From a bacterium HR33 (GTDB taxonomy: Bacteria; Gemmatimonadota; Gemmatimonadetes; Gemmatimonadales; GWC2-71-9): a stretch of DNA of 45,116 bases. How positions within the stretch are numbered: the first letter of the stretch is position 1; each line of letters begins with the position of its first letter. A model generated the notes under the pieces. The model saw nothing but the letters and a program-made list of their open reading frames with translations. It was not told the origin of the DNA and made no database searches. This document shows, in pieces, positions 1-45,116 of the stretch. A program made the translations under genes and the position numbers. Where the stretch lies: contig CAMDCH010000001.1 of the NCBI GenBank assembly GCA_945889655.1, forward strand, positions 1-45,116. The letters run 5' to 3'.

Positions 1-144
1 GTGTCGCACGGGGGCACTCGACCGGCAGCCAGCGAGGATACCTGAAGGCATGTCGCTGCCGGCCGTGTGACCCCGTGCTCCACAGCGCTCATCGGGTCTC
101 CCCTCGCTGTGCCTACGCTCGGTTACATTCGGACTTAGGACAGC

Positions 145-1536
145 ATGCCTGCTACCCGGATCCAGCTCACACTCACGGCACTGATGCTCGCGGCACTCGC
201 CGCGTGCGGTCGTACTCCGGCCGCCGCGCCGGTGCCGACCGCCGCCGCGCCGTCCGCAGGCGCTTGCGTCGTCGCGGGTGAAGGACCTTCGGCCGAGCGG
301 CTCACCGTCGCCTTTACCGAGCCGCTGTCTCCCAGCCGGCCGGCCGAAGCCGCCACGCGCGCGGCAGCAATCATTTTTCGCCACCTCTACGAGCCGCTGG
401 TCCGCGTGACCTGCGACGGCCATGTCCTGCCCGGCGCCGCGGAGTCGTGGACCACGCCTGACAGCGGGCGGAGCTGGATCTTCAAGCTCCGTCGTACCCT
501 GCGGTTCTGGGACGACTCGGGCGTGCCAACGTCCGAGATCCTCGAGAGCTGGAAGGGTTACGAGACCGAGGCGGGCTACGTCCCATGGGCGGGCATCGCG
601 CGCGCGCGGGTAGTGGACGATCAGCGCGTCGCGGTCTACATGAAGAATCCCTCGGCGGAGTTCCCGAAGACGCTGGGCGACCACAGGCTCGCGATTGCGG
701 TCCAGCTCCGGCGCTCCGAGTGGCCCATGGGGACCGGGCCGTACCGGCCGGTTCTCGAGACGGACAGCACCCTGACGGTCGAGTGGTGGGATGGGAACCG
801 GCGACGTCCCGAGGGCGCACCCAAGTCCATCGACTTCATCTCGATGGGGACGCGCGGGGCGCGGGACCGGCTGGACCAGGGGCTGGACGCGCTCATCGCG
901 GAAGATTCGACACTGCTCGCGTACGCCGTGGCGCGGGGGATGGCGGCGACGCCCCTCCCGTGGGACCGCACGTATGTCCTCTTCGTGCCGACCAACGACC
1001 GCCTCCATGCGCCGGTTGACGGTCCGCGCGACGGGTTTCTCGAATCGGTGGCGCGCGACGCCGTCGGTGCCGAGGCGCAGGTGTCGCCGCGAGGCCAGGG
1101 GTGGCGCGCTGAAGCATGCCCGCGCGGGGCGTCGGCCGGGGTGGACCCGGTGAGCCAGGCGCGGCGCGTGGTCTATTTCTCGGAGGATGCGACGGCTCGT
1201 GAGCTGGCACATCGGCTCGTCGCCTTTGCGGGCGCGCCGGGCCAGGGCGGGGAGTGGCTGGTGGAGGCGTACCGCCAGCCGACGGGAGCGCGCACGTTTC
1301 CGTTCGCGGTGGGGCTGGAGCGGAGCGCGTGGCAGCAGGCGCTGGCGCGCGGGAACGAGGTCGCCTTCGTGATCGGCCTGCCAGGGCTGGGTGAGATGGT
1401 CTGCGCCAGGCCGGGGCGGCCCGAAGGCGCCTGGTTCCCGCTGATCGACACCCGCGTGCGCGTGGCCCTCCGTCCCGGCGCGGGCGCCTGGTCGGCGGAC
1501 CACGATGGCGTTCCGCACGTGCGAGACCTCCCGTGA
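145..1536 (+). CDS. Solute-binding protein family 5-like lipoprotein, first gene of an SBP-HK-RR operon
   Basis: 463-aa ORF with an N-terminal signal and lipobox-like LAACG. The segment FRHLYEPLVRV..DGHVLPGAAESWTTPDSGRSWIFKLRRTLRFWDD resembles the SBP_bac_5 signature region. Its stop overlaps the next gene's GTG start (1533-1536). Confidence 0.6.
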   Translation: MPATRIQLTLTALMLAALAACGRTPAAAPVPTAAAPSAGACVVAGEGPSAERLTVAFTEPLSPSRPAEAATRAAAIIFRHLYEPLVRVTCDGHVLPGAAESWTTPDSGRSWIFKLRRTLRFWDDSGVPTSEILESWKGYETEAGYVPWAGIARARVVDDQRVAVYMKNPSAEFPKTLGDHRLAIAVQLRRSEWPMGTGPYRPVLETDSTLTVEWWDGNRRRPEGAPKSIDFISMGTRGARDRLDQGLDALIAEDSTLLAYAVARGMAATPLPWDRTYVLFVPTNDRLHAPVDGPRDGFLESVARDAVGAEAQVSPRGQGWRAEACPRGASAGVDPVSQARRVVYFSEDATARELAHRLVAFAGAPGQGGEWLVEAYRQPTGARTFPFAVGLERSAWQQALARGNEVAFVIGLPGLGEMVCARPGRPEGAWFPLIDTRVRVALRPGAGAWSADHDGVPHVRDLP

Positions 1537-3233
1537 AATTCCGGACGCGGCTGCTGCTCGCGTTCGCGGCAGTCGTCGTGGCGCCGCTGATCACGCTGAT
1601 TGTTGGCATCCGCTACGAGTTCGGCGAACGGCTCGAAGGACAGTACCGGGAACGCCTGGAGCGCATCGCGTCGCTGATTGACGCTGATTTGCAGGTGGAA
1701 GCGACGGATCTCGAGCGCCGGATCCAGACGATTACCGCGGACATAGCGTCGGACAATCGTTTCAGGCTCGCGCTCGCTGGGCAGGCCGACCGCCGGTACA
1801 TCCTCGACTATTCGCCGCGCATGATGGAACAGGGTGGACTCGCCACGCTCTGGATACAGGATTCGTCCGGGCGAATTCTCTCTTCCGGTCACTACCGCAA
1901 CGAGTTCGACCGCATCGTCCGTCTGTTGCCGTCGGCGGACGCCCGGTTTCTGAAGGTCCGACTCCCAGACGGGAACCGCGTGGTCTTTGCGCGCAGGGAA
2001 GGCATCGCGGTCGGGGCGGCCCGTCTCTCCCTGGTCGCCGGCGTCGACGGTCCCGCGCTACTCGCCCGTTACGCGTCGCCGGATTCGCAGGTCACCGTCC
2101 GGCTGCTGCTTCCGGAAGATTCGCTCCCGTCCCTCCCCGGCGCGGTTTCGCAAGTCCTCGCGCAACCGTATGAGGACACCACGGTCGAAGGGGTTGCCGG
2201 CGGTGTGCGGATCATGGTGAGCCAGTCGCTCGGGCCGCTCGCCCAGGTCCGGCGGAACGTGGACCGCTGGTTCCTGGTGGCCGGCGTGGTGACCCTGGGG
2301 GCGGCGCTCGCCATCGCGTGGGCGCTGGCCAATCGTGTAAGTCAGCCCCTCGAAGATCTCGCCGAGAAGACCGCTCGGCTCGACCTCGAGCGGCTGGATG
2401 TTTCCTTTGTTGAGGAGGGGCAAGGGGAGGGGCAGGGGGAGGGTGAGGTCGCCGAGCTGGCGCGCACGCTCCAGCAGATGACGGACCGCCTGCGGGCCAG
2501 CATGGCCACGCTGCGGGAAGCCGAGCGGCGCGCGACCGTGGGCGACCTGGCCCGGCAGCTCAACCACGACATCAAGAACGGTCTCGTGCCGGTGCGGAAT
2601 GTCTTTCGCCATCTCTCGCAGGTGGCGACGGAGAACCCGGCGCAGCTTCCGGCGATCATGCTCGAGCGGCAGGGAACCATCGAGGCGGGGATTACCTATC
2701 TCGAGAACCTCGCCCGCAACTACGCGCGCCTGACACCCGCGCTCGACCGCCAGCCCAGCAATCTGAATGCAATCATCAATGAGGTCGTGCCCCCACTCGG
2801 CACGGGGGCACACCTCGAGCTGGATCTCGCGCCCGGGTTGCCGGACGTGGCGGCGGACCCGCTCGTGCTGCGGCGGATACTGGAGAATCTCGTGAGCAAC
2901 GCGGTCGAGAGTCTCGATGAGGGAGGGGGACAGGTGACCGTGATCACGCGCGGCGGTGGAAACGGAACGGGCGCCTCTTCCGTAGTTCGGCTGACGGTGG
3001 CGGACCAGGGGCGGGGGATGACGGAGCAGGAGCTGGAGCGCGCGTTCCAGGATTTCTACACGACCAAGGCGGGCGGGACCGGCCTGGGGCTCTCGATCGT
3101 TCGCCGCCTTGTGCTTGATCTGAACGGAAGCATGCGCGTAGAGACGGCGCCGAAGAACGGCACTCGCTTCATCATCGATCTGCCGGCAGCGGGCCCACCC
3201 GCCAACCCGCCTACCCGCCTACCCGCCCCATGA
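1533..3233 (+). CDS. Sensor histidine kinase (TM, HAMP-like linker, HisKA, HATPase_c)
   Basis: 566-aa ORF with an N-terminal TM helix and a second TM (WFLVAGVVTLGAALAIAWAL). H-box NHDIKNGL; N/G boxes ENLVSNAVES, DQGRGM, TTKAGGTGLGLSIVRRL. The start overlaps the upstream gene and the stop overlaps the downstream gene. Confidence 0.85.
   Translation: MKFRTRLLLAFAAVVVAPLITLIVGIRYEFGERLEGQYRERLERIASLIDADLQVEATDLERRIQTITADIASDNRFRLALAGQADRRYILDYSPRMMEQGGLATLWIQDSSGRILSSGHYRNEFDRIVRLLPSADARFLKVRLPDGNRVVFARREGIAVGAARLSLVAGVDGPALLARYASPDSQVTVRLLLPEDSLPSLPGAVSQVLAQPYEDTTVEGVAGGVRIMVSQSLGPLAQVRRNVDRWFLVAGVVTLGAALAIAWALANRVSQPLEDLAEKTARLDLERLDVSFVEEGQGEGQGEGEVAELARTLQQMTDRLRASMATLREAERRATVGDLARQLNHDIKNGLVPVRNVFRHLSQVATENPAQLPAIMLERQGTIEAGITYLENLARNYARLTPALDRQPSNLNAIINEVVPPLGTGAHLELDLAPGLPDVAADPLVLRRILENLVSNAVESLDEGGGQVTVITRGGGNGTGASSVVRLTVADQGRGMTEQELERAFQDFYTTKAGGTGLGLSIVRRLVLDLNGSMRVETAPKNGTRFIIDLPAAGPPANPPTRLPAP
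3198..3229 (+). repeat. Tandem octamer array (ACCCGCCN)x4 at the 3' end of the kinase gene
   Basis: acccgcca acccgcct acccgcct acccgccc read directly from the sequence. It encodes the kinase C-terminal PANPPTRLPAP. The same octamer, in the sense orientation of its gene, recurs at 45026-45057. Confidence 0.8.
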
Positions 3234-4588
3234 CGCTCGTTCTCATCGTGGATGATGTCCCCGCCATGTCGGAGCAGTACGCCTACGACCTCAAGCGGCT
3301 CGGCGGATTCGATACGCTCACCGCTGCCGATGGCCGGCAAGCGCTCGAGGTGCTCGAGCGTGAGCCGGTGGACTGCATGATCCTGGACCTCGAGATGCCG
3401 GTACTGGACGGGTTCGGGGTTCTCCAGGCGCTCAAGCAGAAGAAGAGCGACCTGCCCGTGATCGTCTACACCGGCGCCGGCAACTTCGAGCGCTGCATCC
3501 AGGCGGTGCGGCTCGGCGCCTACGGGTTCATCGACAAGGCGGAGCCGGTCGAGCGGGTTGTCGCGGAGGTCGAGAAGGCCATCGAGCGCCGGCAGCTCGT
3601 GGCCGAGGTGTCGGGATTGAAGCGGAGGCTGGGACCGGATTCGCCGCTGGTTGGCGGCAGCTCGGCCATCCGGAAACTCCAGGAGTCCATCGCGCGCGTG
3701 GCGCCCATTCCCAGTCCGGTCCTGATCGTCGGCGAGAGCGGGACAGGCAAAGAGCTGGTCGCGCGCGAGCTTCACCGCCTGGGTCCCGGTGGTGCCAACG
3801 CGCCTTACGTCGCGGTCAACAGTGCGGCGTTACCGGAGCAACTGGTCGAGAGCGAGCTGTTCGGTCATGAGCGTGGGGCGTTCACCGGCGCGGCGCAGCT
3901 CAGGCAGGGGGCGTTCGAGGCGGCGGGGAAGGGCACCATCTTCCTGGACGAGATCGGCGAGCTCCCTCTTCCAGCTCAGGCCAAGCTCCTTCGCGTTCTT
4001 GAGGACCGGAAGCTCACCAGGCTCGGCGGCAACCGGACGGTGAACGTCGAGTCGCGTGTCGTTGCTGCTACTAATCGCGACCTCGATGCCGAGGTGGCGG
4101 AGAAGCGGTTCCGGCAGGATCTCCTGTTCAGGCTGAACGTCCACATCATCCACGTTCCGCCGCTCCGGGATCGCCTGGCGGATGTGGCCGAGCTGGTCGA
4201 GCGCTTTGTCGCTTCCATGTGCGTGCGCTTTGCCATGAAGCAGAAGACGGTCGAGCCAGGTGTGCTCAAGGCGCTGGCTGGCTATGACTGGAAGCGGAAT
4301 AACGTTCGCGAGCTGCGCAACGTGGTCGAGCGGATGATTATTGCTTCGGATGGCGATCTCATCACCGTCGCGGATATCCCAACCGAGATCCAGTTGGAGA
4401 GTCGGGTGGGTGGGCCGGAGGCGGGGACCTTCGCGCGGATGAAGGAAGACGCCGAGCGGGAGATCGTGAAGGCGGCGCTGGAGCGGAATGAGTGGCAGAT
4501 CACGAAGACCGCAAAGGAGCTGGGTCTCGCGGATCATGCGAGCTTGCACAAGATCATGAAGAGGTTGGGGCTGGCGAGGGCCAAGTAG
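3230..4588 (+). CDS. Sigma-54-dependent response regulator (NtrC family)
   Basis: 452 aa. REC domain (ILDLEMP), AAA+ sigma-54 interaction domain with Walker A GESGTGKE and a GAFTGA loop, and a C-terminal Fis-type HTH (ITKTAKELGL). Confidence 0.9.
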   Translation: MTLVLIVDDVPAMSEQYAYDLKRLGGFDTLTAADGRQALEVLEREPVDCMILDLEMPVLDGFGVLQALKQKKSDLPVIVYTGAGNFERCIQAVRLGAYGFIDKAEPVERVVAEVEKAIERRQLVAEVSGLKRRLGPDSPLVGGSSAIRKLQESIARVAPIPSPVLIVGESGTGKELVARELHRLGPGGANAPYVAVNSAALPEQLVESELFGHERGAFTGAAQLRQGAFEAAGKGTIFLDEIGELPLPAQAKLLRVLEDRKLTRLGGNRTVNVESRVVAATNRDLDAEVAEKRFRQDLLFRLNVHIIHVPPLRDRLADVAELVERFVASMCVRFAMKQKTVEPGVLKALAGYDWKRNNVRELRNVVERMIIASDGDLITVADIPTEIQLESRVGGPEAGTFARMKEDAEREIVKAALERNEWQITKTAKELGLADHASLHKIMKRLGLARAK

Positions 4589-4651
4589 CCACTATTGCCT
4601 TGCTACTCGGTCGTCGTCAGCAGCGGGCTTTGACCTAGAAGTCGTTCCCCC

Positions 4652-6061
4652 TTACGGGACCAACTCGCGTATCACGCCATCGGCCTTGTTCAATAGGAAG
4701 ACGCGATTCTCGAGCCCGACTCCGAACCTGAGATCGGCGCGGCCGGCCGGTGAGCGTCCGGCCGCAGTCGCGGCGTCGCCCAGCACCTGAAGAAACCGCC
4801 TTGGCGCACCGCCGCCGCTCGCGAACAGAACCCGGCGGAAGTTGCCACCGCCCTGCGGAAGGCGGTCGGCATCGAATGCGAACATCTCGCCGCTGGGGAA
4901 ATCGGCGAACAGCACCTGGTTCCGCAGCGCGGTGAGCGGTCCGGCCCGGTAGACGATCACGCCGGTGACGGCCACGTTGCCGAGGAGCAAGGGATCGCGA
5001 TGATCGTATTCGACCACCGGGTACAGCACGTTCGTGTCGCCGCGAACGCCCTCGGTGCTCACGATGCCGCGCCCGGCCACGCGATAGCTGCCTTCCCAGA
5101 TGTTCCACCCCAGGTTGGCCCCGGACCGCACGAGTGAAATCTTCTCGACGGCGTTCTGGCCGATGTCGCTCATGAACATGTTGCCGTTGGCGGGATCCCA
5201 GCCGAACCGCTGGGGATTCCGCACGCCGGAGGCGTAGATCTCCTTCAGCGCGCCTGACGGTCCTCCCTGCGCCCACGGGTTCGTCGCCGGGATACCGTAC
5301 TTCCCATTGGGCGAGCTGGTGCCGAGGGGATCAATTCGAAGAATCTTGCCGAAGATCGAGGCGGCGTTCTGGGCCATGTTCAGCGGGTCGCCGCCGCTCC
5401 CGCCGTCCGCGACTCCAACGTAGAGGAGCCCGAAGTCGGGCTGTCCGGAACGCGCCAGCGGATTGAAGGCGAGCATGCCGCCGTTGTGGTTGGCGAACGG
5501 CTGCTCGATGCGGAGCAACTGCTTCGGCGCGTCACCGTCATAGGTGGGAGAGGCGGGACTCCTGGCGCGCCACTCGTGCAGCGCGGTGTGGTGCGTGTTG
5601 CCTCCGCCGCCGGGCCGGTAGTCGACCGGGACACTTGTGTCGACCACATCTGACCAGGTGTAGAAGCGACCGTAGCCCGGCGTGCCGGCCTGGGCGAACT
5701 GCGGGTGGAACGCGAAGCTCTGGACTCCGCGTTCGCGTCCCCCCGACTGCACCTGGACGTTCCACTGCGCGGCATTCACGTCGAGGTACGGCGTGACGGT
5801 GCGGCCGTCGTAGCCAACGCTGTAGACCGGGCCGCGCATGTCGTTTACGAACAGGCGGCGCGTGCCGGGCTCGTCCACGAGGAGCATCATGCGGGCGGGA
5901 ACGCCGGCGATGTCCGGGACGCGGGCAAAGTCCGCGACGTTGACCACGATGGCGCGCGCCGTGTCGATGGGTGGAAGCGGGTCGCCGGTTTGCTGCGCGC
6001 ACGCCGGTGCGGCGAGCACGCTCATGACGAGAAAGGCAGACAGGATCGCGGATGTTTTCAT
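4652..6061 (-). CDS. PQQ-dependent sugar dehydrogenase-like protein (GSDH/YliI family), secreted
   Basis: 469 aa with signal peptide [23 protein letters not shown]. Motifs [11 protein letters not shown] and [12 protein letters not shown] are typical of soluble glucose/sorbosone dehydrogenase beta-propellers. Confidence 0.8.
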
Positions 6062-6109
6062 GTGGCCGTCGGGGTTCGGGGTGGAGTAGGTGAAACGCTA
6101 CCCCGGGAT

Positions 6110-6391
6110 GTAGCTCGAGGGCAACGGGTGGGCGCGTCGCGGGCCGTAACCCAGGCGGTGTGGAGTAGCGGCCTGACCAAGCGCGCCACCTGTCACACCT
6201 TCCGGCATTCATTTGCGACCCACCTTCTCGAGAGCGGTGCGGACATCCGGACCGTCCAGGAGCTCCTGGGCCATCGGGACGTTTCCACCACCATGCTCTA
6301 TACCCATGTCCTGAATCGAGGCGGGCTCGGCGTTCGGAGTCCGGCGGACCGGAGTGACTTCCAGGACCTGCTTGCAGGCATGGCGGATTAG
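6110..6391 (+). pseudogene. intI: 5'-truncated integron integrase remnant (C-terminal ~85-90 aa only)
   Basis: The tail of ORF 5705..6391 reads [71 protein letters not shown]. This is the box II HxxR / catalytic-Tyr region of tyrosine recombinases plus the IntI-typical YTHVL..GG.GV.SP.D tail. The upstream part of the ORF is only antisense to the dehydrogenase gene, so the N-terminal ~230 aa of an integrase are absent. The left boundary is approximate. Confidence 0.75.
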
Positions 6392-6470
6392 GCTGCGAAG
6401 GCGTAGGATGAGCGTGTTAGGCTGCAAGACGGAACCACGACCACGCAGGTCCAATACTAGTTAGACGGCG
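6385..6470 (+). promoter_or_regulatory. attI-like region with three integrase-box-like repeats ending in a GTTAGAC crossover-type site
   Basis: ATTAGGCTGCGAAG (6388-), GTTAGGCTGCAAGA (6416-) and GTTAGACGGCGCC (6460-). The last has the same GTTAGRCGGC context that follows each attC R' site. Confidence 0.4.
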
Positions 6471-6485
6471 CCACCGGAGGCTAAC

Positions 6486-6716
6486 ATGTCTCAACCCGAG
6501 TCCCCGCTAGGACGTTCAATTGGCCTCGCCGGCGTCATTCGCTGGCTCATCGCCGTGGTGGCTGCGATCGCAATCGGTGCGGCATTCGCCGACGGCTACT
6601 ACGCTTTGGCCATCGCTGGCATCGTATTCCTTGTTGCTGCGGTGGCTCTTGGGTATCGGGCTTGGCGCGCTCGGCCGGCGGCCGGTGCTCCCCGCTCTCC
6701 GCAAAGGCCCTTGTGA
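6486..6716 (+). CDS. Cassette 1: small two-TM membrane protein, unknown function
   Basis: 76-aa ORF with two hydrophobic helices (VIRWLIAVVAAIAIGAAF; LAIAGIVFLVAAVALGY). It ends 11 nt before attC1. Confidence 0.5.
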   Translation: MSQPESPLGRSIGLAGVIRWLIAVVAAIAIGAAFADGYYALAIAGIVFLVAAVALGYRAWRARPAAGAPRSPQRPL

Positions 6717-6727
6717 ACCAAGGCGCC

Positions 6728-6872
6728 GTCTAACAAGTGCTTGAAGCTGGCGAGCGCTCGCAAGTAAGGAAGAATTGCATATGTGCCCGCTGCATTTGAT
6801 ACACGTTGCCGGCCTGCACCTCCTTGCGCCGGATGAGCCGGCGCTCGCAGCTTAAGCGCAGCTCGGTTAGAC
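6728..6872 (+). repeat. Integron attC site 1
   Basis: R'' GTCTAAC at 6728-6734 and R' GTTAGAC at 6866-6872. The left arm GCTTGAAGCTGGCGAGCGC pairs with the right arm GCGCTCGCAGCTTAAGC, leaving two unpaired G in the left arm. Homologous to the repeats at 7330, 8042, 8570 and 11356. Confidence 0.8.
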
Positions 6873-6905
6873 GGCAGCAACCTTCGTGGCTAGATTCGAA
6901 GTACG

Positions 6906-7109
6906 ATGATATTCCGCATTGAGATCGAGCGTGAGACGGACGGTCGCTGGCTGGCCGAGGTGCCGGACTTGGCTGGCGTCATGACGTACGGCGCCTCGCG
7001 CGATGAGGCTATGTCGCGCGTTCAGGCCCTGGCGCTGCGCGTCATTGCCGAGCGCCTCGAGCACGGCGAAGCTCAAGCCCAGCTGCAGATCACCTTCCAG
7101 GCTGCGTGA
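6906..7109 (+). CDS. hicB: Cassette 2: HicB-family antitoxin (UPF0150)
   Basis: 67 aa. MIFRIEIERETDGRWLAEVPDLAGVMTYGASRDEAMSRVQALALRVIAERLE matches the HicB N-terminal fold pattern (..DG.W.A.VPDL.G....G.T.EEA...). GTGA overlap with the next gene. Confidence 0.8.
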   Translation: MIFRIEIERETDGRWLAEVPDLAGVMTYGASRDEAMSRVQALALRVIAERLEHGEAQAQLQITFQAA

Positions 7110-7317
7110 GCACGTGGGGAGCCGCGCCGGCGCGTCGCGTGCTGGCTGCTCTCCTTCGTATCGGCTGGTCCCTCAAACGCTCATCCGGTTCCCACATGAC
7201 ACTCAGCCGGCCAGGCTGGGCCGACTATGCATTCGCCTTCCACGACTCCGAAGAGATCGGTCCCAAGATGCTTCCCGGATTGGAAAGCGGACCGGTCTTC
7301 AACCCGAAGATCTCTGA
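7106..7317 (+). pseudogene. hicA: Cassette 2: HicA/YcfA-family toxin with an apparent 1-nt deletion near the 3' end
   Basis: Frame 2 gives ..RRVLAALLRIGWSLKRSSGSHMTLSRPGWADYAFAFHDSEEIGPKML. The family-typical C-terminus (A)RIGKRTGLQPEDL* is in frame 1 and ends at 7317, just before attC2. The uninterrupted frame instead reads through attC2 to 7456. Confidence 0.65.
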
Positions 7318-7329
7318 TCAACGGCTGCC

Positions 7330-7473
7330 GTCTAACAAGCGCTTGAAGTTGCCGAGCGCGTTGTTTGGAACAATTGCATTCGTGCCCGCCGCCTTTGATC
7401 AGACGAGTCATCAATCCACCCTCCTTGCGCCGCAGCAGTCTACGCTCGCAGCTTAAGCGCAACTCCGTTAGCC
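7330..7473 (+). repeat. Integron attC site 2
   Basis: R'' GTCTAAC at 7330-7336 and R' GTTAGCC at 7467-7473. Same conserved internal sequence (..gaacaattgcattcgtgcccgccgc..ccctccttgcgccgc..gctcgcagcttaagcgcaactcc). Confidence 0.8.
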
Positions 7474-7524
7474 AGCAGCTCCCGTAGCTGCCGCTCCAAC
7501 CCGTTCCGCCGTAAGATTCTGTGA

Positions 7525-7761
7525 ATGCCCACGGTTCTCAGATCTGGCCCGTACCGCTTCTTCTTCTATTCGGCCGATCGGGAAGAACCACCCCATGTGC
7601 ATGTAGCCCGGGATGATTGCCATGCCAAGTTCTGGCTCGAGCCGGCGCGGTTGGACCAAAGCACCGGGTTCGGCCGGGCAGAGTTGAGAAAGCTTGAGGT
7701 CCTAGTGCATCAGAACGCAGGCCCGCTTCGAAAGGCGTGGGATGACTACTTCACCACATGA
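7525..7761 (+). CDS. Cassette 3: DUF4160 domain protein
   Basis: 78 aa. The pattern ..YRFFFYSADREEPPHVHVARDDCHAKFWLEP.. matches the DUF4160 core (F.FY..EH.PPH.HV......AKF.L). Confidence 0.8.
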   Translation: MPTVLRSGPYRFFFYSADREEPPHVHVARDDCHAKFWLEPARLDQSTGFGRAELRKLEVLVHQNAGPLRKAWDDYFTT

Positions 7762-8047
7762 TCTCCGACAGGCATTGGCCCAAGACGTCCGCGTTGTCGA
7801 TGAAACCCTCATCGTCGACCTAGTGGACGGCCGGACCCTGTCAGTGCCCGTTGCCTGGTACCCTCGCCTCGCCCACGGCACTGCTGCCGAGCAAGCACAG
7901 TGGGAGTTGATAGGCCGAGGCCATGGGATCCATTGGGTGCAGCTGGACGAGGATATCGGCGTCGACGATCTGCTGGCGGGGCACCGTTCGGGGGAGTCCC
8001 AAGCATCGTTGCAGCGCTGGCTCCAATCCCGGAAGGCTGCTGGCTAA
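7742..8047 (+). CDS. Cassette 3: DUF2442 domain protein
   Basis: 101 aa. ..LIVDLVDGRTLSVPVAWYPRL..A...Q..WELIGRGHGIHWVQLDEDIGVDDLL is the DUF2442 pattern. The TAA stop lies inside the R'' box of attC3. Confidence 0.8.
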   Translation: MTTSPHDLRQALAQDVRVVDETLIVDLVDGRTLSVPVAWYPRLAHGTAAEQAQWELIGRGHGIHWVQLDEDIGVDDLLAGHRSGESQASLQRWLQSRKAAG

Positions 8048-8185
8048 CAAGCGCTTGAAGCTGACGAGTGCTTTACCAGGAACAATTGCATTCGTGCCCG
8101 CCGCATTTGTTCAGACGGGGCACCAATCCACCCTCCTTGCGCCGCATGAGCCTGCGCTCGCAGCTTAAGCGCAACTCCGTTAGGC
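8042..8185 (+). repeat. Integron attC site 3
   Basis: R''-like GGCTAAC at 8042-8048 and R' GTTAGGC at 8179-8185. Conserved family sequence. Confidence 0.8.
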
Positions 8186-8192
8186 GGCAACA

Positions 8193-8564
8193 ATGCTCTC
8201 CAGGCCCACCCGCTGGCTGACCGTAGTTGGGGCGTTTTTCCTACTGAGCGCTTGCTACACCTGGCGTCCTGTGCCAATGACAGCCTTCGGACCTGAGTCC
8301 GTTGTCCGCGTCACTACGCAGGAAGGGGCCACGTTTCTCTTGCACGACAGCCGCCCGATTGGAGACAGTGTATGGGGCTGGATCGACACCGCACCCCGTC
8401 TTCGATCGGATACTGCCATGGCCCGGACAGCCCTACGGCAGTTGGAGGTTCAGCGCCTCCATGCCGGACGATCAATCGCTCTCGGAGCGGGAGTTGGGAT
8501 ACCCGTAGCCTTAGCCTTCGCTGCCCTCACGACCCGATGCTTGTTTGTCTGCGTCGAGTATTGA
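8193..8564 (+). CDS. Cassette 4: lipoprotein with a C-terminal TM segment, unknown function
   Basis: 123 aa. Lipobox FLLSAC and a C-terminal hydrophobic segment (IALGAGVGIPVALAFAAL). It starts 8 nt after attC3 and ends 5 nt before attC4. Confidence 0.55.
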   Translation: MLSRPTRWLTVVGAFFLLSACYTWRPVPMTAFGPESVVRVTTQEGATFLLHDSRPIGDSVWGWIDTAPRLRSDTAMARTALRQLEVQRLHAGRSIALGAGVGIPVALAFAALTTRCLFVCVEY

Positions 8565-8569
8565 GTGCC

Positions 8570-8713
8570 GCATAACAAGCGCTTGAAGCCGACAAGCGCG
8601 TTACCCGGAACAATTGCATTCGTGCCCGCCGCATTTGATCAGACGGCGCACCAATCCGCCCTCCTTGCGCCGCATGAGCCTGCGCTCGCAGCTTAAGCGC
8701 AACTCCGTTAGGC
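8570..8713 (+). repeat. Integron attC site 4
   Basis: R''-like GCATAAC at 8570-8576 and R' GTTAGGC at 8707-8713. Conserved family sequence. Confidence 0.8.
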
Positions 8714-8803
8714 GGCGCCACGACCGTAACCCACGCAGTCCGTTCATCGACGACGCGCGCGGGGCGCGCATTCTACGCCGCGGCAATCAGCACCGCCCTG
8801 GCT

Positions 8804-9120
8804 GTGGGTGCACTCCAGATGTACCGCGTCCGCGGAGGACTCTTGACCGACTACGGCGCCGACGTGTTCGGAACGGCGTGGCTGTACGCGATGACCCGTC
8901 AGGGCCGAACAATCATCCAGCGCGGTCGAACGACGGGCGCCACGAGCGCAGCGGCGATCGTCTTCGCGCTTTGTGCGCTCTCGAACTAGGTCAGCGGGTG
9001 CACCTCGTACCAGGCCACTTCGATCCGTACGATATAGTGGCGTATGGCGTAACCGTTGTCGCCTGCTGGGGCGTTGACCGACGTTTCCCCTTCGTTGAGT
9101 CGGCTAATTGCGTTGAGTGA
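8804..9120 (+). pseudogene. Cassette 5: possible DUF2809-like membrane protein split by a frameshift (tentative)
   Basis: Frame 2 (8804-8989) gives ..YGADVFGTAWLYAMT..AAAIVFALCAL. Frame 1 continues ..ALCALELGQRVHLVPGHFDPYDIVAYGVTVVACWGVDR to 9120. Joined, the two halves resemble DUF2809 proteins from memory; no alignment could be run. Confidence 0.3.
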
Positions 9121-9132
9121 GGCCAATCAGGA

Positions 9133-9849
9133 ATGATGCAAGCACAATCTGTTTTCCTCTTACTCTGTATCACCATGTATGGCTGCGCTCACGGTGAGCG
9201 GCCTGCCGCTAACTGCAAATGGCCCACAGAAACGCCAGCCACGCTGAATCTCCGAGACCGCACCGATCAGAGACACCTCAGGGATGATGCGCTAAGAGCA
9301 GAGGATCTCGCGATTCGGTACGCCGATTCCGTCAATGCCCCGCATTCCGGACATTTCGAGGGATTCCTGGTCTACAATCAAACAAGAGACAGCTGCATGA
9401 CCGCCCTCTTCGACGCGGTTGCGCGGAACCACGCGGTACCTCCCGACGATGTTCGGACATCTCTTACGCGTCGTCCCGTCAGCGCGGATTTAGCCATAAT
9501 GCTCTCTTTCGCCATCTGCTATGCCTTCCTGGCCTACAGTATGAGTGGGCAATTGGCCCGTAACTTTCCATTCGAGGAAGGGTATGCCGCCCCTGTCGTG
9601 GCAACCATCGTGGCTTCAGTCGTGATCAGCTTGTCCGGGGTGTTGGTCGGTGAGTGGTATTCACTCGCCGCCGAGAACATTCGCGTTGGCAGTGGTCACC
9701 TGAGTTATCGAATCGGGCGCATCCCTTGGAATCAGCACCGGCCGGGGCTTTTCTTGATTGGTGTTGTTCTCTTTTGGCTGGTTGCGGCCATTCGCTATCG
9801 GCAGAGAAGCGAGCACATGGGTCGGCCCTCGCCACTTCGCGGACGTTGA
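9133..9849 (+). CDS. Hypothetical lipoprotein/membrane protein (visibly lower GC than surroundings)
   Basis: 238 aa. Signal with lipobox-like MYGCAHG and about 3 C-terminal TM helices. No family recognised. Confidence 0.5.
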   Translation: MMQAQSVFLLLCITMYGCAHGERPAANCKWPTETPATLNLRDRTDQRHLRDDALRAEDLAIRYADSVNAPHSGHFEGFLVYNQTRDSCMTALFDAVARNHAVPPDDVRTSLTRRPVSADLAIMLSFAICYAFLAYSMSGQLARNFPFEEGYAAPVVATIVASVVISLSGVLVGEWYSLAAENIRVGSGHLSYRIGRIPWNQHRPGLFLIGVVLFWLVAAIRYRQRSEHMGRPSPLRGR

Positions 9850-9857
9850 GGGCTGAG

Positions 9858-10283
9858 CGGTTAGGGATATAGCTGACAGATCACTCGTGGGACATCGCTA
9901 ACACCTGGTGTGACGGTGCTGACGGCCTTGGTGGTCCACGATCTTCCCTGGCGTTCGTCGAACCAGCCGAGCGTAACCATCCCGAAGGACACCGTCCAGA
10001 TCCCGTCGTCGATCTCTTCGAAGCCGATGTATTCCTCCGCCAGCAAGTGACTGACCGGGACGCGATGGGCGTGCCAGCGAATCCCGCCGTTGCGACTGAC
10101 GCGCCGGACTTCGAAGTGCGGCGGATACTCGAGGAGCGGCAGCCGGCGCGGATAGAGCCGCGGGGACGGGGAATAGAGGCGAATCGGCGGCCGCTGGCCG
10201 AGCGCTTCATGCGGTCGCTCGTAGTTGTAGTCAAACCGAAAGGCATCGAAGCGGCGCTGTTGGGCGCGGAGCGTCGCCTCGGC
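9858..10283 (-). mobile_element. IS481-family (rve/DDE) transposase, C-terminal fragment only
   Basis: The minus-strand translation reads DSAEATLRAQQRRFDAFRFDYNYERPHEALGQRPPIRLYSPSPRLYPRRLPLLEYPPHFEVRRVSRNGGIRWHAHRVPVSHLLAEEYIGFEEIDDGIWTVSFGMVTLGWFDER.. This is the typical C-terminal third of IS481-type transposases. The frame is closed by a TAG exactly at the junction with the partial attC (10284-10286), and no N-terminal part is present. Confidence 0.75.
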
Positions 10284-10285
10284 CG

Positions 10286-10395
10286 AGTCGCGCTACCTGG
10301 AACAACTACATTCGTGCCCGCCGCACCTGATTGGACGGAGTACCAATTGCGCCGCACCAGCCTGCGCTCGCAGTTTAAGCGCAGCTCCGTTAGGC
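10286..10395 (+). repeat. Integron attC site 5, partial (R''/L'' left arm missing)
   Basis: Homology to the attC family starts at ..cctggaacaactacattcgtgcccgccgca.. and runs to R' GTTAGGC at 10389-10395. The left ~35 bp are replaced by the IS fragment. Confidence 0.7.
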
Positions 10396-10482
10396 GGCTG
10401 ATACGCGCTTTCCGCTACAACGATTTCCGCACGCATGGTGGCGGGCGGATAACGTGAAAGCAAAACAGAAGGAAATAGAATC

Positions 10483-11001
10483 ATGAAAATACAAATTTCA
10501 GTCGTTAAGTCGCTCGCTGTAGCAGTGACTCTAACAGCCCTTCTCGCCGCGACTTCCGTGCAAGCTGCTGCGCAGGTCGAGAAGAGTCTGTACGAACGGC
10601 TTGGCGGCGTCTTCGCGATCGCCGCGGTAGTTGACCACTTTAGCGACGCGGTGGTGAAAAACCCGATCGTCGGAAAGAATTCGACGAACCCAGCCCTCAG
10701 GAAATGGCACAGGGAGAACTTGAGCAGGCTGCCGGGCCTCAAGTTCATGCGAACCCTGTGGGTCTGTCAGGTCACGGGCGGGCCATTGAAATTCTCGCCA
10801 ACAAAACCGGGAAGGACTGAATTGGGTCTTGAGGAGGCGCATCGCGATCTCAAAATCTCGCCAGCAGAATTTGACGAGGTCGCGGCCGAGCTAAGTCGCT
10901 CGCTTGACTTCGCCAAAGTGCCTGCGCGTGAGAAGGGAGAAGTCCTCTCCGCTTTCGCAGCGCATAAGGACGAGGTAACGGCTGGCTACAAGGCGAAGTG
11001 A
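10483..11001 (+). CDS. Cassette 6: group-1 truncated hemoglobin (Bac_globin) with an N-terminal signal peptide
   Basis: 172 aa. Signal MKIQISVVKSLAVAVTLTALLAATSVQAAAQ, then SLYERLGGVFAIAAVVDHFSDAVVKNP.. and ..LEEAHRDLKISPAEFDEVAAEL, which give the trHb start motif and proximal-His region. Confidence 0.8.
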   Translation: MKIQISVVKSLAVAVTLTALLAATSVQAAAQVEKSLYERLGGVFAIAAVVDHFSDAVVKNPIVGKNSTNPALRKWHRENLSRLPGLKFMRTLWVCQVTGGPLKFSPTKPGRTELGLEEAHRDLKISPAEFDEVAAELSRSLDFAKVPAREKGEVLSAFAAHKDEVTAGYKAK

Positions 11002-11085
11002 TTACCGGGCACGCGCGTTTCAAGTCGCTGATTCGTGCCACTGGGGTCAGCGAGCGCTCGGATCCAACCCGGGCAGGAAGACCAG

Positions 11086-11343
11086 ATGCCAAAAACGCGA
11101 GCCGAGCGAACAAAAGGGCGTGGTATGCCGCCGACTAAGCGGGCGTTGAAGGGGGCGCAGAAGCTCGGCCGCCAGGATCCCGAGCGCGGCGTTACGAGCC
11201 GCGCTCGCAAGCGAAAACAGGGCGCGGAGGCGGTCCCCGACCCTCGGTACGGCGGCCGTCCGGGGCGAAAGCATTCGAAATGGGGTCCACCGAAAGAAAA
11301 GCTGAGTCCCAGGCAGAAGAAGGCCGCGCGCGCGAAGAACTAG
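11086..11343 (+). CDS. Cassette 6: small highly basic protein, unknown function
   Basis: ATG at 11086 preceded by aggaag. 85 aa rich in K/R (MPKTRAERTKGRG..RQKKAARAKN). It ends 12 nt before attC6. No family recognised, and it could be non-coding. Confidence 0.35.
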   Translation: MPKTRAERTKGRGMPPTKRALKGAQKLGRQDPERGVTSRARKRKQGAEAVPDPRYGGRPGRKHSKWGPPKEKLSPRQKKAARAKN

Positions 11344-11355
11344 CGGCACCGCGCG

Positions 11356-11505
11356 GCCTAACATGCGCTTGAAGCTGGCGAGCGCTCCCAAGTAAGGAAC
11401 TATTGCGTATGAGCCCGCCGCATTTGATCAGACGGCGCGGCACTCAACCCTCCTTGCGCCGCAACAGCCTGCGCTCGCAGCTTAGAGCGCAAATCCGGTA
11501 TGCCG
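11356..11505 (+). repeat. Integron attC site 6 with a degenerate R' box
   Basis: R'' GCCTAAC at 11356-11362 and conserved arms (gcgcttgaagctggcgagcgc / gcgctcgcagcttagagcgc). The R' position reads GGTATGC instead of GTTRRRY. Confidence 0.65.
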
Positions 11506-11587
11506 ACGGAGGAGGACCGCGGCGAGCATCGTGCCGCGTCGCGCGACTTAGACAACGCCTGACCCGTCCGCCGCGAGTCGCCCAGAA

Positions 11588-12076
11588 CTACTTCATCGCG
11601 ACCACGTGCTCCACGAACTGATCGACGGCGATCTCGGTGCCCTGGTAAAAGCCCGACGTCTTGTTTGTCTCGAGATCCGCTTCATTCCGGTGCAGCGCCG
11701 TGAAGACGTAGCGGGTGCCGGTTCCCACGGTTTCCATCGTAACGATGGCCGTGATCGGAATGTCGTCAAAGACAGCCGGGCGGTAGCCGGGGAACAACAT
11801 GGAGGTCCAGACAAGTCGCTCCATCGGAATAACTTCCAGGAAACAGCCGAGGTTGGGAACCTCCTGACCGCCTGCCACCGCGATGTTGATGCTGAAGATG
11901 CCGCCCGGTCGCAAATCCATTTCGGTTCGGGCCACACGCCCCCAGGACCTGGGCATGTACCACTCTTTCAGATGCTCCGGTTTCGTCAACGCTTCCCAGA
12001 CAAGCCTCGTGGGAGCGTCGATGAACCGTTCGATACCGAAATCCAGCTTCGGATTGATCGTGAATTGCTTGCTCAT
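11588..12076 (-). CDS. SRPBCC/AHSA1-family protein (reverse-oriented cassette cargo)
   Basis: Start MSKQFTI at 12076 (ATGA overlap with arsR). ..FIDAPTRLVWEALTKPEHLKEWYMP..W.....EMDLRPGGIF... is the AHSA1/SRPBCC pattern. Confidence 0.8.
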   Translation of the reverse strand: MSKQFTINPKLDFGIERFIDAPTRLVWEALTKPEHLKEWYMPRSWGRVARTEMDLRPGGIFSINIAVAGGQEVPNLGCFLEVIPMERLVWTSMLFPGYRPAVFDDIPITAIVTMETVGTGTRYVFTALHRNEADLETNKTSGFYQGTEIAVDQFVEHVVAMK

Positions 12077-12414
12077 GACCCTGATTCCTTCTCCTTGAGC
12101 TGTTTGACGTATTGGTCGAACCGGTCCAGTCGAGCTTCCCACAACTGACGACGCGCGGTCAGCCAGTCTTCAACGACCTTGAACCGTTCGGGCACGATCT
12201 CATACGTCCGCACACGCCCGTGCTTTTTCGACCTCACCAGTCGGCTCTGTTCGAGCACCGCCAGGTGCTGCACAAACGAGGGGAGTTGCATGTCGAATGG
12301 TGCCGCCAGCTCGCTGACTGTGGCTGGTCCGACAGACAGTTGCTCCAGGACCTTCCGCCGAGTCGGGTTGGACAAGGCATAGAAAACACCGTCAGCGACT
12401 GCGGATTGAACCAT
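12073..12414 (-). CDS. ArsR/SmtB-family transcriptional regulator
   Basis: 113 aa. VFYALSNPTRRKVLEQLSVGPATVSELAAPFDMQLPSFVQHLAVLEQSRLVRSKKHGRVRTYEI is a winged-HTH ArsR signature. This is the common arsR-SRPBCC gene pair. Confidence 0.85.
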   Translation of the reverse strand: MVQSAVADGVFYALSNPTRRKVLEQLSVGPATVSELAAPFDMQLPSFVQHLAVLEQSRLVRSKKHGRVRTYEIVPERFKVVEDWLTARRQLWEARLDRFDQYVKQLKEKESGS

Positions 12415-12505
12415 TTCAACACCAGTCGATTGGTTGGGGTGCCCGATCTGACGGAGAGACTATATCGCCGGTCAATACTAAGGTCAAGACATAAGTATTG
12501 TCGCT

Positions 12506-12557
12506 TCCTTGCGCTGGCGCAGCCTGCGCTCGCAGCTTAAGCGCAACTCCGTCAGGC
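12506..12557 (+). repeat. attC right-half relic (site 7)
   Basis: ccttgcgctggcgcagcctgcgctcgcagcttaagcgcaactccGTCAGGC matches the right arm of the family. The R' is degenerate (GTCAGGC) and no left arm is found upstream. Confidence 0.55.
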
Positions 12558-12566
12558 CGCAGGTCA

Positions 12567-12851
12567 ATGCTATTCGTCAAAGCGTTGCGAGAGCGGGTCC
12601 GCAGTGGAGAGATCACCTGTAGCGTTCGGCTTTGGCAGCGGCCGCACGTCAGGGTCGGTGGCCGATACTCCCTGGCACCAGGAGAGATTGTAGTGACGTC
12701 TCTTCTTGAAATGTCCCTGGACGACGTCACCCCTGCACTCGCCCGCCGTTCGGGTTTCTCGGGAGTCGTGGAACTCCTCAAGATCGCCAGGCATGGACGC
12801 GGGCGGCGCGTGTTTCTTGTCGAATTCCGCTACGTGCGAAGAAAACGCTGA
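12567..12851 (+). CDS. Small ASCH/PUA-like protein (tentative)
   Basis: ATG at 12567, 10 nt after the attC relic. 94 aa, MLFVKALRERVRSGEITCSVRLWQRPHVRVGGRY.. loosely resembles ASCH-domain proteins. Confidence 0.4.
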   Translation: MLFVKALRERVRSGEITCSVRLWQRPHVRVGGRYSLAPGEIVVTSLLEMSLDDVTPALARRSGFSGVVELLKIARHGRGRRVFLVEFRYVRRKR

Positions 12852-12884
12852 TGGCTGCGTTGCTCGGCAGCCATCAGTGTTTGT
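12848..12884. terminator. Hairpin between convergent genes (bidirectional terminator-like)
   Basis: Perfect 11-bp stem ctgatggctgc / gcagccatcag with an 8-nt loop, followed by tgtttgt. Confidence 0.5.
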
Positions 12885-12890
12885 CCGCGG

Positions 12891-14171
12891 CTATGGTGCC
12901 ACGTGAGCGAACACGGCGATACAACCCTTGCCCTTCACGTTGAATTGCGCGCACGCCGTGTTATCGGTCGTGGGGTCGGCGATCTGCGCGGCGTTGACCT
13001 GCACGACGGCGAATATGTGATTGTTCTTTTCAAACGCCGTGGGGTTCGTGGCCCCTGGAGCGGGCACATTCTGCAGCCACGTGTTGGTCACCGCATCGAT
13101 AACGCCGAGTGACGTGACGCCAGTGACGGCGTCCGCTCCCGTCACGTAGAAGCGCTTGTCGCCGGGATTGTACCAGGTCTCATTGCCTCCCCCGACCTGG
13201 GTAATGACGGTCAGGACCTTGCCGGTTCTCGCATCCATGATGACCGGCCTGCCGCATCCCGGTATGATCATGTGCCCGTCGGGTCCCAGCGCCGGATCGT
13301 TGATGCCCAGCTGGACGGTGCCGGTGAGCACCCCGCAATCGATCACCCACTTGTCTTCGATGGCCCGCGTCACCGGGTTGATGACCGCGACGTACTGCGG
13401 GCTGACGACGACGCCCCCGACAATCCTTCCGGTCACCGCGGAAAGCAGGCGGCGCGACTCGGGGTTCCACAGCGGCGCTTCCTGGTTGCCGGCACCCTCA
13501 AACGTGACCGTGCCCTGGATCGTATAGGGAGGCACGGCGGAAATGAACGTCGCATAGGGATCGAGGGCCGCATGGGTGCCGCCGACCGCGAGGGGCGCAG
13601 GCGACTGGACGAAGACGAGCTTGTGCTCGGGATCGTAGGTCATTTCGTTGGTGCGTCCACAGTAGCGAGTGGTGGCCGTTCCGCCGTCACACGCCGGGAT
13701 GCTGACGTCGATGGATGCGAGAATCTGCATGGTGTTGTTGTCCACCACGCGCACCATGCTATTGCCGTCCGAGACGAACGACGTGTTGTTCGGGGTGAAC
13801 GTGATGCTGCTGGGTCCGTTGCCGTTGGTGGTGGGGGTGCCGCCCCCGGCCGTCGCGTTCCCCGCGAAGCCGGTCACCCGGCCCAGGTAGGTGTTGTTCT
13901 CGGCATCGATGATGTCCACCCCGGCGTTCGATACGTCCGTCAGATAGTATCGCATGCTGCCGAGGTAGGTGCCGTGCGAGACCTGCGTGGCGTCGACCCA
14001 GGACTTGGTACCGCTGCCGATAGGGTTGCCCGGAACCGTGATCACGGCGATGAGGGCGACCGGGTCGGTCACCTTGGCTGGTGCGTCCCCGTTCTCGAAG
14101 ACCATGCAACCCGGAGAGAGCGCCGTGATGAAGATGAACAGGAAGGCGAGAAATCGCTGAGTAGGCTTCAT
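12891..14171 (-). CDS. Beta-propeller-repeat lipoprotein (YncE-like), unknown function
   Basis: 426 aa. Signal plus lipobox ITALSPGC. Repetitive beta-strand-rich sequence with recurring ..Y.TD....V.VID.. segments. Confidence 0.55.
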   Translation of the reverse strand: MKPTQRFLAFLFIFITALSPGCMVFENGDAPAKVTDPVALIAVITVPGNPIGSGTKSWVDATQVSHGTYLGSMRYYLTDVSNAGVDIIDAENNTYLGRVTGFAGNATAGGGTPTTNGNGPSSITFTPNNTSFVSDGNSMVRVVDNNTMQILASIDVSIPACDGGTATTRYCGRTNEMTYDPEHKLVFVQSPAPLAVGGTHAALDPYATFISAVPPYTIQGTVTFEGAGNQEAPLWNPESRRLLSAVTGRIVGGVVVSPQYVAVINPVTRAIEDKWVIDCGVLTGTVQLGINDPALGPDGHMIIPGCGRPVIMDARTGKVLTVITQVGGGNETWYNPGDKRFYVTGADAVTGVTSLGVIDAVTNTWLQNVPAPGATNPTAFEKNNHIFAVVQVNAAQIADPTTDNTACAQFNVKGKGCIAVFAHVAP

Positions 14172-14230
14172 GACGAACCTCCTGCGAAGGCCGATACCGC
14201 TGTGCCAACGAATCTCATACCAGGCTCAAC

Positions 14231-14974
14231 TCAGATCCCGGGGACGATGGGCACCCCGAGTCCGGGAATCTTGAAGGTGTAGTGGAGGCCGAGGCCCACC
14301 ACGAGCGTCTCACGCTTCTGAAGGGTGACGATCCCCGACGTCTTCCTGCTGAACATTGACCAATCCAGGGCGGCGTGCAGGCCGAACCCCAGGGGGAGGC
14401 CCAGGTTCACCCCGCCGGAGAGTCCGTACCCCGTCTGCGTAGCCGAATTGTCGCCGGAGGAAACCGCGTTGAGCTGTACCCGGGCTGCCGCCCAGGGCGA
14501 CAACGACACTCCCGGGGTCGGCACGTTTACCGCCGCGCCAACGCCCAGCGGCACGCTGATCGTCGTGGTCGAAAACGGCCCGCTGACCTGCTTCAGGTAA
14601 CCCACGCCGGCCTGAACGCTCACCGAGACTGGAACGAGGGGGCCCCCGAAGACCTTGAGCGCGGCATTGCCCATGAACTGTTTTTCCTTGTTCAGCGTGA
14701 TGTACTTGGGATCGTAGGTTGCGGCGCCCACACCGACGGTCAACATCGGCAGGCCGAGGGATACTCGCCCGCCAAACGCCGTGGGTTTGGTGGTGGTGTT
14801 GATGCCGTCGAGCCTGGTGCGGGCCGCCTGTCCGAAGTCACCCGCGATGGTGAGTCCGATGCCCCCCTTCGGGGAGAAATACACCGGAAGATTCTGCAGC
14901 TGCGCCGCTGCCGGGTGGGCAGCGAAGATCACTCCCAGCCCCGCCAGAAGGACACGGGCTGCAAGGTGCTTCAT
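14231..14974 (-). CDS. Outer-membrane beta-barrel protein (porin-like)
   Basis: Start MKHLAARVLLAGLGVIFAAHPAAAQ at 14974. The rest has an alternating amphipathic beta-strand pattern rich in G/A/S/T/Y. Confidence 0.55.
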   Translation of the reverse strand: MKHLAARVLLAGLGVIFAAHPAAAQLQNLPVYFSPKGGIGLTIAGDFGQAARTRLDGINTTTKPTAFGGRVSLGLPMLTVGVGAATYDPKYITLNKEKQFMGNAALKVFGGPLVPVSVSVQAGVGYLKQVSGPFSTTTISVPLGVGAAVNVPTPGVSLSPWAAARVQLNAVSSGDNSATQTGYGLSGGVNLGLPLGFGLHAALDWSMFSRKTSGIVTLQKRETLVVGLGLHYTFKIPGLGVPIVPGI

Positions 14975-15104
14975 GTTGACCCTCCTTTCACGTGAGATTC
15001 GCGAAACCAGGGCGCGCATTCAACATGCGACTCGAGGCGATGCCGCGCCAGTCCTTGGGCCACAGATATGACCGATGGCCCTTTGCTGCTATTATCGGCG
15101 TCGA

Positions 15105-15617
15105 ATGAGAATCATCGGCGGGACGTTCGCGGGACGGGACCTCGTGTCTCCGAATGACTTCCGCGTTCGGCCGACCGCGGAGCTGGTACGCGCCGCCATG
15201 CTGGAGGGTCTCGCGCCGCTCGTGAAGGGTGCCCGTATCCTCGACCTCTTTGCGGGCACCGGCGCGCTCGGACTCGAGGCGCTGTCACGCGGCGCTGCGA
15301 CCGCGGATTTTGTCGAGACGAGAGGTTCGAGTCTTCACGCGCTCAAGGCGAATATCGCGCTGCTGCGCATGCGGAAACGGACACGCGTGTTCAAGAAGGA
15401 CGCCCTCCCCTTCGCCGCCGCGCTCGAGGCAAACAGCTACGACATCGCCTTCGTCGATCCGCCCTACGAGTCCCGGATGCTGGACCGGGTGATCGAGGAG
15501 TGGCTCGTGACCCGATTCGCGCCTGTCCTGGTCGCTGAGCATGCGAGGACGCACGCGTTGCCACCTGGAGCGAGGCGACGGCACTTCGGCGATACGACGG
15601 TGAGTGTCTACAAGTGA
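15105..15617 (+). CDS. rsmD: 16S rRNA (guanine966-N2)-methyltransferase RsmD
   Basis: MRIIGGTFAGRDL..RPT...R.A....L....GARILDLFAGTGALGLEALSRGA..ADFVE ... FVDPPY are the RsmD family motifs. Confidence 0.85.
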   Translation: MRIIGGTFAGRDLVSPNDFRVRPTAELVRAAMLEGLAPLVKGARILDLFAGTGALGLEALSRGAATADFVETRGSSLHALKANIALLRMRKRTRVFKKDALPFAAALEANSYDIAFVDPPYESRMLDRVIEEWLVTRFAPVLVAEHARTHALPPGARRRHFGDTTVSVYK

Positions 15618-15620
15618 TCA

Positions 15621-15650
15621 TTCGTCGAACCAGCCGAGCGTAACCATCCC
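15621..15650 (+). repeat. Exact 30-bp copy of an internal piece of the IS481-like transposase fragment
   Basis: ttcgtcgaaccagccgagcgtaaccatccc is identical to 9954-9983 (minus-strand coding GMVTLGWFDE). It lies immediately after the rsmD stop. Confidence 0.85.
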
Positions 15651-15651
15651 T

Positions 15652-15969
15652 ATGCTCCAGGCTCTTCTCCCCCTCCCATTGCTTTTCGCTGCGTTGATCG
15701 TCGGCACTGATCGACGCATCATCCGAGAGCTACGACGCGCGGGTGCTACCGCGAAGCACGCCTCCATCGCGCTTCGTTCGTCTTTCATTCGCCAATATCG
15801 CCTTCGCCGCCTCTCCGCAGTCGGCGCCCTTGGGGTCGTGGAGGGGAATCGCTATTACCTGGACGAAGCTGGGTGGGCCCACTATCGGCGGGTGCGCCGG
15901 ATCCGGGTGCTGGCAGTTGCTGTTGTGTTGACACTTGGCGGTGCAGCGTGGTGGCTCCGCTTCCCGTAA
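15652..15969 (+). CDS. Hypothetical membrane protein
   Basis: ATG at 15652. TM helices at the N- and C-termini (LLPLPLLFAALIVG; VLAVAVVLTLGGAAWW). No family recognised. Confidence 0.35.
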   Translation: MLQALLPLPLLFAALIVGTDRRIIRELRRAGATAKHASIALRSSFIRQYRLRRLSAVGALGVVEGNRYYLDEAGWAHYRRVRRIRVLAVAVVLTLGGAAWWLRFP

Positions 15970-15977
15970 AAAAGCGT

Positions 15978-16071
15978 CTTCGTGCCCGCCCCTTGATCGA
16001 GCGGTGCACCAATCCACCCTCCTTGCGCCGCACTAGCCTGCGCTCGCAGCTTAAGCGCAACTCCGTTGGGC
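15978..16071 (+). repeat. Solo attC-like site (right two-thirds), 3.4 kb beyond the array
   Basis: cttcgtgcccgcc..caccaatccaccctccttgcgccgcactagcctgcgctcgcagcttaagcgcaactccGTTGGGC. The right arm is near-identical to the array attCs and the R' fits GTTRRRY. No R''/L'' left arm. Confidence 0.65.
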
Positions 16072-16089
16072 CGCACAAACGAGGACTAT

Positions 16090-16482
16090 GTGAACGATCA
16101 GCTCAAGCACTACTCGGACAAGCTCGCATACGAAATCGACTCATGGGACCTCCAGGTGGCTCTCGATGCGGGCGAGACTATCACCGTCATCGACGCGCGG
16201 TCGCCGGACTCCTTTGCGCGTGAGCACATCCCCGGCGCCATTAGCGTTCCGCATCGGACCATGATGGCCGACACCACGCGCCACATCGACAAGGGTGCTC
16301 TTGTTGTCACGTACTGCGACGGCATTGGCTGTAACGGGTCCACCAAGGCGGCGCTCAACATGCTGAAGCTCGGGTTCCGCGTAAAAGAGCTGGCCGGCGG
16401 CCTCGATTGGTGGAAACGAGATGGACATAAGACGCATGGCAGCGTGGGGTCTGACGCAGCGGTGTCTTGCGGCTGCAAGTAG
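16090..16482 (+). CDS. Rhodanese-domain sulfurtransferase
   Basis: GTG at 16090 after gagga. ITVIDARSPDSFAREHIPGAISVP... and an active-site loop context YCDGIGCNGS. Confidence 0.8.
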   Translation: MNDQLKHYSDKLAYEIDSWDLQVALDAGETITVIDARSPDSFAREHIPGAISVPHRTMMADTTRHIDKGALVVTYCDGIGCNGSTKAALNMLKLGFRVKELAGGLDWWKRDGHKTHGSVGSDAAVSCGCK

Positions 16483-16521
16483 GCGTGAACGGTACCTGGG
16501 GCCGGTGGAGGTAGGCTGACG

Positions 16522-16893
16522 ATGAACATCCTGTTGTGGGTCCTGCAGGCCGTCGCCGCGCTCATGTACGGAGCGTCGGGCGTCATGAAGGTCTTCATGT
16601 TCGACAAAATCAGCCAGGAGGTCCCGTCCTTTGGCGCGTTGCCGCGGGAAGCCTGGATGGCCCTCGGCATCCTCGAACTCGTATGCACGGTCGGGCTGAT
16701 CGTCCCCGCTGCTTTCCACTGGAAGCCGACACTCACGGTGGTGGCCGCCACGGTCCTGGCGATCGAGAGCCTCTTGTTCATCTGGGTGCACGTCCAGTAC
16801 CGAGAGATCCCGCCCATCATCGTGAGCGGCGTGCTGGGCCTCATGATGGCGTTCATCGCATATGGTCGGATGGTCCTGAAGCCAATCTCTTGA
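16522..16893 (+). CDS. DoxX-like membrane protein
   Basis: 123 aa with 4 TM helices. MNILLWVLQAVAALMYGASGVMKVF... resembles the DoxX-like family. Confidence 0.6.
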   Translation: MNILLWVLQAVAALMYGASGVMKVFMFDKISQEVPSFGALPREAWMALGILELVCTVGLIVPAAFHWKPTLTVVAATVLAIESLLFIWVHVQYREIPPIIVSGVLGLMMAFIAYGRMVLKPIS

Positions 16894-16924
16894 GGGGATT
16901 TCCGACCCTCCCTCTGGTGCTGTC

Positions 16925-17566
16925 ATGATCCGGACTCCGCGTCGCCCGGAAATCGATGAACACACGATGAAGCTCATCGTTGGGGTAATTGCCCTCTCGC
17001 TGGCCAACCTCACCGCCCTCTTCGCCGGCGACAGCCTTTCCTCGATAAGCGCCTCGTACTATCACACCGGTTGGTCCCAGTCGATCTTCATCGGGTTTCT
17101 CTTTGCCACGGCAGCATTCCTCCTGGCCTACAACGGGAACTCCACTCCGGAGATGATCGCGAGCAAGGTTGCTGCCCTGGCCGCCCTCGGTGTCGCGCTC
17201 TTCCCATGCGGTTGTGACGGGAAGCCGGAGCTTGTCCGACACGTGCATGCCGGCTCTGCTGCTCTCATGTTCATCGTGCTTACCTACTTCTGTTACTGCT
17301 TCTTCCGCCGCGCCTGGGCGAAGAATCACAGTCGCGCCAAGGCTCGCGCCTTCATCTATGGCTCGTGTGGCATCGTCATGATCCTGGCGTTACTTGGCCT
17401 GGTATTGGATGCGCTGGCTGGACAACCCCTGACGCGCATTGATCCCTGGTTCATCTATCACGCTGAGTATGCCAGTCTCACCGCGTTTGGCGTCTCGTGG
17501 CTTACGGCCAGCCGAATGTTGCCGTTCATCACGCGTGAGGACGAACGGATCTCAGTAGCCCCATGA
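16925..17566 (+). CDS. Multi-pass membrane protein, unknown function
   Basis: 213-aa ORF with about 6 hydrophobic helices. The start is uncertain (alternative MKLIVG at 16967). Confidence 0.5.
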   Translation: MIRTPRRPEIDEHTMKLIVGVIALSLANLTALFAGDSLSSISASYYHTGWSQSIFIGFLFATAAFLLAYNGNSTPEMIASKVAALAALGVALFPCGCDGKPELVRHVHAGSAALMFIVLTYFCYCFFRRAWAKNHSRAKARAFIYGSCGIVMILALLGLVLDALAGQPLTRIDPWFIYHAEYASLTAFGVSWLTASRMLPFITREDERISVAP

Positions 17567-17790
17567 GGTGTGACGCCTCGTCGTGACCGCCGCATGGTGG
17601 TTCACCAAAATGTCGCGACTTCACGGAGTGCAGCGATGGTCGTCGGTGAAGTCGCCCGAGGCAGTGCGTTCCACTTCGCGCTCCCAGCGGAGGTCCTGCC
17701 TGAGCCATGAGGCACGTGCGCCACACCGGCGAACGTTTGGGCAGGCCGGGTGTTGCACCCCACTATCGGTACTCCAACCTGGAGGGTGGG

Positions 17791-18060
17791 ATGGGAATCT
17801 TCGACAACATGTTCCGCAAGAAGGAAGAGCGGAAAGCGGACTTTTCTAACGTCAGATCTGGAAGCTCGAGCACGGCACCAGGTGCCACAGCGGCGCCGGC
17901 CTTTCGTTCATATACGGTCGTGAAGGGGGACAGCCTGTCCAAGATCGCCAAGCGGGAATACGGCGACGCGCAACAATGGACCAGGATCTTCGAAGCCAAT
18001 CGGGACATGATCAAGGATCCGGATCTCATCCATCCCGGCCAGATGTTGAGGCTGCCATGA
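17791..18060 (+). CDS. LysM domain protein
   Basis: ATG at 17791 after ggagggtggg. C-terminal LysM: YTVVKGDSLSKIAKREYGDAQQWTRIFEANRDMIKDPDLIHPGQMLRLP. Confidence 0.8.
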   Translation: MGIFDNMFRKKEERKADFSNVRSGSSSTAPGATAAPAFRSYTVVKGDSLSKIAKREYGDAQQWTRIFEANRDMIKDPDLIHPGQMLRLP

Positions 18061-18497
18061 AGATGCTACTGGCACTACTGGCCGTGGCCACCATGATCAG
18101 CGCGTGCAACCGGCGAGAAACGGCAGACGCCGGATCCAGCAGTGCGCGTGAAGGGGAAGCCACGATGGCCGTGATGGCCGTCAAGGACGTGGACCTTGGT
18201 CGCACCCTGAACCCGGACAAGACCATCGGGGACAACACCGGTGAATTCAAGCCGTCAGAGACCGTGTACGCCTCCGTCCAGACGGAAGGCGACGGCGGCG
18301 GAGTCCTGAAGGCGCGCTGGACCTTCCAGGACGGCCAGGTCGTGGACGAGACGACGCAGAATGTTGCGACGTCCGGCCCCGCCAATACCGAGTTTCATGT
18401 GGCGAAGCCCGACGGTTTTCCGGTCGGGAAGTATCGGGTAGAAATCGCACTGAACGGGAATGTGGCTGCATCCAAGGAGTTTGAAGTAAAGCGCTAA
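18057..18497 (+). CDS. Lipoprotein, unknown function
   Basis: ATGA overlap with the LysM gene. MKMLLALLAVATMISAC provides the lipobox. Confidence 0.55.
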   Translation: MKMLLALLAVATMISACNRRETADAGSSSAREGEATMAVMAVKDVDLGRTLNPDKTIGDNTGEFKPSETVYASVQTEGDGGGVLKARWTFQDGQVVDETTQNVATSGPANTEFHVAKPDGFPVGKYRVEIALNGNVAASKEFEVKR

Positions 18498-18515
18498 GAG
18501 AAGAAGCACGCGCGA

Positions 18516-18551
18516 AAAAAGGGCCGTCGGTTGACCGACGGCCCTTTTTCC
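18516..18551. terminator. Bidirectional rho-independent terminator
   Basis: aaaaaa-gggccgtcgg-ttga-ccgacggccc-ttttt lies between convergent genes. Confidence 0.8.
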
Positions 18552-18571
18552 TGGCGCTCGGTGCCGAGACG

Positions 18572-19831
18572 TCAGCTGGTGGGTGGCACGATCTCGACCA
18601 GCCCAAACCGGTTCGAGCTGCTCTGGTGGATGATCAGCTTGCCGTCACGCGTGTGGGTCATGTTTCGGATGATCCCCACTCCCGAGGGAACCGGGAAGCT
18701 CTGGAACTTCTCGGTCTTCGGGTCGAAGCGGAGCAGCACGTCCGGCCGCCGCGAGGACTCGTTGAACCAGATCACGTCGTCCACTATGTCGATCGCGTAC
18801 GGATGCGACAGGGGACCACTCGGCGTGGGCCACTCCTTGACCGCGCCGGTCTTCGGGTCGAGACGGCCGAGACGGCCCTGCGACGAGTTCACGAACCAGA
18901 CGATGTCGTGGCTGTCGATCGCCAGGCGCCGTGCCTGCGTCTTGGGATCCGGGAGCTTGTAGATGCGGAACTCCATCGTCTCCGGGTTCACGCTGGTGAT
19001 CATCGCGCCGTCGACCGTCTGACCGCCCGGCTTGTCCAGCGCCGGCCCGTTGTACGCGATCCACATCGTGCCCTTGGAATCGATGCGCAACCCGTACGGG
19101 TTCGCGCTCGGCGTCGGCACCTCTTTGAGCTGGCCCGTCTTCGGGTTCAGCCGTCCGAACATGCGCGCGCCCTGTGCCGTGAAGTAAAGGTTGCCGTTCG
19201 GGTGCCAGAGCGGCGTGTGCGGGTCGCGCGCCTGAGTTTTGTAGACCTTGACGTCACCCGACTTCGGATCGACCCGGCCTACCGTACCGTTGCCGTTCCC
19301 AGTGAACCAGATGTTGCCGTCCGGGTCCTCGGCGATTCCGTGCGGGCGCGACCCTTCTGGCAGCTTGAATTCCTTCATCTCGCTGGTGGCCTTGTCCCGA
19401 CGACCGACCAGGCTCGCAAACATGCCGGTCCACCAGATCGCGCCGTCCTTTGCCTCGAGCGGATCGCGCACGCGCTGGCCGAGGGTGGGAGCGATCCACT
19501 CCGTGTACCTCACGTTCCAGTTGCCATCAACGAGCGTGGCGCGCCGGGCAGGGACGGGCGGGAAGTTTTTCGCGAGATAGGCGGCGACCGTCCGGGCCTG
19601 GCTGTCCGGCAGCGCGACCATCGAAGCGAAGACGTGGCGCCATCCGGCTTCGTCGTAGCCGGCGGAGCCGTGAATCATGTTGACCCCGTGGCAGCTGGAG
19701 CACGCGGCCTCAACGATCTGCTTGCCTGCTCCATCGGGAAGCGCGCGCTGCTGCTGGCCGCCCTGGGCCGACGCCGAGGCGGCGGCGAGGAGCGCTGCGC
19801 CCGCGATCACGAACGACCGAAGCTTCGACAT
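18572..19831 (-). CDS. Secreted cytochrome c domain plus beta-propeller protein (Vgb/streptogramin-lyase-like repeats)
   Basis: 419 aa. Signal peptide, heme-binding CSSCHG, then repeated ..P.G...D..G..WF.. propeller blades. Confidence 0.65.
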   Translation of the reverse strand: MSKLRSFVIAGAALLAAASASAQGGQQQRALPDGAGKQIVEAACSSCHGVNMIHGSAGYDEAGWRHVFASMVALPDSQARTVAAYLAKNFPPVPARRATLVDGNWNVRYTEWIAPTLGQRVRDPLEAKDGAIWWTGMFASLVGRRDKATSEMKEFKLPEGSRPHGIAEDPDGNIWFTGNGNGTVGRVDPKSGDVKVYKTQARDPHTPLWHPNGNLYFTAQGARMFGRLNPKTGQLKEVPTPSANPYGLRIDSKGTMWIAYNGPALDKPGGQTVDGAMITSVNPETMEFRIYKLPDPKTQARRLAIDSHDIVWFVNSSQGRLGRLDPKTGAVKEWPTPSGPLSHPYAIDIVDDVIWFNESSRRPDVLLRFDPKTEKFQSFPVPSGVGIIRNMTHTRDGKLIIHQSSSNRFGLVEIVPPTS

Positions 19832-19973
19832 TTGCTCTCCTTAGATGGCGTGTTCCCGAGCCAGTGTTCCGGCCGTCCTGAACCTACACCGGCGCTCGGC
19901 AGTCGGTACAGCCGCTGTCGCGCGTTGTCGCGAAAGCCGCAGGGGCAGGGCGCCGAGGGGACACGTTCACCGC

Positions 19974-22409
19974 TCAGTCGTACCGCAACGCTACGATGGG
20001 ATCCACGGCCGTGGCCCGTCGTGCCGGTACCCAGCTCGCCGCAAGCGCCACCGCGGCGATGACCAGCGCCACGCCACCAAAGACCAGCGGGTCCCTGGGA
20101 CTTACCCCGAACATGAGCAACCCGATCAGGCGTGAAAGAGCCAACGCCATTCCCAGCCCGATGACGAGGCCGAACCCGGCCTGCCATGCGCCCTGCCGTA
20201 CCACCAGCCTGATGACGTCCCCGGCGCTCGCGCCCAGGGCCATCCGCACCCCCATCTCCCGCAGGCGCCGGCTCACCGAGAACGCGAGCACGCCGTAGAG
20301 GCCCACCGATGCCATGAAAAGCGCGGCCGCGCCAAACACGATGAACACGGTACCAAACACCCTGAAGAACCAGGTCTCCTCCCGCATCGCGCTCTCCATC
20401 GACCGCACATCGAAAACCGGCAGGTCGGGATCCAGCGCACGCACCAGCTCCCGCAGCGTGGGGGCCAGGCGTATGGGGTCCCCCTCCGTGCGGATGGCGA
20501 TCGCCGCACTGCCGCGGTCCAGCTGCGCGAGCGGGTAGTAGTACCGCGCGAGGTTGCCCTGGCCGGGCTCCAGCCCGCGGACCGCAAGCGTGGGTGCCAC
20601 GCCAACGATGGTGAGCCAAGGCCAGGTGCTGGGCGACTTGATGGATCCACCAGGCCGGATCCGACGGCCGATGGGATCAGCGCCGCGGAAGTACAGGCGC
20701 GAAAACTCCTCGTCCACGATCGCGACGCGAGCGCCCCGTTCGTCATCACTCGCGTTGAAGCCGCGACCATTCAACAAGCGAACGCCAAACGTGTCAAAGA
20801 ATCGCGGCGTGATGGCCGTGGACCCCGCCGTCGGGAAGTCGCGGTCAGTGGCGTAGGCCTCGCCCTCGACCGCGACTCGGCCATCCCCGCTGCCACCGGG
20901 CAGCTCGGTGGTGAGCGCCACACCTCCCGCGCCGGGCATCGTGGTGAGGCGCTCTTCCAGCGTCTGCCAGAATCGTCGGCGGGCGACCGAGTCGGGGTAG
21001 CGCGCGTCTATCAGCGCGACCCGCGCCGTAAGTACCTGCCCGGTCTCAAACGGGAAGTCGTAGGTCTCGATCTTCGTGAGACTCTTGACCATGAGGCCGG
21101 CGCCGACCAGCAGCGCGCAGGAGAAGGCCACCTGGGTCACGACCAGCGCGCGACTGATCCGGCCGCCACTCATGCTGGACGCGCCGCGGCTCTCATCCTT
21201 GAGCGTGGCGCCGAGGTTGGCACGGAGCACGTGGAACGCGGGCGCCGCGCCAGCCGCCAGCGTCGTGAGCACGGTGAGCGCGGCGACGAACGCCAGGACC
21301 ACCGGGTTGAGGTCAAAAATCATGTAGTACGGCTTGCCGACATCCTGGGTCGCGCGGTCGAACAGGGTAATCCCGCCGTACGCGATTGCCGTGCCGATCA
21401 CCGCCCCGGCAAAGGCGAGCAGCCCGGTCTCCACGAAGAACGGCAGCACCACCTCGAACCGGGAGGCGCCGACCGCGGTGCGCACCGCCGCCTCACGAAC
21501 CCGGAGCAATGCGCGGGCGAGCACCAGGTTTGCCACGTTGGCACAGGCGATGAGCAGCACGAGGACCGTCGCCACTAACATCGCGGTGAATACCGTGATG
21601 ACCTCGGTCCCGTTGTCATCCTCGACGAACGTCTGGAAGACGGTGGTAACGCCTTCGTTGGTTGCGGGGTATTCCCGGGCCAGCGCCGCGGCGATGCTCT
21701 TCATGTCAGCGTCGGCCTGGTCCCATGTGATGCCGTCCTTGAGTCGTGCGGCGACCTTGACCTGCGGGCCGCCCTCGCGAGTGGGCGTGTTTCCCCGGAG
21801 GTCACGCTGCGCGGTCCAGAGCAACGACTCCTGGGGAAACAGGAATCCCGGCGGCATCACGCCGAGCACGGTGGCCGCGGTGCCGTCGATATAGACAGAG
21901 CGGCCGACGATGGAGGAGTCGCCGCGGTAGCGCGTACTCCAGAGCCAGTGCGAGAGCATCACGGTGAGCGGCGCCCCGGCCTTCTCGTCATCCGGGCTGA
22001 ATCCCGTTCCCAGGATCGGCCGGACACGAAGGACATCAAAGAGAGTGGAGGAGACGCGCGTTCCCTCGTAACGCTCCGGGCCCAGGCTGTCGCGCAGGGA
22101 GACCGTTCCGCCGCCGGTATAGGATCCCATGCCCTCGAAGGAGTGTTGTCGCTCGCGCCAGTCGTAGTAGTCGTGCTGGTTGGCGGCCATGAAGTCCTGG
22201 TTGCGCGAGGGGTTGGAGCGCTGGATCACCCGCACGCGGTCGGCCTCGGGGATCCCCAGCCCCCGGATCATGACTCCGTAGAAAAGCGAGAAGGTGTTCG
22301 TACAGAGACCGATCCCCAGGGCCAGCGTCACCACCGCGACGAGAGCGGAGCCGGGCTCACGGAGCAACGCGCGGAAGCTGAAGCGGATTTCGCGGGCCAG
22401 AGATTGCAT
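19974..22409 (-). CDS. ADOP-family duplicated MacB/FtsX-type ABC permease (orphan, no adjacent ATPase)
   Basis: 811 aa. N-terminus MQSLAREIRFSFRALLREPGSALVAVVTLALGIG and two MacB_PCD plus FtsX halves, typical of the acidobacterial duplicated orphan permease family. Confidence 0.9.
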   Translation of the reverse strand: MQSLAREIRFSFRALLREPGSALVAVVTLALGIGLCTNTFSLFYGVMIRGLGIPEADRVRVIQRSNPSRNQDFMAANQHDYYDWRERQHSFEGMGSYTGGGTVSLRDSLGPERYEGTRVSSTLFDVLRVRPILGTGFSPDDEKAGAPLTVMLSHWLWSTRYRGDSSIVGRSVYIDGTAATVLGVMPPGFLFPQESLLWTAQRDLRGNTPTREGGPQVKVAARLKDGITWDQADADMKSIAAALAREYPATNEGVTTVFQTFVEDDNGTEVITVFTAMLVATVLVLLIACANVANLVLARALLRVREAAVRTAVGASRFEVVLPFFVETGLLAFAGAVIGTAIAYGGITLFDRATQDVGKPYYMIFDLNPVVLAFVAALTVLTTLAAGAAPAFHVLRANLGATLKDESRGASSMSGGRISRALVVTQVAFSCALLVGAGLMVKSLTKIETYDFPFETGQVLTARVALIDARYPDSVARRRFWQTLEERLTTMPGAGGVALTTELPGGSGDGRVAVEGEAYATDRDFPTAGSTAITPRFFDTFGVRLLNGRGFNASDDERGARVAIVDEEFSRLYFRGADPIGRRIRPGGSIKSPSTWPWLTIVGVAPTLAVRGLEPGQGNLARYYYPLAQLDRGSAAIAIRTEGDPIRLAPTLRELVRALDPDLPVFDVRSMESAMREETWFFRVFGTVFIVFGAAALFMASVGLYGVLAFSVSRRLREMGVRMALGASAGDVIRLVVRQGAWQAGFGLVIGLGMALALSRLIGLLMFGVSPRDPLVFGGVALVIAAVALAASWVPARRATAVDPIVALRYD

Positions 22410-22553
22410 TGGGAATCCGGAAGGGGACGCCGGGGCCTACGTCCAGAGAGAGGATGGGGTTTCACATCCCTTCTTGCGCCCCACCCGCCGGCACTGGCAG
22501 GTTAAGTTCAAACTCCATCAGGCCGCCAGCACACGTCCCGAGGAAACACAATC

Positions 22554-23186
22554 GTGAAGCGCTTTGTCCTGGGCGGGTACTGTGCCCTCGTTACGTTCGC
22601 GCTGACGGTCTGCTCGGGTGACCCATCAGCCAACGATGTCGAGACCTGTACAGGCTACGCGGACTGGAGAGTCTCCGAGTACGTCCTTCCTTACCCAGCT
22701 GGGGCCTCGTTCAAGGTCATCCAGGCGAACTGCTCCCCCGCGGGGAATGGGCATCGCGGCGCGAACAAGTTCGGTTACGACTTCGACATGCCGATTGGGA
22801 CACAGTTTCTCGCCACCCGCGCCGGACGCGTCCTTGCCGTCGAGCAGTCGCATTTCGATGGCGAAGTCGCGGCCACCGGACTGGACAACTACATCGTGAT
22901 TCGGCACGGGGACGGGACCGCGGGATTGTACGGCCACCTCACGCGCAACGGTGCTCTCGTCGGGGTTGGGGACTCGGTGCAGCAGGGAATACCCATCGGG
23001 CGAAGTGGCAACACGGGCAACACCGGCAACATCCCGCACCTGCATTTTTCACTTCAGGCGTGTGATCCGGTGACCGGTGGATCACAGGCGTGCCCAACCG
23101 TGCCGAGCACGTTCAGGAACACGGAGGCGAATCCATCCGGCCTCGTCCTCAACCACAGCTACGTGGCCTTACCGCTTACACCGTGA
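22554..23186 (+). CDS. M23-family metallopeptidase lipoprotein
   Basis: Lipobox LTVCSG. HxxxD-type and HLH motifs: GHRGANKFGYDFDM.., NYIVIRHGDG.., GNTGNTGNIPHLHFSL. Confidence 0.85.
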   Translation: MKRFVLGGYCALVTFALTVCSGDPSANDVETCTGYADWRVSEYVLPYPAGASFKVIQANCSPAGNGHRGANKFGYDFDMPIGTQFLATRAGRVLAVEQSHFDGEVAATGLDNYIVIRHGDGTAGLYGHLTRNGALVGVGDSVQQGIPIGRSGNTGNTGNIPHLHFSLQACDPVTGGSQACPTVPSTFRNTEANPSGLVLNHSYVALPLTP

Positions 23187-23205
23187 GTAAACACGGGAGG
23201 TTGTC

Positions 23206-24000
23206 ATGCGCGGTCTCGGGGTTCTTCTCACTGCGACACTCGCCTGCTGGTCGGCATCCACAGCTGCGGCACAGGCTGTCTTCCTCGAGGACCTGACCTG
23301 GGTCGAAGTTCGCGACGCGATCACCGCGGGGAAGACCACGGTCATCATCCCGACCGGGGGCACCGAGCAGAACGGTCCGCACATGGTGCTCGGTAAACAC
23401 AACTACCTGGTGAAATACAAGGCGGAGCAGATCGCCCGCCAGCTCGGCAATGCCCTCGTCGCGCCGGCGATGGCCTACGTGCCGGAGGGCTCGATTGATC
23501 CTCCGAGCGGGCACATGCGCTTCGCCGGTACGCTCTCGCTGCCGGTCGAGGTCTTTGTCAAAGTCCTGGAACACACGGCTCGCAGCCTGAAACAGCATGG
23601 TTTCACCGATATCTGCCTGATCGGGGACAGCGGTGGAAATCAGACGGGCCAGCAGACCGTGGCGGACTTACTGAATAGGGAGTGGGCGGGGACGAACGTC
23701 CGCGTTCACCACATCACGGCCTATTACCCCGGCAGAGGGGATGACTGGGTCGTGTCGCAGGGCGTCAGCAAGGAGGATGTCGGTTCTCACGCGGGTACGC
23801 ACGATACGTCCAGCCTGTTGTTCCTGAATCCCTCGATGCTTCGTCTCGACCGGATGGGGCCAGGGAAGAGCGGGGATGGCCAGGGGCAGGTTGGGAATCC
23901 CGCCAAGGCGACGGCCGCGTTTGGAAAGCAGATCCTGGCGATGCAGATAGAGGATGCAGTGAAGCAGATCCAGGAACTCAGACTGAGCAGTCGCCGCTAA
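23206..24000 (+). CDS. Creatininase-family amidohydrolase with a signal peptide
   Basis: LTWVEVRDAITAGKTTVIIPTGGTEQNGPHMVLGKHN and ..GDSGGNQ.. match the creatininase family pattern. Confidence 0.8.
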   Translation: MRGLGVLLTATLACWSASTAAAQAVFLEDLTWVEVRDAITAGKTTVIIPTGGTEQNGPHMVLGKHNYLVKYKAEQIARQLGNALVAPAMAYVPEGSIDPPSGHMRFAGTLSLPVEVFVKVLEHTARSLKQHGFTDICLIGDSGGNQTGQQTVADLLNREWAGTNVRVHHITAYYPGRGDDWVVSQGVSKEDVGSHAGTHDTSSLLFLNPSMLRLDRMGPGKSGDGQGQVGNPAKATAAFGKQILAMQIEDAVKQIQELRLSSRR

Positions 24001-24001
24001 G

Positions 24002-24310
24002 ATGTGGATGGAAGTGGCGGTGGTTGCAATAATCTTCGCTGTCGGCAATATCCTCATGGGCCATTGGGAGGCCGAAACTCCCAAGTGGCGCCGGCTCCTC
24101 AAGTTCGTGGTGATCCTCGGCATCACGCTCGGGATCTCCGCGACCGTCGGCAAGTCCTGGGCCTTTCTCTTCCTCGCTCTCCTGGCGCTTTTTGCTGTGA
24201 TCGTTCATGCGTGGTGGCTGCCGCGGAAGGGCATCAACGGGTGGACTGGTGAACCGAAGGAGAAGTACTACGCGATGCGCGGCTGGAAATACCCGCCGGG
24301 CGCTGCGTGA
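24002..24310 (+). CDS. Small 3-TM membrane protein
   Basis: 102-aa hydrophobic ORF immediately downstream of the creatininase gene. Confidence 0.45.
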   Translation: MWMEVAVVAIIFAVGNILMGHWEAETPKWRRLLKFVVILGITLGISATVGKSWAFLFLALLALFAVIVHAWWLPRKGINGWTGEPKEKYYAMRGWKYPPGAA

Positions 24311-24323
24311 AAGGGATCGTTTC

Positions 24324-25025
24324 ATGACCGCGACTCGCTGCCTCAGTCTCTTCGCCGCTTTCGTACTCATGCTGGCCTCGCCGACCGCCGGCGACACCCT
24401 GGTTCGGCCAGGCTTGCATCCGCTCCTCGTGACCTTCACGCCCCCCGACTACGTCGGCGGCGAGCCGATGTTCTCCGAGGAGCCAGCGAGTGTGCGGGGA
24501 ATCGAAGGCGGCACGATACTGATTCGCGGAAGAGGAGACCTGGAAGACGTTACGGCGCTCATGGGCGGCGATACCGTCTTCGCAGAACCGGACGAGATTG
24601 GCTTCAGGATCGTGCTGGAAATGCCGGCCGAGGGGGTTGAGGTCTACGTGGCGGACGGCATGGAAGACCACAACATCACGCTGGACCCTGTCCGTGACTC
24701 GCTGCCGGTCGTGACACTGCTAGAGCCTCAGCGGGACTCGGTGGGGTCGGCACGCGGGAAGGTTCACCTGGTCGCCCAGGTTTCGGATGATCACGGCGTG
24801 ACCGAGGCCTGGTTCGAACTCACCCAGGCGCGCACCGGCCGGGTGGGAAAGCTGTCGGGTCCGAACAGGGGCTCGCCCCAGCGACTGGATGCCTTCCTCA
24901 ACCTTGACAGCCTGAAGCTCAAGCCTGGCGACGTACTCGGCCTGCGCGCCGTGGCCCGGGACCTCGGGCCCGCCGCCCGCGGCCTTGGCGTTTCGGAGAT
25001 ACGAACTTTTCGCGTGGCCCCTTAG
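24324..25025 (+). CDS. Secreted hypothetical protein
   Basis: Start MTATRCLSLFAAFVLMLASPTAGD (signal peptide). No family recognised. Confidence 0.45.
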   Translation: MTATRCLSLFAAFVLMLASPTAGDTLVRPGLHPLLVTFTPPDYVGGEPMFSEEPASVRGIEGGTILIRGRGDLEDVTALMGGDTVFAEPDEIGFRIVLEMPAEGVEVYVADGMEDHNITLDPVRDSLPVVTLLEPQRDSVGSARGKVHLVAQVSDDHGVTEAWFELTQARTGRVGKLSGPNRGSPQRLDAFLNLDSLKLKPGDVLGLRAVARDLGPAARGLGVSEIRTFRVAP

Positions 25026-25043
25026 TGGCCGGAGGTTGTAGCC

Positions 25044-25415
25044 ATGCTGATACCTGATCGCCTGCCCAGCCTGGTGCTTCTCGTCGGATGCTGGGTCCCG
25101 CCCGCGGTGGCTGGTTGGGCCGCGGCCGCGTTCGCCCATCAGCGCACCCCGCGTCTGCGCCCTGTTGCGATGTACGCGATGCTTGCCATCCTGGTGGTTG
25201 CGTGGGCTGCGGCCTGGTTCGTCTTCCAGCTCGATCGGATTCCGCCGTATGTCCCCGGAGCAACAGAAGACCCAAGGTACGCGCCACCGGAGGCCGTCAG
25301 GGGACTCCTGGTCGTGGCGAGCGCACTCGTGCTGCCGGTCAGCGCGCTCGCGTGCTGGCTGGCTTTTCGCAGCCACGGGCGGTCGCTCAGTCGCAGCACT
25401 CCTGCGCGTGCGTAA
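25044..25415 (+). CDS. Membrane protein, unknown function
   Basis: 123 aa with 4 hydrophobic helices. Confidence 0.4.
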   Translation: MLIPDRLPSLVLLVGCWVPPAVAGWAAAAFAHQRTPRLRPVAMYAMLAILVVAWAAAWFVFQLDRIPPYVPGATEDPRYAPPEAVRGLLVVASALVLPVSALACWLAFRSHGRSLSRSTPARA

Positions 25416-26084
25416 GTGATGGCAACGCCAAAACGATTTATCGACGTCAGTCATACCGTGGAGCACGGGATGGTCACCTACAAGGGATTCCCGGCCCCCA
25501 TCATCTGCGATTGGCTGAGTCGCGAAGCATCCCGCACGAAGTACGCGAAGGGCACCGAGTTCCAGATCGGCAAGATCGAGATGATCGGCAACACGGGCAC
25601 GTACGTCGACAGCCCGTTTCACCGCTATGAAAACGGCAAGGACCTCTCCGAGCTGCCGCTCGAGTCTGTCGCCAATCTCAAGTGCCTCGTCGTGCGGGTT
25701 GATCCGACGGCCGGGCCGGCAATTGACCAGGTACCACTGGCAGCTAGCCAGGTTGGCGGTCGCGCAGTGCTCTTTCACACCGGGTGGGATCGGCATTGGC
25801 GCACTGACGCGTATTTCGAAGGGCATCCTTTCCTTACAGAGCGCGCGGCCGAGTGGCTTGCGAAGGCCGGCGCGGCGATGGTGGGGATCGACTCGCTGAA
25901 CATCGACAGCGTGGCCACCGGGGAACGCCCGGTCCACACGACCCTGCTCGGCAGCGAAATCCCGATCTGCGAGCACATGCGCGGCCTGGCTGCGCTTCCG
26001 GATCAAGGCAGTCGTTTCTTCGCTGTGCCGGTGAAAGTGAAGGGCTTTGGGACTTTCCCCGTGCGGGCATTCGCGCTGGCCTGA
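25416..26084 (+). CDS. Cyclase-family protein (kynurenine formamidase-like, PF04199-type)
   Basis: FIDVSHTVEHGMVTY.GFP.., ..GTYVDSPFH.. and ..VLFHTGWD..W resemble putative cyclase motifs. Confidence 0.8.
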   Translation: MMATPKRFIDVSHTVEHGMVTYKGFPAPIICDWLSREASRTKYAKGTEFQIGKIEMIGNTGTYVDSPFHRYENGKDLSELPLESVANLKCLVVRVDPTAGPAIDQVPLAASQVGGRAVLFHTGWDRHWRTDAYFEGHPFLTERAAEWLAKAGAAMVGIDSLNIDSVATGERPVHTTLLGSEIPICEHMRGLAALPDQGSRFFAVPVKVKGFGTFPVRAFALA

Positions 26085-26348
26085 GGGCGGACTGGTGACG
26101 AACCCCCTTGTCCCTCCGCAGGTCGGATTCCGCCTTCGGGCCGGTGAGTTCGATTCGATGGAGTTCTTCCAGATGATGAAGAAACGGGCTCCAGGCTACG
26201 CCATGTTGACGATCCTGGATGAAGTGGACGGAGAGATGCCGGGATCGGTCCAGTTCCCGGGTGGAACGGCAAGCTCCCTGGTGGACGAAGTCGCAGAATG
26301 GCTCCAGACACTGCCCTTCGTAGTGAGCGTTTCTCCCTCATACGGGTG

Positions 26349-26786
26349 ATGGCCGTGAGCGCTCCGTGGACGCCGTTCACCGAACCGCTGGGGCAGACGC
26401 TCCGGCGGAACCTCGCCGTCGCGGCGGGCGTTGGCCTCGGCTTCGCGCTCGGCAAAGGGAATCTGCGGCTGTTCGTGCCCTGCTCCGTCCTGGCCCTCTG
26501 GTTCACCCTGGGCGGGCACTACGTCGAGATTCTTTTCCTGAACGGCCTTCGCCCGCTGGTGCCGTCTGGTCGCGTATCCCAGGTCGCCCTGCGGCTCATC
26601 ACCTGGTTTGTCGGGGGCGCCATCCTGTATCTCTGCATCTCGGCGACTGCCCGACTGCTCCCCGTCAAAGTCCCTAATCCGTCCTGGTGGTGGCGCGGCG
26701 GCCTGCTGTTCATCGGGATAGAGTTGATTGCCCACGCCGTCATGGCCGCGCGTCGACTGCCCAACTTCTACGACGGCCGGAGCTGA
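26349..26786 (+). CDS. Membrane protein, unknown function
   Basis: Start MAVSAPW at 26349. About 4 TM helices. Confidence 0.4.
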   Translation: MAVSAPWTPFTEPLGQTLRRNLAVAAGVGLGFALGKGNLRLFVPCSVLALWFTLGGHYVEILFLNGLRPLVPSGRVSQVALRLITWFVGGAILYLCISATARLLPVKVPNPSWWWRGGLLFIGIELIAHAVMAARRLPNFYDGRS

Positions 26787-26986
26787 TCGCCGACCGAACA
26801 CGCCGCCGACAGCCAGGGTGTTCGGAGGGACACGCGACCACCATCCCGCGGTCGCGGAGCCAAAGCCTAAGTCCAACTGAAACAATGACATAGCAAAAAG
26901 GCCGCCGCCCGCTCCAACTGGCAGCGGCCTTGCTCTTTCTCCCACCCGGAAACCACGCCCTGCGGGGCTCAACCCGGGAGAAGGAA

Positions 26987-27916
26987 ATGTTCGAAAGCAG
27001 AAAGAGCGGTCTTATCGCGGCCACGATCTGGGGAGCGCTGTTGCTCGCACAGGCGGCTTGCGGAGAGAAGAAAGAGCCACGGATCTCGCAGATCGAAACG
27101 GATGGACGCGGATCCACTCCGGTCACTTCGGAGACTACGGTCACGCCCGTGGTGAAAACGACCGAAATCACCGGCCCGGTGACTTTCGAGGATGGAGAAG
27201 TCGCGTTTGGCGAGAAAAAGTACGATGAGGCCACGAAGATCTTTCAGGTCTACACCACCGAGAAGCCGCAGAATCCGTGGGGCTTCTACATGCTCGGCCT
27301 CTCTTCGTGGAAGTCAAACGACCTCGAGACCGCCGAGACGGCGTTCCTCAAGACCGTCGAGCTCGACCCCTCGCACGTGAAGGGGAAGTTCAACCTCGGT
27401 CGCGTCTACCTGGACAAGGGCGAGCCGGACAAGGCGGTCGAGCAGTTCACGGCCGCGCTGCTGATCGATTCCAATTCGGCCGAGGGGTACCGGCTCCTTG
27501 GTCGCGCGCAGGATGAGCAGGGCCTGCTGGTGGAGGCGGAGCATTCGTACCGCCAGGCCATCAAGCTGGACAGCGCCGACTACTGGGCCATGAACAACCT
27601 GGCCATGAACTTCATCCTCCAGGATCGTCCGGGTGAAGCGCTCGGCGTGCTGGCCCGCGTGGTCGAGATCAAGCCCGACAACACGCTGTTCCAGAACAAC
27701 CTCGGCATGGCGCTGGAGCTGAACGGCTACTTCGTGAAGGCCAGCGAGTCGTACGCGAAGGCCGTGGAGCTGGACACCGGCTCACAGAAGGCGATGGAGA
27801 ATCTCGCCCGCGTGACCGGCCATCCCGATGTGGAAGGACTGGATGAACTCAATCTCGACGCTCTCGCCGCCGGTTTTGCGACGGAGGTTTCGAGTCCGCA
27901 GGTGAGTACGAACTAA
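26987..27916 (+). CDS. TPR-repeat lipoprotein
   Basis: ATG after gggagaagga. Lipobox LLAQAAC. Several TPR units (..A...F.K.VELDP.....KFNLGRVYLDKGEPDKAVEQF..AL.ID..). Confidence 0.75.
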   Translation: MFESRKSGLIAATIWGALLLAQAACGEKKEPRISQIETDGRGSTPVTSETTVTPVVKTTEITGPVTFEDGEVAFGEKKYDEATKIFQVYTTEKPQNPWGFYMLGLSSWKSNDLETAETAFLKTVELDPSHVKGKFNLGRVYLDKGEPDKAVEQFTAALLIDSNSAEGYRLLGRAQDEQGLLVEAEHSYRQAIKLDSADYWAMNNLAMNFILQDRPGEALGVLARVVEIKPDNTLFQNNLGMALELNGYFVKASESYAKAVELDTGSQKAMENLARVTGHPDVEGLDELNLDALAAGFATEVSSPQVSTN

Positions 27917-28043
27917 GTAAGAAGTGAGAAGTAAGAAGTAAGAAGTGAGAAGTAAGAAATGAGAAGGCGCTGTGGGTGGGATCGGATCGCCACCACAGCG
28001 CCTTTTTGTTTTCTTCTCACTTCTCACTTCTCACTTCTTACTT
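27916..28043. repeat. Tandem-heptamer-armed palindrome H1 ((AGTRAGA)n, GC hairpin, (TCTYACT)n) filling the stop-to-stop gap
   Basis: The left arm is agtaaga agtgaga agtaaga agtaaga agtgaga agtaaga aatgaga. The core is ggcgctgtgggtgg-gatcggatc-gccaccacagcgcc. The right arm is tcttctcac ttctcac ttctcac ttcttac. It spans exactly from the TPR gene stop (27914-27916) to the moxR stop (28045-28047). Confidence 0.85.
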
Positions 28044-28044
28044 G

Positions 28045-29064
<1,020 letters not shown>

Positions 29065-29213
29065 GACCCGTCCTTAAGACTTATGCGTGGGAGCGCAGTT
29101 CAATTAGCCGTACTTCCATGAATAATCATGCAGCCGATAATGCTACATGCAATACTACGTTTAGGCCACCGTTTTTGCTTGCAAAGCGTTTCACCCGGGA
29201 ATAGCTTTCGCGC

Positions 29214-29432
29214 GTGAAAACCCCGGGGCCGCTTCGGTTTGCAGGGCTCGGGATCCAGCTTGCCGTGACCATCGTCGCGGGCGTGTTCGGCGGGCAGTGG
29301 CTGGACCGGAAACTGGGCACCGGCGGCATTTTCGCGATCGTCGGCGCCCTGGTTGGATTCGGCGGAACGCTGGTCCTCCTGATTCGAGACCTCTCCAGGC
29401 AGGACAGGAAAGACGGTGAAGGCGGGCCGTAG
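29214..29432 (+). CDS. AtpZ/AtpI-family small membrane protein (putative F0F1-ATPase accessory subunit)
   Basis: 72 aa. FAGLGIQLAVTIVAGVFGGQWLDRKLGT..IFAIVGALVGFGGTL matches the AtpZ-type two-helix pattern. It heads the atp cluster. Confidence 0.7.
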   Translation: MKTPGPLRFAGLGIQLAVTIVAGVFGGQWLDRKLGTGGIFAIVGALVGFGGTLVLLIRDLSRQDRKDGEGGP

Positions 29433-29784
29433 CTACCCCCTGGGCCTGGTCGCAGTCTTCGCCGGCGGTTGGCTCCTCTCGTTCGCCCTGGAGCCCGCCG
29501 ACCGGTACGCCCTGCGGCTGGCAAGCGGGGTGGGCCTGGCGATCCAGGGCCCGGCGGGATGGTGGCTGGTGCGGTCCATTGGCACCCCCTCGTTCCTCGC
29601 TGCTTGGATCGTCGGGATGGGAGTGCGGGTGGCGCTGGTCGCCCTGTTTGCACTCGTGGTGGTCCCAGCGATGCAGCTGCCGATGCAGTCGATGCTGTTC
29701 GCGCTGGTAGGAGTCCTGCTGGCGCTGCTGGTGGTGGAAGTCGTGGTGATCAACCTGGCTAATCAGCGGACGGAATCGTCATGA
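29416..29784 (+). CDS. ATP synthase protein I-like membrane protein (assigned by position)
   Basis: 122 aa with 4 TM helices, lying between atpZ-like and atpB, with overlapping start and stop codons. Confidence 0.4.
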   Translation: MKAGRSYPLGLVAVFAGGWLLSFALEPADRYALRLASGVGLAIQGPAGWWLVRSIGTPSFLAAWIVGMGVRVALVALFALVVVPAMQLPMQSMLFALVGVLLALLVVEVVVINLANQRTESS

Positions 29785-30740
29785 AGTCTTTCTCGCGCTC
29801 AATCGTACTCGCCGCCCTGGTCCTGGGGTTCGCCCTGCCGGCGCGCGCGCAGGAACACGCGGAACCGGCAGCACCCGCGCCGGCCGCGGCTGCCCACTCC
29901 AGTCGCGAAATCGACATCCAGCATCACCTCGCCAACTCGCGGACGCTGGAATACCCCTGCTTCAAGGTCCCCTACGCGTGCGAGATGGAGCTGCCCCACT
30001 GGGAGCCGGTCCATGTGGGCTCGCTGGCAATCGACCTCTCGCCCACCAAGCACTCGGTATACGTGCTGTTCGCCGGGCTGCTGGTGATCGCGGTTCTCCT
30101 TTATACGTCGAGCGCCGTGAAGCGGGCGCAGGCGAAGGGTGACGTTCCCCGCGGGTTCGCCGGGATGATGGAAGCCACGACCCTGTTCGTGCGGAATGAG
30201 ATCATTCTGCCGAACGTGGGGCACCATGGAGAGGGATTCGTCCCGTTCCTGATGACGGTCTTCTTCTTTATCCTCACCTGCAATCTGCTCGGATTGCTTC
30301 CATGGGGCTCCACCGCGACGTCCAATATCTCGGTGACCGCGGCGCTCGCAGTGATGGCGTTTTTTGTGATTGAGATCGCCGGGATGCGGGCGCTCGGTTT
30401 CAAGGGTTACATGGGGACCATCTTCTACCTCCCCCACGGCCTGCCGACGCCGCTCAAGCCTGTCCTGCTCCTGATCATGACACCGATCGAAATCATCGGG
30501 AAGCTTGCGAAGCCGTTCGCGCTGGCGGTGCGTCTCTTCGCCAACATGACCGCGGGTCACGTGGTGGTGCTGGCGCTCCTCGGACTCACGTTCTTTTTCG
30601 CGAACTTCTGGGTGGGCGTTGCTGCGTCGGCCATGTCGACGATGATCATGCTGCTGGAGCTTGGTGTCGCGTTCCTCCAGGCGGGCGTGTTCACGCTGCT
30701 GACGAGTGTATTCATCGGACTGATGAGGGCCGAGCACTGA
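29781..30740 (+). CDS. atpB: F0F1 ATP synthase subunit a
   Basis: 319 aa. LAVRLFANMTAGHVV is the essential-Arg helix motif. Multi-TM. Confidence 0.9.
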   Translation: MKSFSRSIVLAALVLGFALPARAQEHAEPAAPAPAAAAHSSREIDIQHHLANSRTLEYPCFKVPYACEMELPHWEPVHVGSLAIDLSPTKHSVYVLFAGLLVIAVLLYTSSAVKRAQAKGDVPRGFAGMMEATTLFVRNEIILPNVGHHGEGFVPFLMTVFFFILTCNLLGLLPWGSTATSNISVTAALAVMAFFVIEIAGMRALGFKGYMGTIFYLPHGLPTPLKPVLLLIMTPIEIIGKLAKPFALAVRLFANMTAGHVVVLALLGLTFFFANFWVGVAASAMSTMIMLLELGVAFLQAGVFTLLTSVFIGLMRAEH

Positions 30741-31013
30741 TTTTCGGGCGCGCCTACAGGCACGCCGAGTAGTTCGCAACGGCCGCCGGTCCGACGACGG
30801 ACTCGACGGCTGGGTTGCGGGAAGAGATCAGAGATCGAGCAATGGGTCGCCGCCGGGTCCATCGTCGTTCCGGCAGGCCGTCGCGATCCACTCGGCAGCG
30901 CCCGCAGGACGCGCCCGAGACATTCTGCTCGCACTGGTTGTCAGGCCGTTTGCGCCGCGCGCTCGCGACCGCTGACGGATGTAGTCCGCTGAATGGCGGA
31001 CGATGCCCACTGA

Positions 31014-31421
<408 letters not shown>

Positions 31422-31422
31422 C

Positions 31423-32001
31423 ATGAAGACGTCTCTGTGGTTCCTCGCCTGGCTGGCCGTGGCGGCAACGCCCGCGATGGCCCAGGAAGGGCACGAGGCG
31501 GCGGCGTCCGGCCCGCTCACGGTCGAAGGCGGCCTGGTCATCTGGACCCTGGTCGTCTTCTTCGCGATGCTGGCCATCCTGGGCAAGTATGCCTATCCCG
31601 TCATGCTCAGGATGGTCCGCGAGCGGGAACAGGAGCTGGAACGGCGTTTGAGCGAGGCCGCGAAGGCACAAGCAGAAGCGGCCAAGCTCCTGGAGGAGCA
31701 CAAGAAGCTGCTGGCCGGCGCGCAGGGACAGGCCGTGGCGCTCATCGCCGAAGGCAAGTCCGTGGCCGCCCAGGAGCGGGAAGTGCTGCTCCAGAAAACG
31801 CGCGAGGAGCAGGAGCAGATCCTCGCGCGCGCCCGCAAGGAGATCGACATGGAGCGCCAGCGCGCCGTGGCCGATCTTCGCCGCGAGGCGGTCGATCTCT
31901 CGCTCGCAGCCGCGAGCAAGCTGATTGGCGAAAAGCTTGATGACGACGCCAACCGCAAGCTGGTGACGCAGTACCTCGGCTCGCTGGAGATCAAGCATTG
32001 A
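31423..32001 (+). CDS. atpF: F0F1 ATP synthase subunit b
   Basis: 192 aa. An N-terminal TM helix, then a long charged coiled coil (..EREQELERRLSEAAKAQAEAAKLLEEHKK..). Confidence 0.8.
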   Translation: MKTSLWFLAWLAVAATPAMAQEGHEAAASGPLTVEGGLVIWTLVVFFAMLAILGKYAYPVMLRMVREREQELERRLSEAAKAQAEAAKLLEEHKKLLAGAQGQAVALIAEGKSVAAQEREVLLQKTREEQEQILARARKEIDMERQRAVADLRREAVDLSLAAASKLIGEKLDDDANRKLVTQYLGSLEIKH

Positions 32002-32537
32002 GGGAGCCGACGATTGCCCGGAACTACGCCGAGGCGCTCTTCGAATCGGGTGAACGCTCCGGGGCCACGGCGCAGTACATCAACCTGATCGAGAGCGTGG
32101 CGGGTGCCATCGAGGCGGATGAGAGAATCCGTGTCACACTCGAATCGCCCCAGGTTTCCAAGCCGGTGAAGCAGCGGATCCTCGGCGATGCGCTGAAGGG
32201 CAAGGCGCCGGAGCCGTTCATCAGGTTCCTCTCGGCCGTCATCAAGCGGGGCCGGCAGGGCATGATCGGTGCGATCTCCCGGGAGTACCTGGCCCTGGTG
32301 GACGTGAAGATGAACCGCGTACACGCGTCGGTTACCGTGGCGCGGAAACCCGATGAAGCCTTGCAGAAGGACATCGCCGACAGGCTGTCGAAGCTCGTGG
32401 GGAAGACGATCGTGCCGCATTTCCGGCATGACCCCGCGATCATCGGCGGGGTGTTGGTGCGCATCGGCGACCAGGTGATGGACGGGTCGGTGCGAAGGAA
32501 GATGATTACGCTTCGAAAGAAGATGCTGGGCGCGTAG
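31998..32537 (+). CDS. atpH: F0F1 ATP synthase subunit delta (OSCP)
   Basis: 179 aa. IARNYAEALFE.. start and ..DPAIIGGVLVRIGDQVMDGSVRRKM C-terminus are typical of delta subunits. Confidence 0.8.
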   Translation: MREPTIARNYAEALFESGERSGATAQYINLIESVAGAIEADERIRVTLESPQVSKPVKQRILGDALKGKAPEPFIRFLSAVIKRGRQGMIGAISREYLALVDVKMNRVHASVTVARKPDEALQKDIADRLSKLVGKTIVPHFRHDPAIIGGVLVRIGDQVMDGSVRRKMITLRKKMLGA

Positions 32538-32657
32538 GAAGTAAGAAGTGAGAAGTGAGAAGTGAGAAGTAACAGACAAGGTCGCTGTAGCTGAGACGCC
32601 ATGGTTCAGCACAGCGACTTTGCTTTTTCTTCTCACTTCTCACTTCTTACTTCTCAC
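32538..32657. repeat. Tandem-heptamer-armed palindrome H2
   Basis: The left arm is gaagtaaga agtgaga agtgaga agtgaga agtaaca. The core hairpin is gtcgctgtagctga..tcagcacagcgac. The right arm is ttcttctcac ttctcac ttcttac ttctcac. It starts at the first base after the atpH stop. Confidence 0.85.
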
Positions 32658-32673
32658 TGAACAGGGGGCTCGA

Positions 32674-33558
32674 GTGGCAACACCGAAAGTCGGGTTTTTG
32701 GGACTGGGCGCGATCGGGCGACCGATGGCCCGGCATCTCGTGAAGAAGTTCGACGGCATGGTGTGGAACCGCTCTGCGGACAAGGCGAAGAGCTTTGCCG
32801 CGGAATTCGGTAGCCAGGCCGCCGCCAGCGCCGCGGACGTGATCAAGTGGGCCGAGGTGATCGTCATCTGCATGCCCACCTCGCGCGAGGTGCGGGAGGT
32901 GGTGGAGCGCGAGGAGAACGGGTGGCGCAAGGGCCAGCTGCTCATCGACTGCACCTCCGGCGATCCCGCGTCGGGCCGAGCGACCGCTGCCTGGCTCAAG
33001 GCGAAGGGCGTGGGCTACGTGGACGCGCCGGTGTCGGGTGGGACGTCGGGCGCTGAGGCGGGCAAGCTCACGGTGATGTGCGGCGGGGAGAAGGCGGACT
33101 TCGACCGCGCGAAGCTGTTCATCGAGGCGTTCGCCGGGAAGATCGTGCACATGGGGCCGGTGGGGACGGGGCACGCGGTGAAGGCCGTGAACCAGGTCCT
33201 GCTCGCGATCAACATCCAGGCGGCGGGTGAAGGACTGGCGGCACTCGTCAAGCTCGGCGTGCCCGCGGCCGCGGCGCTCGAGGTGCTCAACGGTTCCAGC
33301 GGACGCTCCAGTGTCACCGAGAATCTCATTGCGCAGCGCGTGGTCACGCGCGCGTATCCGCGCACGTTCCGGCTGGCGCTGCTGGACAAGGACGTGGGGA
33401 TCGGGCTCCAGCTGCTCAAGGAAACTGGCGTTCCTTCCGAAGCTGCCGCGGGAGCGAAGGAGTTCACCGCGCGCACCCGGAAGGCGCTGGGTGAAGAGGC
33501 GGATCACGTCGAGGCCATCCGGGAGATCGAGCGGGCGGCGGGGGTAGAGATCAGGTAG
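32674..33558 (+). CDS. NAD(P)-dependent oxidoreductase, 3-hydroxyisobutyrate/6-phosphogluconate dehydrogenase-like
   Basis: GTG at 32674. VGFLGLGAIGRPMARHL Rossmann motif, ..DAPVSGG..GA..G.L..M.GG.., HIBADH family pattern. Confidence 0.8.
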   Translation: MATPKVGFLGLGAIGRPMARHLVKKFDGMVWNRSADKAKSFAAEFGSQAAASAADVIKWAEVIVICMPTSREVREVVEREENGWRKGQLLIDCTSGDPASGRATAAWLKAKGVGYVDAPVSGGTSGAEAGKLTVMCGGEKADFDRAKLFIEAFAGKIVHMGPVGTGHAVKAVNQVLLAINIQAAGEGLAALVKLGVPAAAALEVLNGSSGRSSVTENLIAQRVVTRAYPRTFRLALLDKDVGIGLQLLKETGVPSEAAAGAKEFTARTRKALGEEADHVEAIREIERAAGVEIR

Positions 33559-33593
33559 TTGCGTATGTGACCAGTTATGACTAGCTTGTGACT

Positions 33594-33848
33594 ATGAAGA
33601 ACGTCAAGATAGCAGACCTCAAGGCCAAGCTCAGCGAGCACCTGCGGTATGTAAAGGGCGGCGAGACTGTGGTGGTTTATGACCGCGACACCCCGGTCGC
33701 GAAGATAGTTCCCATGGGCCGGACGGGGGTTCTTCGGGTCAGGGAGCCCGCGGTCAAGGGGCGGCTCCGGGATGTGCCACTACCACCACCGTTGAAGCTG
33801 GACGTGGATATCGTCGATATCCTGCTTGAGGAGCGGGGCGACCGCTGA
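33594..33848 (+). CDS. Phd/YefM-type antitoxin
   Basis: MKNVKIADLKAKLSEHLRYVKGGETVVVYDRDTPVAKIVPM.. is the Phd/YefM N-terminal pattern. Its stop overlaps the PIN gene. Confidence 0.7.
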   Translation: MKNVKIADLKAKLSEHLRYVKGGETVVVYDRDTPVAKIVPMGRTGVLRVREPAVKGRLRDVPLPPPLKLDVDIVDILLEERGDR

Positions 33849-34267
33849 TTGCGTACGTCGACTCTTCGATTCTGCTTCGAATGGTGATGGGGCAGCCGGG
33901 GCAGCTCGAGGAGTGGCGGCAGCTGGACCAGGCAGTTGCAAGCTCGCTTGTCGAGGTGGAGTGCTTTCGCACGCTGGATCGCTTTCGGCTCCGCGAGCAG
34001 ATACAACCGGCCGACCTGACCGCCCGCTACGAAGCGATGCATCGACTGGTCGAGCGCTTGCGCCTGATCGAACTGGACACGAGAGTCCTTCGCCGCGCGG
34101 CTCAGCCTTTGCCCGTCCCTCTCACGACCCTGGATGCGATACATCTGGCTACCGCGATGTTGTGGATGGAAGCAGATGGCGTCCCCGGGATACTCGCTAC
34201 GCATGACGCGGCCCTTGGACGGGCGGGACGGGCGGTGGGGTTCCGGGTCCTCGGGGTGCTGACCTGA
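33845..34267 (+). CDS. vapC: PIN-domain toxin VapC (probable non-ATG start)
   Basis: The reading frame from 33845 gives LIAYVDSSILLRMVMGQ.... The conserved N-terminal acidic residue (YVDSS) lies upstream of the first ATG (33881). ..LDAIHLATA.. is the third PIN acidic motif. The only start-like codon is CTG at 33845, overlapping the antitoxin TGA. Confidence 0.65.
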   Translation: MIAYVDSSILLRMVMGQPGQLEEWRQLDQAVASSLVEVECFRTLDRFRLREQIQPADLTARYEAMHRLVERLRLIELDTRVLRRAAQPLPVPLTTLDAIHLATAMLWMEADGVPGILATHDAALGRAGRAVGFRVLGVLT

Positions 34268-34338
34268 CCGCCCCGCTCTCGGACGCACTCACCCAGAACC
34301 CGCTGCTCGCGGTCGCCACGCTTTTCGGAGCCGGGCTC

Positions 34339-34971
34339 GTGACGAGCCTGACCCCGTGCATCTACCCGATGATTCCGATCACCGCCGGGCTTCTCGCCGG
34401 CGCCAACCGCGAGAACCCTTCGCGGGCCCGCACCGTCGGTCTCACGCTCACGTACGTCCTGGGGCTTTCGCTGTTCTACGCGTTCCTGGGCGTGCTGGCG
34501 GGGATGACCGGCCAGCTCTTCGGAACGGTGAGCGCCTCATGGTGGGCGCGGCTACTCACCGCCAACCTGCTGCTCTTCTTCGGGCTCGCGATGCTCGATG
34601 TCTTTCCGCTGACTGCGCCGCAACGCCTGCTCCAGTGGGCCGGCGGACTCGGCGGGGGCTCGTATCCCGCGGTCTTCCTGCTCGGCGCTACCTCGGGCAT
34701 CGTGGCGGCACCGTGCGGCGCGCCAGCGTTCGGCGTAGTGCTGACCTGGGTTGCCGGGACCCATAGTGCCGTACTGGGGTTCATTTACCTGTTCGTTTTC
34801 TCGCTCGGCATGAGCGCCATTCTCGTCCTTGTCGGGCTGTCCTCCGGAACGCTCGCGGCGTTGCCGCGATCCGGGATGTGGATGGTCAGGACCAAGAAGG
34901 TCGCGGGCATCCTGATGCTGGTGATGGCGGAGTACTATCTCGTACAGGCGGGACTGGTTTGGCCGTGGTGA
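34339..34971 (+). CDS. ccdA: Cytochrome c biogenesis / thiol-disulfide transporter CcdA (DsbD-family TM domain)
   Basis: SLTPCIYPMIPIT and ..APCGAPAF.. are the two conserved Cys-Pro helices. The first canonical start (GTG at 34339) sits only 5 codons before the first Cys. The open frame continues upstream to 34207 with a plausible TM segment (NPLLAVATLFGAGLV) but no ATG/GTG/TTG. Confidence 0.75.
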   Translation: MTSLTPCIYPMIPITAGLLAGANRENPSRARTVGLTLTYVLGLSLFYAFLGVLAGMTGQLFGTVSASWWARLLTANLLLFFGLAMLDVFPLTAPQRLLQWAGGLGGGSYPAVFLLGATSGIVAAPCGAPAFGVVLTWVAGTHSAVLGFIYLFVFSLGMSAILVLVGLSSGTLAALPRSGMWMVRTKKVAGILMLVMAEYYLVQAGLVWPW

Positions 34972-35021
34972 GGTGCGAGGTGCGAGATGCGAGATGCGAG
35001 GTGCGAGGTGCGAGGTGCGTA
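34966..35021 (+). repeat. Tandem heptamer array (GTGCGAG/ATGCGAG)x6-7, starting inside the ccdA stop codon
   Basis: gtgcgag gtgcgag atgcgag atgcgag gtgcgag gtgcgag gtgcgta read directly from the sequence. There is no complementary arm nearby. Confidence 0.85.
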
Positions 35022-35053
35022 GACTACAGAACCGGGAACAAGGTGGAGATACT

Positions 35054-35560
35054 GTGAGCCGGATCGGTGCTGTTGTACTCGCGGTGACGATGGCGTTGTT
35101 GGTTTCGACGCCCGCGGTCGCTCAGGAAGAGGAGATGGGGATCGCGCTGGGCGCCACGCCCTCGTCTCCAATTGCGGTGACCGACCTCGACGGCCAGGCG
35201 GTCGATCTCTCTTCCTATGTCGGCAGGAAGCCCTTGCTGGTGGAGTTCTGGGCTACCTGGTGTCCCATCTGCGAGGCGTTGCTCCCACGCGTTATCGCAG
35301 CACACAAGGTCTACGGTGACAAGGTGGACTTCATCGTGGTCGGTGTGGGCGTCAACGAAACTCCCGCTTCGATCAGGCGACATCTGGCGCGCCACCCGAT
35401 GCCGTTCAAGATGTTCTTCGATGGGAAGGGTGCGGCGGTGCGCGCCTTCGAAGCGCCGCAGACGTCGTACGTGGTCGTGCTCGATGGGAAGGGCAAGGCG
35501 GTCTACACCGGGCTGGGCAGTGACCAGGACATCAGCGCAGCGGTGAAGAAGGCCCTTTAG
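35054..35560 (+). CDS. TlpA/ResA-like periplasmic thiol-disulfide oxidoreductase
   Basis: GTG at 35054 after aggtggag. Signal peptide and thioredoxin motif VEFWATWCPICEAL. Confidence 0.85.
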   Translation: MSRIGAVVLAVTMALLVSTPAVAQEEEMGIALGATPSSPIAVTDLDGQAVDLSSYVGRKPLLVEFWATWCPICEALLPRVIAAHKVYGDKVDFIVVGVGVNETPASIRRHLARHPMPFKMFFDGKGAAVRAFEAPQTSYVVVLDGKGKAVYTGLGSDQDISAAVKKAL

Positions 35561-35562
35561 TG

Positions 35563-35595
35563 TCCCCTCTCCCCCCCTCTCCTGTGGAGAGGGGA
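35563..35595. terminator. Hairpin between convergent genes
   Basis: tcccctctcc / ggagagggga forms a 10-bp stem with a 13-nt loop. There is no clear U-tract. Confidence 0.35.
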
Positions 35596-35667
35596 ACTAA
35601 TCGGCCGACAGCGCTACTACCGTCCCTCGCGCCGACGGCTCCGCCGTCGCTGCGCTCGGGATGACGT

Positions 35668-38097
35668 TCAATCCGCGTTGAGGGCTACCACCGGATCGAC
35701 CCTCGCCACGCGTCGAGCGGGCAGGAAGCTTGCCAGGATCCCGGTCAGGGCCAGCGATCCCACCACCAATCCGAACACGAGCGGGTCCCGCGCGTTGACC
35801 TGGAACAGCACCATCTGGAGCGGGGCACTGGCGATCGCGGCTAGCCCTAAGCCCAGCACGAGACCAAGCCCCAGCTGAAGCATCCCGCGCTTCATGACCA
35901 AACCAACCAGCCCCTGCGGCTTGGCACCTAGCGCCAGGCGGATACCCATCTCCTGCGTGCGCCGCGCGACCGCGAATGACATCACCCCGTACAGGCCCAC
36001 CGCGGCAAGAAAGAGCGCCACGAATCCAAAGATCATGAAGAGCACGCCGAATATCCGGTAGAACCAGGTCTGCTGGGCGATGACGCCGTCCATGGTGAGG
36101 ACGTTGAAGATCGCGAGGTTGGGGTCGAGCGAGACGACCGCACCGCGGATGGCTTCCACCATCGACAGCGGCGGGCCCGAGGTGCGGACGGCGATACTGA
36201 CAAAGTTGCCGACGCCGCTCTGGGAGATGGGGATGTAGAAGCCGGCCGGGCTCTGGTTGTTGTTCCCGATGCCTTCCATGCGCATGTCAGGCACAACGCC
36301 GATCACCGTGAGCCACTTGGCCGTAGTGTCGCGCCGGTTCATTCGGAACCGGCGGCCCATGGGGTCCAGGCCGGGGAAGAAGTTCTTCGCGAACGTCTCG
36401 TTGATCACCGCCACCGGCTGGTCCTTGGAGCCGTCCCGGTCGGTGAACACGCGGCCGCTGCGGATCTGCACGTCGAACGTGCTGAAGTACCCGGGCGTCA
36501 CGATGCCTTCGCGCGCGCTTGGATAGTCGCGGTCTTCCGCGTACGTCTTTCCTTCGACCTCGAACACGCGGGCGCCGTTGCCCGAGGCGGGCAGACCGTC
36601 GGAAAGCGTGGCGCCCACGATCCCCGGAAGAGTCGCGAGCCTCGGCTGGAGCTGATCGTAGAAGCGCAGTCGGCTGGCAGTGTCGGGATACTCGACCTCT
36701 GGCAGGTTGATCCGTGCCGTGAGGATGCCGGATGTCTCGAACGGCAGGTTCACGTCCCGCAGCTGCGCGACGCTCTTGATCATGAGCCCCGATGCGATGA
36801 GCAGCCCACACGACAGGGTGACCTCGGCCACGACGAGGAACCCGGTGAATTTCCCGATGTGGAGGCCCGATGATCCCCGGCTCTCATCCTTGAGAACTTC
36901 TCCCACGGCCATTCCGGTTGCTTGCAGCGCCGGGATGACGCCCGCGACAATCGCGGAGAGCAGCGTGACGGCAGCGACGAAGAGCAGGACGCTGCGGTCG
37001 GGAGTGAAGTCCATCCAGAAGGGCGGCGGATTGCTGGCCAGCGCCCGGTTGAACAGCGCCACGCCCGCATAGCCAAGGGCGGTGCCGATCGCGGCCCCAC
37101 CCAGGGAGAGGACCAGGACTTCCGATACCATCTGCGTGACGATTCGCATGCGGCTCGCACCCAGCGCGGTGCGGACGGCGACCTCGCGCATCCGGACCGA
37201 GGTTCGGGCCAGGAGCAGGTTCGCCACGTTGAAACAGGCAATGAGCAGCACGCCGATGACGGCGCCCAGCATGGTGTAGAGCAGCGGGAAAATCTGCGCG
37301 CCCAGGATCCGCCGCATGTAGGGCTCGACGCTCGCGGTGAGGTCCTTGTTGGTCTCGGGCCAGGCCTGGGCTGCGCGGCTGGCGAAGACGGCAAAGGCAG
37401 CCTGCGTCTGGTCCATCGAAACGCCGGGTTTGCGCTTTCCCACGCCGACGATCCCCGGCCCGGTCCCGCGCGCGTACTTGCCGGGGTCCACGACCATCGG
37501 CGCCCAGACCTGGTGGTTCACCGGGAAGCCGAACTTGGGCGGCATAACGCCGACGATGGTGCGGACGCCGCCGTTCACCCTCACGGTTTTTCCGATCACC
37601 GCGGGAGAGCCGGCGAACTGGTTCCGCCAGACGTCGTAGCCGAGGATCAGGATCTGGTCGGCGCCGGGCTTGTCGTCCCCTTCGCGGAAGACCCGGCCGT
37701 GGATGGCTTCGACACCGAGGATGCGGAAGACATTGGCGGTGAGGAACGCACCCTGGTAGCGCTCCGGCCGGCCGGCCTCTGACGAGAGGTTCACGGCCCA
37801 GCTATCCCACGCGCCCATCTCCTCCAGCACGGTCTGCTGCTCGCGCCACTCGGCGAAATCGTGGACCGAGAGGTCCATGTTCTGGATGTTCTGGGACGGG
37901 TTGGCCCGGCCGACCGATACGATCCGGTCCGCGCCCGGGAACGGCAGCCCGCGCAGGATGGCCCCGTTCACGATGGAGAAGATCGTCGTGCAGAGGCCGA
38001 TGCCGATGCTCAGGGTCAGGACGGTGATGAGGGAGAGGCCCGGATTCTTGACGAGCATCCGGAATCCGTATCGCAGGTCCTGGAGCAGGGCAGCCAT
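35668..38097 (-). CDS. ADOP-family duplicated MacB/FtsX-type ABC permease (second copy)
   Basis: 809 aa. MAALLQDLRYGFRMLVKNPGLSLITVLTLSIGIG N-terminus, with the same architecture as 19974..22409. Confidence 0.9.
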   Translation of the reverse strand: MAALLQDLRYGFRMLVKNPGLSLITVLTLSIGIGLCTTIFSIVNGAILRGLPFPGADRIVSVGRANPSQNIQNMDLSVHDFAEWREQQTVLEEMGAWDSWAVNLSSEAGRPERYQGAFLTANVFRILGVEAIHGRVFREGDDKPGADQILILGYDVWRNQFAGSPAVIGKTVRVNGGVRTIVGVMPPKFGFPVNHQVWAPMVVDPGKYARGTGPGIVGVGKRKPGVSMDQTQAAFAVFASRAAQAWPETNKDLTASVEPYMRRILGAQIFPLLYTMLGAVIGVLLIACFNVANLLLARTSVRMREVAVRTALGASRMRIVTQMVSEVLVLSLGGAAIGTALGYAGVALFNRALASNPPPFWMDFTPDRSVLLFVAAVTLLSAIVAGVIPALQATGMAVGEVLKDESRGSSGLHIGKFTGFLVVAEVTLSCGLLIASGLMIKSVAQLRDVNLPFETSGILTARINLPEVEYPDTASRLRFYDQLQPRLATLPGIVGATLSDGLPASGNGARVFEVEGKTYAEDRDYPSAREGIVTPGYFSTFDVQIRSGRVFTDRDGSKDQPVAVINETFAKNFFPGLDPMGRRFRMNRRDTTAKWLTVIGVVPDMRMEGIGNNNQSPAGFYIPISQSGVGNFVSIAVRTSGPPLSMVEAIRGAVVSLDPNLAIFNVLTMDGVIAQQTWFYRIFGVLFMIFGFVALFLAAVGLYGVMSFAVARRTQEMGIRLALGAKPQGLVGLVMKRGMLQLGLGLVLGLGLAAIASAPLQMVLFQVNARDPLVFGLVVGSLALTGILASFLPARRVARVDPVVALNAD

Positions 38098-38100
38098 AGT

Positions 38101-38199
38101 CGCCTTGGGTGCGAGGTGCGAGGTGCGAGGTGCGAGGTGCGAGGTGCAGCGTGCACCGTCTCTATGCGGGCCTTACGACCGGGGCGGGGCGGGGTTTCA
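38101..38199 (+). repeat. Repeat element copy 1: CGCCTTGG, (GTGCGAG)5 and a conserved ~55-bp G-rich tail
   Basis: cgccttgg(gtgcgag)x5 gtgcagc gtgcaccgtctctatgcgggccttacgaccggggcggggcggggtttca. It is homologous along its full length to 39091-39186 and begins 3 nt upstream of the ADOP start codon. Confidence 0.85.
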
Positions 38200-38317
38200 G
38201 GGGGCGTCCCGTTCGGCGGGTAAACCCGCCACTCGGCTCAGGGCCGCCAAGGCGGCCGTGTCAGAGCGACTGGCTAGTCGCTTCAGCGACTCTAAGCCGA
38301 GGGGCGGCCGCGCGACC

Positions 38318-38728
38318 TCAGGTTCTGGCCGCGCCCTCCTGAGATTCGACCCCGGCGGCGGGTGCCGGCCCCGCATCCACGAGTCGTTTGAGGCGGGGCT
38401 CGACACGAAAGTTCAGCCCTTCGAGGGTGCGGCTCCCGAGCAGGGTCATGTCGCCCGGGTGCGCAAAGACCACTTCGTCCCCCACGCCTTTGCCGGCCAC
38501 ATGGATCACGACGGTGCCGGTCCAGCGCGAGAGGATCGAGCCGTCGGCTTGGCGGAAGCGTTCCTCGTTCCGCCGCGCGATGCCGAGTGATTCGAGCACC
38601 ACGCCCGGGATCCAGGACAATTCGGCGCCGGTATCCACCAGCACGTTCTCAATCACCCGGCGCTGACCGGGGAGCGCCGGGTTTTCGATCTCGACATCAA
38701 CGCGGAATGTGCCCATTTCGTCGGTCAT
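38318..38728 (-). CDS. Retropepsin-like (clan AA) aspartic protease
   Basis: Start MTDEMGTFRVDV at 38728. Catalytic LVDTGAE motif and ..LLGSRTLEGL.. flap/dimer region typical of bacterial retropepsin-like proteins. Confidence 0.7.
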   Translation of the reverse strand: MTDEMGTFRVDVEIENPALPGQRRVIENVLVDTGAELSWIPGVVLESLGIARRNEERFRQADGSILSRWTGTVVIHVAGKGVGDEVVFAHPGDMTLLGSRTLEGLNFRVEPRLKRLVDAGPAPAAGVESQEGAART

Positions 38729-38842
38729 CGTAGCTCCTGAAGGCTCGCCGAGTAGTACCCCATTTATGCGGTGAGTGTCAATGCAGCGCGGGACGGCTCG
38801 TACCCTCGCCCCTGATGCAGCCAAATCCTATCTTAGGGCGCC

Positions 38843-39090
38843 GTGGAACCCCCCCTTGAGCGCCTGAAGGCCGCCTTCGCCGACCGTTACGCCCTCGAGC
38901 GCGAGCTCGGGCGGGGTGGTATGGCCACGGTCTATCTCGCCCAGGATCTGAAGCTCAAGCGGAAAGTCGCGATCAAGGTATTCAGCCCCGAGGTGGCCGC
39001 GGCGATCGGCCCCGATCGTTTCTTGCGCGAAATCGAGATCCTCGCGCACCTCAATCATCCTCGCATCGTGACCCTGATCGACTCCGGCAC
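38843..39090 (+). pseudogene. Ser/Thr protein kinase, N-terminal ~80 aa only (truncated by repeat element copy 2)
   Basis: YALERELGRGGMATVYLAQDLKLKRKVAIKVF (Gly-loop plus VAIK lysine) ..RFLREIEILAHLNHPRIVTLIDSG. The sequence then runs directly into cgccttgg(gtgcgag)n. The catalytic loop, DFG and APE regions are absent. Confidence 0.75.
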
Positions 39091-39186
39091 CGCCTTGGGT
39101 GCGAGGTGCGAGGTGCGAGGTGCAAGGTGCGTGGGACAGTGTGCACCGTCTATGCGCGCCTTACGACGGGGCGGGGTGGGGTTTCA
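39091..39186 (+). repeat. Repeat element copy 2: CGCCTTGG, (GTGCGAG)3 and the conserved tail
   Basis: cgccttgg(gtgcgag)x3 gtgcaag gtgcgtg ggacagt gtgcaccgtctatgcgcgccttacgacggggcggggtggggtttca. Confidence 0.85.
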
Positions 39187-39193
39187 AAAGACA

Positions 39194-39295
39194 AAGTGAG
39201 AAGTGAGAAGTAAGAAGGCGCTGCGGGATGAGATTCGATCTCTCCCCCACAGCGCCTTCTTGTCCTTCTTACTTCTCACTTCTCACTTCTTACTT
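39194..39295. repeat. Tandem-heptamer-armed palindrome H3
   Basis: The left arm is aagtgaga agtgaga agtaaga. The core is aggcgctgcggg..cccacagcgcct. The right arm is tcttgtccttcttac ttctcac ttctcac ttcttac. It overlaps the stop codon of the gene at 39294. Confidence 0.85.
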
Positions 39296-39860
39296 ATTTC
39301 GCGCTCGCCTTTGCCACCGCCTCTTTCAGTTCGTCGTAAGCTGCGGGGTCCACTTCCCTGAACGGCGTCGCCCGGTAGGCGATTCTTCCGTCCGGTCCGA
39401 CCACGAACAGGTTCCGGTTGTCCGACTTGTTCCGGATCGCTCCGTACGCGGTGCCGACCTTCTGGTCGGTATCGCTGGCGAAGAGAAACTGGAACTGGTC
39501 ATCCCTCGCCCACGCCGCCAGCGTGTCTGCCGCGTCTACACTGATGCCGATGAGAACGACGTCCTGCCCATCCTTGAAGATCTGTGCGTACTGATCACGG
39601 TACGCATGCATTTGGATAGTTCAGCCACGCGTTCGGGCCCGGAAGAAGAACGCCAGGACAACCGTCTTCCCCTTGTAGTCACTCAGGTGGATCTGGTCGC
39701 GCAGCACGCCGAAGCGCGTGGCGCCTGGCAGGGCAAAATCGGGAGCGACCGCCCCGAGTTCGAGAGGCGGGGCCGTGACCGGCGCCGCAGCCGCCTGGGC
39801 GTCCAGCCTGCTCGCGGCTAGCACCGCGACCGTTACGAGCGCGAGCATCATCTTGCGCAT
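39294..39860 (-). CDS. Exported BCP/AhpC-TSA-type peroxiredoxin with in-frame TGA at the peroxidatic Cys position (candidate selenoprotein, otherwise a nonsense pseudogene)
   Basis: The ATG at 39860 is preceded by aaggagg and overlaps the stop of the upstream paralog. A single 188-codon frame is interrupted only by the TGA at 39621-39623. Aligned to the paralog: FFPKARTRG-C-TIQMHSYRDQY versus FFFRARTRG-TGA-TIQMHAYRDQY. A 7-bp hairpin lies 14 nt downstream of the TGA (39585-39606). Confidence 0.5.
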
Positions 39861-39861
39861 G

Positions 39862-40470
39862 TCAGCCTCCTTTTGCGGGATCCGCGGGGGCCGGTGCCAG
39901 CTTCTCCAGTACGGCCGCGAGATCCACGTACGACGTGGGATCGACTTCACGGAATGGAATCATCTTGTGCGCGATCTTGCCTTCCTTGTCGATTACGAAG
40001 AGCATGCGTGATGCCGTCGGCCGGCCGGCGTTGGCGCCGTAAGCCTTGGCGGTCGTCAGTGGACCCGCTGCATCGCTCGCCATGAGGAACTGGAACTGGT
40101 CGTCCTTCGCCCACGCCGCCAGCGTATCCGCGGGATCAACGCTGATGGCGATCAGGACGATGTCCTGGCCGGCGTGAAAGAGCTTGGAGTACTGGTCGCG
40201 GTACGAGTGCATTTGGATCGTGCAGCCGCGGGTCCGCGCCTTGGGGAAGAAAGCCAGGATCACCGTCTTGCCGCGGAAATCGCTGAGCTTGACGGGATTC
40301 TGGAGTACGCCGTAGCGCGTCGCCGCCGGAAGGGTGAAGTCCGGCGCCATGGTCCCGATCTCGGGAGTCACCGGTGGCGCAGGCGCGGGGGCCACGGCAG
40401 CCGGCTGCTGCGCCGAGAGGGACGTGGTGACGGCGAGCGCCAGCAGAGAACCAACGAACAGTTTTTTCAT
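39862..40470 (-). CDS. Exported BCP/AhpC-TSA-type peroxiredoxin (Cys form)
   Basis: 202 aa. Signal MKKLFVGSLLALAVTTSLSAQ. APDFTLPA..., KTVILAFFPKARTRGCTIQM is the PxxxTxxC-type Prx motif. Confidence 0.85.
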   Translation of the reverse strand: MKKLFVGSLLALAVTTSLSAQQPAAVAPAPAPPVTPEIGTMAPDFTLPAATRYGVLQNPVKLSDFRGKTVILAFFPKARTRGCTIQMHSYRDQYSKLFHAGQDIVLIAISVDPADTLAAWAKDDQFQFLMASDAAGPLTTAKAYGANAGRPTASRMLFVIDKEGKIAHKMIPFREVDPTSYVDLAAVLEKLAPAPADPAKGG

Positions 40471-40525
40471 GACCGCTCCTGAACTCTGGGAGGATATCTG
40501 ATTATACGCCGCGCGCGCGGCAGCG

Positions 40526-41227
40526 TCAGGGCTCGGCGCGGACGAGCTTCATTCCCGGTGTGACGACCTGTGCCACCTGGTGGTCGCTCTTCCCCACGTA
40601 GTACCGAACCGTGCTGCGGCCCAGCGTGACGTTCGTGACCCAGGTGTCCGTACCTTTGACGACCTCGGATCCTGAGACGGCCACGTCCATCGGTATCGGG
40701 CCGCCTGCCTCATAGATGTAGACCATGACCCGGCCGGTGTATCCGGCGGCGAGCGGGAGCGCGCCGATGAGGACGTCGAGCATGTTCGAATCGAACATCT
40801 CCTGCTTGATCTCCTGGTTCACCGGCCGCGGGTGACCGGCGTCGTTGAGCTCGCCGGTCACGCGGGTCTTATCGAAATCGATGCGTAGCTCGCGGTGTGC
40901 CGAGTAGGAGCTGTGGTGCCGGGGAGTGAGCGTGGCCGCGTCGGCGATGGCCGAGTCGAGGATGATGCCGGTGGGCCCCGAGATGCTCTGGATGCGGATG
41001 ATCGCGGGCTGGCCCTGGGCGTCGCGGCCCTTCACGACCTGGTCGTCGAGCACTCCGAGCGTGTCGCCCTGGATGGAAACCATCCGGAAGACGTGATGGT
41101 ATGGGCTCACCTGTGTCGCCTGCAGCTTCGCGAGCGGAGGCGGTGGTGCGGGAGGAGCCATGCTGGGAGCCTGCGCACCGAGCGGCGCTGCGATCAGCAC
41201 CGTGAGTATCAGCGGCTGTTTCAGCAT
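40526..41227 (-). CDS. Secreted hypothetical protein
   Basis: 233 aa. Signal MLKQPLILTVLIAAPLGAQA. Its start lies 2 nt after the stop of the molybdoenzyme gene. Confidence 0.5.
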   Translation of the reverse strand: MLKQPLILTVLIAAPLGAQAPSMAPPAPPPPLAKLQATQVSPYHHVFRMVSIQGDTLGVLDDQVVKGRDAQGQPAIIRIQSISGPTGIILDSAIADAATLTPRHHSSYSAHRELRIDFDKTRVTGELNDAGHPRPVNQEIKQEMFDSNMLDVLIGALPLAAGYTGRVMVYIYEAGGPIPMDVAVSGSEVVKGTDTWVTNVTLGRSTVRYYVGKSDHQVAQVVTPGMKLVRAEP

Positions 41228-41229
41228 TT

Positions 41230-44058
41230 TCAGCGTCCTTCGTGTCTCAGGTTGTACGCATCTCTCGTCGGGCGCAACGGACGGAGCAGCCAGTAGGGCC
41301 GCCGGGTGCCGTCAGGGCCGGGGGCAGGGCGCGCCATCGCCAGCCACTGCTTGTAAATCTCGTGAGACTTGGCTGTATCTGCATAGATGTCAGCTTCACG
41401 GTCGCTCTCCGCGGCGCGCTCTACCCGAACGGCTTGGTGCCACGCATGCTGGCCGGAGATGGGATCGGGGTGCACCGGGAACGTGAGGTTCTGGTGTACG
41501 CCTGCGTCGTGCCACCAGACGCGGGAAGAATCCGGGTCCTTTGACGCCCACGGTTCTACCCCGTATTCACGGCGCATTAGCCAGCCGGTCCCGGACCGCT
41601 CGAGGCGCACCTTGGCCGAAGCCCATCGGTCGGTGTTTTCATCCTCGGTCGTCCGCCAGCGGCCCATGTGGTGCGAGCAGGCGACCACGCCCGGCTGGAT
41701 TCCCTCGGTGACCCACGCGCGGGTGACGAAGTAGCCGATCTCCGTGGTGACGCGAAGCAGGTCCCCGGTGTCCGCGCCGATCCGCGCTGCATCGCCGGGG
41801 CTCAGCCAGAGCGGGTTCGAGTGCGCGATTTCGTTCAGCCATTTTGCGTTCCCGGTGCGCGTATGTACCAGGACTGGAAGCCGGAACGTGGGCACGAGGC
41901 ACATCTCGCCACGCGCGGCGTCCAGCTTCCGGGGCGCCACGTGGCTCGGCTCGTACGTCGGGATGGCGTACTCGGGCCACCCCCACTCGGCGAGCGTGGG
42001 CGAATAGAACTCGAGTTTCCCGCTCGGCGTGGCGAACCCGCGGCGCACCACGCCGTCCACCACGACCCCAGCATGGCGCCGGCCTGACGCATCGCCTTGC
42101 GGCAGGGGGCGCGGTGCCACGTTCGGGTCAGCGGCGGCAGGGGCGCTCGAAAAGACCGTGCCTGTAATTGGCGCAACCACAACGTCCTTCAGCTCCGCTT
42201 CGGGAACCTGCTCCTCATACGCCCGGTAGGGCTGCGTAGCGATTTCGAAGGCACCAACCCGCCGCATGTACTCGAGCGCGGGGAGGCCCTCCTTCGCGGC
42301 CGCCTCGGGGAGACCGGGCACGGCGTGTTCGAAGATCCACCGGTAGTACTCGTCAATCGTGATCTTCTCGCCCGCGCGCCAGGGTGACTCGAAGTGCTTG
42401 CGAATGCCCAGCGCCCCGTCGGGATCAATGCGCCACGATAGCTCGATCCAGAACTCGTTCTCTTCCCACACCTCGCCCGGATTCACCTCGCGCGTGTCGC
42501 TGATCTTGTGACCGCGGCGCTCCTCGAACGCGCGCTTCACCGGCTGGCGGAAGCCGAGCCACTGCGCGGCGTGCGTCTCATAGGAGTGGAGGTCGTGCCG
42601 CTCACCGCCCAGGCCCATCGGGAGGACATAGTCTGCCAGCCACGCCGTCTCGCTCCACACGGGCGTGAGCGCCGCGTGGCAGCCAATCAGCGATTCATCC
42701 TGGAGAACGTCGATCCAGGTAAATCCGTCGGGGTTGGTCCACACCGGGTTGTAGACCCGGGTGAAATACATCGCCAGCTTGCCGCGGCCTTCCTTGAGGA
42801 AGTGCGGCAGCAGGAACGACATCTCGAAGAACGCGAGCGGGTATTCCTTCGGCCACGTCAGCTCGTTCCACTTGTCCGGGTGCGCCGGCATCGTGTGGTG
42901 GCGGGGCACGAACTTGTTGGTGCGATTCGGGATCGTGCCGCCAGGCGTGCCAACGCTGCCGGTGAGCACGTTGAGAAAAAAGATTGTCCGCGCGGTCATC
43001 CAGCCGTGGAGACCGCCGGCCGATGAGGCGCGCCAGTTATGCGCCGCGAGCGCGGCGCCCGCCGTAGCTATGATGCGCGCCATCTCCACGATCGAAGCCG
43101 CAGAAACACCAGACTCCGCTGACGCAAACTCTGGCGTATAGCTCTCGTAGAGCCGTTCGAGCTCCTGTTCGAACGCGTCGAATGTGGGCTCACGTTCGGG
43201 GTGGATGGTGCGGAGGTACTGCTCCCAGTTCACCCAGCGGCGCACGAACTCCCGGTCGTAGCGCCGCTCGCGAATCAGGATGTTCGCCACCGCGAGCAGG
43301 ACCGCGGGCTCACTCCCCGGTCGCGTGGGCAGCCAGAGGTCGGCGTGCGTGGCGGTATTGGAGAGCCGCGGATCGAGTACGATGATCTTCGCGCCCGACG
43401 TCTTGCCTTCCATGATCCGCTGCGCGTGCGGGTTGAAGTAGTGGCCGCTCTCGAGATGCGCGCTGATCAGCAGGATGACGCGGGCATTGGCGTAGTCGGG
43501 GCTGGGGCGGTCGGTTCCCATCCAGAAGGCGTAGCCGGCGCGCGCGCCCGACGAGCAGATGTTGGTGTGCGAGTTGTGGCCGTCCACGCCCCACGCGGCG
43601 AGCACGCGCTCCGTGAAGCCGTCTTCGCCTGGCCGGCCGACGTGATACATGACCTCGTTCCGGCGGTCTTCGAGGATCGCCTGGCGGATGCGGCTCGCCA
43701 TGTCGTCGAGCGCCGAGTCCCATGTGACACGTTGCCATGTGCCGCCGCCCCGTTTGCCCACCCGCTTCATCGGGTAGAGGATGCGCTCGGGATCGTTGGT
43801 CTGATTGATGGTGGCAGGACCCTTGGCGCAGTTGCGGCCGCGGCTGCCCGGGTGGAGCGGGTTGCCCTCGAACTTCCGGATCTCGCCGGTCTCCTTGTCC
43901 ACGTACGCCAGGAGACCGCACGCCGATTCGCAGTTGAAGCAGGTGGTGGGGTGCAGTGAGTAGTGGTGCTCTTCCCGTTTCGGCCACGCGCGCGAATCCA
44001 GCTCCACCACGTCGTCCCACTTCTCGCGGGGTGGGTAGGGCGCGAGGCCGGGTTGCAT
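41230..44058 (-). CDS. Molybdopterin (bis-MGD) oxidoreductase catalytic subunit, DMSO-reductase superfamily; no Tat signal seen
   Basis: Probable start MQPGLAPY at 44058; the longer ORF from 44154 reads through a repeat hairpin. N-terminal 4Fe-4S motif CFNCESACGL..(x26)..C AKG. Large MopB-type body and a C-terminal molydopterin dinucleotide-binding-like region (..LWLSPGDAARIGADTGDLLRVTT..G.....A.VTEGI.PGVV). Confidence 0.85.
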   Translation of the reverse strand: MQPGLAPYPPREKWDDVVELDSRAWPKREEHHYSLHPTTCFNCESACGLLAYVDKETGEIRKFEGNPLHPGSRGRNCAKGPATINQTNDPERILYPMKRVGKRGGGTWQRVTWDSALDDMASRIRQAILEDRRNEVMYHVGRPGEDGFTERVLAAWGVDGHNSHTNICSSGARAGYAFWMGTDRPSPDYANARVILLISAHLESGHYFNPHAQRIMEGKTSGAKIIVLDPRLSNTATHADLWLPTRPGSEPAVLLAVANILIRERRYDREFVRRWVNWEQYLRTIHPEREPTFDAFEQELERLYESYTPEFASAESGVSAASIVEMARIIATAGAALAAHNWRASSAGGLHGWMTARTIFFLNVLTGSVGTPGGTIPNRTNKFVPRHHTMPAHPDKWNELTWPKEYPLAFFEMSFLLPHFLKEGRGKLAMYFTRVYNPVWTNPDGFTWIDVLQDESLIGCHAALTPVWSETAWLADYVLPMGLGGERHDLHSYETHAAQWLGFRQPVKRAFEERRGHKISDTREVNPGEVWEENEFWIELSWRIDPDGALGIRKHFESPWRAGEKITIDEYYRWIFEHAVPGLPEAAAKEGLPALEYMRRVGAFEIATQPYRAYEEQVPEAELKDVVVAPITGTVFSSAPAAADPNVAPRPLPQGDASGRRHAGVVVDGVVRRGFATPSGKLEFYSPTLAEWGWPEYAIPTYEPSHVAPRKLDAARGEMCLVPTFRLPVLVHTRTGNAKWLNEIAHSNPLWLSPGDAARIGADTGDLLRVTTEIGYFVTRAWVTEGIQPGVVACSHHMGRWRTTEDENTDRWASAKVRLERSGTGWLMRREYGVEPWASKDPDSSRVWWHDAGVHQNLTFPVHPDPISGQHAWHQAVRVERAAESDREADIYADTAKSHEIYKQWLAMARPAPGPDGTRRPYWLLRPLRPTRDAYNLRHEGR

Positions 44059-44095
44059 GGGGGGCTTGGGGTCGGCGCTCACGAGAAGCTCCGGC

Positions 44096-44170
44096 GGTGC
44101 TCGGTTCTCGGTTCTCGGTGCTCGATTGACTCCGGAGCAGCGAACACCGAGCACCGAGCACCGAAAACCG
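44096..44170. repeat. Tandem-heptamer-armed palindrome H4 ((GGTKCTC)n / (CACCGAG)n), intercistronic
   Basis: The left arm is ggtgctc ggttctc ggttctc ggtgctc. The loop is gattgactccggagcagcgaa. The right arm is caccgag caccgag caccgaa aaccg. It lies between the NrfD-like stop (44174-44176) and the molybdoenzyme start. Confidence 0.8.
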
Positions 44171-44173
44171 TAT

Positions 44174-45116
44174 TCATGAAATCGGTACCGATTGTCCCGA
44201 CATCACGAACGCGTGCTCGTATCCGAGCAATCCGGCAAGCGCGAGAATGGCCGCGAAGGGTTCGACGGTCACCGAGCCGAAGAGGAGTATGGTGAGCGGG
44301 ACGAGCATCCCCCCGACCACCGAGAGCCAGAACAGCCCGGCGTAACGGCCTCTCAGCATGACCCGCGCGGCGGCGGCGGCGTTGGCCGACGAGTGGCGCG
44401 TGCCTACCTCTCCCACCATCAGAGCCAGCAGGTGCGCCCCCACCGACCACGCGAGCGCGCCGGCGAGGTACGACGCCTCGGCGCGGGTTCTTGGCAGGAA
44501 CGTGGCCGCGAGGAGCAGGATCCCGCTGCCCGCAATCACCATCTGAAACGCGAGCTGGATGCCGACGAGGGGACTCTGCCAGAGGTCGCGCGCTTCACAC
44601 TGCCCGAACAGGAACGCGGTGTAGACCGCCGTCCCGAGTGCGAGGACGCACACGGCAGCGGCAAAGCCCGGGTTCGGGGTGCTCCCCCGCATCGCTGCCA
44701 GCAGCCAGATGAACAGGACGGCGCCGTACGCCGTGATGATGAAGGCGCCGCGGGTGAGCCACGAGCGCCACTGCGGCTTGATGAGAATGAACCAGAAGCG
44801 AGCCGGCCGCTTGAGGTCCGCGATCAGCAGCACGCCGGTGGCGAGCAGCGCGATCATGGCGAGCGCGGGCGCGAGCGTGGTGAAGATGCCGCCGGTCGAG
44901 ACGCCCAGCAGCATCGGTGCGGCCGCGACAAACGCGATCCCCGCCGCAAGCGACTTGGTCCAGAGATAGGCCGAGACCTTCCAGCGCCAGGTGATGGGGT
45001 GGGAGACGTCGTAGGCAACACGGGCGTCGGGTTGGCGGGTTGGCGGGTTGGCGGGTTTTCCAGTACCACCCGCCTGCCCGCCCCCCCACCTACCCGCCGC
45101 GTTGTCCGTCGCCGTT
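44174..45116 (-). CDS. NrfD/PsrC-like polytopic membrane subunit (5' end beyond the window)
   Basis: LIADLKRPARFWFILIKPQWRSWLTRGAFIITAYG is the NrfD-family loop motif. The frame stays open upstream of the first ATG (44914) through ..HPITWRWKVSAYLWTKSLAAGIAFVAAAP (the expected first TM) to the window edge, with no ATG/GTG/TTG. Confidence 0.7.
   Translation of the reverse strand, partial: TATDNAAGRWGGGQAGGTGKPANPPTRQPDARVAYDVSHPITWRWKVSAYLWTKSLAAGIAFVAAAPMLLGVSTGGIFTTLAPALAMIALLATGVLLIADLKRPARFWFILIKPQWRSWLTRGAFIITAYGAVLFIWLLAAMRGSTPNPGFAAAVCVLALGTAVYTAFLFGQCEARDLWQSPLVGIQLAFQMVIAGSGILLLAATFLPRTRAEASYLAGALAWSVGAHLLALMVGEVGTRHSSANAAAAARVMLRGRYAGLFWLSVVGGMLVPLTILLFGSVTVEPFAAILALAGLLGYEHAFVMSGQSVPIS
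45026..45099. repeat. Tandem-octamer-armed palindrome H5 ((GGCGGGTT)x4, loop, (ACCCGCCN)-like x4)
   Basis: The left arm is gtcgggtt ggcgggtt ggcgggtt ggcgggtt. The loop is ttccagtacc. The right arm is acccgcct gcccgccc ccccacct acccgccg. The arms pair imperfectly over about 30 nt. The element lies inside the open NrfD-like frame. Confidence 0.75.

Follow-up and report, generated by a model that had tools for sequence, protein, structure and literature searches.

The locus described here lies in a 45-kb contig stretch (45,116 nt, referred to as the window) and carries the 3' end of an integron integrase gene (intI), an attI-like region and a family of long repeats separated by small ORFs (Table 1). 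The repeat array begins just downstream of the tyrosine-recombinase fragment. The original prediction of five full repeats of about 144-150 bp was borne out: the five copies measure 144-148 nt, with a mean column identity of 86%. Both of its right-half partials (~10289-10395 and ~12504-12557) were also recovered. The extent it gave, 6110-12557, captured a real array but ended too early, since a third right-arm-only partial at ~15975-16071 extends the attC relics 3.5 kb past position 12557. All eight copies lie on the plus strand within one 9.4-kb tract (6.7-16.1 kb) adjoining the integrase remnant, and none occurs in the remaining ~35 kb of the window. The 20-nt core GCGCTCGCAGCTTAAGCGCA has seven matches at ≤3 mismatches, all on the plus strand, against 0.01 expected. 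Three independent assemblies (one ENA contig and two Logan contigs) are 99.99-100% identical over the junctions covered, which rules out an assembly artefact. The attC is 85% identical to that of a Gemmatimonadales MAG; on this basis alone, the soil-type host probably belongs to Gemmatimonadota.

Table 1. Features of the integrase remnant and cassette array, with positions in the window (CM, lineage covariance model)
Feature	Positions	Strand	Description
intI 3' remnant	6139-6391	+	last 83 codons + TAG; box II (HxxR...Y) and IntI-type tail present
attI-like region	6392-6466	+	conserved core AGGTCCAATACTAGTTAG at 6447-6464; GTTAGAC at 6460-6466
Cassette 1	6461-6866	+	ORF 6486-6716, 76 aa, hydrophobic, without family
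attC1	6728-6872	+	145 nt, intact; CM 78.8 bits, E 5e-21; folds
Cassette 2	6867-7467	+	hicB-like 6906-7109, hicA 7106-7317 (Pfam)
attC2	7330-7473	+	144 nt, intact; CM 67.8 bits
Cassette 3	7468-8179	+	DUF4160 7525-7761, DUF2442 7742-8047; stop codon inside R''
attC3	8042-8185	+	144 nt, intact; CM 70.3 bits
Cassette 4	8180-8707	+	ORF 8193-8564, 123 aa, lipoprotein-like N-terminus, without family
attC4	8570-8713	+	144 nt, intact; CM 58.5 bits
Compound segment 5	8708-10389	+	low-GC ORF 9133-9849 (238-aa membrane protein), then IS remnant
IS481-family transposase remnant	9861-10292	-	C-terminal ~130 aa; tblastn match annotated IS481 family
attC5 relic	10289-10395	+	left arm (R''-L'') lost, right part left; R' GTTAGGC; CM 10.5 bits
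Cassette 6	10390-11497	+	secreted bacterial-like globin 10483-11001, basic ORF 11035-11343
attC6	11356-11503	+	148 nt, folds; CM 62 bits
Segment 7	11498-12551	-	AHSA1/SRPBCC gene 11588-12142, ArsR-family gene 12073-12414, both minus
attC7 relic	12504-12557	+	last ~54 nt (L'-R') only; R' GTCAGGC
Segment 8	12552-16065		ASCH-like ORF; RsmD-like methyltransferase 15105-15617; minus-strand 426-aa and OMP-like genes
attC8 relic	15975-16071	+	right ~97 nt; R' GTTGGGC
Trailing cassette (possible)	16066-16482	+	rhodanese gene starts ~21 nt after attC8 relic

Homology of the integrase remnant to the full-length intI genes of two related loci (L026 and L027) begins at ~6139 (6137-6140) in both DNA and protein. 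In L026, whose open frame has 337 residues (called protein 331 aa), the matching part is residues 255-337, which leaves 83 residues here. The fragment is thus the IntI C-terminus, as predicted, but a quarter of the protein (83 of ~331 residues) rather than a third. It contains no internal stops; the first ~250 codons of intI are deleted, and the remainder is joined to an unrelated PQQ-dehydrogenase-like gene. The fragment groups with IntI and not with XerC/D: its TIGR02249 score of 124 bits (profile positions 243-314/315) exceeds the 85 for XerD and the 83 for XerC, and it matches residues 248-319/320 of VchIntIA (2a3v) at E 2e-25, against 1e-13 for XerD. Since the IntI-specific insertion falls within the deleted part, the IntI identity of the window sequence rests on 72-83 residues. 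On TIGR02249 (cutoff 265), the closest full-length relative reaches 443 bits; judged by its sequence, it is a bona fide IntI. No other IntI piece lies in the 45-kb contig. The claim that the array can no longer be rearranged in cis was right.

The attI core AGGTCCAATACNNGTTAG is located 55-68 nt 3' of the intI stop, here and in L026, L027, L017 and L022, and the motif occurs once in the window. The R'' box of cassette 1 is the exact complement of the GTTAGAC box at 6460-6466, and the attI crossover would fall at G6460|T6461. In the relatives, attC sites mostly lie downstream of the intI 3' end. Since relatives also have the core after the intI stop, the arrangement of intI, attI and cassettes on one strand is, on this pattern, native, and it places the locus in the 'inverted integrase' group.

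The repeats are attC sites. The R'' boxes of the full copies are, in order, GTCTAAC, GTCTAAC, GGCTAAC, GCATAAC and GCCTAAC, and the R' boxes are GTTAGAC, GTTAGCC, GTTAGGC and GTTAGGC, with degenerate forms at 11497 (GGTATGC) and 12551 (GTCAGGC). This listing agrees with the RYYYAAC-like and GTTRRRY boxes originally described, including the degenerate ends of the copies at 11356 and 12506; the strict RYYYAAC/GTTRRRY consensus is present at both ends of one site only. Each site is built from a 7-bp R box and helices H1-H3, with one-sided bulges at positions 16 and 23, both on the top-strand AAC arm. Pairing was scored on 22 sites drawn from three loci: 95% of cells are paired, falling to 23-43% if the partner is shifted by 1-3 columns, and double compensatory changes occur in 12 of the 19 pairs. 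The bottom strands of 24 sites gave the same attC fold in RNAalifold. Single-site minimum-free-energy folds did not all beat shuffles (z = -3.8, 0.0, -1.4, -1.3 and -2.3), and one site preferred an alternative fold.

A covariance model trained solely on 19 attC sites that follow full-length intI genes in other loci served as a lineage substitute for the attC model named in the original prediction. It matched the five full copies on the plus strand (58-79 bits, E 5e-21 to 4e-15) and nothing else significantly in the 45-kb window; minus-strand scores were ≤15 bits, and the partial copies were at noise level. The 5' end of each cassette shows 0, 0, 0, 1 and 0 mismatches to its own R'', whereas R' and R'' inside the same site differ by 0, 1, 1, 1 and 2, as expected for a G|TT crossover. 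Measured from the left box, the ORF stops fall at 11, 12, -6, 5 and 12 nt, near or inside it as had been noted. The sites depart from canonical attC rules (57-141 nt, G at position 16; PMC5027507) in being longer (144-148 nt), in carrying a bottom-strand C where position 16 should be G and in their asymmetric spacer (2 vs 5-6 nt).

The toxin-antitoxin-like pairs reported among the cargo, HicB/HicA and DUF4160/DUF2442, were recovered, together with Bac_globin, AHSA1 and ArsR. The hicA gene carries a 1-nt frameshift near 7272-7280; repaired, HicA covers profile positions 2-58/58 (37.2 bits), and unrepaired, 2-49 (30.8 bits). The less GC-rich segments are also real, with 54-58% GC between 9.0 and 9.9 kb and 51-53% between 10.3 and 10.6 kb, whereas nearby DNA has ~65%. 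The count of about eight cassettes stands for four well-formed ones and one with a dead R' box; the other three are compound segments, at least one of which (segment 8, 12.56-15.97 kb) may belong to the chromosomal backbone instead. Its large minus-strand genes and a near-threshold RsmD (TIGR00095, 115.6 bits; cutoff 117.5) are atypical for cassettes. A sigma-70-like promoter match at 12487-12459 accompanies the minus-strand genes of segment 7. No attC was found in the window downstream of the rhodanese gene.

A REP/MITE-like dispersed palindromic element lying by chance near a tyrosine-recombinase fragment is a hardly credible reading of the repeats. Their length (145 nt), their high mutual similarity (86%), their imperfect palindromy and the fact that not all individual fold energies are significant would suit such an element. 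However, the confinement of eight co-oriented copies to one tract beside the intI remnant, which settles the REP/MITE question within the window, argues against it, as do the coincidence of repeat boundaries with ORF stops, the one-arm bulges at canonical positions, the cassette-end complementarity and the occurrence of the same family after full-length intI in five other loci. Across 185,579 species genomes, the repeat gave chance-level matches only, other cassette arrays excepted. We also regard it as improbable that the intI 3' end is kept by selection, as carrier of the cassette promoter or of part of attI, or as an 87-aa regulatory box-II peptide. The open frame of the fragment is consistent with this, transcription through it would enter the cassettes, and 3'-only intI occurs elsewhere (L022, 87 aa, in a different neighbourhood; L063, a 70-aa open frame). 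However, the 3' end of intI was the query that found these loci, so its retention among them reflects ascertainment bias, and no sigma-70-like promoter was found near attI in 5900-6500. The fragment could not recombine DNA, because it has neither box I nor the catalytic Lys nor the DNA-binding N-domain. A match list in which all intI relatives were short was rejected as an artefact of ranking and contig edges.

The region is, with high confidence, an 'inverted integrase' chromosomal integron, a gene-capture platform now decaying after the loss of its own integrase. We propose, from the known mechanism, that full-length IntI (~331 aa) would have bound each ~145-nt attC in the form of its folded bottom (minus) strand and exchanged strands at the R' box (G|TT), the partner being attI (GTTAGAC at 6460) or another attC; promoterless cassettes would thereby have been inserted, excised and reordered downstream of attI. 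Decay is evident in the intI truncation, the frameshifted hicA, the loss of three attC left arms at three different breakpoints, and attC6, which has a 1-nt insertion in L' and a mutated R' without the GTT crossover triplet. One left arm was lost through IS481 insertion followed by deletion; the transposase remnant breaks off exactly at the start of the partial attC5. The array distal to attC4 is probably frozen in place. Since attI and attC1-4 look structurally complete, cassettes 1-4 may still be potential substrates for IntI supplied in trans, and rearrangement by an integrase encoded elsewhere is conceivable from their sequence. That an intact integrase in the same genome still rearranges them seems rather unlikely. 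The good covariance scores of attC1-4, a stop-free remnant consistent with fairly recent truncation, and the finding that about half of surveyed CALINs (clusters of attC sites lacking an integrase) sit in genomes encoding IntI elsewhere (PMC4889954) speak for it. Against it, the contig holds no second IntI, the cassettes do not differ among independent assemblies of several samples, and four independent decay events, besides the dead R' box and hicA frameshift, suggest relaxed maintenance.

The locus is a CALIN with an intI pseudogene, an ordinary relic of a known kind of element with a few unusual details; earlier work describes both integrons with an inverted integrase and CALINs that retain an intI pseudogene or adjoin an IS (PMC4889954, PMC3607928). 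Within the inverted group, the chromosomal integron of Treponema denticola shares the layout, but its intI is intact, whereas here intI is truncated, the attC are much longer and the host lineage differs. Xanthomonas chromosomal integron arrays likewise persist after intI inactivation, but in a different phylum, with a different attC family and a divergent intI. As in the IntegronFinder definition of CALINs, several attC lie within 4 kb without a functional intI, and the IS remnant inside the array recalls the 38% of CALINs with neighbouring IS (PMC4889954); the locus plausibly arose from a complete integron via integrase loss. It differs from most CALINs in still having a recognisable intI remnant and an attI that looks intact; an intI pseudogene was detectable in only 15/279 (PMC4889954). 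The remnant covers about 35% of PF00589, below the 50% required in that survey, so that a standard pipeline would probably miss it. With the Vibrio cholerae superintegron and its VCR sites, the array shares long attC alike within the array, toxin-antitoxin cassettes among orphan genes and a folded-bottom-strand architecture with extrahelical bases (PMC5027507, PMC13108822). The Vibrio array, however, has >100 sites against 5-8 here and a divergent, intact intI, and VCR sites have three extrahelical bases (G16, T20, T24) against two here (C16, N23), where the spacer is partly paired.

The + strand frame that ends at 6391 is the 3′ end of an integron-integrase gene (intI). In the profile search, its best family was the integron-integrase profile TIGR02249 (124 bits, profile positions 243–314 of 315), compared with 85 and 83 bits for XerD and XerC, and among solved structures the top match was VchIntIA (residues 248–319 of 320, E 2e-25, versus 1e-13 for XerD). 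The original prediction of an IntI-type remnant therefore holds, but the surviving part is smaller than the C-terminal third it had proposed: it comprises the last 83 residues, a quarter. Homology to the nearest full-length relatives, the metagenomic loci L026 and L027 (81–83% identical), begins at 6137–6140, matching residue 255 of the L026 open frame (337 residues). The remnant keeps box II and the IntI-type tail. Box I, the catalytic lysine and the IntI-specific insertion lie outside the surviving stretch, the insertion region having been deleted, and no second IntI piece was found anywhere in the contig, whose full 45,116 nt make up the window. The score of the remnant on TIGR02249 is below the cutoff of 265 bits, whereas the L026 protein reaches 443 bits with full-length coverage, and thus the clade is truly IntI. 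The adjacent functional IntI with IntI-specific insertion that characterizes a complete integron is absent from the window and present in L026.

Downstream of the remnant, the sequence GTTAGAC lies within a conserved attI core that occurs nowhere else in the window; the R″ (left core) box of cassette 1 complements GTTAGAC exactly. The core recurs 55–68 nt after the intI stop in four other loci, so placed that the 60–70 nt following the stop end in the motif. With a slash before the box, the motif reads GCAGGTCCAATACTA/GTTAGAC in the window, GGAGGTCCAATACTA/GTTAGAG in L017, GCAGGTCCAATACAC/GTTAGGC in L022 and GCAGGTCCAATACAA/GTTAG in both L026 and L027. Judged from the motif, a predicted attI site with a GTTRRRY-type crossover box adjoins intI. 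No sigma-70-type match for a Pc promoter was found in 5900–6500, the scan being limited to that type.

The + strand carries the intI remnant, attI, every attC site and most of the ORFs. This arrangement recurs with full-length intI in the related loci L026, L036, L058, L063 and L070. In relatives with long enough flanks, the attC-like sites usually come after the 3′ end of intI (nine in L070, five each in L082 and L063); a few loci, such as L080, have them upstream. The window layout is the "inverted integron-integrase" arrangement, native to the clade and not a rearrangement. This arrangement is known from Treponema and was treated by Cury et al. (PMC3607928, PMC4889954). In L080 (ERZ1066123 NODE-476), whose IntI is a close relative, we observed 9–10 attC-like sites upstream of intI in the classical divergent layout. 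Thus, both layouts coexist among similar integrases, which fits a report that the inverted group is paraphyletic (PMC4889954).

The repeat search and MAFFT alignment yielded five full repeats of 144–148 nt with a mean column identity of 86%, together with two copies that retain the right arm only. The most conserved 20-mer, GCGCTCGCAGCTTAAGCGCA, matches seven times at ≤3 mismatches, always on the + strand, where 0.01 matches are expected. A match at 16040 belongs to a third partial repeat ending in GTTGGGC. The five full and two partial copies had been predicted, and the third partial is an addition to that list; the predicted box sequences, low-GC patches and spacing of ORF stops from the left box (11, 12, −6, 5 and 12 nt) were found as described. 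Since the left-arm motif is restricted to the five full copies, the left arm is missing from all three relics.

Positions of the array components and adjoining genes on the forward strand
Feature	Position	Strand	Description
PQQ-dehydrogenase-like gene	4652–6061	−	start ~77 nt upstream of intI remnant, divergent
intI remnant	6137/6140–6391	+	last 83 residues
attI core	6447–6464	+	predicted site
attI crossover box	6460–6466	+	GTTAGAC
Cassette 1			406 bp; 76-aa hydrophobic ORF
attC1	6728	+	full
Cassette 2			601 bp; hicB and hicA
attC2	7330	+	full
Cassette 3			712 bp; DUF4160 and DUF2442
attC3	8042	+	full
Cassette 4			528 bp; 123-aa lipoprotein-like ORF
attC4	8570	+	full
Segment 5			low-GC 238-aa membrane-protein gene, then C-terminal ~130 aa of IS481-family transposase (minus strand)
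attC5	~10289	+	relic, right arm only
attC5 R′ box	10389–10395	+	
Cassette 6			secreted globin and basic ORF
attC6	11356	+	full
Segment 7		−	ArsR-family gene and AHSA1 gene; own promoter-like site
attC7	~12504	+	relic, right arm only
Segment 8	12.56–15.97 kb		large minus-strand genes and RsmD-like methyltransferase
attC8	~15975–16071	+	relic, partial

The repeats have the structure of attC sites. The top-strand left arm reads TAAC-AA-GCGCTT-G-AAGCTG-N-CGAGCGC. Its partner is the right arm, GCGCTCG-CAGCTT-AAGCGC-AACTCC-GTTA, and in the paired form two bases stay unpaired, both in the left arm. All five full sites have a 7-bp R box, which RNAalifold also predicts. The AAC/GTT triplets are retained in four of them and lost in attC6. 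Strict RYYYAAC...GTTRRRY boxes at both ends occur in one site only, and the scan was then relaxed. For covariation, we combined 22 sites from the window, the Gemmatimonadales MAG array L005 and the Acidobacteriota MAG array L001 (11 sites), aligning the two arms only. In this set 95% of paired cells are complementary, against 23–43% with the partner slid by 1–3 columns, a comparison that is favored somewhat by the structure having been picked after sequence inspection. Double compensatory changes occur in 12 of the 19 pairs, and none of 500 shuffles matched the observed covariation score. When run independently on the full-length bottom strands of 24 sites from seven loci, RNAalifold gave the same R box, the three helices (H1–H3) and bulges on the 3′ arm; it found no central-region structure common to the loci.

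An independent covariance model (CM) was built from 19 attC sites downstream of full-length intI in L026, L036, L058, L063 and L070, with no window sequence, and was run on the window with filters off. It scored the five full sites at 58.5–78.8 bits on the + strand (E 5e-21 to 4e-15) and at ≤15 bits on the minus strand; the three relics gave 7.7–10.5 bits, which is noise, and there were no further significant matches in the 45 kb. The logic of the cassette ends points the same way. Because IntI crosses over at G/TT, the last six R′ (right core box) bases belong to the following cassette. The 5′ end of each cassette differs from its own R″ by 0, 0, 0, 1 and 0 mismatches, compared with 0, 1, 1, 1 and 2 between R′ and R″ within one physical site. 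A dispersed REP or MITE family, the alternative that the original prediction itself had raised, would have copies spread through the genome in both orientations and unlinked to small ORFs, whereas these are all co-oriented on the + strand and confined to 6.7–16.1 kb; the rest of the window, ~35 kb, contains no copy. Covariation, the independent CM and the cassette ends together rule it out. The repeats had no match in Rfam, and a tRNA scan was also empty.

We compared these sites with the canonical attC described by Nivina et al. (PMC5027507), in which extrahelical bases occupy bottom-strand positions 16 and 23/24 on the arm opposite the AAC triplet. The canonical site has a 6-bp stem between the bulges, usually G at position 16, a conserved T as the distal base, an unpaired central spacer of 5–6 nt per arm and a length of 57–141 bp (PMC5027507). 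The window sites agree in the arm and in the bulge positions, exactly 16 and 23, and a stem of 6 bp separates the two bulges. They depart from the canonical site in four respects. All of them have bottom-strand C16 (top-strand G), as do 71 of 85 two-bulge clade sites from 35 loci. Position 23 is variable, with top-strand A (the canonical bottom-strand T) in 53% of sites. The spacer is asymmetric, 2 nt on the R″ arm and 5–6 nt on the R′ arm, and the rest of it is taken up by an additional 6-bp helix, H1, that shows compensatory changes. The length of 144–148 nt is slightly over the quoted range, and the lack of a central structure common to the loci agrees with the variable terminal structure by which attC sites are defined. 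These departures are clade-level variants and do not weaken the attC identification.

It is conceivable, though improbable, that the window belongs to a lineage of same-strand integrons, so far undescribed and widespread in soil, that spans Gemmatimonadota, Acidobacteriota and relatives and follows recognition rules unlike the textbook ones. We are similarly doubtful that near-invariant C16, a largely paired asymmetric spacer, attC of ≤165 nt and the attI core AGGTCCAATACNNGTTAG jointly define such a lineage. If the clade integrase has co-evolved to read C16, it would form with its sites a natural orthogonal IntI/attC pair and offer a means of testing how strand choice is encoded. The clade features (same-strand layout, attI core and C16 for G) outrank the locus itself in usefulness: they could inform an attC model specific to this lineage, for use on soil metagenomes, as well as experiments on how integrase and attC co-evolve.

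Cassettes 1–4 are textbook units. Together with cassette 6, they have 5′ leaders of 13–92 nt and stop-to-R″ gaps of −6 to 12 nt. In these five units, co-oriented ORFs are followed directly by an attC and the 5′ end is complementary to R″, as in compact cassettes; segments 5, 7 and 8, compound stretches ending in relics, do not show this organization. Decay is already visible in cassette 2, where hicA is frameshifted: joining the frames extends the profile match from 2–49 (30.8 bits) to 2–58 of 58 (37.2 bits).

The IS481 fragment in segment 5 ends exactly at the start of the attC5 relic, so an IS insertion followed by deletion took the attC5 left arm. attC6 still folds, with a 1-nt insertion in its L′ inner box, but its R′ has mutated to GGTATGC and the GTT crossover triplet is therefore lost. 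Segment 8, whose RsmD-like methyltransferase falls just under the equivalog cutoff (115.6 versus 117.5 bits), may be chromosomal backbone rather than cassette DNA; if so, the relic at 15975 is the remnant of a split array. A rhodanese gene begins 21 nt downstream of that relic, and no attC was found beyond it by site scan or CM in the 45-kb window. The relics break at three different repeat positions, which points to independent deletions and not to one site-specific process. In L005 (Gemmatimonadales MAG CAWJMT010000035.1, 2374–6699), a 4.3-kb gap between attC sites holds three larger minus-strand genes. This gap resembles segment 8, and large non-cassette-like inserts may be recurrent in such arrays.

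The analysis shows the anatomy of the locus, with attI and attC1–4 structurally competent and the integrase lost in cis. By the established mechanism, the cassettes would have been inserted by IntI-catalyzed exchange at G/TT between attI and the folded bottom (minus) strand of attC. Cassettes 1–4 would still be movable by IntI supplied in trans, while all DNA distal to attC4 would be locked in place. The proposed reading as a decayed chromosomal integron stands: intI is truncated, the relics have lost their left arms and the R′ box of attC6 is mutated. The locus is 99.99–100% identical, including the junction between the intI fragment and the upstream gene, in one ENA and two Logan assemblies from other samples. 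It is therefore not an assembly artifact. A comparison limited to these near-identical assemblies showed no cassette gain or loss. No part of the array matched a known plasmid.

By IntegronFinder definitions, the locus is a CALIN (a cluster of attC sites lacking an integron-integrase), with at least two attC within 4 kb, five CM-positive sites and no intI that passes detection. In the IntegronFinder study, an intI pseudogene call required >50% profile coverage; only 15 of 279 CALINs had such a pseudogene nearby, and 38% had a neighboring IS (PMC4889954). The window remnant spans PF00589 positions 110–169 of 172, ~35%, and would fail this threshold. Since the 50% criterion misses such remnants, some "integrase-less" CALINs may be decayed complete integrons. 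Unlike large sedentary chromosomal integrons, which have >19 attC or occur in every genome of their species, the window holds five full sites and three relics, and by size it falls outside that class. Integrons have previously been reported from Gemmatimonadota and Acidobacteriota (PMC8618304). The locus is a well-documented case of chromosomal integron death, in which the integrase has been truncated, yet attI and the proximal attC sites remain. The same case shows IS-mediated loss of an attC left arm and decay of a toxin–antitoxin cassette.

The best 120 database matches to the intI fragment are all 71–163 aa long, with 85 aa recurrent and some on long contigs, and a conserved 85-aa "mini-integrase" gene would give such a list. 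Context look-ups led us to reject it as an artifact of ranking and contig edges: the contigs of loci L019–L021 begin 32 nt upstream of the intI fragment, L022 carries a separate truncation in a different neighborhood, and among 80 independently collected metagenomic loci the open frames of relatives are mostly 330–390 aa. Even so, the short-match list demonstrates that intI decay is common in the clade. In L017 (5423–6258; also in L018), a frameshift and an internal deletion of ~50 codons have broken intI into ORFs of 197 and 85 aa. The loss covers the GKGxKDR region along with part of the insertion specific to IntI; the split gene is still followed by the attI core and by cassettes, one of them for a ParE toxin. 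Within the clade, intI has here decayed by a second, independent route. P0002, a database protein of 131 aa from a 528-nt ENA contig, corresponds to the C-terminal part of an IntI and has two tandem copies of the box II segment ELLGHKDVSTTMIYTHVLN...GVRSP, the result of either a local duplication or a misassembly.

A genome-wide attC pattern scan gave 16 matches, approximately the chance expectation, and true related sites only in L001, L005 and L016. The window attC sites are 85% identical to those of a Gemmatimonadales MAG; from this identity and the GC content, the host is probably a member of Gemmatimonadota. In L001 (Acidobacteriota MAG CAVOYO010000021.1, 283–6307, minus strand), an array of 11 attC sites of 72–108 nt follows the arm plan of the window (xAAC-AAG-6 bp-G-AAGCTG-N-stem). 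The arms of its site at 3930–4007 are nearly identical to those of the window, a similarity suggestive of cassettes exchanged, or attC sites converging, between phyla.

The window contains other repeats as well. Three very stable intergenic hairpins lie at 27900–28047, 32525–32665 and 39185–39300 (RNA MFE −79, −82 and −61 kcal/mol; z −10.7, −10.2 and −11.3). Their arms consist of tandem heptamers (GAAGTGA/GAAGTAA)n and their complement, with a GC-rich mini-hairpin (GGCGCTGTGG...CCACAGCGCC) at the apex, and they are flanked by unrelated housekeeping genes (TPR/MoxR, 3-hydroxyisobutyrate-dehydrogenase-like and others). The hairpins have no Rfam match, and none of the 106 fetched loci contains the motif; candidate identities are a REP-like element or a family of bidirectional terminators. 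Tandem (GGTGCGA)n tracts occupy intergenic positions 34965–35032, 38101–38168 and 39091–39158, one of them ~30 nt from a heptamer hairpin and one directly upstream of the start of a MacB-like gene (35668–38097, minus strand). That gene and the one at 19974–22409 (minus strand) encode MacB/FtsX-type ABC permease paralogues of ~810 aa, which lie 15.7 kb apart and share stretches of 77% DNA identity.

Follow-up and report, generated by a model that had tools for sequence, protein, structure and literature searches.

Features of the locus

The window, by which the whole stretch of 45,116 nucleotides that was analysed is meant, belongs to the metagenome-assembled genome (MAG) of an uncultured member of the Gemmatimonadaceae. 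It carries a complete sugar dehydrogenase gene, beside which lie the 3' end of an integron integrase gene (intI), an attI region, and a cassette array, all of them placed between two anchor genes of the backbone:

3230–4588, plus strand: sigma-54-type response regulator, left backbone anchor (Pfam Response_reg and Sigma54_activat; ENA gene call)
4652–6061, minus strand: PQQ-type glucose/sorbosone dehydrogenase (GSDH; PF07995, 1.5e-18), 469 aa with a signal peptide, complete, ATG at 6061
6062–6106, no strand: junction spacer of 45 nt, from the dehydrogenase ATG to the first IntI-homologous base, without a match to anything
6107–6391, plus strand: intI pseudogene remnant, IntI residues ~234–334, ~94 codons, stop codon TAG at 6389–6391
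6392–6466, plus strand: attI region, core GGTCCAATACTAGTTAGAC at 6448–6466, presumed crossover G6460/T6461
6461–12563, plus strand: cassette array, ~8 cassettes in ~6 kb (nhmmer attC copies and Pfam matches of the open reading frames)
26930–27916, plus strand: gene for a TPR protein, right backbone anchor (Pfam TPR families; tblastx to L135 and L229)

The dehydrogenase gene is transcribed divergently, away from the integrase remnant. It had 414 relatives, the alignment spanning residues 1–469 with up to 71% identity, and its GC3 (0.84) was similar to that of backbone genes. No Rfam match was found in the window, and a terminator scan of positions 5900–6900 returned nothing.

Identity and extent of the integrase remnant

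The plus-strand frame next to the dehydrogenase gene is the end of an integron integrase gene. Indeed, its best NCBIfam match was TIGR02249 (integron integrase; E 6.4e-36, 124 bits, profile positions 243–314 of 315), followed by the class 1 equivalog (1.8e-26), XerD (5e-24), and XerC (2.5e-23), and the frame also matched Pfam Phage_integrase (6e-20, model positions 109–169 of 172). The score of 124 bits falls under the curated whole-protein cut-off of TIGR02249 (265 bits), because just 72 of the 315 profile positions are present. A tblastn search of the whole MAG with an IntI of 334 aa (P0034) aligned its residues 234–332 with positions 6107–6382 at 73% identity. Similarly, the full-length proteins P0004 and P0034 (both 334 aa) shared 72–74% identity with the remnant over 101 aa, from residue 234 to the end, with one gap of 7 aa. 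According to these tblastn and BLASTP alignments, approximately 233 codons are missing at the 5' end, the surviving part representing the last ~28% of the gene. This agrees with the preliminary description, which had reported an intI fragment at 6110–6391 on the plus strand that lacked about 230 N-terminal codons; the start of homology could be refined to approximately 6107. The gap found by BLASTP against P0004 and P0034 corresponds to a second, internal in-frame deletion of 7 codons (RHHLHES motif, near 6125–6131). Apart from these two losses, the frame is open.

A search of 5.8 billion proteins returned integron integrases of the Gemmatimonadales/Gemmatimonadaceae as the top matches, the closest being a metagenomic IntI (P0002) with 90% identity over 84 residues, unusual tail included. 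In a tree of the C-terminal 95 columns, a short alignment with modest support, the remnant was placed inside the IntI sequences, as sister to P0002 (SH-aLRT 87) and in the IntI subgroup with an AGxAD tail (83), with Xer and other tyrosine recombinases as outgroups on long branches. The alignment to IntI references and the tree, which had been proposed earlier as a check, thus group the fragment with IntI and away from Xer.

The remnant retains the HxxR and GH motifs, the nucleophilic Tyr, and the IntI-type tail (NRGGxGVxSPxD type, ...AGMAD), identical to the family consensus. Absent are the N-terminal SAM-like DNA-binding domain, the box I Arg, the catalytic Lys, and the IntI-specific insertion, all within residues 1–233. 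With all of these gone, the stub would be unable to recombine DNA, and its recombinase function has most probably been lost. Judged by its sequence, it is a fragment of a member of the integron-integrase family and not a functional member. The ENA gene callers predicted an 87-aa product for the stub, labelled 'Phage_integrase', a label that could make annotation pipelines report a complete integron.

Neither a full IntI nor an N-terminal IntI piece was found in the 2.65-Mb, 85.5%-complete MAG by HMM searches and by tblastn with a close full-length IntI, and TIGR02249 profile positions 1–242 had no match in the window or elsewhere in the MAG. The earlier designation of the locus as an integrase-less, CALIN-like array is borne out to this extent. 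It is indeed fair to call the array CALIN-like within an 85.5%-complete MAG, i.e. an attC cluster without a working intI nearby and with just a stub of 94 codons.

attI site and cassette array

The attI core GGTCCAATACTAGTTAGAC is situated 68 nt past the intI stop codon and is preceded by the direct repeats GCGGATTAGGCTGC (6383–6396) and GCGTGTTAGGCTGC (6412–6425). The three closest full-length relatives for which DNA was available (L140, L141, and L143) possess the same core, GGTCCAA(T/A)(A/G)C(T/C)nGTTAGGC, at the same distance (70–71 nt when counted from the first base of the stop codon of their intact intI genes), and the attI of the window therefore lies in its native register. The first cassette open reading frame begins 20 nt beyond the GTTAGAC box (26 nt from the first G of the box). 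A core GGTCCAATACTnGTTAGRC at a fixed distance behind intI was observed for the IntI subfamily with the ...AGxAD tail. The attI core is an imperfect inverted repeat (GTCCAAT/GTTAGAC), resembling an attI simple site. A scan of metagenomes for the core retrieved 70 contigs, with an IntI upstream in only approximately 16; the remaining ones are probably mostly chance matches, the core having ~17 specified bases. A conserved attI core could aid in delimiting integrons in Gemmatimonadales genomes.

The attC copies were located with an nhmmer model built from five copies, all matches given below being nhmmer matches:

6719–6880, plus strand: attC copy
7321–7480, plus strand: attC copy (attC2)
8032–8193, plus strand: attC copy
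8560–8720, plus strand: attC copy
10285–10401, plus strand: attC copy, partial
11349–11508, plus strand: attC copy
12504–12563, plus strand: attC copy, partial
15969–16078, plus strand: attC copy, solitary and partial, beyond the array among backbone-like genes (1.7e-23)
22454–22526, plus strand: weak, solitary attC-like match (1e-05), not recovered with a broader model

In total, six full and three partial attC sites were counted in the window, every one of them on the plus strand. In the array, they are homogeneous, with a length of approximately 150–160 bp and a mean column identity of 83%, and the initial 18 bases of the repeat, comprising the R'' box plus the adjoining bases, occurred five times, versus 0.01 times expected by chance. 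The boxes R'' (RYYYAAC) and R' (GTTRRRY) are present at the ends of an imperfect palindrome (GTCTAAC...GTTAGAC and similar). When the minus strand of attC3 was folded as DNA, R' paired with R'' and a T and a C were unpaired on the 3' (R''/L'') arm, the fold z-scores being weak (-1.4 to -2.1 for attC3 and about 0 for attC2). The bottom strand of a canonical attC site, which is the recombining one, has its unpaired bases on this 3' arm. Therefore, the plus strand is the attC top strand.

The cassette genes encode, according to Pfam, HicB/HicA, DUF4160/DUF2442, a globin, and an AHSA1/SRPBCC protein, and eight of the ten cassette open reading frames examined are on the plus strand. The frame of a HicA-type toxin (7106–7456) continues through attC2, giving 116 aa, of which Pfam HicA matches only residues 10–56, consistent with a frameshift noted earlier. 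Partial attC sites, the frameshifted hicA, and solitary attC sites among backbone genes represent further scars of rearrangement. The same attC family was encountered on three other contigs of the MAG (four copies at C175:3191–4987, two at C14:14047–15906, and one at C28:16362–16461), so that array or CALIN pieces of this genome are not confined to those in the window.

Orientation of the integrase relative to the cassettes

The stub, attI, the attC top strands, and the cassette genes share one direction, the 3' end of the stub facing attI and the first cassette. This co-orientation had been noticed in the preliminary description and is confirmed by the plus-strand position of all attC sites and of eight of the ten open reading frames. 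It is also the layout normally found in this lineage. In 32 of 61 genomes of the order, an IntI scored above the curated cut-off, and 23 intI loci of the order were scanned with an iterated attC model, 16 of which gave attC matches. All 63 matches (63/63) were on the intI strand, downstream of the intI 3' end. The three closest full-length IntI relatives are co-oriented too and are trailed by runs of small same-strand genes, whereas a class 1 integron used as a control displayed the classical divergent layout, as expected. In the cultured Gemmatirosa kalamazoonensis, at least 12 direct repeats of approximately 100 bp occur 3' of intI and none 5' of it. The intI concerned is apparently intact and resides on plasmid 1 of strain KBS708 (NZ_CP007129.1, 1.1 Mb; L146 8001–16891); the PLSDB record of the plasmid is without annotation, and the integron on it might be used as an experimental model of the co-oriented type. 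Co-orientation was thus found in every scorable integron of the order, and it appears that a co-oriented layout in which attI follows the intI stop codon by approximately 70 nt is universal in the Gemmatimonadales. A divergent full-length intI at this locus, which would have pointed to a local inversion, was not encountered in the relatives.

A phylogenetic 'inverted integrase group' of IntI was reportedly delineated by Boucher et al. in 2007. The group is already recognised in the literature (Domingues et al. 2012, PMC3575428), and a co-oriented integron layout is present in Treponema denticola (Wu et al. 2013, PMC3607928). In archaeal integrons, attI directly follows intI (Ghaly et al. 2022, PMC9668308). 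The phyla listed as integron-bearing include the Gemmatimonadota (PMC8618304). The earlier characterisation of co-orientation as a minority trait does not apply to the Gemmatimonadales, in which it is the norm.

Integrase decay in the order

Broken intI genes are common in the order, as frameshifts were found in G019 and G012, internal deletions in G033 and G055, and 3' stubs in G041, G053 (two), G050, and G048. Metagenome contigs with the same attI core are similarly varied: some of their intI genes are intact, others frameshifted, internally deleted, or truncated at the 5' end, and the breakpoints differ. These cases provide a data point on a poorly studied phylum, namely that integrase decay is frequent in the Gemmatimonadales. 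More generally, pseudogenes account for about one third of intI genes (Nemergut et al. 2008, PMC2426708), and an intI pseudogene was located near 15 of 279 CALINs (Cury et al. 2016, PMC4889954).

In the 70-aa core of the stub, no change occurred at the positions that are invariant across 35 IntI proteins; the frameshifted intI genes of two metagenome contigs (L154 and L195) had several changes at family-invariant positions. Pairwise dN/dS ratios were 0.08–0.16 for the stub versus 0.04–0.15 for intact genes, a weak test because dS was saturated (>1). The conservation of the core and the low dN/dS suggest a fairly recent truncation, and would also fit continued constraint. The contigs L154 (9001–10000) and L195 (174–1173) are otherwise unrelated, and their intI genes have the same frame change near residue 100, whereas two MAG proteins (P0016 and P0046) begin at the equivalent position (MRLP(V/T)VL...). 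The frame change in common might stem from descent within one pseudogene lineage, from a site prone to sequencing errors, or from another cause. In a metagenomic protein of 177 aa (P0061), a C-terminal-like piece, FNRGGLGVKRPLDRIDLAG, stands ahead of IntI residues ~190–334, which points to tandem duplication of part of yet another decayed intI.

Junction with the dehydrogenase gene and flanking synteny

IntI homology begins 46 nt from the dehydrogenase ATG by BLAST and 76 nt from it by HMM, close to the 50–80 nt over which it had been described as fading. In the alignment of the translated junction frame, IntI similarity was absent before residue D16. When the sequence from 6040 to 6140 was compared with the whole MAG by blastn-short, solely the self-match was obtained and no insertion sequence (IS) end was found. 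The only repeat at the junction is a direct repeat of 13 nt (12/13 identical; CGGGGTGGAGTAG at 6077–6089 and CGGTGTGGAGTAG at 6156–6168), of which one copy falls within the spacer and one within the stub of intI; its occurrence is within chance expectation, and it is probably due to chance.

The exact dehydrogenase protein was found to be encoded on two more ENA assemblies, which originate from other samples (ERZ27280297 and ERZ27280223). Their contigs (32.8 and 43.5 kb, versus 45.1 kb for the window) have different ends, are colinear with the window across the junction, and both show two mismatches in 10–12 kb, i.e. 99.98% identity. The dehydrogenase gene and the intI stub are therefore truly adjacent, their junction being no assembly artefact.

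Concerning the flanks, orthologues of the response regulator were retrieved in G001 (contig C1, 73% identity) and G036 (contig C67, 61% identity). In both genomes (L135 and L229, respectively), the HK-RR genes are followed by the TPR gene within approximately 0.4–1.6 kb, whereas the corresponding gap in the window measures approximately 22 kb. In G001, a gene for a MoxR ATPase (90% amino acid identity) also follows HK-RR. The segment from 4.6 to 26.9 kb hence looks lineage-specific; it is a mix of the dehydrogenase gene, the decayed integron, backbone-like genes, and stray attC sites, and it is clear that more than one rearrangement has affected the locus. Dehydrogenase orthologues had neither an intI nor this regulator within 10 kb in any of 80 loci (0/80), so that these loci are uninformative on the ancestral state. 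Within the same genus, G001 carries its orthologues of the regulator (73%) and of the dehydrogenase (71%) on different contigs, recombinase matches in this genome being confined to contig edges or to non-IntI proteins, and G002 has an orthologue of neither gene. A full-length intI occurs approximately 3 kb from the regulator orthologue in G036 (contig C67; L229 1362–2300, minus strand), where it flanks the operon on its other side and is directed away from it. Given this position, it was not accepted as the ancestral state; its proximity to the regulator may be a coincidence or a hint of a regional hotspot.

Origin of the truncated integron

The best explanation of the locus, to which a probability of roughly 85% is assigned, is that a sedentary chromosomal integron with the co-oriented ('inverted integrase') layout has decayed in this uncultured member of the Gemmatimonadaceae, its intI gene having been truncated by a deletion or rearrangement. 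In the ancestral state, an intI of approximately 334 codons would have been read toward its own attI, 68 nt past its stop codon, and cassettes, entering at G|TTAGAC, would have accumulated beyond it on the same strand. A deletion or rearrangement may then have taken the first ~233 intI codons together with whatever lay upstream, its breakpoint ending 45 nt from the start codon of the divergent sugar dehydrogenase gene, and a second, small in-frame deletion would have taken seven more codons. With attI and at least six full attC sites remaining, the array would be frozen unless an IntI is supplied in trans. Three observations stand against this explanation. First of these is synteny: the search for a full co-oriented intI between a dehydrogenase orthologue and the array, suggested in the preliminary description, yielded no relative with an intI beside the dehydrogenase gene, the nearest genomes being just ~70% identical at the protein level. 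The second is the completeness of the MAG (85.5%), as an intact intI or its missing 5' part could lie on unassembled DNA. The third is the core of the stub, unchanged at family-invariant positions and with dN/dS ratios barely exceeding those of intact genes, which is compatible with a recent truncation but also with continued constraint on this DNA. The earlier statement that a deletion fused the two loci stands as regards the truncation abutting the dehydrogenase gene, which is real. Its mechanism is unproven, however, as intI was found at none of the 80 dehydrogenase loci and the regulator-TPR synteny is broken by 22 kb. A fusion by deletion is plausible, but the breakpoint in intI may mark either a simple deletion or an edge of some larger rearrangement.

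An assembly artefact was also considered, the window being a contig of a short-read MAG; yet a chimera is very unlikely, with a probability close to negligible, because the two other assemblies are colinear over the junction at 99.98% identity and no repeat capable of misleading an assembler is present there. More weight can be given to an inversion or translocation that split the integron, with the breakpoint inside intI and the 5' three-quarters of the gene surviving elsewhere, beside the former neighbour of the dehydrogenase gene. The ~22 kb (4.6–26.9 kb) that lie between the regulator and TPR genes, which are close together in G001 and G036, the solitary attC sites among backbone-type genes, and the same-family attC copies on C175, C14, and C28 are all in favour of it, and rearrangement is given as a route to CALINs by Cury et al. 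(PMC4889954). Nevertheless, the HMM and tblastn searches of the 2.65-Mb MAG revealed no N-terminal IntI fragment, and the junction contains neither a repeat nor an IS end, so that a split integron is left with a modest chance.

Finally, the 3' end of intI and attI might have been kept by selection, either for promoter or regulatory signals of the first cassettes or for the promoter of the dehydrogenase gene, or for a residual role of the 87-aa peptide. The 3' stubs recur (G033, G041, G053 (two), G050, G012, G048, L158, L160, and L197), the frame of the stub is open with a core unchanged at invariant positions and a product predicted by the ENA gene callers, and, with only 45 nt between the stub and the dehydrogenase ATG, the stub or attI must harbour the dehydrogenase promoter. 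However, a scan of both strands of 5900–6900 revealed no sigma-70-like promoter, and the breakpoints vary by lineage (residues ~167 to ~275), as would be the case for independent neutral truncations. Moreover, the number of 3' stubs is biased, the C-terminus being the most conserved and detectable part and an attI-based search finding only 3' ends, and the residues and domains required for catalysis and DNA binding are missing from the stub. Retention by selection is thus improbable. Equally slender is the chance that, in co-oriented integrons in general, the intI end and attI form a functional unit, for instance a cassette promoter or control region, that is preferentially kept during integrase decay; if true, this would explain the many array-attached 3' intI stubs in the Gemmatimonadales as well as the clean core found here.

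Comparison with known systems

The truncated integron is an unremarkable example of a well-known type of decay, namely one more dead integrase beside a frozen array. It resembles the intI pseudogenes or 'pseudo-integrons' (PMC2426708) and the CALINs with an intI pseudogene (PMC4889954) in that a major deletion inactivated the recombinase while the attC array is still adjacent, in that no working intI is nearby, and in that the cassettes are of unknown function or encode toxin-antitoxin pairs. Unlike in those systems, just the last ~28% of intI is left, the breakpoint abuts an unrelated, intact housekeeping-type gene, and the host is represented by a Gemmatimonadaceae MAG, from a phylum that reviews merely list as integron-bearing (PMC8618304). 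In layout, the locus is similar to the 'inverted integrase' integron of Treponema denticola and to archaeal integrons, with intI on the cassette strand and directed toward attI, which lies just past its stop codon. The IntI proteins of the Gemmatimonadales are 52% identical to the class 1 IntI1 over their full length and, on the short C-terminal alignment, about as close to it as to anything else. Lastly, the long and homogeneous attC sites, the toxin-antitoxin cassettes, and the chromosomal location are shared with superintegrons of the Vibrio type, whereas the array is small (~8 cassettes in ~6 kb), co-oriented instead of divergent, and accompanied by a dead integrase.

Follow-up and report, generated by a model that had tools for sequence, protein, structure and literature searches.

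We find that the window, the whole stretch of 45,116 nt analysed here, carries five long palindromes (H1 to H5) whose arms are tandem repeats of 7 or 8 nt and which, with the exception of H5, lie directly against stop codons. Among related loci, the G/purine-rich arm is the 5' arm in 50 out of 52 inverted pairs representing about 18 different units, and the element stays at the gene boundary while its sequence is replaced, in one case with both arms changing together. We lean, with modest confidence, towards the reading that these are intergenic palindromes armed with simple sequence repeats that were made in place and that likely serve as hairpins at transcript ends or as insulators.

Palindromes with tandem-repeat arms in the window

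A preliminary description of this DNA reported five loci with a common architecture and different repeat units, and all five are present where it placed them. Their coordinates and parts are as follows, with arms and copy numbers as delimited by Tandem Repeats Finder.

H1, 27914..28047: fills the gap from the TAA stop (27914-27916) of a TPR gene on the + strand to the TAG stop (28045-28047, reading CTA on the + strand) of a MoxR AAA ATPase gene on the - strand
H1 left arm, 27915-27966: (AAGTRAG)x7.4
H1 core, 27966-28002: GC hairpin, then a T-tract, TTTTTGTTTT, from 28003
H1 right arm, 28013-28043: (CTTCTYA)x4.4
H2, 32535..32658: between the TAG stop of atpH (32535-32537) and the GTG (32674) of a 3-hydroxyisobutyrate-dehydrogenase-like gene, both genes on the + strand
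H2 left arm, 32538-32570: (GAAGTGA)x4.7
H2 core, 32581-32618: hairpin GTCGCTGT..ACAGCGAC, then TTTGCTTTTTCTT
H2 right arm, 32629-32658: 4.3 copies
H3, 39194..39296: on the left, a truncated Ser/Thr-kinase fragment and a repeat module of about 100 nt; on the right, an AhpC/TSA-like gene on the - strand with its TAA stop (reading TTA) at 39294-39296
H3 left arm, 39194-39217: 3.4 copies
H3 core, 39217-39256: hairpin GGCGCTGCGGG..CCCACAGCGCC
H3 right arm, about 39264-39295: 4.4 copies
H4, 44095..44170, - strand: intercistronic, from the stop of a Fer4-NrfD gene to the start of a molybdopterin oxidoreductase gene
H4 arms, 44095-44124 and 44135-44170: (CGGTKCT)x4.3 and (GAGCACC)x4.3, with a loop of about 11 nt
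H5, 45026..45099, - strand: inside a coding frame, with octamer arms (GGCGGGTT)n and (ACCCGCCN)n
H5 period-8 arrays, 45028-45057 and 45068-45098

The arms of H1 to H5 are the longest palindromes in the window, and according to an inverted-repeat finder they are 85-100 % complementary and 11-67 nt apart. All ten arms have a period of 7 or 8 and 3.4-7.4 copies. As the preliminary description remarked, copy numbers differ between the two sides of an element and between loci (7.4 and 4.4 in H1, for example). Three AGTRAGA units in tandem, allowing up to two mismatches, occur 17 times, while none are expected from 100 dinucleotide-preserving shuffles.

Each whole element is predicted to fold into a very stable long stem-loop. 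The computed RNA folds of H1 to H5 on both strands range from -48 to -79 kcal/mol, with z of -3.8 to -13 compared to shuffles. The values for the two strands are -79.1 and -74.5 kcal/mol for H1 (z -11.4 and -12.4), -77.5 sense and -72.0 antisense for H2, -60.6 and -67.0 for H3 and -48.1 and -49.5 for H4 (z -5.9 and -7.1). A simple terminator scan with a loop limit of 8 nt did not list H1 to H5, whose loops are longer; no Rfam 15 family reached its gathering score anywhere in the window and a tRNA scan of the window gave no match.

H1 to H5 are not an assembly artefact: H2, H4 and H5 are found again in independent assemblies. H2 is unchanged in two contigs of other samples (L122 and L123), together with an array at 34970 described below. 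H4 is identical in contig L207, which was reached through the Fer4-NrfD protein and extends past the end of the window (contigs reached through a DUF3108 protein were all short), and H5 differs from this contig of a near-identical strain by two substitutions, both in the G-rich arm and the sole differences in 1241 nt. No change in copy number between strains was found across all the near-identical contigs (L121-L123 and L204-L207). Short-read contigs break within the H2 arm.

Beyond these five loci, we found four further arrays of the same kind:

3193..3227, + strand: unpaired C-rich octamer array (GCCTACCC)x4.4, of the unit family of the H5 3' arm; it supplies the final codons of a histidine-kinase gene, and 2 nt separate its end from the ATG (3230) of a sigma-54 response-regulator gene
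34970..35019, + strand: unpaired array (GAGGTGC)x7.1 that starts on the TGA stop (34969-34971) of a DsbD-type gene, on whose sense strand it is G-rich
38108..38147, - strand: (GGTGCGA)x5.7, sense strand (TCGCACC)n, within a module of about 100 nt; a duplicated MacB/FtsX permease gene has its ATG (38097) 10 nt downstream of the array's end
39098..39131: (GGTGCGA)x4.9, in the second copy of this module (39091-39190), which interrupts the Ser/Thr kinase gene

The module of about 100 nt has no match among the related loci that were fetched. GGTGCGA arrays contain no stop codon, yet one of them begins on a stop. Several units recur within the 45 kb: AGTRAGA and GGTGCGA at three loci each and the GGCGGGTT-type at two. 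Such reuse is not predicted by purely local slippage and may point to units being copied from one locus to another or to a sequence-specific factor.

Position and polarity relative to genes

H1 to H4 had been described as beginning or ending 0-3 nt from a stop codon. We found the adjacency to be even tighter than claimed, in that the stop codon doubles as the first, degenerate repeat unit in H1 to H3. H1 does occupy the entire space between the two convergent stops, as proposed. Both H1 and H3 lie between convergent genes, while H2 follows atpH, the last ATP-synthase gene ahead of an unrelated gene. The open reading frame whose stop lies inside the left arm of H3 is the truncated kinase fragment. 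H4 is flanked by the TGA stop (reading TCA, 44174-44176), 3 nt from its right end, and on the other side by GGAG and the GTG start (44082), and the hairpin excludes both the Shine-Dalgarno sequence and the GTG of the molybdopterin oxidoreductase gene. H5 had been placed inside an open NrfD-like frame; it is in frame, but the gene is not a plain NrfD. Its translation is part of a low-complexity linker that joins the 4Fe-4S domain to the NrfD domain in a single fused protein encoded on the - strand. This linker is hypervariable, and the Fer4-NrfD protein has named Gemmatimonadota homologs at 64-65 % identity. Together with the Gemmatimonadota loci that carry AGTRAGA arrays, these homologs make Gemmatimonadota the probable phylum of the window genome.

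To place these elements in a wider context we used a comparison set of about 1.4 Mb of related loci. A lack of association with gene 3' ends had been named beforehand as a result that would count against the idea; instead, arrays in the related loci are G-rich on the sense strand at gene 3' ends by 75 to 10, and the 3'-end-adjacent arrays have a median offset of 0 to -2 nt relative to the stop. Arrays at 5' ends are C-rich on the sense strand in 22 cases and G-rich in 12. The inverted pairs for which both neighbours could be called comprise 6 between convergent genes, 4 between co-directional genes and none between divergent genes.

The 3' arms are enriched in T (29 % compared to a background of 18 %) and depleted in G (15 % compared to 32 %). 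The rule of arm order tracks base composition rather than unit sequence. Judged from the sequence, a transcript entering from either side would run through a purine/G-rich arm from the stop, usually a GC-rich hairpin and then a pyrimidine-rich, G-poor arm.

Two candidate explanations of the unit sequences were tried and rejected. Mimicry of Shine-Dalgarno sequences is not apparent, the longest match to the 16S 3' tail being 3.70 compared to 3.53 for base-permuted units (p = 0.11), with p = 0.15 for duplex energy. The idea of a stop in all six frames fared no better: 44 of 90 G-oriented units contain a stop compared to 37.5 expected (p = 0.04), and p rises to 0.11 when AGTRAGA-like units are left out.

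Repeat units are replaced at orthologous sites

For a census of periods we used 570 kb of loci that were picked via a protein homolog and not via repeats. It holds 47 arrays of period 7, together with 7 of period 6, 11 of period 8 and 22 of period 9. The census speaks for a general class, though our favoured reading does not by itself account for the preference for period 7.

AGTRAGA arrays are present in at least 23 Gemmatimonadota loci among the 120 matches listed, and the cores of the AGTGAGA-armed elements of other genomes are all different. The site upstream of the 3-hydroxyisobutyrate-dehydrogenase homolog is informative: its flanks are highly similar among relatives and its repeat units are unrelated. 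The units at this orthologous site are:

Window: AGTRAGA
L201: GAGTTGAA/TTCAACTC
L180 and L184: GCGTTGAA/TTCAACGC, both arms changed together compared to L201
L181: GCGCAAG
L168 and L166: TAGTGAT, 6.7 copies in L168 and about 3 in L166
L161 and L198: nested AGAAAGC and AGGAAAC arms

The 3' arm in L201, L180 and L184 runs to within 1-2 nt of a following ATG that lacks a Shine-Dalgarno sequence. L201 alone carries six different units within 10 kb. Slippage had been suggested as the source of the differences in copy number, and the 6.7 compared to about 3 copies of TAGTGAT in two relatives fit this suggestion.

Resemblance to intrinsic terminators

The preliminary description proposed that the elements act as strong bidirectional terminators or as protectors of mRNA 3' ends. 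H1 to H3, where a GC stem is followed by a T-tract, would suit such a role; H4 and H5, which have no T-tract, would not. The inner GC-rich stems of H1 to H3 have energies of -21 to -29 kcal/mol, and the 10 nt following the inner stem on the + and - strand contain, respectively, 8 and 6 T in H1, 7 and 5 in H2, and 5 and 6 in H3. The same plan of A-tract, stem and T-tract as in these cores is found in a plain bidirectional terminator at 18509-18556 of the window. The GGTGCGA arrays likewise have no U-tract. Elsewhere, scoring 32 comparable elements for 5 or more T among the 10 nt that follow the inner stem, on one strand or the other, picked out only 17. Taken together with H4 and H5, this means that 'strong bidirectional terminator' cannot describe the whole class. 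A perfectly paired stem of 30-40 bp could also be a target of RNase III instead of a protector. A check for selection at the RNA level through G·U asymmetry gave a trend: the mean advantage in stability of sense over antisense folds is 3.5 kcal/mol (p = 0.077, n = 27, a sample with some duplicates and crude gene calls).

Convergent gene pairs and operon ends are the typical sites of bidirectional intrinsic terminators. In H1 and H2, the cores resemble such terminators in having an A-rich flank, a GC stem-loop and a T-rich flank, with arms that are purine-first and pyrimidine-last. Unlike in plain terminators, the flanks of H1 to H3 are tandem arrays of 25-50 nt whose pairing gives a stem longer than 30 bp.

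Relation to known repeats

Palindromes with tandem arms were thought to fall outside the standard descriptions of REP, BIME or MITE elements. The hallmarks of REP and MITE are indeed absent, but the architecture has already been described in Xanthomonas (PMC4692102) and in Geobacter (PMC2700814), and the elements reported here belong with the inverted heptamer-repeat pairs of these two genera. Rehm et al. (2015, PMC4692102) described heptameric G-rich simple sequence repeats with the unit GGGAATC in Xanthomonas and GGGGAYT in Nostoc. Each Xanthomonas genome holds 70-75 heptamer pairs in convergent orientation, one array being on each strand; the G-rich arrays lie on the coding strand 0-50 bp from a stop or overlapping it, and pairs are rare between divergent genes. 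Upstream of ORFs the G-rich strand is the non-coding one. Array length and sequence differ between related species while the type is kept, and heptamers are reported to be over-represented among the simple sequence repeats of many bacterial genomes (PMC4692102).

Our elements share with these repeats the tandem 7-nt units, the variable copy number, the intergenic enrichment and the convergent inverted pairs, and they show the same placement, with the G-rich strand coding at or overlapping the stop and non-coding upstream of ORFs. The repeats of Rehm et al. have GGG(G) tracts that form G-quadruplexes and a preference for four units, whereas the arms of H1 to H5 have 3.4-7.4 copies and only the GGCGGGTT arms of H5 have runs of at least 3 G. 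Further differences are that the window genome uses several unrelated units, that H1 to H3 enclose a separate terminator-type hairpin and that the phylum is another one, probably Gemmatimonadota.

For Geobacter metallireducens, Aklujkar et al. (2009, PMC2700814) describe 'class 1-3 global regulator binding sites' made of 3-5 tandem octa- or heptanucleotide units (GTTGCTYN, TCTCCGTS, MTYCTGA), which occur as opposite-strand pairs with variable spacing, in several unit classes and at tens of intergenic loci. There the sites are put forward as putative IHF/HU or regulator sites, their units differ from those of H1 to H5, and the text available gives no relation to stop codons or arm polarity.

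Direct heptamer arrays form another group, with the tandem heptanucleotides of Calothrix and the TAACTGA repeats of Beggiatoaceae, cyanobacteria and Bacteroidetes (MacGregor 2015, PMC4679880). These arrays lie in intergenic DNA, often a few nt from a start codon in regions without a canonical ribosome-binding site, and a role in binding a post-transcriptional regulator has been proposed (PMC4679880). The arrays at 3193 and 38108 and the 3' arms of L201 and L180 have a similar start-proximal position. The arrays of this group differ in being almost all direct ('Maribeggiatoa' has one indirect set among 170) and in that a single unit dominates per genome.

A stable mRNA structure directly downstream of the stop has been termed a ribosome termination structure (Chemla et al. 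2020, PMC7518266). A stable fold directly 3' of the stop is also predicted here, where the 5' arms start 0-6 nt behind it. A bias in folding energy is what defines the ribosome termination structure, and not repeats or long palindromes.

REP elements are imperfect palindromes of 20-40 nt that occur in high copy number, carry a conserved head (GTAG or CGTC) and are associated with a RAYT transposase, and MITEs are marked by target duplications, a conserved internal sequence and terminal inverted repeats of fixed type. H1 to H5 are like REP, BIME, REPIN and MITE elements in being multi-copy extragenic palindromes at gene ends that would fold as stem-loops; they are unlike REP and MITE elements in that their arms are tandem repeats whose unit changes from locus to locus. 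The arms lack the REP head and no transposase-like domain was found in the ORFs scanned; H1 to H3 are not bordered by direct repeats, the cores differ, and orthologous sites have different units. REPs have been credited with roles in mRNA stabilisation and termination (PMC3733652).

Proposed origin and alternative explanations

We hypothesize that the elements were made and remodelled in place and not inserted as defined elements. Replication slippage would create and resize arrays of 7-nt and, less often, 8-nt units, and arm complementarity would be maintained by some process, either selection on pairing or hairpin-templated copying. The arrays would come to fill the non-coding gap from the stop codon to the next gene boundary. 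The core of H1 to H3 may be a canonical bidirectional intrinsic terminator of A-tract, GC stem and U-tract, with the AGTRAGA/TCTYACT arms as its expanded A-rich and U-rich flanks. From their sequence, H1 to H3 most likely end transcripts in both directions and shield 3' ends from exonucleases. The intercistronic hairpin of H4, leaving the next Shine-Dalgarno sequence and GTG free, is probably an element for stability or translation insulation, and H5 may be a copy that is tolerated within a disordered protein linker.

One alternative is that the elements are a neutral or selfish by-product of slippage favouring 7-nt units and of hairpin-templated copying that symmetrizes the arms, piling up where they are tolerated and of no use to the cell. 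Many observations agree with this: the unrelated units at orthologous sites, the copy numbers that vary among close relatives, the number of units in one contig (six in 10 kb in L201), the location of H5 and the 3193 array within coding low-complexity tails, and the fact that near-identical strains differ by just 2 substitutions over 1241 nt, both of them within an array. Slippage has moreover been published as an idea for heptamers (PMC4692102). We nonetheless judge this explanation unlikely given the strong strand bias relative to genes (75:10), the nearly invariant arm order (50/52) over unrelated units and the lack of any element found between divergent genes. Arrays start exactly on stops, yet slippage expansion shifts no array toward a flank; they are kept at one intergenic site in diverged relatives, and the arms changed in step between L201 and L180. 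A primary role in translation would account for some of this positioning. The fold starting from the stop would act as a ribosome termination structure that blocks downstream re-initiation or, in some co-directional pairs whose arms reach from the upstream stop to 1-2 nt short of the next ATG, would hide that start until a terminating ribosome melts the hairpin, resulting in translational coupling. Stable post-stop structures are reported to control re-initiation across bacteria (PMC7518266), and the 5' arms that begin 0-6 nt from stops, the 3' arms of L201, L180 and L184 next to an ATG without a Shine-Dalgarno sequence, and the 3193 array 2 nt before the ATG at 3230 are all in line with such a role. 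It appears quite unlikely as the primary one, considering that H1 and H3 lie between convergent genes without a downstream cistron, that the hairpin of H4 leaves the Shine-Dalgarno sequence and GTG outside, and that the units are no more Shine-Dalgarno-like than composition-matched permutations.

The repeats may also act as DNA, either as iterated sites for a nucleoid-associated or regulatory protein or as cruciform or G-quadruplex elements. For the same architecture in Geobacter, binding of a global regulator or IHF/HU was proposed by the authors (PMC2700814), and in our data one unit recurs at several loci of one genome, AGTRAGA arrays extend to the at least 23 Gemmatimonadota loci among the 120 matches listed, and the GGCGGGTT arms of H5 have four GGG tracts that could form a G-quadruplex. 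However, unrelated units at orthologous sites and many units per genome make a sequence-specific binder unlikely for the class, the absence of G-runs from AGTRAGA, GGTGCGA and CGGTKCT means that G-quadruplexes are not general, arm order follows base composition and not unit sequence, and the elements avoid divergent promoter regions; we consider a DNA-level function very unlikely. That these are ordinary MITE or REP/REPIN elements spread by a transposase, with the arms as terminal inverted repeats, is hardly credible. The core stems of H1 and H3 are indeed alike (GGCGCTGYGGG..CCCACAGCGCC), the module of about 100 nt with its GGTGCGA array is duplicated and truncates the kinase gene, and assemblies are interrupted within the arms, as happens with multi-copy sequence. 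Against this, H1 to H3 have no target-site duplications at their edges, a conserved internal sequence is absent (the cores of AGTGAGA-armed elements differ between genomes), no GTAG or CGTC head is present, no transposase or RAYT-like gene was found among the ORFs scanned against Pfam, and the replacement of units at fixed orthologous sites is unlike insertion and excision.

Within the reading that the palindromes arose in place, we also entertain a more speculative variant, distinctly improbable in our estimate, where a palindrome with tandem arms is a self-extending, enzyme-independent 'replicator' that was later used as a gene-boundary element defined by its purine-first architecture. The arms would pair in a shifted register and, with the hairpin slipped in this way, fill-in or template switching would add units to the opposite arm. 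Growth outward until coding sequence is met would explain why the gaps are occupied all the way between two stops or between a stop and a start. A signature of outward growth was looked for just outside the array edges, where identity to the unit is at background on both the outer and the inner sides, which lends such growth no support.

Implications

The architecture is independent of G-quadruplex-forming sequence, and the purine-first arm order is a strict rule over the unrelated units. If the replicator reading were true, it would trace the long-noted excess of heptamer repeats in bacterial genomes that are large and GC-rich to a single origin and give these repeats a shared role. Testable hypotheses follow for terminators, insulators and self-extending palindromes, and the cultured strains Hymenobacter piscis NST-14 and Lamprocystis purpurea DSM 4197 are suited to testing them. 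At a practical level, standard terminator predictors would miss such elements, which break short-read assemblies and yield false ORF extensions and low-complexity protein tails.

Repeat-armed palindromes in the window

The five palindromes with tandem-repeat arms, H1-H5, that the preliminary description reported are all present in the window sequence, and the list can be extended by four further arrays of the same kind that it overlooked. Arms are as called by Tandem Repeats Finder.

Repeat-armed palindromes and further arrays
H1, 27914-28047: period-7 arms 27915-27966 and 28013-28043; AGTRAGA/TCTYACT around a GC-rich inner hairpin (core)
H2, 32535-32658: period-7 arms 32538-32570 and 32629-32658; as H1
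H3, 39194-39296: period-7 arms 39194-39217 and 39265-39295; as H1
H4, 44095-44170: period-7 arms 44095-44124 and 44135-44170; CGGTKCT/GAGCACC
H5, 45026-45099: period-8 arms 45028-45057 and 45068-45098
34970-35019: (GAGGTGC)x7 array, beginning on the DsbD stop
38108-38147: (GGTGCGA)n array, lying 10 nt upstream of where a permease gene on the opposite strand starts
39098-39131: (GGTGCGA)n array
With its end 2 nt short of the ATG at 3230: (GCCTACCC)x4.4 array

The longest inverted repeats of the window are the arms of H1-H5, with 85-100% complementarity. Three tandem AGTRAGA units (two mismatches at most) occur 17 times in the window and never in 100 shuffles, and the RNA folds predicted for each of H1-H5 on either strand reach -48 to -79 kcal/mol (z-scores -3.8 to -13). 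A few repeat units recur at several loci within one genome.

The palindromes are genuine and not assembly artefacts. H2 and the array at 34970 are identical base for base in contigs from other samples, while L207, a contig of the same strain, carries an identical H4 and an H5 with two substitutions. These are the only differences from the window in 1241 nt, and both fall in the G-rich arm of H5, whose octamer (GGCGGGTN)n is more regular in L207; they point to a mutational hot spot, unless they are errors close to the end of the contig. Short-read contigs of two other samples break inside the AGTRAGA arm of H2 (L121 2424-2453, L123 1-31), suggesting that the arm sequence is multi-copy in that genome.

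A TPR gene and a MoxR-type AAA ATPase gene converge on H1, which takes up the whole space between their stops. H2 lies 3' of atpH, the last gene of an atpB-E-F-H block, and 5' of an unrelated 3-hydroxyisobutyrate-dehydrogenase-like gene (the dehydrogenase gene), and H3 extends to the stop codon of an AhpC/TSA-like gene, on which it ends. The first, degenerate repeat unit of H1-H3 is the stop codon itself, as in H2 (TAGGAAG then TAAGAAG); the same is seen at 34969 (TGAGGTG then CGAGGTG). On the minus strand H4 separates a Fer4-NrfD gene from a molybdopterin oxidoreductase gene, whose GGAG and GTG start (44082) lie just 3' of the hairpin. H5, placed earlier in an open NrfD-like frame, is indeed translated, but the product is a 517-aa fusion protein that joins an N-terminal 4Fe-4S dicluster domain to NrfD (window 44174-45116, minus strand; L207 10001-11554), and H5 encodes part of the inter-domain linker, which is hypervariable in length and sequence among homologs.

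Precedents and related loci

Published pairs in Xanthomonas (PMC4692102) and Geobacter metallireducens (PMC2700814) bear out the earlier view that these elements are not REP, BIME or MITE, and contradict the idea that the coupling of tandem repeats with palindromy was undescribed. Each Xanthomonas genome has 70-75 convergent opposite-strand pairs of GGGAATC heptamer arrays (Rehm et al. 2015, PMC4692102). The G-rich arrays lie on the coding strand, where they overlap the stop or are 0-50 bp from it, or else on the non-coding strand a short way upstream of an ORF, and pairs are under-represented between divergent genes; array length differs among species while the type (single or inverted pair) is kept, and no function is known (PMC4692102). 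For Geobacter metallireducens, the genome paper gives three classes of paired opposite-strand tandem octa- or heptanucleotides at 24, 21 and 8 loci, which its authors guess to be IHF/HU sites (PMC2700814). Direct TAACTGA heptamer arrays adjoin start codons in Beggiatoaceae, cyanobacteria and Bacteroidetes (PMC4679880). The architecture of H1-H5 is thus known; the phylum is new, and so is the use of units outside the G-quadruplex type.

We scanned species-representative genomes for AGAAGTRAGAAGTRAGAAG, yielding at least 120 loci. Among the matches listed, 23 come from Gemmatimonadota MAGs; other carriers are Vicinamibacterales, Hymenobacter piscis, Lamprocystis purpurea, Planctomycetota, Verrucomicrobiota and cyanobacteria. 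Many of these loci have, right after a stop codon, a purine-rich arm, a short GC hairpin and the complementary arm, and some are nested versions with two different units. Palindromes with AGTGAGA/GGTGAGA arms and the same plan are found in cultured strains, in Hymenobacter piscis NST-14 (L031 5930-6196) and, three within 8 kb, in Lamprocystis purpurea DSM 4197 (L103 316-427, 4983-5063 and 7550-7630), making both usable experimental systems.

A second set, selected without bias for repeats, consists of 80 metagenomic loci (570 kb) retrieved by protein-guided search around dehydrogenase homologs. Period 7 dominates its arrays (47, against 7, 11 and 22 for periods 6, 8 and 9). In high-GC loci among the related sequences the G-rich arm is 5' in 50 of 52 inverted pairs, which use about 18 different units. 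At gene 3' ends in related loci, 75 arrays are G-rich and 10 C-rich on the sense strand, with a median gap to the stop of 0 to -2 nt. The 3' arms are richer in T (29% vs 18%) and poorer in G (15% vs 32%) than the background. Where both neighbours of an inverted pair could be called, six were convergent, four co-directional and none divergent.

Possible functions

The suggestion that the elements are strong bidirectional terminators or mRNA 3'-end protectors, and with it the earlier interpretation overall, is supported in part. Between convergent genes at 18509-18556 the window holds a plain bidirectional intrinsic terminator, AAAAAAGGGCCGTCGG..CCGACGGCCCTTTTT, laid out as A6-GGGCCGTCGG..CCGACGGCCC-T5; this textbook example shows that the organism uses canonical terminators. 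H1 and H2 cores share this plan. In H1-H3 the core stem is GC-rich (-21 to -29 kcal/mol), and the 10 nt after it contain 5-8 T on the plus strand, or 5-6 T when the minus strand is read. Because of this match, H1-H3 are probably bidirectional intrinsic terminators whose A-rich and U-rich flanks have expanded into the AGTRAGA and TCTYACT arrays; such terminators share their purine-first polarity with the whole repeat-armed class. The terminator reading cannot cover that class, however, since H4 and H5 have no T-tract and, of 32 comparable elements elsewhere, only 17 show a T-rich tail on at least one strand.

Judged from sequence, elements lacking a T-tract could plausibly be 3'-end or intercistronic stability hairpins, or a 'ribosome termination structure' (PMC7518266). 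In some co-directional cases (L201, L180) the 5' arm begins on the upstream stop and the 3' arm stops 1-2 nt short of an ATG without a Shine-Dalgarno sequence; hairpin-mediated translational coupling or insulation is plausible there. Shine-Dalgarno-likeness of the G-rich units was not significant, stop codons inside units gave a weak signal, and sense versus antisense fold stability showed a trend only (p = 0.077). Rfam and tRNA scans were empty.

Unit turnover and origin

Several relatives have highly similar genes on both sides of the intergenic site that precedes the dehydrogenase homolog, yet the repeat element in it differs.

Element upstream of the dehydrogenase homolog
Window: AGTRAGA
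L201: (GAGTTGAA)n/(TTCAACTC)n
L180 and L184: (GCGTTGAA)n/(TTCAACGC)n
L181: (GCGCAAG)n
L168: (TAGTGAT)x6.7; L166: about 3 copies
L161 and L198: nested (AGAAAGC)+(AGGAAAC) arms

The L201 and L180 units differ at one position, and both arms carry the change, so that whole arrays covary. Such turnover and covariation speak against a defined mobile element having inserted here. H1-H3 have no target-site duplication at their edges, and each AGTGAGA-armed element in other genomes has a different core; no transposase-like domain was found among the ORFs scanned against Pfam. We favour a local origin, in which elements would arise by slippage and arm complementarity would be kept by selection or templated copying. 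That slipped pairing of the arms plus fill-in makes self-extending palindromes, growing until they meet coding sequence, is speculative and rather unlikely; asymmetric decay at array edges was looked for and none was seen.

Several relatives have kept a (GAGGCCA)n array a short way downstream of the dehydrogenase homolog (L178 10906-10937, L201 4457-4485, L166 2140-2170, L168 1886-1915, L181 1799-1829). In L178 and L201 at least, the next gene appears to begin within it and to use it for its N-terminal codons (MTT.EARGQKPEA..), so heptamer arrays can persist and be translated.

Other features of the window

From about 9000 to 13000, G+C falls to 0.57-0.60 from about 0.65, most ORFs have no Pfam match, and no period-7 or period-8 arrays occur; this region may be acquired DNA. 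Just upstream of it are more ORFs without a Pfam match, together with a DUF2442 gene (7742-8047). The dehydrogenase and DsbD-type genes are separated by a toxin-antitoxin pair (33594-34267) made up of a PhdYeFM-type antitoxin and a PIN-domain toxin.

Two paralogous permeases of about 810 aa, each with duplicated MacB_PCD and FtsX domains, are encoded on the minus strand (19974-22409 and 35668-38097). A module of about 100 nt, CGCCTTGG-(GTGCGAG)n-..GTGCACCGTCT..ATGCG.GCCTTACGA..GGGGCGGGG.GGGGTTTCA, occurs twice with sharp boundaries: at 38101-38200 it directly precedes the ATG with which a duplicated MacB/FtsX permease gene begins, and at 39091-39190 it interrupts a Ser/Thr kinase gene, of which about 83 codons are left. 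This 5'-region module may be mobile or recombinogenic; the retrieved related loci contain no further copy. GGGGTTTCA (sense strand TGAAACCCC) lies 50-100 nt upstream of both permease starts (22458-22466 and 38192-38200) and may be a shared promoter or operator motif.

The AhpC/TSA-like gene (39294-39950, minus strand) has an in-frame TGA (39621-39623) at exactly the peroxidatic-cysteine position (..FFFRARTRG*TIQMH..), and 14 nt downstream a hairpin (39606-39585) with a 7-bp stem and an 8-nt loop (TGCGTAC-N8-GTACGCA). The TGA probably encodes selenocysteine, with the hairpin as its SECIS element, rather than marking a pseudogene.

Follow-up and report, generated by a model that had tools for sequence, protein, structure and literature searches.

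The minus-strand gene at positions 39294–39860 of the window, the whole stretch of 45,116 nucleotides analysed here, very probably encodes a predicted-exported 1-Sec BCP-like peroxiredoxin in which selenocysteine, encoded by the UGA at 39621–39623, occupies the peroxidatic position. This reading is favoured because the TGA is conserved at the catalytic codon of the orthologs, because purifying selection acts on both sides of it, and because it is followed by a conserved, covarying hairpin.

The gene comprises 188 codons of a single AhpC/TSA frame, and the TGA is its sole interruption, as the first-pass annotation had described. With U read as C, the product matches PF00578 with 92.7 bits against a gathering score of 26, and it aligns end to end with the BCP structures 2ywn, 2cx3 and 3hjp. 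In the alignments, the TGA codon occupies the column of the peroxidatic Cys of the neighbouring paralog, of 112 close Cys homologs and of the solved BCP structures, which defines a putative TxxU motif; the protein contains no Cys elsewhere. The active-site Thr, the presumed Sec and the Arg (NRN) are present, and the Pro of the PxxxTxxC(U) motif is replaced by Phe. The N-terminus (39798–39860, minus strand) resembles a signal peptide, MRKMMLALVTVAVLAASRLDA/QA, where the slash denotes a cleavage site placed by eye, and the same n-h-c pattern ending in AxA/Q is found in the 30 orthologs inspected. A 25-bp perfect inverted repeat followed by a T-rich tract (39194–39288) starts 6 nt past the stop of the gene. 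It probably marks the end of the transcript; the repeat was not called by a strict terminator scan.

Directly upstream, on the same strand, lies a second PF00578 gene (39862–40470), which encodes a 1-Cys BCP-like peroxiredoxin of 202 residues with predicted export and the canonical PxxxTxxC motif (FFPKARTRGC). Its stop codon, TGA 39862–39864, is located between the GGAGG ribosome-binding site of the Sec gene (39866–39870), itself contained within the last codons of the paralog, and the ATG at 39858–39860, in line with the tandem arrangement and overlap reported in the first-pass annotation. The description of the two proteins as diverged also holds, as they share 60% identity over 154 residues, and the only Cys of the paralog is opposite the TGA (ARTRG-C-TIQMH versus ARTRG-TGA-TIQMH). 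The two genes may be cotranscribed as a bicistronic unit. A sigma-70-like promoter match (CTGACG-17-TATAAT; 40501–40529, minus strand) is located upstream of the Cys paralog; it is a consensus match alone, with 0.1 expected by chance. The tandem Sec/Cys arrangement was found in 0 of 160 other loci and is peculiar to the window genome. A recent tandem duplication was ruled out by this absence elsewhere, by the level of identity and by the grouping of the neighbour with Cys forms, which are its nearest relatives (P0099, P0102).

The presence of a Cys paralog directly upstream would fit a dead gene or an artefact, in which a duplicated peroxiredoxin was disabled by a nonsense mutation or a sequencing error, leaving the function to the Cys paralog. 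Annotation pipelines call fragments only, which points the same way, and one further homolog, retrieved by protein search from a related contig of 1.6x coverage (L164), carries TTA at the site, hence the "L" of the database protein, which shows that the codon is not immune to error or polymorphism. Against this, the TGA is identical in three assemblies of the sequence (the window, an ENA MEGAHIT contig and a Logan contig), which may share reads, and the comparison of orthologs leaves the dead-gene explanation a vanishingly small probability. Ortholog loci were fetched by the downstream motif MHAYRDQY and comprise 80 metagenome contigs and 80 species genomes, the best 80 of 459 and the best 80 of 183 confirmed relatives, respectively; nearly all the hosts are Gemmatimonadota. 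TGA occupies the catalytic codon in all 160 loci (80/80 and 80/80), a count that describes the Sec clade and not the whole family, since the motif came from truncated ORFs. These loci represent different species, and neither TAA or TAG at the site nor any of the scattered stops and frameshifts that the first-pass annotation regarded as signs of decay was found. In both sets (80/80 metagenome and 80/80 species-genome loci) the TGA lies 12 nt upstream of the ATG of MHAYRDQY and the peroxiredoxin frame runs on upstream; tblastn alignments cross the stop uninterrupted.

Selection on the two halves of the gene is likewise at odds with inactivation. The dN/dS ratio is 0.13 upstream of the TGA and 0.07 downstream, with dS of about 1.1–1.3; purifying selection acts on both sides, with no sign of the relaxation past the TGA that had been proposed as a check. 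Values of dS above 1 also exclude that the orthologs are assembly copies of one source, and in other genomes the Sec gene stands alone, with no adjoining Cys paralog to take over its function. The ortholog comparison thus effectively refutes the dead-gene or artefact explanation. Of the earlier proposal of a Sec/Cys paralog pair rather than a dead gene, the Sec reading is strongly supported by the 160 conserved TGA codons, the dN/dS values and the hairpin described below; the two genes, on the other hand, are not recent duplicates, and they form a tandem in the window genome only.

The ATG that follows the TGA in nearly all orthologs, three codons on (Met-83), raises the alternative of a split gene, in which translation stops at the TGA, yielding a 79-residue N-terminal polypeptide, and restarts 9 nt on; the halves would form a Cys-less thioredoxin fold, and the hairpin would serve coupling or mRNA stability. 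Gene callers do predict the downstream ORF. When the C-terminal 105 residues were used as a query, the best 120 matches were all truncated ORFs of 105–130 residues, mostly from Gemmatimonadota, and the 28 that were aligned all start at MHAYRDQY. The three codons that separate the TGA from the ATG, however, vary synonymously or conservatively (Thr ACN; Ile/Val ATY/GTN; Gln CAR), which indicates that they are translated, and the ATG has no Shine-Dalgarno sequence in front of it. In one ortholog the codon is GTG (Val) in the same peptide context, and Met is found here in Cys forms too; Met-83 is therefore a residue of the family and not a start. In addition, no ortholog has TAA or TAG in place of the TGA, and a break exactly at the catalytic residue would imply a nucleophile-less enzyme kept under strong purifying selection. 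We consider the split gene exceedingly unlikely.

Selenocysteine insertion in bacteria is directed by a stem-loop, and a candidate is present on the mRNA at 39585–39606 (minus strand). The hairpin, UGCGUAC-CGUGAUCA-GUACGCA, pairs 39600–39606 with 39585–39591 and is both the minimum free energy and the centroid structure. It consists of a perfect 7-bp stem that begins 14 nt past the UGA and an 8-nt loop (39592–39599) that begins at 21 nt and carries G at its second position, exactly as the first-pass annotation had it. The fold of the single window sequence is unremarkable (z = -1.0), and it is the comparison of orthologs, not this fold, that places the hairpin beyond chance. The RNAalifold consensus is the 7-bp stem and 8-nt loop, 99.7% paired, and nothing more; the A/U lower stem suggested earlier is absent from it and was discarded. 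The closing pair covaries, being UA in 36 and CG in 13 of 50 sequences, and U-A in 84, C-G in 45, U-G in 1 and mismatched in 3 of 133 distinct sequences. It is the only pair that does so; the other six never vary and are, therefore, silent for or against pairing.

Constraint on the hairpin is also evident at synonymous sites. In the 133 distinct sequences, the entropy of third codon positions is 0.04 bit inside the hairpin versus 1.05 bit in the flanks, and the loop CGUGAUCA is identical in 129. Six consecutive third positions are invariant, with CGT and GAT codons where the Cys-form homologs mostly have CGC and GAC. Four Cys homologs whose peptide MHAYRDQYA is identical to that of the Sec forms spell it with different synonymous codons, with loss of the perfect stem, and in the Cys paralog of the window no more than 4 of the 7 pairs can form at the equivalent place, as had been noted. 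Conservation of the hairpin, for which the earlier analysis had proposed to look among orthologs, thus takes the form of one compensatory pair together with frozen synonymous sites, and it does not extend to Cys homologs. Among the genes of the loci, neither the same hairpin nor another conserved in-frame TGA was found outside the Sec gene.

[quoted passage not shown] The window hairpin shares the in-frame position directly 3' of the UGA and the loop G; it differs in its unrelated sequence, its perfect 7-bp helix, its 8-nt loop and the lack of a bulged U, and is a candidate ligand of SelB. The 21-nt spacing from UGA to loop presumably falls inside the range used by bSECISearch. Bacterial SECIS consensus descriptions call for a stem-loop close behind the UGA whose small apical loop contains G (PMC1088965), and the conserved hairpin has these features. 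A search of Rfam (the window at the gathering threshold; 39200–40500 at E-values up to 10) returned no SECIS or tRNA-Sec family. The sole Rfam matches are chance miRNA-like hits on the inverted repeat at 39194–39288.

A readthrough of the UGA as Trp, Gly or Cys without selenium, by a reassigned code, a suppressor tRNA or near-cognate decoding stimulated by the hairpin, would account for the conserved frame as well. Neither the window nor 1.45 Mb of related loci (each no longer than 20 kb) yielded the Sec machinery: the E. coli proteins SelA, SelB and SelD, used as tblastn queries, gave no match there, and ARAGORN detected no tRNA in the window and no tRNA-Sec among the 12 tRNAs of all loci. 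In one database protein (P0007/L163), moreover, the orthologous TGA is given as Trp. This "W" is the product of a JGI gene call that translated TGA by another code, and it was dismissed as a variant of the catalytic site. Since TGA terminates 21 of the 36 other predicted genes of the window, the genetic code is standard and TGA is not reassigned. With Trp or Gly in the peroxidatic position the enzyme would be inactive, and yet the Thr and Arg of the active site are still conserved; Cys could be encoded by TGC or TGT, as it is in many Cys homologs. The position, spacing and G-containing loop of the hairpin, in turn, fit a SelB-type element (PMC1088965). Insertion of a standard amino acid is thus very unlikely, and we retain selenocysteine as the residue encoded, with the Sec-decoding machinery of the host assumed.

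From the sequence we infer a SelB-dependent incorporation of selenium, in which the hairpin 14 nt downstream would act as a bacterial SECIS and recruit SelB-GTP-Sec-tRNASec while the UGA is in the A site. The finished protein would then be exported via its signal peptide, and in the envelope its selenolate would reduce peroxides and become selenenic acid. The gene neighbourhood suggests a path for the electrons. The window contains, on the plus strand, genes for a CcdA/DsbD-type membrane thiol-disulfide electron transporter (34339–34971; PF02683, 140.9 bits) and for a predicted-exported TlpA-like thioredoxin (34973–35560; Redoxin, AhpC-TSA and Thioredoxin Pfam matches). The TlpA-like protein falls into one cluster with the CxxC-containing TlpA-like neighbours found at other loci, and its gene probably starts, in truth, past the heptad repeats. 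At 89 of 108 loci, ccdA and the tlpA-like gene are convergent with the Sec gene and adjoin it. By this synteny, the TlpA-like thioredoxin may be the direct reductant that recycles the selenenic acid intermediate, and it would receive electrons from cytoplasmic thioredoxin through CcdA, the proposed upstream source. The signal peptide and this adjacency suggest that the protein is a periplasmic selenoperoxidase.

An envelope peroxide pathway of this kind, ScsB-TlpA-PprX, is experimentally known in Caulobacter (PMC3322552). By analogy with the C. crescentus system, the gene of a predicted-exported peroxiredoxin is accompanied by genes for a TlpA-like thioredoxin and a DsbD-family transporter, in what would be the same logic of peroxide scavenging. 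The transporter here is, by contrast, of the minimal CcdA type (about 210–240 residues, DsbD_TM only), the peroxidase is a predicted selenoprotein, and the pathway as a whole is a predicted one.

Bcp-type (COG1225) TxxU peroxiredoxin selenoproteins have been catalogued since 2001–2005, and "Peroxiredoxin (Prx), COG1225/PF00578, TXXU" is a family of the genome and metagenome surveys (PMC1088965, PMC5029168, PMC13188914); PrxU of Eubacterium acidaminophilum is cited as a TxxU Sec peroxiredoxin (Sohling et al. 2001, as cited in PMC13188914). The window protein resembles this family in its AhpC/TSA fold, the predicted Sec in place of the peroxidatic Cys, the hairpin with a loop G right after the UGA, the wide occurrence of Cys homologs and the misannotation of the gene as truncated. 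It differs in having Phe for Pro (Phe or Tyr in the Sec forms seen), a predicted signal peptide, the ccdA/tlpA-like synteny and a host among the Gemmatimonadota, a phylum not found in the open-access selenoproteome papers searched. Its best sequence and structure-database matches are to BCP/PrxQ (E. coli Bcp and the archaeal 2ywn, 2cx3 and 3hjp), with which the columns of the catalytic Cys, Thr and Arg line up; unlike these, it is predicted to be secreted, has Sec for Cys and Phe for Pro, and lacks a resolving Cys. It scores below the cutoffs of the NCBIfam equivalogs for PrxU (NF040737; 47.2 bits versus 270) and Bcp (NF006960; 64.4 bits versus 140), and no NCBIfam model covers it. In a crude UPGMA clustering on p-distances, some Cys forms are as little as 16.5% from a Sec form, and the Sec forms may have a single origin or several. 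The residue at the Pro position of PxxxTxxU is Phe or Tyr in every Sec form seen and Pro in 111 of the 112 Cys homologs; among these sequences, the predicted change from Cys to Sec coincides with that from Pro to Phe/Tyr.

Selenoperoxiredoxins and bacterial SECIS elements within the reading frame belong to textbook knowledge, and no new principle is involved here. The window gene is a misannotated addition to the long-known TxxU peroxiredoxin selenoproteins, with the [F/Y]xxxTxxU motif and a phylum-wide spread as traits of its own. Relatives occur in at least 183 species genomes, and public annotation splits the gene into an N-terminal ORF of 79–109 residues and a C-terminal ORF of 105 residues (P0061); in the Gemmatimonadota records examined, a fragment of about 108 residues is named "redoxin domain-containing protein". 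A dedicated model would repair these split records. The open-access papers and supplements searched for Gemmatimonadetes, Gemmatimonadota or Gemmatimonas together with selenocysteine or sel genes held nothing relevant.

Gemmatimonadota are an abundant, largely aerobic phylum of soil and sediment. We tentatively propose, as a possibility with somewhat less than even chances, that they retain the complete Sec-decoding apparatus in at least 183 species and that its main or only use is a single secreted selenoperoxidase with a remodelled [F/Y]xxxTxxU site, wired to a CcdA/TlpA envelope pathway. If true, this would be a phylum-wide use of selenium in the envelope that current annotation has wholly missed, and it would run contrary to the stated view that selenoproteins are rarely retained by aerobic bacteria (PMC13188914). 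The joint change of Cys to Sec and of Pro to Phe/Tyr would constitute a natural experiment on the remodelling of an active site with selenium, and the almost invariant candidate SECIS would offer a clean substrate for SelB recognition outside model organisms. For the organisms themselves, the predicted selenoperoxiredoxin points to an envelope defence against peroxides that depends on selenium, in a phylum that is abundant in soil.

Two peroxiredoxin genes lie in tandem on the minus strand of the window (39294-40470). The upstream gene, the Cys paralog (39862-40470), encodes 202 aa and matches the Pfam AhpC/TSA family with 96.6 bits, and the downstream frame, the selenocysteine (Sec) gene (39294-39860, 188 codons), scores 92.7 bits, both against a gathering score of 26. 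The sole internal stop of the downstream frame is the TGA at 39621-39623. The two products share 60% identity over 154 residues in BLASTP, and the only Cys of the Cys paralog is found opposite the TGA (ARTRG-C-TIQMH versus ARTRG-stop-TIQMH). The stop codon of the Cys paralog (39862-39864, minus strand) is located between a GGAGG sequence (39866-39870, minus strand) and the ATG of the Sec gene, and a match to the sigma-70-like promoter consensus precedes the Cys paralog on the same strand. The TGA is unchanged in an ENA MEGAHIT contig and in a Logan contig, both possibly derived from the same sample. The tandem genes, the TGA, its alignment with Cys and the downstream hairpin had all been described in the first-pass annotation, and every element was found again exactly. 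Directly past the Sec gene stop lies a 25-bp perfect inverted repeat (39194-39218 / 39264-39288) of AAGTGAG-type units with a nested 16-bp repeat, which gives rise to spurious miRNA-like Rfam matches and was not called in a strict terminator scan.

A protein search with the whole Sec frame (U read as C) retrieved full-length Cys proteins with identities of up to 69%. With the 105 residues past the TGA as the query, 120 of the 120 matches listed were ORFs of 105-130 aa (55-82% identity), many of them named as proteins of Gemmatimonadetes or Gemmatimonadales MAGs. All 28 short ORFs that were aligned share their first Met (MHAYRDQYA), a pattern that points to a stop at one shared position in many genomes. 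DNA loci were fetched by alignment of the truncated fragments, from metagenome contigs (more than 600 pattern matches, 459 confirmed, best 80 taken) and from one-genome-per-species contigs (183 confirmed relatives, 80 taken). The codon 12 nt 5' of the ATG is TGA in 80/80 metagenome loci and 80/80 species-genome loci, a figure that describes the Sec clade and not the whole family, as loci were chosen by a motif from truncated forms. The conservation of the TGA in orthologs, which the earlier annotation had proposed to examine, is thus complete in this set; neither TAA, TAG nor a sense codon occurs at the position among the 160 motif-fetched loci. The N-terminal half of the peroxiredoxin is in frame 5' of the TGA in these loci (...GKTVVLAFF[FY][RK]AR[TS][RK]G-TGA-T[IV]QMH...), and the Cys paralog, used as a tblastn query, aligned across the stop in a single segment.

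The genome loci are nearly all from Gemmatimonadota, including Gemmatimonadales, Longimicrobiales, Ca. Kutchimonas and the closed chromosome CP070812.1, with a few bins labelled otherwise. Three genome contigs carrying the Sec gene (L092, L122 and L124) come from bins labelled Rokubacteria, Vicinamibacterales and Chloroflexi, through either mis-binning of Gemmatimonadota contigs or lateral spread of the gene. In five seemingly full-length database proteins the catalytic column holds W or L, and two of these were checked. The W of P0007 (L163:301-873) is a TGA translated by another code in the JGI gene call, so that a selenoprotein is disguised as a full-length W-containing protein. The L of P0003 corresponds to TTA in an ENA contig at 1.6x coverage (L164:101-664) in which the hairpin is intact, and is probably a read error. 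P0109 and P0119 also have W at this column, together with the variants ME/LE replacing MH.

Nei-Gojobori estimates for the window against 60 distinct orthologs gave dN/dS values of 0.13 for the 45 codons 5' of the TGA and 0.07 for the 46 codons 3' of it, with a dS of approximately 1.1-1.3. Purifying selection on both sides of the TGA, a further comparison called for at the outset, is therefore borne out. The three codons that separate the TGA from the Met vary like coding sequence (ACG/ACC/ACA/ACT; ATC/ATT/GTC/GTT/GTG; CAA/CAG), which speaks against a split gene in which translation would stop at the TGA and restart downstream. A reassigned genetic code was rejected, because 21 of the 36 further genes predicted in the window have TGA as their normal stop.

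The hairpin UGCGUAC/GUACGCA (39585-39606, minus strand, on the mRNA) was folded within the 67 nt from the UGA and has a 7-bp stem and the loop CGUGAUCA. Its folding energy in the window sequence is not unusual (z = -1.0), and its significance must therefore rest on comparison. RNAalifold, applied to 50 distinct 60-nt segments, returned exactly one helix, in which columns 18-24 pair with columns 33-39 and enclose an 8-nt loop; 99.7% of the cells in the hairpin alignment are paired, a value reached by no shuffle or slide. Six pairs are invariant and the closing pair alternates between U-A and C-G (84 and 45 of 133 distinct sequences, with one U-G and three mismatches). The two bases that covary occupy the third positions of His (CAU/CAC) and Ala (GCA/GCG) codons, so that the change leaves the protein unaltered while the RNA pair is restored. 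The third positions of the hairpin codons GCG UAC CGU GAU CAG UAC have an entropy of 0.04 bit, versus a mean of 1.05 bit for flanking codons. The decisive control comes from Cys homologs: four of them have the same MHAYRDQYA peptide but encode it with other codons (GCC, TAT, CGC, GAC, etc.) and lack the perfect stem, which ties the nucleotide constraint to the TGA and not to the peptide; at the equivalent place, the Cys paralog can form four of the pairs only. Of 133 distinct sequences, 129 have the loop CGUGAUCA, which has G at its second position and starts 21 nt past the UGA. These features agree with the published account in which a bacterial SECIS is a hairpin directly 3' of the UGA whose small apical loop contains G (PMC1088965). 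The A/U lower stem suggested in the first-pass annotation is not conserved. Neither a second copy of the hairpin nor another gene with a conserved in-frame TGA was found in the fetched loci.

The closest solved structures are the archaeal BCP/PrxQ peroxiredoxins 2ywn, 3hjp and 2cx3. The Sec column coincides with their peroxidatic Cys column, and there is conservation at the Thr and Arg columns as well. No NCBIfam model matched at its cutoff (Bcp, 64 versus 140; selenoprotein PrxU, 47 versus 270); classified by sequence, the Sec peroxiredoxin (Sec-Prx) is BCP-like and outside both the Bcp and PrxU equivalogs. The product contains no Cys, implying a 1-Sec enzyme, and its N-terminus resembles a Sec-pathway signal peptide in the window and in the 30 orthologs inspected. 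Of 112 Cys homologs, 111 have the Pro of the universal PxxxTxxC motif. The 31 distinct Sec-form motifs have F, Y, I or H at this position (residue -7 from the Sec codon; 39642-39644, minus strand) and in no case P, an active-site change coupled to selenium use. By contrast, Sec enzymes are described as PxxxTxxU in a 2026 review (PMC13188914), from which this clade departs.

In 89 of the 108 loci whose downstream sequence extends for 1.8 kb or more, two genes are convergent with the Sec gene, encoding a TlpA-like thioredoxin (start ~400 nt after the TGA) and a CcdA/DsbD_TM membrane transporter (~900 nt). This synteny suggests an envelope peroxide-reduction chain in which cytoplasmic thioredoxin would reduce CcdA, CcdA the TlpA-like protein, and the latter the Sec-Prx; such a chain, here deduced from gene order, would be analogous to ScsB-TlpA-PprX of Caulobacter (PMC3322552). 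In the window the CcdA/TlpA-like pair (34339-34971 and 34973-35560) is separated from the Sec gene by ~3.7 kb containing a MacB/FtsX permease, a retropepsin-like ORF, a kinase fragment and (GGTGCGA)n arrays, a separation by repeat-bearing DNA found in this genome only. The heptad forms three arrays (34965-35020, 38108-38149 and 39098-39132, plus strand; 13 matches versus 0.01 expected), and a direct repeat of ~100 nt (38101-38196 / 39091-39184, 81-88% identical) brackets ~1 kb; both may be recombination or insertion scars. The truncated Ser/Thr kinase N-terminus (38843-39199, plus strand), which covers the first ~66 Pkinase model positions and runs into the heptad repeats, and the adjoining aspartyl-protease ORF (38318-38824, minus strand, below the Pfam gathering threshold) look like remnants. 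The tandem Cys paralog is likewise confined to the window genome (0/160 other loci), and its nearest relatives are Cys forms, so that a recent duplication of the Sec gene was rejected as its origin.

Elsewhere in the window, the region 5' of both peroxiredoxin genes (40526-44914, minus strand) encodes a DUF3108 protein, a 974-aa molybdopterin oxidoreductase and an NrfD-type membrane subunit, a putative polysulfide/thiosulfate-reductase-like module; by eye, the oxidoreductase appears to have Cys at the site of Sec in formate dehydrogenases. Two paralogous MacB_PCD/FtsX permeases of ~810 aa are located at 19974-22409 and 35668-38097 (both minus strand). The segment ~6000-13000 has a GC content of 0.59-0.63, versus 0.65-0.72 elsewhere, and zero ORFs past the GC3 filter, and may be foreign or non-coding DNA.

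The Sec gene is almost certainly a real selenoprotein gene, and the UGA at 39621-39623 very probably encodes Sec. Neither the window nor 1.45 Mb of related loci yielded selA, selB, selD or tRNA-Sec, and the open-access papers and supplements searched contained no mention of Sec use in Gemmatimonadota. Sec-containing peroxiredoxins of the TxxU type are already well known: the description of PrxU from Eubacterium acidaminophilum dates from 2001 (as cited in PMC13188914), a 2016 survey detected the TxxU family in 78 organisms (PMC5029168), and the 2026 review also lists it (PMC13188914). The gene is thus a further case of this family and not a new mechanism. It is distinguished by its occurrence in Gemmatimonadota, in at least 183 species, by a changed motif at the active site, a putative signal peptide, the CcdA/TlpA synteny, a nearly invariant putative SECIS and systematic misannotation.
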